64,000 nucleotides of DNA from the human T2T-CHM13v2.0 reference genome, Homo sapiens, in NCBI GenBank assembly GCA_009914755.4, contig CP068257.2, positions 8,512,001 to 8,576,000 on the forward strand, read 5' to 3'. Of this stretch, positions 1 through 64,000 are shown in pieces. The notes beneath the pieces are model-generated. The model saw nothing but the letters and a program-made list of their open reading frames with translations, made no database searches and was not told where the DNA came from. Position 1 is the stretch's first letter; every line of letters begins with the position of its first letter. Position numbers and translations under genes: made by a program.

Positions 1-2565
1 TAGTTATTATATGAAGATATTTCATTAACCACCATAGGCCTCAAAGTGCAGCAAATATCCGCTTGCAGATTCTACAAAAAAGAGTGTTTCAAAACTGCTT
101 AATTGAAAGTAAGGTTCAACTCTGTGAGATGAATGCACACATCACAAAGGAATTTCTCAGAATCCTTCTGCCTAGTTCTTATGTGAAGATATTTCCTTTT
201 CCACCATAGGCCTCAAAGCACTCCAAATGTCCACTTGTAGATACTACAAAAAGGGTGTTTCAAAACTGCTCAATCAAAAGTAAGGTTGAATTCTGTGAGA
301 TGAATTCACACATCACAAAGGAGTTTGTCAGAAAGCTTCTTTCTGGTTTTTATGTGCAGATATTTCCTTTTCCTCCAAAGACCTCAAAGCACTCCAAATG
401 TCCAATTGCAGATGTTACAATAAGAGTGTTTCAGAGCTGCTCAATCAAAAGAAAGGTTCCACTCGGTAAGATGAAAACACACATCACAAAGAAGTTTTTC
501 ATAATGCTTCCATCTAGTTATTATATGAAGATATTTTGTTAACCACCATAGGCCTCAAAGTGCAGCAAATGTCCACTTGCAGATTCTACAAAGAGAGTGT
601 TTCAAAACTGCTCAATCGAAAGTAAGGTTCAACTCTGTGGGATGAATGCACACATAGCAAAGAAATTTCTCAGAATACTTCTGTCTAGTTCTTATGTGAA
701 GATATTTCCTTTTCCACCATATGCCTCTAAGTACACCAAATGTCCACTGGTAGATATTTCAAAAAGGGTGTTTCAAAACTGCTAAATCAAAAGTAAGATT
801 CAACTCAGTGAGATGAATTCACATATCACAAAGAAGGTTGTCAGAATGCTTCTGTCTAGTTTTTATGTGAAGATAATTCTTTTTCCACCATAGGCCTCAA
901 AGCGCTCAAAATGTCCACTTGCAGATTCTACAAAGAGTATTTCAAAACTGCTCAATGAAAAATAAGGTTCAACTCTGTGAGATGAGTGCACACATCACAA
1001 AGAAGTTTGTCAGAATGCTTCTGTCTAGTTTGTATGTGAAGATTTTTCCTTTTCCACCATAGGCCTCAAAGCTCTCCAAATGTCCACTTGCAGATTCTAC
1101 AAAAAGAGTGTTTCAAAGTTGTTCAATCAAAAGAAAAGTTCAACTCTGTGAGATGAATGCACACATCACAAAGAAGTTTCTCAGAATGCATCTGTCTACT
1201 TTTAACCTGAAGATATTTACTTTTCCACCATAGGCCTCAAAGCGCTCCAAATGTCCACTTGCAGACACTACAAAAAGAGTGTTTCAAAACTGCTCAATGA
1301 AAAGTAAGGTTCAACTCTGTGAGATGAATGCACACAACACAAAGAAGTTTGTCAGAATGGTCTGTCTAGTTTTTATGTGAAGATATTTCCTTTTCCACCA
1401 TAGGCCTCATAGTGCTCCAAATGTCCACTTGTAGATTCTACAAAAAGAGTGTTTCAAAGCTTCTCAATGAAAAGCAAGGTTTAACCCTGTGAGACGAATG
1501 CACACATCACAAAGAAGTTTCTCAGCAGGCTTCTGTCTAGTTTTTATGTGAAGACATTTCCTTTTCCTCAATAGGACTCAAAGTCCTCCAATTGCTCACT
1601 TGCAGATTCTACAAAAAGAGTGTTTCAAAATTGCTCAATGAAAAGTAAGGTTCAACTCTGTGAGATGAATGCACACATCACAAAGAAGTTTGTCAGAATG
1701 CTTCTGTCTGGTTTTTATGTGAAGATATTTCCTTTTCCACCATAGGCCTCAAAGCACTCCAAATGTCCACTTGCTGATTCTACAAAAAGAGTGTTTCAAA
1801 GATGATCAATCAAAAGAAAGGTTCGAATCAGTGTGAGATGAATGCACACATCACAAAGAAGTTTCTCAAAATGCTTCTGTCTAGTTATTATATGAATATA
1901 TTTGGTTATCCACTATAGGTCTCAAAGCGCTCCAAATGTCCACTTGCATATACTACAAAAAGAGTGTTTCAAAGCTGTTCAATCAAAACAAAGGTTCACC
2001 TCGGTGAGATGAATGCACATATCACAAAGAAGTTTGTCAGAACGCTCCTGTCTAGTTTTTATGTGAATATATTTCCTTTTTCATCATACGCCTGAAATTG
2101 TTCCAAATATCCACTTGCAGGTGCTACAAAAAGAGTGTTTCCAAACTGTTCAATAAAAAGAAAGGCTCAACTCTGTGAGATGAACACACTCAACACAGGA
2201 GTTTCTCAGAATTCTTTTTTCTCGTTTTTATGTGAAGATATTTCCTTCTCCACCATAGGTCTCAAAATGCTCCAAATGTCCACTTGCAGATTGTACAACA
2301 AGAGTGTTTCAAAACTGTTCAATCAAAAGAAATGTTCAACTCTGTGAGATGAATGCACACATCACAAGGCAGTTTGTCAGAATGCTTCTGTCTAATTTTT
2401 ATGTGAAGATATTTCCTTTTCCACCGTAGTCCTCAAAGCACTCCAATTGTACACTTGTAGAATCTACAAAAAGAGTGTTTTAAAACTGCTCCATCAACAG
2501 AAATGTTCAACTCTGTGAGATGAAGGCACACATCACAAAGAAGTTTGTCAGAATGTTTCTTTCCA
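1..2565 (-). repeat. Alpha satellite, 171-bp monomers, reverse orientation relative to the rest of the array
   Basis: Tandem ~171-bp units reading as the reverse complement of the alphoid consensus (…ttccaccataggcctcaaagcgctccaaatgtccacttgcagattctacaaaaagagtgtttcaaaactgctcaatc…). A ~513-bp (3-monomer) recurrence is visible: 1-240 vs 517-760 are ~90% identical. Confidence 0.96.
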
Positions 2566-2572
2566 GTTCTGA
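2558..2572. other. Orientation-switch (inversion) junction within the alpha satellite
   Basis: Left of ~2565 the monomers are the reverse complement of the consensus (…gaatgtttctttccagtt). Right of it they are forward (ctgaaacacaatttttgtgctatctgcaagtggac…). The join links non-equivalent monomer positions through a shared 'cagtt'. Confidence 0.85.
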
Positions 2573-5500
2573 AACACAATTTTTGTGCTATCTGCAAGTG
2601 GACTTTTGTAGTGCATTGAGGCCTATGGTGGATAAGGAAATATCTTCACATAAAAACTAGACAGAAGCATTCTGACAAATTTCTTTGAGATGTGTGCACT
2701 CATCTCACAGAGTTGAACATTTCTTTCAATTGAGTAATTTGGTAACTCTCTGTAGAATCTGCAACTGGATATTTGGAGCGCTATGAGGCCTATGGTCAAA
2801 AAGGAAGTATCTTCACTTAAGAACTAGACAGAAACATTCTGACAAACTTCTTTGTGATGTGTGCATTCATCTCACAGAGTTGAACCATTCTTTTGATTGA
2901 GCAGTTTTGAAACACTCTTTTTGTAGAATCTGCAAATGGACATTTGGAGGGCTTTGTGACCTATGGTGGAAAAGGAAATATATTCACATAAAAACTATTC
3001 TGAAACATTCTGACAAACTCCTTTGTGATGCGTGCATTCATCTTATGGAGTTGAAACTTCCTTTGCATTGAGCAGTTTTGAAAAACTCTTTTTGTAGAAT
3101 TTGCAAGTGTACACTTGGAGCGCTTTGAGGCCTATTGTCGAAAAGGTAAAAACGTCACATAAAACCTAGACAGGATCATTCTTAGAAAATTCTTACTGAT
3201 GTGATAATTTATCTCACAGAGTTTAATCTTTCTTTCGATTGAGCAGTTGTGAAACACTCTTTGTAGAATTTCCACGTGGACATTTGGCCACTTAGAGGCC
3301 TATGTTGGAAAAGGAAATATCTTCACATTAAAACTAGACAGAAGCTTTCTGAGGTACTTCTTTGTGATGTGTGCATTCATCTCAGAGAGTTGAACCTTTC
3401 CTATGAATGAGCAGTTTGGAAAAACTCTTTTTGTAGAATCTGCAATAGGACATTTGGAGCGCTTTGCAGCCTATGTTGGAAAAGGAATCATCTCACATAA
3501 AAACTAGACAGAAGCAACCTGACAAACTTCTTTGTGATGTCTGCATTCATCTCAAATGGTTGAACCTTACATTCGATTGAGCAGTTTTGAAACACTCATT
3601 TTGTAGAATCTGCAATTGGTCATTTGGAGCGCTTTGAGGCCTATGATGCAAAACGAAATATCTTCACATATTAACTAGACAGAAGCATTCTGAGAAACTT
3701 CTTTGTGATGTGTGCATTCCTCTCACAGAGCTGAATATTTCTTTTGATTGAGCAGCTTTGAAACACTCTTTTTGTAGAATCTGCAAGTGGACATTTGCTG
3801 CGCTTTGCAAACTATGGTGGAAAAGGGAATATCTTCACATAAAAACTAGACTGAATCATTCTGAGAAAATACTTTGTGATGTGTGCATTCATCTCATAGA
3901 GTTGAACATTGCTTGTGATTGAGCAGTTTTGAAACACACTTTTTGTACTATCTGGAAGTAGATATTTGGAGTGCTTTGAGGCCTATGGTGGAGAAGGAAA
4001 TATCTTCGCATAAAAACCAGACAGAAACATTCTGACAAATTCCTTTGAGATGTGTGCATTTATCTCACAGAGTTGAAACTTTCCTTTGATTGAGTAGTTT
4101 GGAAACCCTCTTTTTGTAGAATTGGCAAGTGGACATTTGAGTGCTTTGAGGCCTATGGTGGAAAAAGAAAGATCTTCAATTAAAAATTAGACAGAAGCAT
4201 TCTGAGAGATTTCTTTGGGATGTGTGCATTCATGTCACAGAGTTGAAATTTTCTTTTGATTGAACAGTTTTGAAACACTCTTTTTGTAAAATCTGCAACT
4301 GGACATTTGGAGCACTTTGAGGACTATGATGGAAAAGGAAATATCTTCACATAAAAACTAAACATAAGCATAATGAGAAACTTCTTTGTGATGTGTGCAT
4401 TCATCTCACAGAGTTGAACTTTTCTTTTGTTTGAGCAGCTTAAAAACACTCTTTTTGTAGAATCTGCAAGTGAACTTTTGGAGTGCTTTGAGGCCTATGG
4501 TGGAAAAGGAAATATCTTCACATAAAAACTATGGAGAAAGATTCTGACAAACTTCGTCATAATGGGTGCATTCATCTTATGGAGTTGAAAATTAGTTTTG
4601 AATGACCAATTTGAAACACTGTTTTTGTAGAATCTGCACACAGACATTTGGAGCACTTTGAGGCCTATGGTGGAAAATGAAATATCTTCACATAAAAACT
4701 AGAAAGAAGCATTCTGAAAAAATTTTGTGATGTGTGCATTCATCTCACAGAGTTGGGCCTTTCTTTTGATTGAGCAGTTTTGAAACACTGTTTCTGTAGA
4801 ATCTGCAAGCGGACATGTGGAGCGCTTTGAGGCCAATGGTGGAAAAGGAATATCTTCACATAAAAACTACTCAGAAGCATTCTGTCAAACTTATTTGTGA
4901 TGTGTGCATTCATATCACAGTGTTGAACCTTACTTTTCATTGAGCAGTTTTGAAACACTCTTTTTGTAGAATCTGCAAGTAGACATTTGGAGCACCTTGA
5001 TTCCTATGGTGGATAACGAAATATCTTCCTTTAATAACTAGACAGAAGCATGGTGAGAAATTTCTTTGTGATGTGTGCATTCATCCCACAGAGTTGAACC
5101 TTTCTTTAGATTGAGCAGCTTTGAAACACTCTTTTTGTAGGATCTGCAAGTGGTCATTTGGAACACTTTGAGGCCTATGGTGGAAAAGGAAATATCTTCA
5201 GATAAAAACTAGACAGAAGCATTCTACCAAACTTCTTTGTGATGTGTGCATTCATCTCACAGAATTGAATCTTACTTTTGATTGAGGAGTTTTGAAAGAC
5301 GCTTTTTGTACTATTTGCAAGTGGACATTTGGAGTGATTTGAAGCCTATGGTGGAAAAGGAAATATCTTCACATGAGAACTAGACAGAAGCATCTTGACA
5401 AATTTCTTCATCATGTGTGCATTCATCTCACAAAGTTGAATCTTACTTTTCATTGAGCAGTTTTAAAACACTGTTATTGTAGAATTTGCAAGTGGACATT

Positions 5501-7450
5501 TAGAGCACTGTGAGACCAATGGTGGAAAAGGAAAAATCTTCACATTAAAACTAGACAGAAGCATTGTGACAAACTTCTTTGTGATGTGTGCATTCATCTC
5601 ACAGAGTTGAAACTTTATTTTGATTGACCAGCTTTCATACTCTCCTTTTGTAGAATCTGGATGTGGACATTTTGAGCACTTTGAGGCCCATGGTGGAAAG
5701 GGTAATATCTTCACATAAAAACCAGACAGAAGCATTCTGACAAACTTCTTTTTGATGTGTGCATTCATCTCACAGAGTTGAACTTTCTTTTGATCGAGCA
5801 GCTTTGAAACACTCTTTTTGTAGAATCCGCAAGTGGACATTTGGAGCGCTTTTTGGTGTCTGGTGGAAAAATAAGTATCTTTACGTAATAACTAGAGAGA
5901 AGCATTCTGACACACTTCTTTGAGATGTGTGCATTCATCTCACAGAGTTGAACCTTTCTTTTGATTGTGCAGTTTTGAAACAATGTTTTTGTAGAATCTG
6001 CAAGTGGACATTTGGAGCGCTTTGAGGCCTATGGTGGAAAAGGAAATGTCTTCACATAAAAACTAGACAGAAGCATTCTGACAAACTTCTTTGTGACGTG
6101 TGCATTCATCTCACAGAGTTGAAACTTTCCTTTGATTGAGCAGCTTTAAGCACCCTTTTTGTAGAATCTGCGAGTGGACTTTTGAAGCTCTTTGAAGCCT
6201 ATGGTGAAAAAAGGAAAATCTTCACATAAAAACTAGACACAAGAATTCTGACAAACTTCTTTGTGATTTCTTTATTCATCTCAGAGAGGTGACCCTTACT
6301 TTTGATTGAGCAGATTTGAAACACTTTTTTTGTAGAATCTGGAAGTGGACATTTGGGGCGCTTTGAGGCCTATGGTGGAAACGGAAATATCTTCACATAA
6401 AAACCAGGCAGAAGCATTCTGACAAACTTCTTTGTGATGTGTGCATTCATCTCACCAAGTTGAACATTTCTTTTGATTCAGCAGCTTTGAAACACTCTTT
6501 TTTTTTTTGAATCTGCAAGTGGACATTCGGAGCGCTTTGTGTCCTATGGTGGAAAAGGATATATCATCACATAAAAACTAGATAGAAGCATTCTGACAAA
6601 CTTGTCTGTGATGTGTGCATTCATCTCACAGAGTTGACCCTTACTTTTCATTGTGGAGTTTTGAAACACTGTTTTTGTAGAATCTGCAAGTGGATATTTG
6701 GAGTGCTTTGAGGCCTACAGTGTAAAAGGAAATATCTTCACAAAAAAACTAGACAGAAGCATTCTGACAATCTTATTTGTGATGTGTGCAATCATCTCAC
6801 AGAGATTAACCTTCCTTTCGATTGAGCAGCTTTGAATCACTCTTTTTGTAGAATCTGCAAGTGGATATTTTGAGCGCTTTGAGGCTTATGGTGGAAAAGG
6901 AAATACCTTCACATAAAAACTAGACAGAAGGATTCTGACAAAATTCTTTGTGATGTGTGCATTCATCAGAGAGTTGAACCTTACTTTTCATTTAGCAGTT
7001 TTGAAACACTCTTTTTGTAGAATCTGCAAGTGTACATTTGGGGCGCTTTAAGGCCTTTATTGGAAAAGGAAATATCTTCTTATAAAAACTATACAGAAGC
7101 ATTCGGACAAAATTTGTGACGTGCGTTTTCATCTCACAGAGTTAAAACTTTCTTTTGATTCAGCAGTTTTTAAACACCCTTTTTGTAGGATCTGCTAGGG
7201 GACATTTGGAGCGATTTGAGGCCTATGGTGGAAAAGGAATTATCTTCACATAACAACTAGACAAAAGAATTCTGAGAAACTTCTCTGCGATGTGTGTGTT
7301 CATGTCACTGAGTTGAACCTTTCTTTTGATTGAGCAGTTTGGAATCTCTTTTTGTAGAATCAGCAAGTGGACATTTGGAGGTCTTTGCGGCTATGGTAGA
7401 AAAGGATATATCGTCACATAAAATCTAGACAGAAGCAATCGGATAAACTT
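2566..7450 (+). repeat. Alpha satellite, forward orientation
   Basis: Monomers match the alphoid consensus (…cattctgagaaacttctttgtgatgtgtgcattcatctcacagagttgaac…gcagttttgaaacactctttttgtagaatctgcaagtggacatttggagcgctttgaggcctatggtggaaaaggaaatatcttcacataaaaactagacagaag). Confidence 0.96.
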
Positions 7451-7668
7451 GTTTTATTATTATTATTATGCTTTAAGTTTTAGGGTACATGTGCACAAAC
7501 TGCAGGTTACTTACATATGTATACATGTGCCATGCTGGTGAGCTACACCCACTAACTCGTCATCTAGCATTAGGTATATCTCCTAATGCTATCACTCTCG
7601 CCTCCTCACAACCTGCAACAGTCCCCAGAGTGTGATGTTCCCCTTCCTGTGTCCATGTGTTCTCATTG

Positions 7669-8233
7669 TTCAATTCCCACTTATGAGTGAGAATATGCTT
7701 TGTTTGTTTTTTTTGTTTTTGCGATAGTTTACTGAGAATGATGATTTCCAGTTTCATCCATGTCCCTACAAAGGACATGAACTCATCATTTTTTATGGCT
7801 GCATAGTATTCCATGGTGTATATGTGCCACATTTTCTTAATCCAGTCTATCATTGTTGGACATTTGGGTTGGTTCCAAGTCTTTGCTATTGTGAATAGTG
7901 CCACAATAAACATACGTGAGCATGTGTCTTTATAGCAGCATGATTTACAGTTCTTTGGGTATATACCCAGTAATGGGATGGCTGGGTCAAATGGGATTTC
8001 TAGTTCTAGATCCCTGAGGAATCGCCACACTGACTTTCACAATGGTTGAACTAGTTTACAGTCCCACCAACAGTGTAAAAGTGTTCCTATTTCTCCACAT
8101 CCTCTCCAGCACCTGTTGTTTCCTGACTTTTTAATGATTGTCATTCTAACTGGTGTGAGATAATATCTCACTGTGGATTTGATTTGCATTTCTCTGATGG
8201 CCAGTGATGGTGAGCATTTTTTCATGTGTTTTT
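7669..8233 (-). pseudogene. L1 ORF2 C-terminal fragment (direct 3' segment of the twin-primed element)
   Basis: Minus-strand ORFs 7560..8030 and 8037..8225 translate to [28 protein letters not shown]…CWRGCGE…[10 protein letters not shown] and …[25 protein letters not shown]…[32 protein letters not shown], which is the canonical ORF2 C-domain. The stop (rc 'tca') is at 7669-7671. Confidence 0.9.
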
Positions 8234-23393
<15,160 letters not shown>

Positions 23394-24280
23394 ACAAATT
23401 TACAAGAAAACAACAAACAACCCCATCTAAAAGTCGGCGAAGGACATGAACAGACACTTCTCAAAAGAAGACATTTATGCAGCCAAAAAACACATGAAAA
23501 AATGCTCATCATCACTGGCCATCAGAGAAATGCAAATCAAAACCACAATGAGATACCATCTCACACCAGTTAGAATGGCAATCATTAAAAAATCAGGAAA
23601 CAACAGGTGCTGGAGAGGATGTGGAGAAATAGGAACAATTTTACACTGTTGGTGGGACTGTAAACTAGTTCAACCATTGTGGAAGTCAGTGGGACGATTC
23701 CTCAGGGATCTAGAACTGGAAATACCATTTGACCCAGCCATCCCCTTACTAGGTATATGCCCAAAGGACTACAAATCATGCTGCTACAAAGACACATGCA
23801 CACGTATGTTTATTGCCGCACTATTCACAATAGCAAAGACTTGGAACCAACCCAAATGTCCAACAATGTTAGACTGGATTAAGAGAATGTGGCATGTGTA
23901 CACCATGGAATACTATGCAGCCATAAAAAATGATGAGTTCATGTCCTTTGTAGGGACATGGATGAAATTGAAAATCATCATTCTCAGTAAACTATCACAG
24001 AACAAAAAACCAAACACCGCATATTCTCACTCATAAGTGGGAATTGAACAATGAGAACACATGGACACAGGAAGGGGAACATCACACTCTGGGGACGGTT
24101 GTGTGGTGGGGGAGGGGGGAAGGATAGCATTGGGAGATATATCTAATGCTAGATGACGAGTTAGTGGGTGCAGCACACCAGCATGGCACATGTATACATA
24201 TGTAACTAACCTGAACAATGTGCACATGTACCCTAAAACTTAAAGGATAATAATAAAAAAATAAAAATAATAAAAAAAAA
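23394..24280 (+). mobile_element. L1 3' fragment (ORF2 C-terminus, 3'UTR and A-rich tail), ~0.9 kb, 5'-truncated
   Basis: …caaatttacaagaaaacaacaaacaaccccatctaaaagtcggcgaaggacatgaacagacacttctcaaaagaagacatttatgcagcc… ORF 23446..24036 translates to [60 protein letters not shown]… The 3'UTR (…gtaccctaaaacttaaagg) and tail (ataataataaaaaaataaaaataataaaaaaaaa) follow, then alpha satellite resumes at 'ctagacagaa'. Confidence 0.93.
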
Positions 24281-30624
<6,344 letters not shown>

Positions 30625-33600
30625 CTACACAGAAGAATTATGAGAAACTTTTTCATGATGTGTACATTCAACTCACAGCGTTGAACCTATCTTTTTATTG
30701 AACAGTTTTGAAACTCTCTTTTTCTACAATCTGGAAGTGGATATTTGGAGCCCTCTAAGGCCTACGTTGGAAAAGGAAATATCTTCACATAAAAACTACA
30801 CAAAAGCATTCTGAGAAACTTCTTTGTGATGAGTGCATTCATCACCCAGGGTTGAACCTTTCTTTTGATTGAGCAGTTTTAAAACACTCTTTATGTAGTA
30901 TCTGAAAGTGGATATTTGGAGTGATTTGAGGCCTATTTTGGAAAAGGAAATATCTTCACATAAAATCTACACAGAAGCATTCTGAGAAACTTCTTTGTGA
31001 TATGTGCATTCAGCTCACAGAGTTGAACCTATCTTTTGAGTGAGCAGTTTTGAAACTCTCTTTTTGTAGAATCTGCAAGTGGATATTTGGAGCCCTTTGT
31101 GGCCTATGGTGGAAAAGGAAATATGTTCATAAAAAAACTACACAGAAGGATTCTGAGAAACTTTTTTGTGATGTGTGCATTCATCTCACAGAGTTGAAAC
31201 TTTCTTTTGATTGAGCAGTTTTAAAACCCTCTTTTTGTAGAATCTCCAAGTGGGTATTTGGGGGGCTTTGAGGCCTATTGTGAAAAGGAAATATCTTCAC
31301 ACAAAAAATACACAGAAGCATTCTGAGAAACTACTTTGTGTTATGTGCATTCACCTCACAGAGTTGAACCTTGCTTTTGATTGAGCAGTTTGGAAACACT
31401 CTTTTTGTAGAATCTACAGGTAGATATTTGGAGTGCTTTGACGCCTATTGTGGAAAAGCATGTATCTTCACATAAAAACTACACAGAAGCATTCTGAGAA
31501 ACTTCTTTGTGATGTGTGCATTCAACTCACACAATTGAACCTATCTTTTGATTGAGCAGTTTTGAATCTCTCTTTTTGTAGAATCTGGAATTGGATATTT
31601 GGAGCGCTTTGAGGTCTTTTGTGGAAAATGAAGTATCTTCATCAAAAACTACACAGAATCATTCTGAGATACTTCATTTTGATGTGTGCATTCATCTCAC
31701 AGAGTGGAACCTTTCTTGTGATTCAGCAGTTTTATAACATGCTTTTAGTCGAATATGCAAGTGGATATATGGGGTGCTTTGATGCCTATTGTGGAAAACA
31801 AAATATCTTCACATGAAAACTACACAGAAGCATTCTGAGAAACTGCTTTTTGATGTGGGCATTCTTCTCACAGAGTTGAACCTTTGCTTTGATTGAGCAG
31901 TTTTGAAAAACGCTTTTTGTGGTATCTGCAAGTAGATATTTGGAGCGCTTTGAGGCCAATTGTGGAAAAGGAAATATCTTCACATAAAAACTACACAGAA
32001 ACATTCTGAGAAACTTCTTTGCGATGTGTGCATTCCTCCCACAGAGTTGAACAATTCTTTTCATTGAGCAGTTTTGTAACAATCTTTTTTAGAATCTGCA
32101 AATGGATAATTGGAAAGCTTTGAGGCCTATTATGGAAAAGGAAATTTCTTCACATAGAAACTACACAGTAGAATTCTGAGAAACTTCTTTGTGATGTGTG
32201 CATTCAACTCACAGAGTTAAATCTTTCTTTTGATTAACCAGTTTGGAAACATTCTTTTTGTAGAATCTCCAAGTGGATATTTGGAGCCTTTTGCAGCCTA
32301 CGGTGGAAAAGGAAATATTTTCACATAAAAACTACACAGAACCATTTGGAGAAACTTCTTTGTGGTGTGTGCATTCATCTGACACAGTTGAACCTTTCTT
32401 TTGATTGAGCAGTTTTGAAACACTCTTTTGTAGAATCTGCAAGTGGATATTTGGAACACTTTGATGGCTATTGTGTAAAAGGAAATATCTTCACATAAAA
32501 ACTACACAGGAACATTCAGAAAACTTTCTTTTGATGTGTGCATTCATCTCACAGAGTTGAACCTTTCTTTTGAATGAGCAGTTTTGAAACACTCTTTTTG
32601 TAGAATCTGCAGGTGGATATTTGCAGCGCTGTGAGGCGTACTGAGGAAAAGGAAATTTTCACATAAAAAATACACAGAAGCATTCTTAGAAACTTATTTG
32701 TGATGTGTGCATTCAACTCACGGAGTTGAACCTATCTTTTGATGAGCAGTTTTGAAACTCTCTTTTTTTGGAATCTGCATGTGGATATTTGGAGCGCTTT
32801 GGGGCCTATGGTGTAAAAGGAAATATCTTCACATAAAAGCTACACAGAAGCATTCTGAGAAACTTCTTTGTGATGTGTGCATTCAACTCACAGAGTTGTA
32901 CTTATCTTTTTATTGAGGAGTTTTGAAACTCTCTTTTTGTAGAATCTGCAAGTGGATAGTTAAAGCCCATTGCAGCCTGTGGTGGAAAAGGAAATATCTT
33001 CAGATAAAAAATACACAGAAGCATTCTGAGAACTTTATTTGCGATGTGTGCATTCATCTCACAGATTTGAACCTTTCTTTTGATTGAGCAGTTTTGAAAC
33101 ACTCTTTCTATAGTATCTGCTAGTGGATATTTGGAGCGCTTTGAGGGCAATCGTGGAAAAGTAAATATCTTCACATAAAAACTACACAGAAACATTCAGA
33201 AAACTTTCTTTTGATGTGTGCATTCATCTCACAGAGTTGAAACTTTCTTTTGATTGAGCAGTTTTGAAACACTCTTTTTGTAGAATCTGCAAGTGGATAT
33301 TTGCAGCGCTTTGAGGACTATTGTGAAAAAGGAAATATCTTCACATGAAAACTACCTAGAAGCATTCTCAGAAATGTCTTTTGACGGGTGCATTCATCTC
33401 AAAGAGTGCTTTGCGGCCCATTGTGGAAAACAAAATATCGTCACATAATAACTACACAGAAGCATTCTGAGAAACTTCTTTGTGATTTGTGCATTCATCT
33501 CACAGAGTTGTAACTTTCTTTTGATAGAGCAGTTTGGAAGCACTCTTTTAGTATAATCTACAAGAGGATATTTAGAACACTTTGAGGCCTATTGTGGAAA

Positions 33601-36600
33601 TGGAAATATCTTCACATAAAAACTGCACAGAAGCATTCTGAGCAACTTCTTTGTGATGTGTGCATTCAACTAACAGAGTTGAACTTATTTTTTGATTGAG
33701 CAGTTGTGAAAGTCTCTTTTTGTAGTATCTGCAAGTGAATATTTGGAGCCCTTTGCAGCCTATGGTGGAAATGGAAATATCTTCACATAAAAACTACACA
33801 GAAGTATCCCGAGAAACTTCTTTGTTATGTGTTCATTCATCTCACAGAGTTGAAACTTTCTTTTGTTTGAGTAGTATCGAAACACTCTTTTTTGTAGACT
33901 GTGCATGTGGATATTTACAGGGCTTTGAGGACTATTGTGGAAAAGGAAGTATCTTCACATAAAAATTATGCAGAAGCATTCAGATAAATTTATTGTGATG
34001 TGTGCATTCCTTTAACAGAGTTGAAACTTTGTTTTGATTGAGCATTTTTGAAACACTCTTCTTGTAGAATCTGCAAGTGGATATTTGGAGCTCTTTGATG
34101 ACTATTGTGGAAAAGGTAATATCTTCACTTAAAAACTAAACAGAAACATTCTGAGAAACTTCTTTATGATGTATGCATTCATCTCACAGAATTGAACTCT
34201 TCTTTTGATTGAGCAGTTTGGAAACACGCTTTTTCTAGAATCTATAAGTGGATATTTGGAGCTCCTTGAGGCCTATTTTGGAAAAGGATATATCTTCACA
34301 TAAAAACTACACAGAAGCATTCTGAGAAACTGCATTGTGATGTGTGCATTCATCTCACAGATTTGAACTTTTCTTTGATTGAGCAGTTTTGAAACACTCT
34401 TTTTGTAGAATCTGCAAGTGGATATTTGGAGCGCTTTTAGGCCTATTGTGGAAAAGAAAATATCATCACATAAAAACTATAGAGAATCATTCTGTGAAAC
34501 TTCTTTGCGTTGTGTTTACTCACCTCATGGAGTTGAAGTTTTCTTTTGATTGAGCAGTTTGGAAACACTCTTTTTGTAGAATCTGCAAGTGGATAGTTGG
34601 AGTGCTTTTAGGCCTACGGTTGAAAAGGAAATATCTTCACATAAAAACTACTCGGAAGTGTTCTGAGAAACTTCTTTGTGATGTGTGCATTCACCTCACA
34701 GGGTTGAAACTTTCTTTTGATTGAGCAGTTTTGAAACACTCTTTTTCTAGAATGTGCAAGTGGATATTTGCAGGGCTTTGTTGACTATTGTGGAAAGGGA
34801 AGTATGTTCACATAAAAATTACACAGAAGCATTCTGAGAAATTTCTTGTGAAGTGTGCATTCACTTCACAGAGTTGAAACTTTCTTTTGATTGAGCATTT
34901 TTGAAACACTCTTCTTGTACAATCTGCAAGTGGATATTTGAAGCCCTTTGAGGCCTATTGTGGGAAAGGAAATATCTTCACATAAAAAGTAATCAGAAAC
35001 ATTCTGAGAAACTTCTTTGTGATGTATGCATTCATCTCACAGAATTGAACCCTTCTTTTCATTAGCACTTTGGAAACTCTCTTTTTGTAGAGTCTAGAAG
35101 TGGACATTTGGAGCTCTTTGAGGTCTATTGTGGAAAATGAAATATCTTCACATAAAAACTACACAGAAGCATTCTTAGAAAGTTCTTTGTGATGTGTGCT
35201 TTCAACTCACAAAATTGAAACTTTTTTTGATTGAGCAGTGTTGAAACACTCTTTTTGTAGAATCTGCAAGTGGATATTAGGAGTGCTTTGAGGCCAATTG
35301 TGGAAAAGGAAATATCTTCACATAAAAACTACACAGAATCATTCTGTGAAACTTATTTGCGAGGTGTTTACTCATCTCACAGAGTTGAAGTTTTCTTTTG
35401 AATGAGCAGTTTGGAAACACTCTTTTTGTAGAATCTGCAAGTGGTTAGTTGGAGCGATTTGAGGTCTATGGTGTAAAAGGAAATATCTTCACATAAAAAC
35501 TACACGGAAGCATTCTGAGAAACTTCTTGGTGATGTTGCATTCATCTCACAGAGTAGAACATTTCTTTTGATTGAGCATTTTTGAAACACAGTTTTTGTA
35601 GAATCTGCAAGTGGATATTTGGAGAGGTTTGAGGACTATTGTGGAAAAGGAAGTATCTTCACAAGAAAAGTAAACAGAATCATTCTGGGAAATGTCTTGT
35701 GACGTGTGCATTCATCTCACAGAGTGCTTTGAGGCCCATTGTGGAAAAGGAAATATCTTCACATGAAAACTACAAAGAAGCATTCTGAGAAACTTCTTTG
35801 TGATTTTTGCATTCATCTCACGGTGTTTTACCATTCTTTTGTTTGAGCAGTTTGAAAACACTCTTTTAGTAGAATCTAAAAGTGGATATTTAGAGCGCTT
35901 TGAGGACTATTGTGGAAATTGAAATATCTTCACATAAAAACTACACAGAAGCATTCTGAGAAACTTCTTTGTGATGTGTGCATTCAACTCACAGAGTTGT
36001 ACCTATCTATTGGTAGAGGATTTTAGAAACTCTCTTTTTGGAGAATCTGCAAGTGAATATTTGGAGCCCTTTGTGGCCTACTGTGTAAAAGGAAATACCT
36101 TCACATAAAAACTACACAGAAGCACTCTGAGAAACTTCTTTGTGATGTGCGCATTCATCTCACAGATTTGAACCTTTCTTTAGACTGAACAGTTTAGAAA
36201 CTCTCTTTTAATAGAATAAGCAAGTGGATATTTGAAACACTTTGAGGCCTAATGTGGAAGAGAAAATATCTTCACATAAAAATGACACAGAAGCATTCTG
36301 ATAAACTACTTTGTGATGAGTCCATTAATCTCACGAAGTTGAACCTTTCTTTTCTTTGAGCAGTTTGGAAACAATCTTTACAGAATCTGCAGGTGGATAT
36401 TTGGAGCGCTTTGAAACAAATTGTGGAAAAGGAAATATCTTCACATAAAAACTGCACAGAAGCATTCTGAGAAACTTCTTTATGATGTGTGCATTCAACT
36501 CACAGACTTGAACTTTTCTTTTGATTGAACAGTTTTGAAACACTCTTTTTGTAGATTCTGCAAGTGTATATTTGTAGCCCTTTGAGGCCTACTGTGGAAA

Positions 36601-38070
36601 AGGAAATATCTGCACATAAAAACCACACAGAAGCATTCTGAGAAACTTCTTTGCGATGCGTGCATTCCCCTCAAAGAGTTGAATCTCTCTTTTGATTGAG
36701 CACTTTTGAAACCCCCTTTTTGTAGAATCTGCAAGGGGATATTTGGAGCCCTTTAAGGCCTATTTTGGAAAAGGAAATATCTTCACATAAAAACTACACA
36801 AAAGTATTGTGAGAAACTTCTTCATGATGTGTGATTTCGTCTCATAGAGTTGAACCTTTCTTTTCATTGATCAGTTTGGAAACACTCTTTTTGTAACATC
36901 TGCAGGTGGATGTTTGGAGCACTTTGTGGCGAATGGTGTAAAAGGAAATATCTTTAAATAAAAAGTACACAGAGGCATTCTGAGACACCTCTTTGAGATG
37001 TGTGCATTCAAGTCACCGGGTTGAGCCTATCTTTTTATAGAGCAGTTTTGAAACTCTATCTTTGCAGATTCTGTAAGTGGATACTTGGTGCATTGTGCAG
37101 CCAAGTGTGAAAAAGGAAATATCTTCACATAAAAACCACACAAAATAATTCTGAGAAACTTCTTTGTGTTGTGTGTATTCATCTCACAAAGCTGAACCTT
37201 TCTTTTGATTAAGCAGTTTTGAAACACTCATTTTGTAGAATGTGCAAGTCAATGTTTCGAGCACTTTGAGGCCTATTGTGGAAAAGGAAATATCTTCACA
37301 TAAAAACTACAAAGAAGCATTGTGAGAAACTACTTTGTGACGTGTGCATTCATCACACAGAGTTGAACCTTTCTTTTTATTGAGCAGTTTGGTAACACTC
37401 TTTTTGTAGAATCTCCAAGGGGATATTTTTAGCGCTTTGAGATCTTTGGTGGAAAAGGAAATATCTTCACATAGAAACTACACAGAAGCATTCTGAGAAA
37501 CTTATTTGGGATGTGTGCATTCATCTCACCGAGTTGAATCTATCCTTTGATTGAGCAGTTTTTAATTGCTCTTTTTGTAGAATCTGCAAGTGGATATTTG
37601 GAGCACATTTAGACCTATGGTGGAAAAGGAAACATCCTCACATAAAAACTACGAAGAAGCATTCTGAGAAACGTCTTTGTAATGTGTGCATTCATCTCAC
37701 AGAGTTGAACCTTTCTTTTGATTGAGCAGTTTCGAAACACTCTTTTTGTAGAATTTGGATGTGTATATTTGGAGTGCTTTGTGGCCTGTTGTGGAAAAGA
37801 AAATATCTTCACATAAACACTAGACAGAAGCATTCTGAGAAACTTTTTTGTGATGTCTGCATTCGACTCACACAGCTGAACCTATCTTTTGATTGAGAAG
37901 TTTTGATTCTCTCTTTTTGTAAAATCTGCAAGTGGATATTTGCAGACCTTTCTGGCCTATTTTGGAAAAGGAAACATCTTCACATAAAAAATAGAAGCAT
38001 TCTGAGAAACTTCTTTGTGATGTGTGCGTTCATCTCAAAAAGTTGAACATTTCTTTTGATTGAGCAGTTT
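30625..38070 (+). repeat. Alpha satellite, forward orientation ('ctacacag / gtggatatttgg' monomer class); first 139 bp is the downstream copy of the long duplication
   Basis: Continuous ~171-bp monomers, e.g. …aaaactacacagaagcattctgagaaacttctttgtgatgtgtgcattcaactcacagagttgaacctatcttttgattgagcagttttgaaactctctttttgtagaatctgcaagtggatatttggagc…. Confidence 0.95.
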
Positions 38071-38458
38071 CTATTATTATTATTATACTTTAAGTTTTAG
38101 GGTACATGTGCACATTGTGCAGGTTAGTTACATATGTATACGTGTGCCATGCTGGTGCGCTGCACCCACTAACTCATCATATAGCATTAGGTATATATCC
38201 CAATGCTATCCCTCCCCCCTCCTCCCACCCCACAACAGTCCCCAGAGTGTGATGTTCCCCTTCCTGTGTCCATGTGATTTCATTTTTCAATTCCCACCTA
38301 TAAGTGAGAATATGCGGTGTTTGGTTTTTTGTTCTTGTGATAGTTTACTGAGAATGATGACTTCCAATTTCATCCATGTCCCTAAAAAGGATATGAACTC
38401 ATCATTTTTTATGGCTGCATAGTATTCCATGGTGTATATAGACTGGATCAAGAAGATT
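38071..38458 (-). mobile_element. L1 3'-end fragment (~370 bp) with a ~20-bp inverted 5' piece; 9-bp target-site duplication
   Basis: 38071-38087 is the rc of an A-rich tail (ctattattattattata). 38088-38440 is the rc of the L1 3'UTR and the ORF2 end (ctttaagttttagggtacatgtgcacattgtgcaggttagttacatatgtatacgtgtgccatgctggtg … ggctgcatagtattccatggtgtatata). 38439-38458 ('atagactggatcaagaagatt') is sense-orientation L1 (cf. atagactggattaagaaaatg) and lies ~7 nt upstream of where the antisense segment starts in L1 coordinates. The alpha satellite flanks 'tgagcagttt' (38061-38070) and 'tagcagtttt' (38459-38468) form the TSD. Confidence 0.85.
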
Positions 38459-39830
38459 TAGCAGTTTTTAAAAAATCTTTTTGTAGTGTCTGCAAGGGGA
38501 TATTTGGAGCGTTTTGGGGCCTATTGTGGAAAAGGAACTATCTTCACATAAAAACTAGACAGAAGCATTCTGAGAAACTTTTGGTGGTCTGTGCATTCAA
38601 CTCACAGATTTCAGCCTTTCTTTTGATTGAACAGTTTTGAAACATTCTTTTTGTAATATCTGTAAATGGATATTTGAAGCGGTTTGAGGTCTATCTTGGA
38701 AAAGGAAATATCTTCACATATAAACTAGACAGAAGCATTCTGAGAAACTTCTCTGTGATAAGTGCCTTCATCTCATAGAGTTGAACCTTTCTTTTGATTG
38801 AGCAGTTTTGAAACACTCTTTTTGTTGTATATGCAAGTGGGTATTTGGAGCGATTTGTGGTCTATGGTGGAAAAGGAAATATCTTCACATAAAAACTAGA
38901 AGGAAACACTCTGAGAAACTTCTTTGTGATGTGTGCATTCATCTCACCAAGCTGAACCATTCTTTTGATGGAGCTGTTTTGAAATACTCTTTTTGTAGGA
39001 TCTGCAAGTGGATATTTGGAGTGCTTTCAGGTCTGTGGTGGAAAAGGAAATATCTTCACATAAAAACTAGACAGAAGTATTCTGAGAAACTTCTTTGTAA
39101 TGTGTGCATTCATCTCACAGTGTTGAAACTTTCTTTTGATTGAGGGTTTTGAAACAGTCTTTTTGATACAACTGCAAGTGGATATTTGGAGCGAATTGTG
39201 GCCTATGGTTTAAAAGGAAATATCTTCACATAAAAACTAGACAGAAGCCTTCTGAGAAACTTCTTTGTGATGTGTGCGTTCATCTCACTGGGTTGAATCT
39301 TTCCTTTCATCGAGCAGTATTGAAACACCCTTTTTGTAGAATCTGAAAGTAGATATTTGGAGCGATTGTGTCCTATGGTAGTAAAGGAAATATTTTCACA
39401 GAAAAACTAGACAGAAGCATTCTGCAAAACTTCCTCGTGTTGTTTTCACTTATCTCACCAAATTGAACCATTGTTTTCATTGAGCAGATTTGATACACTC
39501 TTTTTGTAGCATGTGCAAGTGAATATTTGGAACGCTTTGATGAGTATGACGGAAAAGGAAATACCTTCACATATAAACTAGACAGAAGCATTCTGAGAAA
39601 CTTCTCTGTGATGTGTGCACTCATCTCACAGAGTTGAACCTTTCTTTTGATCGAGTAGTTTTGAAACACTCTTTTTGTACCATCTGCAAGTGTATATTTG
39701 GAGCGTTTTGCCTCCTATGGTGGAAAAGGAAATATCTTCACATAAAAACTAGACAGATGCATTCTGAGAAACTTCTTTGTGATATGTGCATTCATGTCAC
39801 AGAGGTGAACTTCTAGTGTTTTGGACTCAT
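38459..39830 (+). repeat. Alpha satellite, last ~8 monomers; the distal edge of the array is at ~39810-39830
   Basis: Monomers continue to '…gatatgtgcattcatgtcacagaggtgaacttctagtgttttggactcatcc'. The last recognisable alphoid motif is degenerate, and after it comes non-satellite sequence (aagcctcaacattagttttaaggctcc…). Confidence 0.9.
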
Positions 39831-40733
39831 CCAAGCCTCAACATTAGTTTTAAGGCTCCTTGTTCTTTCCAGCAGGAGAAAAATGAACATGCAAAGCTCT
39901 CAGGCTCATTGTTATAATCCTCTCAAGGATCAGTCTCATTAGCAGACAGCAGAGTCTTGATCCCTTGTTTCACCAAACTAACCACTTGGCTGAGAGAAGT
40001 TGCTCTTAGTCCTAGGGGAACTTCTCATAACCTTTGCAAGCTCTTCAAGTATTTGTGTATTTTCCCCTTTCAGAAAGTTGTGTTTATCTCAGCATCCCAT
40101 TGTCATCTCCAAAATTAAATAATTGTGAAGGATCTAAGATTTCATCCTATTTGTAAACAAACCTATTAATCTTCCATTTTCATGGATGCTGGTAGAAGGC
40201 ATAAGGCACTGAAGTATGAAAACAAACCTACTATTTACTGTCTACCTGGAGGCAAAAGCCTCATTTTTGTATTAGTTCTCCTTGTCCATACTACATTTTT
40301 TAGAGGGATTTCAAAAGGCTCAGATGGACATTGCACATGGGGAAGATTTGTGTCACAGCTGAGCAGACTCAAGACTAAGAAACCTCAATCTTCTTAAAGT
40401 AGGTTACATGCAAACCTGTCCAACCTTTGCCTCACAGAGAAAAATTGTCTTTATTATATTGATTGAGTAATTTATCTGCCATTCACCTGAAGAGAAAAAC
40501 TACTACCCTTTTTCCAGGTTATTTGTGTACAAAAATCTTTGAAAAATAGCCTGGAACAGGACAGGTATGTGATGTAAGACACAAAAAAATGACAAACTCT
40601 AAGAGACTTTTATAGAACTACATCTCAGTAGCATGCATCTTTTCCATAAAATGTTGCACTAAACAATCCTGTGATGAAAAAATTCCATTGAAGATTTTTG
40701 ACATGAAGACTAACTTTTGTTGTTTTGTGTTGT

Positions 40734-40942
40734 GGGATTGTTCAAGTGATTCTCCTGTGTCAGCCTCCAAAGTAGCTGGAGTACAGGCTCCCACTACCAC
40801 ACTCAGCTTATTTTTCTATTTTTAGTAGAGACGGGGTTTTACCATGTTGGTCAGGGTGGTCTCGAACTCATGATCTCAGGTGGTCCACCTGCCTTGGCCT
40901 CACAAAGTGCTAGGAATATAGGCATGAGCCACCATGCCCGGC
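40734..40942 (-). mobile_element. Alu fragment (5' ~210 bp of an Alu in reverse orientation; the 3' end and tail are missing)
   Basis: The rc of ggccgggcatggtggctcatgcctatattcctagcactttgtgaggccaaggcaggtggaccacctgagatcatgagttcgagaccaccctgaccaacatggtaaaaccccgtctctactaaaaatagaaaaataagctgagtgtggtagtgggagcctgtactccagctactttggaggctgacacaggagaatcacttgaa. Confidence 0.9.
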
Positions 40943-40999
40943 CCCAGAAATGAAAGTTCTATGTGTGAAGTAATGTAATTCTGACTGATAAATGACAGG

Positions 41000-41900
41000 T
41001 GACAGTAAGTGAAAATCTAACACAATTCAACCTTTTTACATATTTAGACATATTGTAACTTGTTAGCTTATTGGAAAAAGTTAAATGACTACCAATTTAT
41101 ACGGCATATTTATTCTGAATGAATTGCTAATCTAGATTTGAGAGATGAAATAATTATTTTTACAACACAGAAACATAAAGTGCATTTCCATATACCAACA
41201 ATGAACAATTTGACAGTAAATTAATAAAACAATTGTTTGCAACATTAAAATAATATAATTCTTAGAAATAAATTTAATAAGAAGGTACATATTTTGTACA
41301 ATAAAAAATACAGGATCAGAATATTTATGAAAAAAACTAAAAAGGAGTTAAATAACTGGCAACAAATTCCATGTTCCTGAACCGGAAGACTTAATGAAGT
41401 TAAGATGACAATACTACTACCCAAAGTAGTGTACAGATGTACTGTAATCCCAATTTTTAATTTTTCCAACTTTTCTTTTGCAAAAACAAAATAACTCATT
41501 TAAAACTTCATATGGAATTTGAAAATCCTCTGAATGTACAGAATAATCTTGAAAGGAAGAACAAAATTAGATGGCTCACAATTTTAAATTTGAAAACATA
41601 CAAAGCTACTATAATTATAACAGTTTGCTAGTGGCGTAAGAACAATTGTAGAGATCAAATAAATAAAATAGATAATCCAAAAAACCCTTGCATAAATTAT
41701 TGATTGTCTTTCGACAAGGGTGCCTTAATCATTATGTAAAGAAAAGGACAGTTTGTTCCACAATAAATGCTGGGAAAACAAGTCCACATTGAAACCAGTA
41801 AAGTTGAATCTTTATCACATTCCAAGTACAAAAATTAAATAAAAATAGATTAAAGACATAAGTGTTCAACTTTAGTGGTTTCTAATGGTTGTTTTTATTT
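41000..41900 (+). mobile_element. Ancient L1 (L1M/L1PB-like) ORF2 fragment, heavily diverged
   Basis: Nucleotide-level similarity to L1 ORF2 at roughly aa 650-1040. For example 'ataactggcaacaaattccatgttcctgaaccggaagacttaatgaagttaagatgacaatactacccaaagtagtgtacagatgtactgtaatccc' corresponds to 'aaatggaaagacatcccatgttcatggattggaagaattaatattgttaagatgtcaatactacccaaagcaatctacagattcaatgcaatccc', and '…ttgattgtctttcgacaagggtgcc…gttccacaataaatgctgggaaaaca' corresponds to 'LIFDKGAK…[10 protein letters not shown]'. Boundaries are approximate. Confidence 0.6.
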
Positions 41901-42259
41901 ATGTGGGGTCAGTACTAACATGAACACCTTTATACACACAAACTAGAAAACTTTAAAGAAATGGATACATTACTAGATATACACACTCTCCCAAGATTAA
42001 GCCAGGAAGACAATTATTTCCTGAATGGACCAATAAAAAGCTCTGATATTATATAGGTAATAAGTAGCTTGCCAATCAAAAAAATAAAAGCCCTGGACTT
42101 TCTGGATTTACAGCCAAATTCTACCAAATGTACAAGGGAGAGCTGGTACAATTCCTACAGAAACTATCCCCAAAAATTGAGGAGGACGGTCTCCTCCCCA
42201 ACTCATTCTATAAGGACAGCATGATCTTGACACCAAAACCTGGCAGAGACACAACAAAA

Positions 42260-42446
42260 ACACAAAATTAGCCGGGCTTGGTAGCAGACACCTGTAGTCC
42301 CAGCTACTTGGGAGGCTGAGGCAGGAGAATGGCATGAACCCAGGAGGCGGAGCTTGCATTAAGCAGAGATTGCACCAGTGCACTCCAGCCTGGGCAACAG
42401 AGGGAGACTCCATCAAAAAAAAAAAAAAAAGAAAGAAAGAAAGAAA
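42260..42446 (+). mobile_element. 5'-truncated Alu (right arm plus A-tail with a (GAAA)n extension) inserted in the old L1
   Basis: aaaattagccgggcttggtagcagacacctgtagtcccagctacttgggaggctgaggcaggagaatggcatgaacccaggaggcggagcttgcattaagcagagattgcaccagtgcactccagcctgggcaacagagggagactccatcaaaaaaaaaaaaaaagaaagaaagaaagaaaag. The L1 sequence resumes at 'aaaacttcaggccaatattc'. Confidence 0.88.
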
Positions 42447-43336
42447 AGAAAACTTCAGGCCAATATTCTTGACAAACATCAATACAAAAGTTCTCAGAAA
42501 AATATTTGTAAACCAAATCCAGCAGCACATCAAACAGGTAATCCGTCATTATCAAGTAGGCTGCCTCCTTAGGATGCAAGGTTGGCCCAGCATGTGCAAA
42601 TCAATAAATGTAATACATCACATAAACATAACTAAAAACAAAAAACAGACGATTATCCCAATAGATACAGAAAATAATAAAAGCTGTGTATAAAAAACCC
42701 ACAGCCAACAATCTGTTGAATGGGCAAAGTTGGGAGCTTTTTTTTTGAAAACCAGCACAAGGCAAGAATGCCCTCTCTCACCATTTCTATTCAACATAGT
42801 ATTGAAAGTCCTGACCAGAGCAATCAGGCTAGAGAAAGAAATACAAAAAGCATCCAAATAGGAAGAGAGAAAGCCAAACTATTTCTGTTTGCAGATAACA
42901 TAATTCTATATCTAGAAAACCCTGTAGTTTCAGGTACAAAGCTTCTTTAGTTAACAAACAACTTCAGCGAATTTTCAAGATACTAAATCAATGTGCAAAG
43001 ATCACTAACATTTCTCTACACCAATGATAACCACACTGACAGCAAAATCAGAAAGGCCATCCCATTCACAATTGCCACAAAAATGATAAAATACCTGGAA
43101 ATGCAGCTCACCAGGGAGGTGAAAGAGCTCTACAATGAGAATTAAAAAACACTGCTCAAATAAATCAGAGAAGACACAAACAAATGGAAAACCACCTCAT
43201 GCTCATGGATAGGAAGATCCAATATAACTAAAATGGCTATACTTCACAAAGCAATTGACAGATTTAATGCTATTTCCATCAAACTGCCAATAAAATTTTT
43301 TACAGATCTAGAAAAAACTATTTTAAAATTCGTATA

Positions 43337-43632
43337 GGCTGGGTGCAGTGGCTCATGCCTGTAATCCCAGCACTCTGGGAGGCCAAGGGGTGCAGATCAT
43401 GAGGTCAGGAGATCGAGACCATCATGGCCAACATGGTGAAACTCCTTCTCAACTAAAAATACAAAAAATAGCTGGGTGAAGTGGCAAGCGCTTGTAATCC
43501 CAGCTACTCGGGAGGCTGAGGCAGGAGAATTCATTGAACCAGGGAGTCAGAGGTTGCAGTGAGCTGAGATTGCACCACTGCACTCCAGCCTGATGACAGA
43601 GTGACATTCCATCAAAAAAAATTATATATATG
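43337..43632 (+). mobile_element. Full-length Alu (AluS/Y-like) with A-rich tail, inserted in the old L1
   Basis: ggctgggtgcagtggctcatgcctgtaatcccagcactctgggaggccaagg…gagatcgagaccatc…ggccaacatggtgaaactcc…aaaatagctgggtgaagtggcaagcgcttgtaatcccagctactcgggaggctgaggcaggagaattcattgaacc…tgcaccactgcactccagcctgatgacagagtgacattccatcaaaaaaaattatatatatg. Confidence 0.92.
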
Positions 43633-44400
43633 AAACCAAAAAGGAGCACACATAGCCAAGGCAATCCCAAGCAAAAAAGAACAAAGCTGCAGGCATCAGG
43701 TTGCCTGGCTTCAAATTACACTACAGGGCTATAGTAATGAAAACAGCATAACACTGATACAAAAACAGACACATAGACAAATGGAGCAGAATAGAGAGCC
43801 CAGAAACAAGGCTGCACATCTATGCCATGTGATAATTGACAAGGCTGACAAAAACAAGCAGTGAGAAAAAGATTATTTATTCAATAAGTGGTGCTGGAAT
43901 AATTGGCTGGCAACATGTGGAAGATTGAAGCTGGACCCCTTATTTATATCATATACAAAAAAAAATCAACTCAAGACTGATTAAAGACTTAAATATAAAA
44001 TCTTTATGTATAAAAACCATGAAAGACAATCCAGGCAATACCATCCTGGATATAGGAATGGGCAAAGATTTCATGATAGAAAGACCAAAAGCAACAGCAA
44101 GAAAAGCAAAAATTAACAAGTAGGATTTAATTAAAGTAAAGAGATTTTGCATAGCAGAAAAAAAACTATTAACAGAGTAAACAGAAAACCTATGGAGTGG
44201 AAAAAAATATTTGTAAACTATCCATCTAACAAAGGTCTAATATCTAGCATCTATAAGGAACTTAAATTTACAAAAGAAAAACAACCCCATTAAAAAGTGG
44301 GCAAAGACAATGGACAGTTTTCGAAAGAAGACATACATGAGGCCAAGAAGTGTATGAGAAAAAGCTCAGCATCAATGATAGTTAGAGAAATGAAAATTAA

Positions 44401-44597
44401 GTGATCCTTGTGCCTCAGTCTCCCAAATAGCTGGGACTACAAGCAAGCACCACAATGCCCAGACAATTTTTGAATTTTTAGTAGAGATGGGATTTTGCCA
44501 TGTTTCCATGGCTGGTCTTGAACTCCTGAGCTTAAGTGATCAGCCTGCCTCAGCCTCCCAAAGTTTTGGGATTACAAGTGTGAGCCACCATGCCTGG
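44401..44597 (-). mobile_element. Alu fragment (5' ~200 bp, reverse orientation) inside the old L1
   Basis: gtgatccttgtgcctcagtctcccaaatagctgggactacaagcaagcaccacaatgcccagacaatttttgaatttttagtagagatgggattttgccatgtttccatggctggtcttgaactcctgagcttaagtgatcagcctgcctcagcctcccaaagttttgggattacaagtgtgagccaccatgcctgg. Confidence 0.9.
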
Positions 44598-45843
44598 ACT
44601 CCATTATTCAATCTAAGAACTGCATGCAGAAATGTGTTCAGGTTTTAAAATTTTATTCACTTCTGCACTGATACTTTCAAACCAAATTTTATAGCAGCAT
44701 CATTTACAGTAAAAAATTTAAAAAGAAATCCAGATATCTTCTAAGAGTCAAACAGACAAAGAAAATATGGTATATACACACAACAGAATATTATTTATCC
44801 TTAAAATGAATGTGGGGGGGAGGAGCCAAGAAGGCCGAATAGGAACAGCTCCGCTCTACAGCTCCCAGTGTGAGTGACGCAGAAGATGGGTGATTTCTGC
44901 ATTTCCAACTGAGGTACCAGGTTCAACTCACTGGGGAGTGCCAGACAGTAGGTGCAGGACAGTGGGTGCAGTGCACCGTGCATGAGCCGAAGCAGGGCAA
45001 GGCATTGCCTCACCAGCGAAGTGCAAGGGTTCAGGGAATTCCCTTTCCTAGTCAAAGAAAGTGGTGACAGATGGCATCTGGAAAATCGGGTCACTCCCAA
45101 CCTAACACTGCACTTTTCCAACAGGCTTAAAAAATGTCACACCAGGAGATTATATCCTGCACCTGGCTCAGAGAGTCCTACGTCTACAGAGCCTCACTCA
45201 TTGCTAGCACAGCAGTCTAAGATGAAACTGCAAAGTGGCAGTGAGGCTGGGGGAGGTACGCCCGCCATTGCTAAGGCATGAGTAGGTAAACAAAGTGGCC
45301 AGGAAGCGGGAACTGGGTGGAGCCCACCACAGCTCAAGGAGGCCTGCCTGCCTCTGTAGGCTCCACCTCTGGGGACAGGGCACAGACAAACAAAAAGACA
45401 GCAGTAACCGCTGCAGACTTAAATATCCCTCTCTGACAGCTTTGAAGAGTGTAGTGGTTCTCCCAGCTTGCAGCTTGAGATCTGAGAATGGACAGACTGC
45501 CTCCTCAAGTGGGTCTCTGACTCCTGAGTAGCCTAACTGGGAGGCACCCCCCAGTATGGTTGGACTGAAACCTCACACAGCCTGGTACTCTTTTGAGACA
45601 AAATTTCCAGAGGAACAATCAGGCAGCAGCATCTGCGGTTCACCAATATCCGCTGTTCTGCAGTGAGAGCTGCTGATAAGCAGGCAAACAGGGTCTTGAA
45701 TGGACCTCCAGTAAACTCCAACAGACCTGCAGCTGAGGGTACCGACTGTTAGAAGGAAAACTAACAAACAGAAAGGACATTCACACCAAAAACCCATCTG
45801 TACATCACCATCATCAAAGCCCAAGTTAGATAAAACCACAAAG

Positions 45844-64000: not shown

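What the first reader, a model, noticed from the sequence alone, without database searches (positions are those of the whole stretch)
39780..39840. Distal edge of an alpha-satellite array: centromeric satellite to arm-type sequence transition
About 39.8 kb of continuous alphoid monomers, broken only by L1 insertions, stops at ~39810-39830. Beyond that point I found no more satellite. The downstream sequence is old L1, Alu elements, a full-length L1PA and unique sequence. This is the structure of a pericentromeric satellite/arm junction. Such junctions were gaps or poorly resolved in pre-T2T assemblies and are known hotspots for rearrangement. The last monomer is degenerate, with an internal deletion.
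Basis: seen in the sequence. Interest (0 to 1): 0.5.

Follow-up and report, generated by a model that had tools for sequence, protein, structure and literature searches.

The report
Edge of old monomeric alpha-satellite array
The window really does contain the end of a roughly 40-kb block of old, decayed centromere-type repeat (alpha satellite of the M1/SF4 kind) that gives way abruptly to ordinary transposon-rich DNA, but this is a well-described, routinely annotated feature of primate chromosomes.

Summary
171-bp alpha-satellite monomers fill window 1-39814. The last monomer is cut at consensus position 56, at 39814. No satellite occurs in the remaining 24.2 kb, and a planted-monomer control showed 100% detection down to 60% identity.

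The array is purely monomeric. Identity is flat at about 0.83 for lags 1-24, with no higher-order repeat (HOR), no CENP-B boxes and A-type boxes throughout. Against the 12 published class consensus sequences, 181 of 198 monomers are closest to M1 (SF4). One sub-block's consensus is identical to published M1. Length (171 bp) and mean pairwise identity (0.824) match published M1-layer values.

- The array is also broken by a strand switch at 2564-2568.
- It contains three sharp sub-layers, with boundaries at 26336 and 37660.
- The last monomer is truncated, not internally deleted.
- The "full-length L1PA" is split by a nested L1 with a 15-bp target-site duplication (TSD).

"Distal", "pericentromeric", the chromosome, the species and polymorphism could not be tested, because no primate genome is available here.

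This is a dead-centromere layer meeting centric-transition sequence, as already catalogued genome-wide in T2T-CHM13. It is ordinary and of low interest.

The parts
1..2568 (-). Alpha-satellite monomers on the minus strand (15 monomers, M1 class, sub-layer A variant). Runs off the left end of the window.
   Evidence: nhmmer hits on the - strand. The local alignment to the reverse-complement consensus ends at 2568. Within-block identity is 0.855, the highest in the window.
2564..2568 (.). Strand-switch (inversion) breakpoint inside the array, with a 5-bp overlap of the two orientations.
   Evidence: The minus-orientation alignment ends at 2568 and the plus-orientation alignment starts at 2564. 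Sequence read.
2564..26335 (+). Alpha-satellite sub-layer A, plus strand: an M1 variant with C at model column 106 and G at column 163. Interrupted by L1 #1 and L1 #2.
   Evidence: Diagnostic-column tracking. Sharp switch between monomers 26166-26335 and 26337-26505.
7436..10999 (-). L1 insertion #1 (L1PA-like), with a twin-priming-type structure. 7449-8236 matches L1 5248-6036 on the - strand, with its tail at the left end. 8234-11001 matches L1 2473-5244 on the + strand, so the 5' part is inverted.
   Evidence: blastn with the recalled L1HS probe, 93.4% and 95.6% identity. Pfam RVT_1 E=3e-38. PDB LINE-1 ORF2p 8uw3 E=2e-184. Boundaries read.
23393..24292 (+). L1 insertion #2: 5'-truncated L1PA-like 3' end (L1 5158-6037) with an A-rich tail.
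   Evidence: blastn 94.7%, tblastn ORF2p aa 1059-1263, A-rich tail read.
26337..37659 (+). Alpha-satellite sub-layer B: canonical M1. Its consensus is identical to published M1 (AJ130755) at every defined position. Interrupted by L1 #3.
   Evidence: The consensus sequence comes from PMC4496801 supplementary Fig. S1C.
29544..30637 (+). L1 insertion #3: 5'-truncated L1PA-like 3' end (L1 4948-6032) with a poly-A tail.
   Evidence: blastn 94.4%, tblastn, boundaries read.
37661..39814 (+). Alpha-satellite sub-layer C, the outermost ~11 monomers (two of them partial): an M1 variant with T at column 106 and G at column 163. Interrupted by L1 #4 and ends in the truncated monomer.
38068..38454 (-). L1 insertion #4: 5'-truncated L1PA-like 3' end on the - strand (L1 5661-6032). 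Flanked by a 13-bp target-site duplication, GATTGAGCAGTTT / GATTTAGCAGTTT.
   Evidence: blastn 94.6%. Monomer phase goes from position 72 back to 60 across the insert. Sequence read.
39759..39814 (+). Last, truncated monomer: consensus positions 1-56 of my rotation, with one 2-bp gap.
   Evidence: Local alignment, score 90, ending at query base 57 of 39758-39900, which is window base 39814. nhmmer E=2e-12.
39814..39815 (.). The satellite / non-satellite junction.
   Evidence: The flank scores no better than shuffles.
39815..40739 (.). Immediate flank: 925 bp with no match to satellite, L1 (DNA or protein) or Alu, and no terminal or inverted-repeat structure. Unassigned, unique-looking sequence.
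40740..44815 (+). Old interspersed repeats. A partial Alu (-) lies at 40740-40943. A very old L1 ORF2 fragment lies at 41270-41575 (36% aa identity). An old L1 (+) spans 41919-44815 (75-79% nt identity to the L1HS probe) and is pierced by Alus at 42256-42423, 43337-43621 and 44411-44597.
44816..54201 (+). Full-length L1PA (44816-46758 plus 49999-54201, about 6.15 kb) split by a nested 5'-truncated L1PA. The nested element is 46759-49730, followed by about 270 bp of non-L1 sequence ending in a second poly-A at 49998. It is flanked by a perfect 15-bp TSD, AAAAGAGCTCCTTAA, at 46744-46758 and 49999-50013.

Best explanation
Window 1-39814 is part of a 'dead' monomeric alpha-satellite layer of the M1 / suprachromosomal family 4 (SF4) type. 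The window covers at least 39.8 kb of it, about 33.9 kb of satellite plus 5.9 kb of L1, and the array continues past the left edge.

On the published layered-expansion model, such an array was once a homogenised centromere core in a hominoid ancestor. Newer arrays then pushed it aside and it stopped being homogenised. It has since decayed by point mutation (about 18% pairwise divergence), four L1PA retrotranspositions and at least one inversion.

The array has no CENP-B boxes and no higher-order repeats (shown here). From that, and from the published descriptions of such layers as pericentromeric heterochromatin rather than functional centromere, I infer it is not kinetochore-forming chromatin.

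At 39814/39815 the array ends in mid-monomer. It abuts ordinary, anciently derived, transposon-rich sequence, the 'centric transition' in T2T terms.

Shown here: satellite identity, M1 class, monomeric organisation, sub-layers, L1 insertions with TSDs, the exact breakpoint, and the absence of satellite for 24.2 kb.

Inferred only: the pericentromeric location, the centromere lying to the left, and the dead-centromere history.
For: - Array extent and sharp end.
- No HOR or dimer periodicity: identity 0.830-0.836 for lags 1-24.
- No CENP-B boxes, and A-type boxes throughout.
- 181 of 198 monomers are closest to the published M1 consensus. The window consensus is 98.8% M1, and the sub-layer B consensus is identical to M1.
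- Modal length is 171 bp, in 124 of 193 monomers. Published M1 is 171 bp; V1 and the H types are 172 bp (PMC2729386 Table 1).
- Mean pairwise identity is 0.824. Published M1 is 0.812-0.850 (Table 3).
- (1-0.824)/2 at 0.2% per Myr gives about 44 Myr, reproducing the paper's 'calculated age' of 45 Myr for M1 (Table 4).
- The L1 inserts are 93-96% identical to the L1HS probe and carry TSDs and poly-A tails.
- The leftmost block is the least diverged (0.855 within-block identity). Identity to consensus falls weakly toward the junction (rho=-0.18, p=0.009). Both fit a centromere lying to the left.
- The T2T paper describes monomeric layers with strand switches and L1s, flanked by centric-transition sequence, as the genome-wide norm.
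Against: - Location relative to a live centromere was not tested, because no primate genome is available here.
- Only 24.2 kb of flank is visible, so this may be the edge of one block and not the outermost edge.
- On chromosomes 8, 17 and X, layers older than M1 (V1, H1-H4) lie distal to it (PMC2729386). None is seen here, so the simple model does not by itself predict M1 touching arm sequence.
- The PERCON 'M1' class is an umbrella (SF4+) that also captures older layers (PMC4496801). Assignment to SF4 proper therefore rests on monomer length, identity level and the exact consensus match, not on a phylogenetic 'mixing test'.
- The divergence gradient is weak, and is not significant for mean pairwise identity (p=0.18).
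Confidence: 0.8

Rival explanations
1. The non-satellite stretch from 39815 onward is an island between two alpha-satellite blocks, not the outer limit of the pericentromeric satellite. Older layers (V1/SF6, H-types) would resume beyond 64 kb.
For: Published layer maps place older layers distal to M1 on chromosomes 8, 17 and X, and none is seen here. Only 24.2 kb of flank is visible. Divergent alpha-satellite regions are described as fragmented by insertions and rearrangements.
Against: No monomer, however decayed, lies in 24.2 kb. From 40740 the flank contains very old repeats: old L1s at 36% aa and 75-79% nt identity, and an apparent L2 fragment recognised from memory only. That part is therefore long-resident arm-type DNA and not a recent insertion into an array. 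The first 925 bp (39815-40739) are unassigned.
Confidence: 0.25
2. The block is not next to a live centromere. It would be a relic or ectopic alpha-satellite block, for example the vestigial ancestral centromere at human 2q21.2, or a block moved by segmental duplication.
For: Such blocks exist: hg38 annotates alpha satellite at 2q21.2 (PMC4496801 Table 4). Nothing in the window shows a live HOR array nearby.
Against: The 2q21.2 block listed there is a 9.9-kb SF2/SF5 mixture, not at least 34 kb of pure M1. Most monomeric alpha satellite is pericentromeric, so the prior for this reading is low.
Confidence: 0.05
3. The junction is a secondary rearrangement breakpoint (deletion, inversion or duplication edge) that removed older layers and fused M1 satellite to arm sequence. 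On this reading it is not the original boundary of the array.
For: The monomer is cut at an arbitrary internal position, 56 of 171. Older layers are absent. The same array already carries one inversion breakpoint with 5-bp microhomology. Divergent alpha satellite is reported to accumulate inversions and deletions.
Against: No signature distinguishes this from an original boundary. There is no filler, no duplicated flank and no inverted repeat. The outermost ~11 monomers form their own sub-layer (C), as expected if the oldest variant sits at an intact edge.
Confidence: 0.3
4. The junction is an assembly artefact: a chimeric join between a satellite contig and an unrelated arm contig.
For: Satellite edges are classic sites of misassembly. 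Nothing here can test read support.
Against: Both sides look biologically coherent up to the join. The array is divergent enough (about 82% pairwise identity, no satellite self-match of 300 bp or more at 90% or above) to assemble uniquely.
Confidence: 0.03

Closest known systems
SF4 (M1, 'yellow layer') monomeric alpha satellite, as defined by Alexandrov/Shepelev (PMC2729386, PMC4496801)
   Same: 171-bp monomers, A-type box, strictly monomeric arrangement and mean pairwise identity 0.824. 181 of 198 monomers are closest to the M1 consensus, and the sub-layer B consensus is identical to AJ130755. L1PA-grade insertions are present.
   Different: Two of the three sub-layers differ from the canonical M1 consensus (A at two fixed positions, C at three; model columns 106 and 163 are the diagnostic ones). 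L1 subfamilies were not typed. No cross-chromosome 'mixing test' could be run.
Xp pericentromeric satellite-to-arm transition (Schueler et al. 2001/2005, as summarised in PMC2729386)
   Same: Monomeric alpha satellite with L1 insertions and orientation changes, ending against arm sequence. Divergence increases, weakly here, toward the arm.
   Different: On Xp the outermost layer is the ancient H4 type (identity about 0.71, 172 bp), with a full succession of layers. Here the M1 layer itself touches non-satellite sequence.
T2T-CHM13 'divergent/monomeric alpha-satellite' and 'centric transition' annotation classes (bioRxiv 10.1101/2021.07.12.452052)
   Same: Same combination of features: strand switches, TE enrichment in divergent alpha satellite, and non-satellite transition sequence beyond.
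   Different: None in kind. The specific locus could not be looked up.
SF5 (R1/R2) irregular layer
   Same: 17 monomers score marginally closer to R2, which differs from M1 at only 5 positions.
   Different: There are no B-type (R1) monomers and no CENP-B boxes. Three of the five M1/R2 diagnostic positions are in the M1 state in all sub-layers.

Membership tests
Alpha satellite | Head-to-tail tandem monomers of about 171 bp | tested here: met
   TRF period 171. Monomer spacing has mode 171 in 124 of 193 cases, mean 170.7.
Alpha satellite | Sequence similarity to published alpha-satellite consensus monomers | tested here: met
   The window consensus is 98.8% identical to M1 and 98.2% to R2 (sequences from PMC4496801 supplementary Fig. 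S1C).
SF4 / M1 monomeric layer | Monomers classify as M1 among the 12 published monomer classes | tested here: met
   181 of 198 are closest to M1, 17 to R2 and none to the J, D, W or R1 classes. Caveat: PERCON's M1 class is the SF4+ umbrella.
SF4 / M1 monomeric layer | A-type (pJalpha) box, no CENP-B box | tested here: met
   No matches to TTCGNNNNANNCGGG on either strand. The A-box core occurs 89 times, and all the common box variants are A-type.
SF4 / M1 monomeric layer | Monomeric arrangement (no dimer or HOR periodicity) | tested here: met
   Mean identity is 0.830-0.836 for every lag from 1 to 24. No satellite self-match of 300 bp or more at 90% or above.
SF4 / M1 monomeric layer | 171-bp monomer (172 bp in V1/SF6 and H1-H4) | tested here: met
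   Only 5 of 193 spacings are 172 bp; 124 are 171 bp. Criterion from PMC2729386 Table 1.
SF4 / M1 monomeric layer | Intra-array mean monomer identity of about 0.81-0.85 | tested here: met
   0.824 overall and 0.83 within sub-layers, against Table 3 of PMC2729386. My identities ignore gap columns, so they may be slightly high.
SF4 / M1 monomeric layer | Oldest L1 insertions are L1PA3 (rarely PA4) | tested here: inconclusive
   The four inserts are 93.4-95.6% identical to an L1HS probe written from memory. That fits roughly PA3-PA5, but no subfamily consensus was available for typing.
SF4 / M1 monomeric layer | Monomers 'mix' on a tree with SF4 arrays from other chromosomes and not with other layers | not testable with these tools
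   No reference SF4, SF6 or H-type arrays are available.
Pericentromeric array edge / centric transition | No further alpha satellite on the arm side | tested here: inconclusive
   Met for the 24.2 kb visible. Nothing can be said beyond base 64000.
Pericentromeric array edge / centric transition | Lies beside a live HOR centromere on the other side | not testable with these tools
   The window begins inside the satellite, and no primate genome collection is offered.
Active-centromere HOR array (SF1-3) | Higher-order repeat units at least 95% identical, with CENP-B boxes in B-type monomers | tested here: not met
SF5 (R1/R2) | Irregular alternation of B-type R1 and A-type R2 monomers | tested here: not met
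   No monomer is closest to R1 and there are no B boxes.

The most novel reading that the evidence does not exclude
The junction could be the original seeding boundary of an SF4-era centromere. On this reading an M1 array was established about 16-18 Myr ago, by the published layer dating, directly in ancient arm sequence. That would explain why no older layers (V1, H1-H4) lie outside it, why a distinct ~11-monomer sub-layer (C) sits at the very edge, and why the breakpoint falls in mid-monomer. It would mark this chromosome arm as carrying an evolutionarily new or repositioned centromere of early-hominoid age, with the integration breakpoint preserved to the base.
Probability: 0.12. Interest if true: 0.35.

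Novelty: already known. Interest (0 to 1): 0.1.

Why it matters
It matters little beyond annotation. The window is a clean textbook example of a decayed monomeric alpha-satellite layer, with sub-layers, a strand switch, L1 dating material and a base-precise end. Such junctions are useful as unique anchors for mapping reads into pericentromeres and for comparing orthologous boundaries between apes. Every one of them is already resolved and classified in T2T-CHM13 and the ape T2T assemblies. One slightly unusual point is that an M1 layer touches arm sequence with no older layer in between. It could say something about that chromosome's centromere history, but that needs the genomic address.

Tried and rejected
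1. Internal deletion in the last monomer. I aligned 39815 onward to a tandem consensus on both strands. Scores were at or below the shuffle mean, so this is rejected in favour of truncation.
2. Palindromic or inverted duplication at the 2.5-kb strand switch. No satellite self-match of 300 bp or more at 90% or above exists on either strand. It is an old inversion breakpoint, not a recent inverted duplication.
3. Dimeric or higher-order periodicity, suggested by TRF's 341/342 periods. Lag analysis shows lag 2 is no better than lags 1 or 3. Rejected.
4. A single uniform layer. The block identity matrix looked uniform, but diagnostic columns then showed three sharp sub-layers. My first impression is corrected.
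5. The flank as part of an old L1 or a DNA transposon. tblastn with L1 ORF1p and ORF2p finds nothing in 39815-41269, and there are no terminal inverted repeats. The flank remains unassigned.
6. Gene fragments in 54.7-64 kb. Nine ORFs were searched against Pfam with no hits.
7. Chromosome assignment. No available collection holds primate genomes, since the collections are bacterial, viral, plasmid or metagenomic. I did not attempt it, so as not to waste capped scans.
8. L1 subfamily typing. No L1PA consensus set is available, so only divergence from a recalled L1HS probe is reported.
Full report

Yes. TRF finds 171-bp arrays from base 1 to 39810 and only small unrelated repeats after that. I seeded a search with a general alpha-satellite consensus. 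I then built a profile HMM from 155 full-length window monomers and rescanned both strands with all filters off.

- 204 monomer hits (E down to about 1e-58) tile 1-39814.
- The last hit is 39761-39814 and covers model positions 1-54 only (E=2e-12).
- In 39815-64000 the only hit is at chance level (E=6.6).

To show that this absence means something, I planted mutated monomers into the downstream sequence. Single monomers were recovered 100% of the time at 60% identity or more to the consensus, and 87% of the time at 55%. Published between-layer identities are 66-72% (PMC2729386 Table 3), so even the most ancient layer types would have been seen.

**2. The junction itself**

A local alignment of 39758-39900 to a tandem consensus ends at 39814. 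It covers consensus positions 1-56 with one 2-bp gap (GAAC--TTCT). Sequence from 39815 onward aligns to the consensus, on either strand, no better than its own shuffles do: 156-242 of 300 shuffles reach the observed score. The last monomer is therefore simply truncated.

The first 925 bp of flank (39815-40739) match neither satellite, Alu nor L1, at DNA or protein level. They carry no terminal or inverted-repeat structure.

**3. What kind of alpha satellite?**

- *Organisation.* Mean pairwise identity between monomers is flat at 0.830-0.836 for lags 1 to 24, with a maximum of 0.946 for any single pair. No satellite segment of 300 bp or more matches another at 90% or above. There is therefore no dimeric or higher-order repeat.
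- *Boxes.* There are no CENP-B boxes (TTCGNNNNANNCGGG) on either strand, and the box region is A-type throughout.
- *Length.* The modal monomer spacing is 171 bp in 124 of 193 cases; only 5 are 172 bp.
- *Class.* The 12 published class consensus monomers are printed in supplementary Fig. S1C of PMC4496801. I classified every monomer against them. 181 of 198 are closest to M1, 17 are closest to R2 (which differs from M1 at five positions), and none is closest to any B-type or HOR class. The window consensus is 98.8% M1.
- *Match to the published M1 layer.* Shepelev et al. (PMC2729386) describe the M1 ('yellow', SF4) layer as 171 bp, A-type and monomeric, with intra-array identity 0.812-0.850. 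The next older layer, V1, is 172 bp at 0.803-0.818, and the ancient H-types are 172 bp at 0.79 or below. My value is 0.824.
- *Apparent age.* (1-0.824)/2 divided by 0.2% per Myr gives about 44 Myr. This reproduces their deliberately 'mock' divergence age of 45 Myr for M1 (Table 4).
- *Caveat.* The PERCON 'M1' class is an umbrella (SF4+) that also takes in older layers. Assignment to SF4 proper rests on monomer length, identity level and the exact consensus match described below. It does not rest on a phylogenetic mixing test.

**4.

(a) *A strand switch.* Monomers are on the minus strand from 1 to 2568 and on the plus strand from 2564 onward, with a 5-bp overlap. It is not a recent palindromic duplication.

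(b) *Three sharp sub-layers*, defined by model columns 106, 130 and 163:

| Sub-layer | Coordinates | Diagnostic states | Note |
|---|---|---|---|
| A | 1-26335 | C106 / G163 | includes the minus-strand block |
| B | 26337-37659 | T106 / C163 | consensus identical to published M1 at every defined position |
| C | 37661-39814 | T106 / G163 | ~11 monomers, two of them partial, including the truncated last one |

Within-sub-layer identity is about 0.83 and between-sub-layer identity about 0.816. The switches happen between adjacent monomers and do not coincide with L1 insertions. Sub-layers within layers are described in PMC2729386.

(c) *Polarity.* The leftmost, minus-strand block is the least diverged (0.855). 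Identity to consensus falls weakly toward the junction (Spearman -0.18, p=0.009). Mean pairwise identity shows no significant trend (p=0.18). This is weak support for the younger, centromere-proximal side lying to the left.

**5. The interruptions**

All four gaps in the array are L1. I mapped them with an L1HS sequence written from memory, used only as a positional probe. The probe encodes ORFs of exactly 338 and 1275 aa. Independently, the window ORF at 9029-10006 matches solved human LINE-1 ORF2p (8uw3) residues 429-744 at E=2e-184 and Pfam RVT_1 at 3e-38.

- **L1 #1 (7436-10999).** It has the twin-priming architecture. L1 5248-6036 lies on the minus strand, with its tail at the left end, joined to L1 2473-5244 on the plus strand.
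- **L1 #2 (23393-24292) and L1 #3 (29544-30637).** Both are 5'-truncated plus-strand 3' ends with A-rich tails.
- **L1 #4 (38068-38454).** A minus-strand 3' end flanked by a 13-bp TSD. The monomer phase repeats positions 60-72 across the insert.

All four are 93.4-95.6% identical to the probe. That is L1PA-grade, and roughly what the literature reports for M1 layers (oldest L1 = PA3, rarely PA4). I could not type the subfamilies.

Together the L1s occupy 5.9 kb, leaving about 33.9 kb of satellite.

**6. The downstream sequence**

- Partial Alu (-) at 40740-40943.
- A very old L1 ORF2 fragment at 41270-41575 (36% aa identity).
- An old L1 (+) at 41919-44815 (75-79% nt identity), pierced by three Alus.
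- A full-length L1PA, 44816-46758 plus 49999-54201, about 6.15 kb. It has about 127 extra bases in the 5' UTR relative to L1HS.
- That L1PA is itself split by a nested 5'-truncated L1PA at 46759-49730. About 270 bp of non-L1 sequence follows, ending in a second poly-A. The whole insert is bracketed by a perfect 15-bp TSD, which looks like a 3' transduction.
- Another Alu at 54462-54692.
- About 9 kb with no Pfam-detectable coding content.

The 'full-length L1PA' is really a nested pair.

**7. Interpretation**

The best-supported reading (confidence about 0.8) is as follows. This is a dead M1/SF4 monomeric alpha-satellite layer: a former hominoid-ancestor centromere core that stopped being homogenised. 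Since then it has accumulated mutations, L1PAs and an inversion. At 39814/39815 it ends against long-resident arm-type sequence, the 'centric transition' of T2T terminology. The T2T centromere paper reports exactly this combination genome-wide: divergent or monomeric alpha satellite enriched in strand switches and L1s, with non-satellite transition regions beyond.

The following are inferred, not shown:
- the location is pericentromeric;
- this is the distal edge;
- the species is human.

The youngest repeats seen are L1PA-grade. An M1 layer dated to about 16-18 Myr in the human lineage could equally be carried by other apes. The sequence alone therefore does not separate human from other great apes.

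One mildly unusual point is that no layer older than M1 lies outside it. Three readings are possible:
- more satellite lies beyond the window (rival, about 0.25);
- older layers were deleted by a rearrangement, a question of mechanism that overlaps with the main reading (about 0.3);
- the centromere on this arm dates only from SF4 times (the 'novel case', about 0.12).

**8. Verdict**

The feature belongs to a thoroughly described and already annotated class, so interest is low.

Noticed in passing
window 2564-2568: The alpha-satellite array switches strand here: minus-strand monomers run 1-2568 and plus-strand monomers from 2564, with a 5-bp overlap.
   Followed up: yes
window 26335/26337 and 37659/37661: Sharp boundaries between adjacent monomers separate three M1 sub-layers, distinguished by fixed differences at model columns 106, 130 and 163. 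The middle sub-layer's consensus equals the published M1 consensus exactly.
   Followed up: yes
window 46744-50013: A 5'-truncated L1PA is nested inside a full-length L1PA, with a perfect 15-bp TSD (AAAAGAGCTCCTTAA). After its own poly-A (~49716-49731) come about 270 bp of non-L1, non-Alu sequence ending in a second poly-A (to 49998). This looks like an L1 3' transduction. The source locus is unknown.
   Followed up: partly
window 7436-10999: This L1 insertion has a twin-priming-type inversion. L1 5248-6036 lies on the minus strand and joins at about 8234-8236 to L1 2473-5244 on the plus strand.
   Followed up: partly
window 38440-38457: At the 5' end of L1 #4, about 18 bp (TAGACTGGATCAAGAAGA) read like L1 sequence from about position 5600-5620 in the opposite orientation. 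This may be a very short twin-priming inversion. It was judged by eye only.
   Followed up: no
window 45590-45717: The full-length L1PA has about 127 extra bases in its 5' UTR relative to the L1HS probe, at about L1HS position 779. From memory this matches the ~129-bp segment present in L1PA6 to older L1PA3 and lost in younger L1s (the ZNF93-binding region). Not verified against a reference.
   Followed up: no
window 58412-58668: A minisatellite: a 43-bp unit (TGACTAGGCGATAACTGCCCTCCTTCTCTTCTATCTGCCCCTG) repeated 6 times at 94% match, in the otherwise unique-looking downstream sequence. Also (AC)15 at 57360-57389 and (AG)16 at 60480-60512.
   Followed up: no
window 54240-54470: The sequence just 3' of the full-length L1PA resembles, from memory only, the 3' end of an L2 LINE (…GGTTTTAAGCAGATGAAAACATTATTTGCCTTATGCTTTGAAAAGACTTACTCTGG…). 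If correct, the flank is ancient mammalian DNA. No reference was available to test this.
   Followed up: no
alpha-satellite monomers throughout 1-39814, model positions ~14-44: The profile search repeatedly gave weak opposite-strand hits (E about 0.2-10) to model positions 14-44 inside ordinary monomers. This reflects a partial dyad symmetry (TGTGA…TCACA) in that part of the monomer.
   Followed up: no
window 29544-29572 and 30638: At L1 #3 the satellite resumes at about monomer position 160, after breaking at about position 131. About 25 bp of the target monomer may have been lost at insertion (a target-site deletion). Alternatively, the first L1 bases mimic the monomer by chance. Not resolved.
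   Followed up: no
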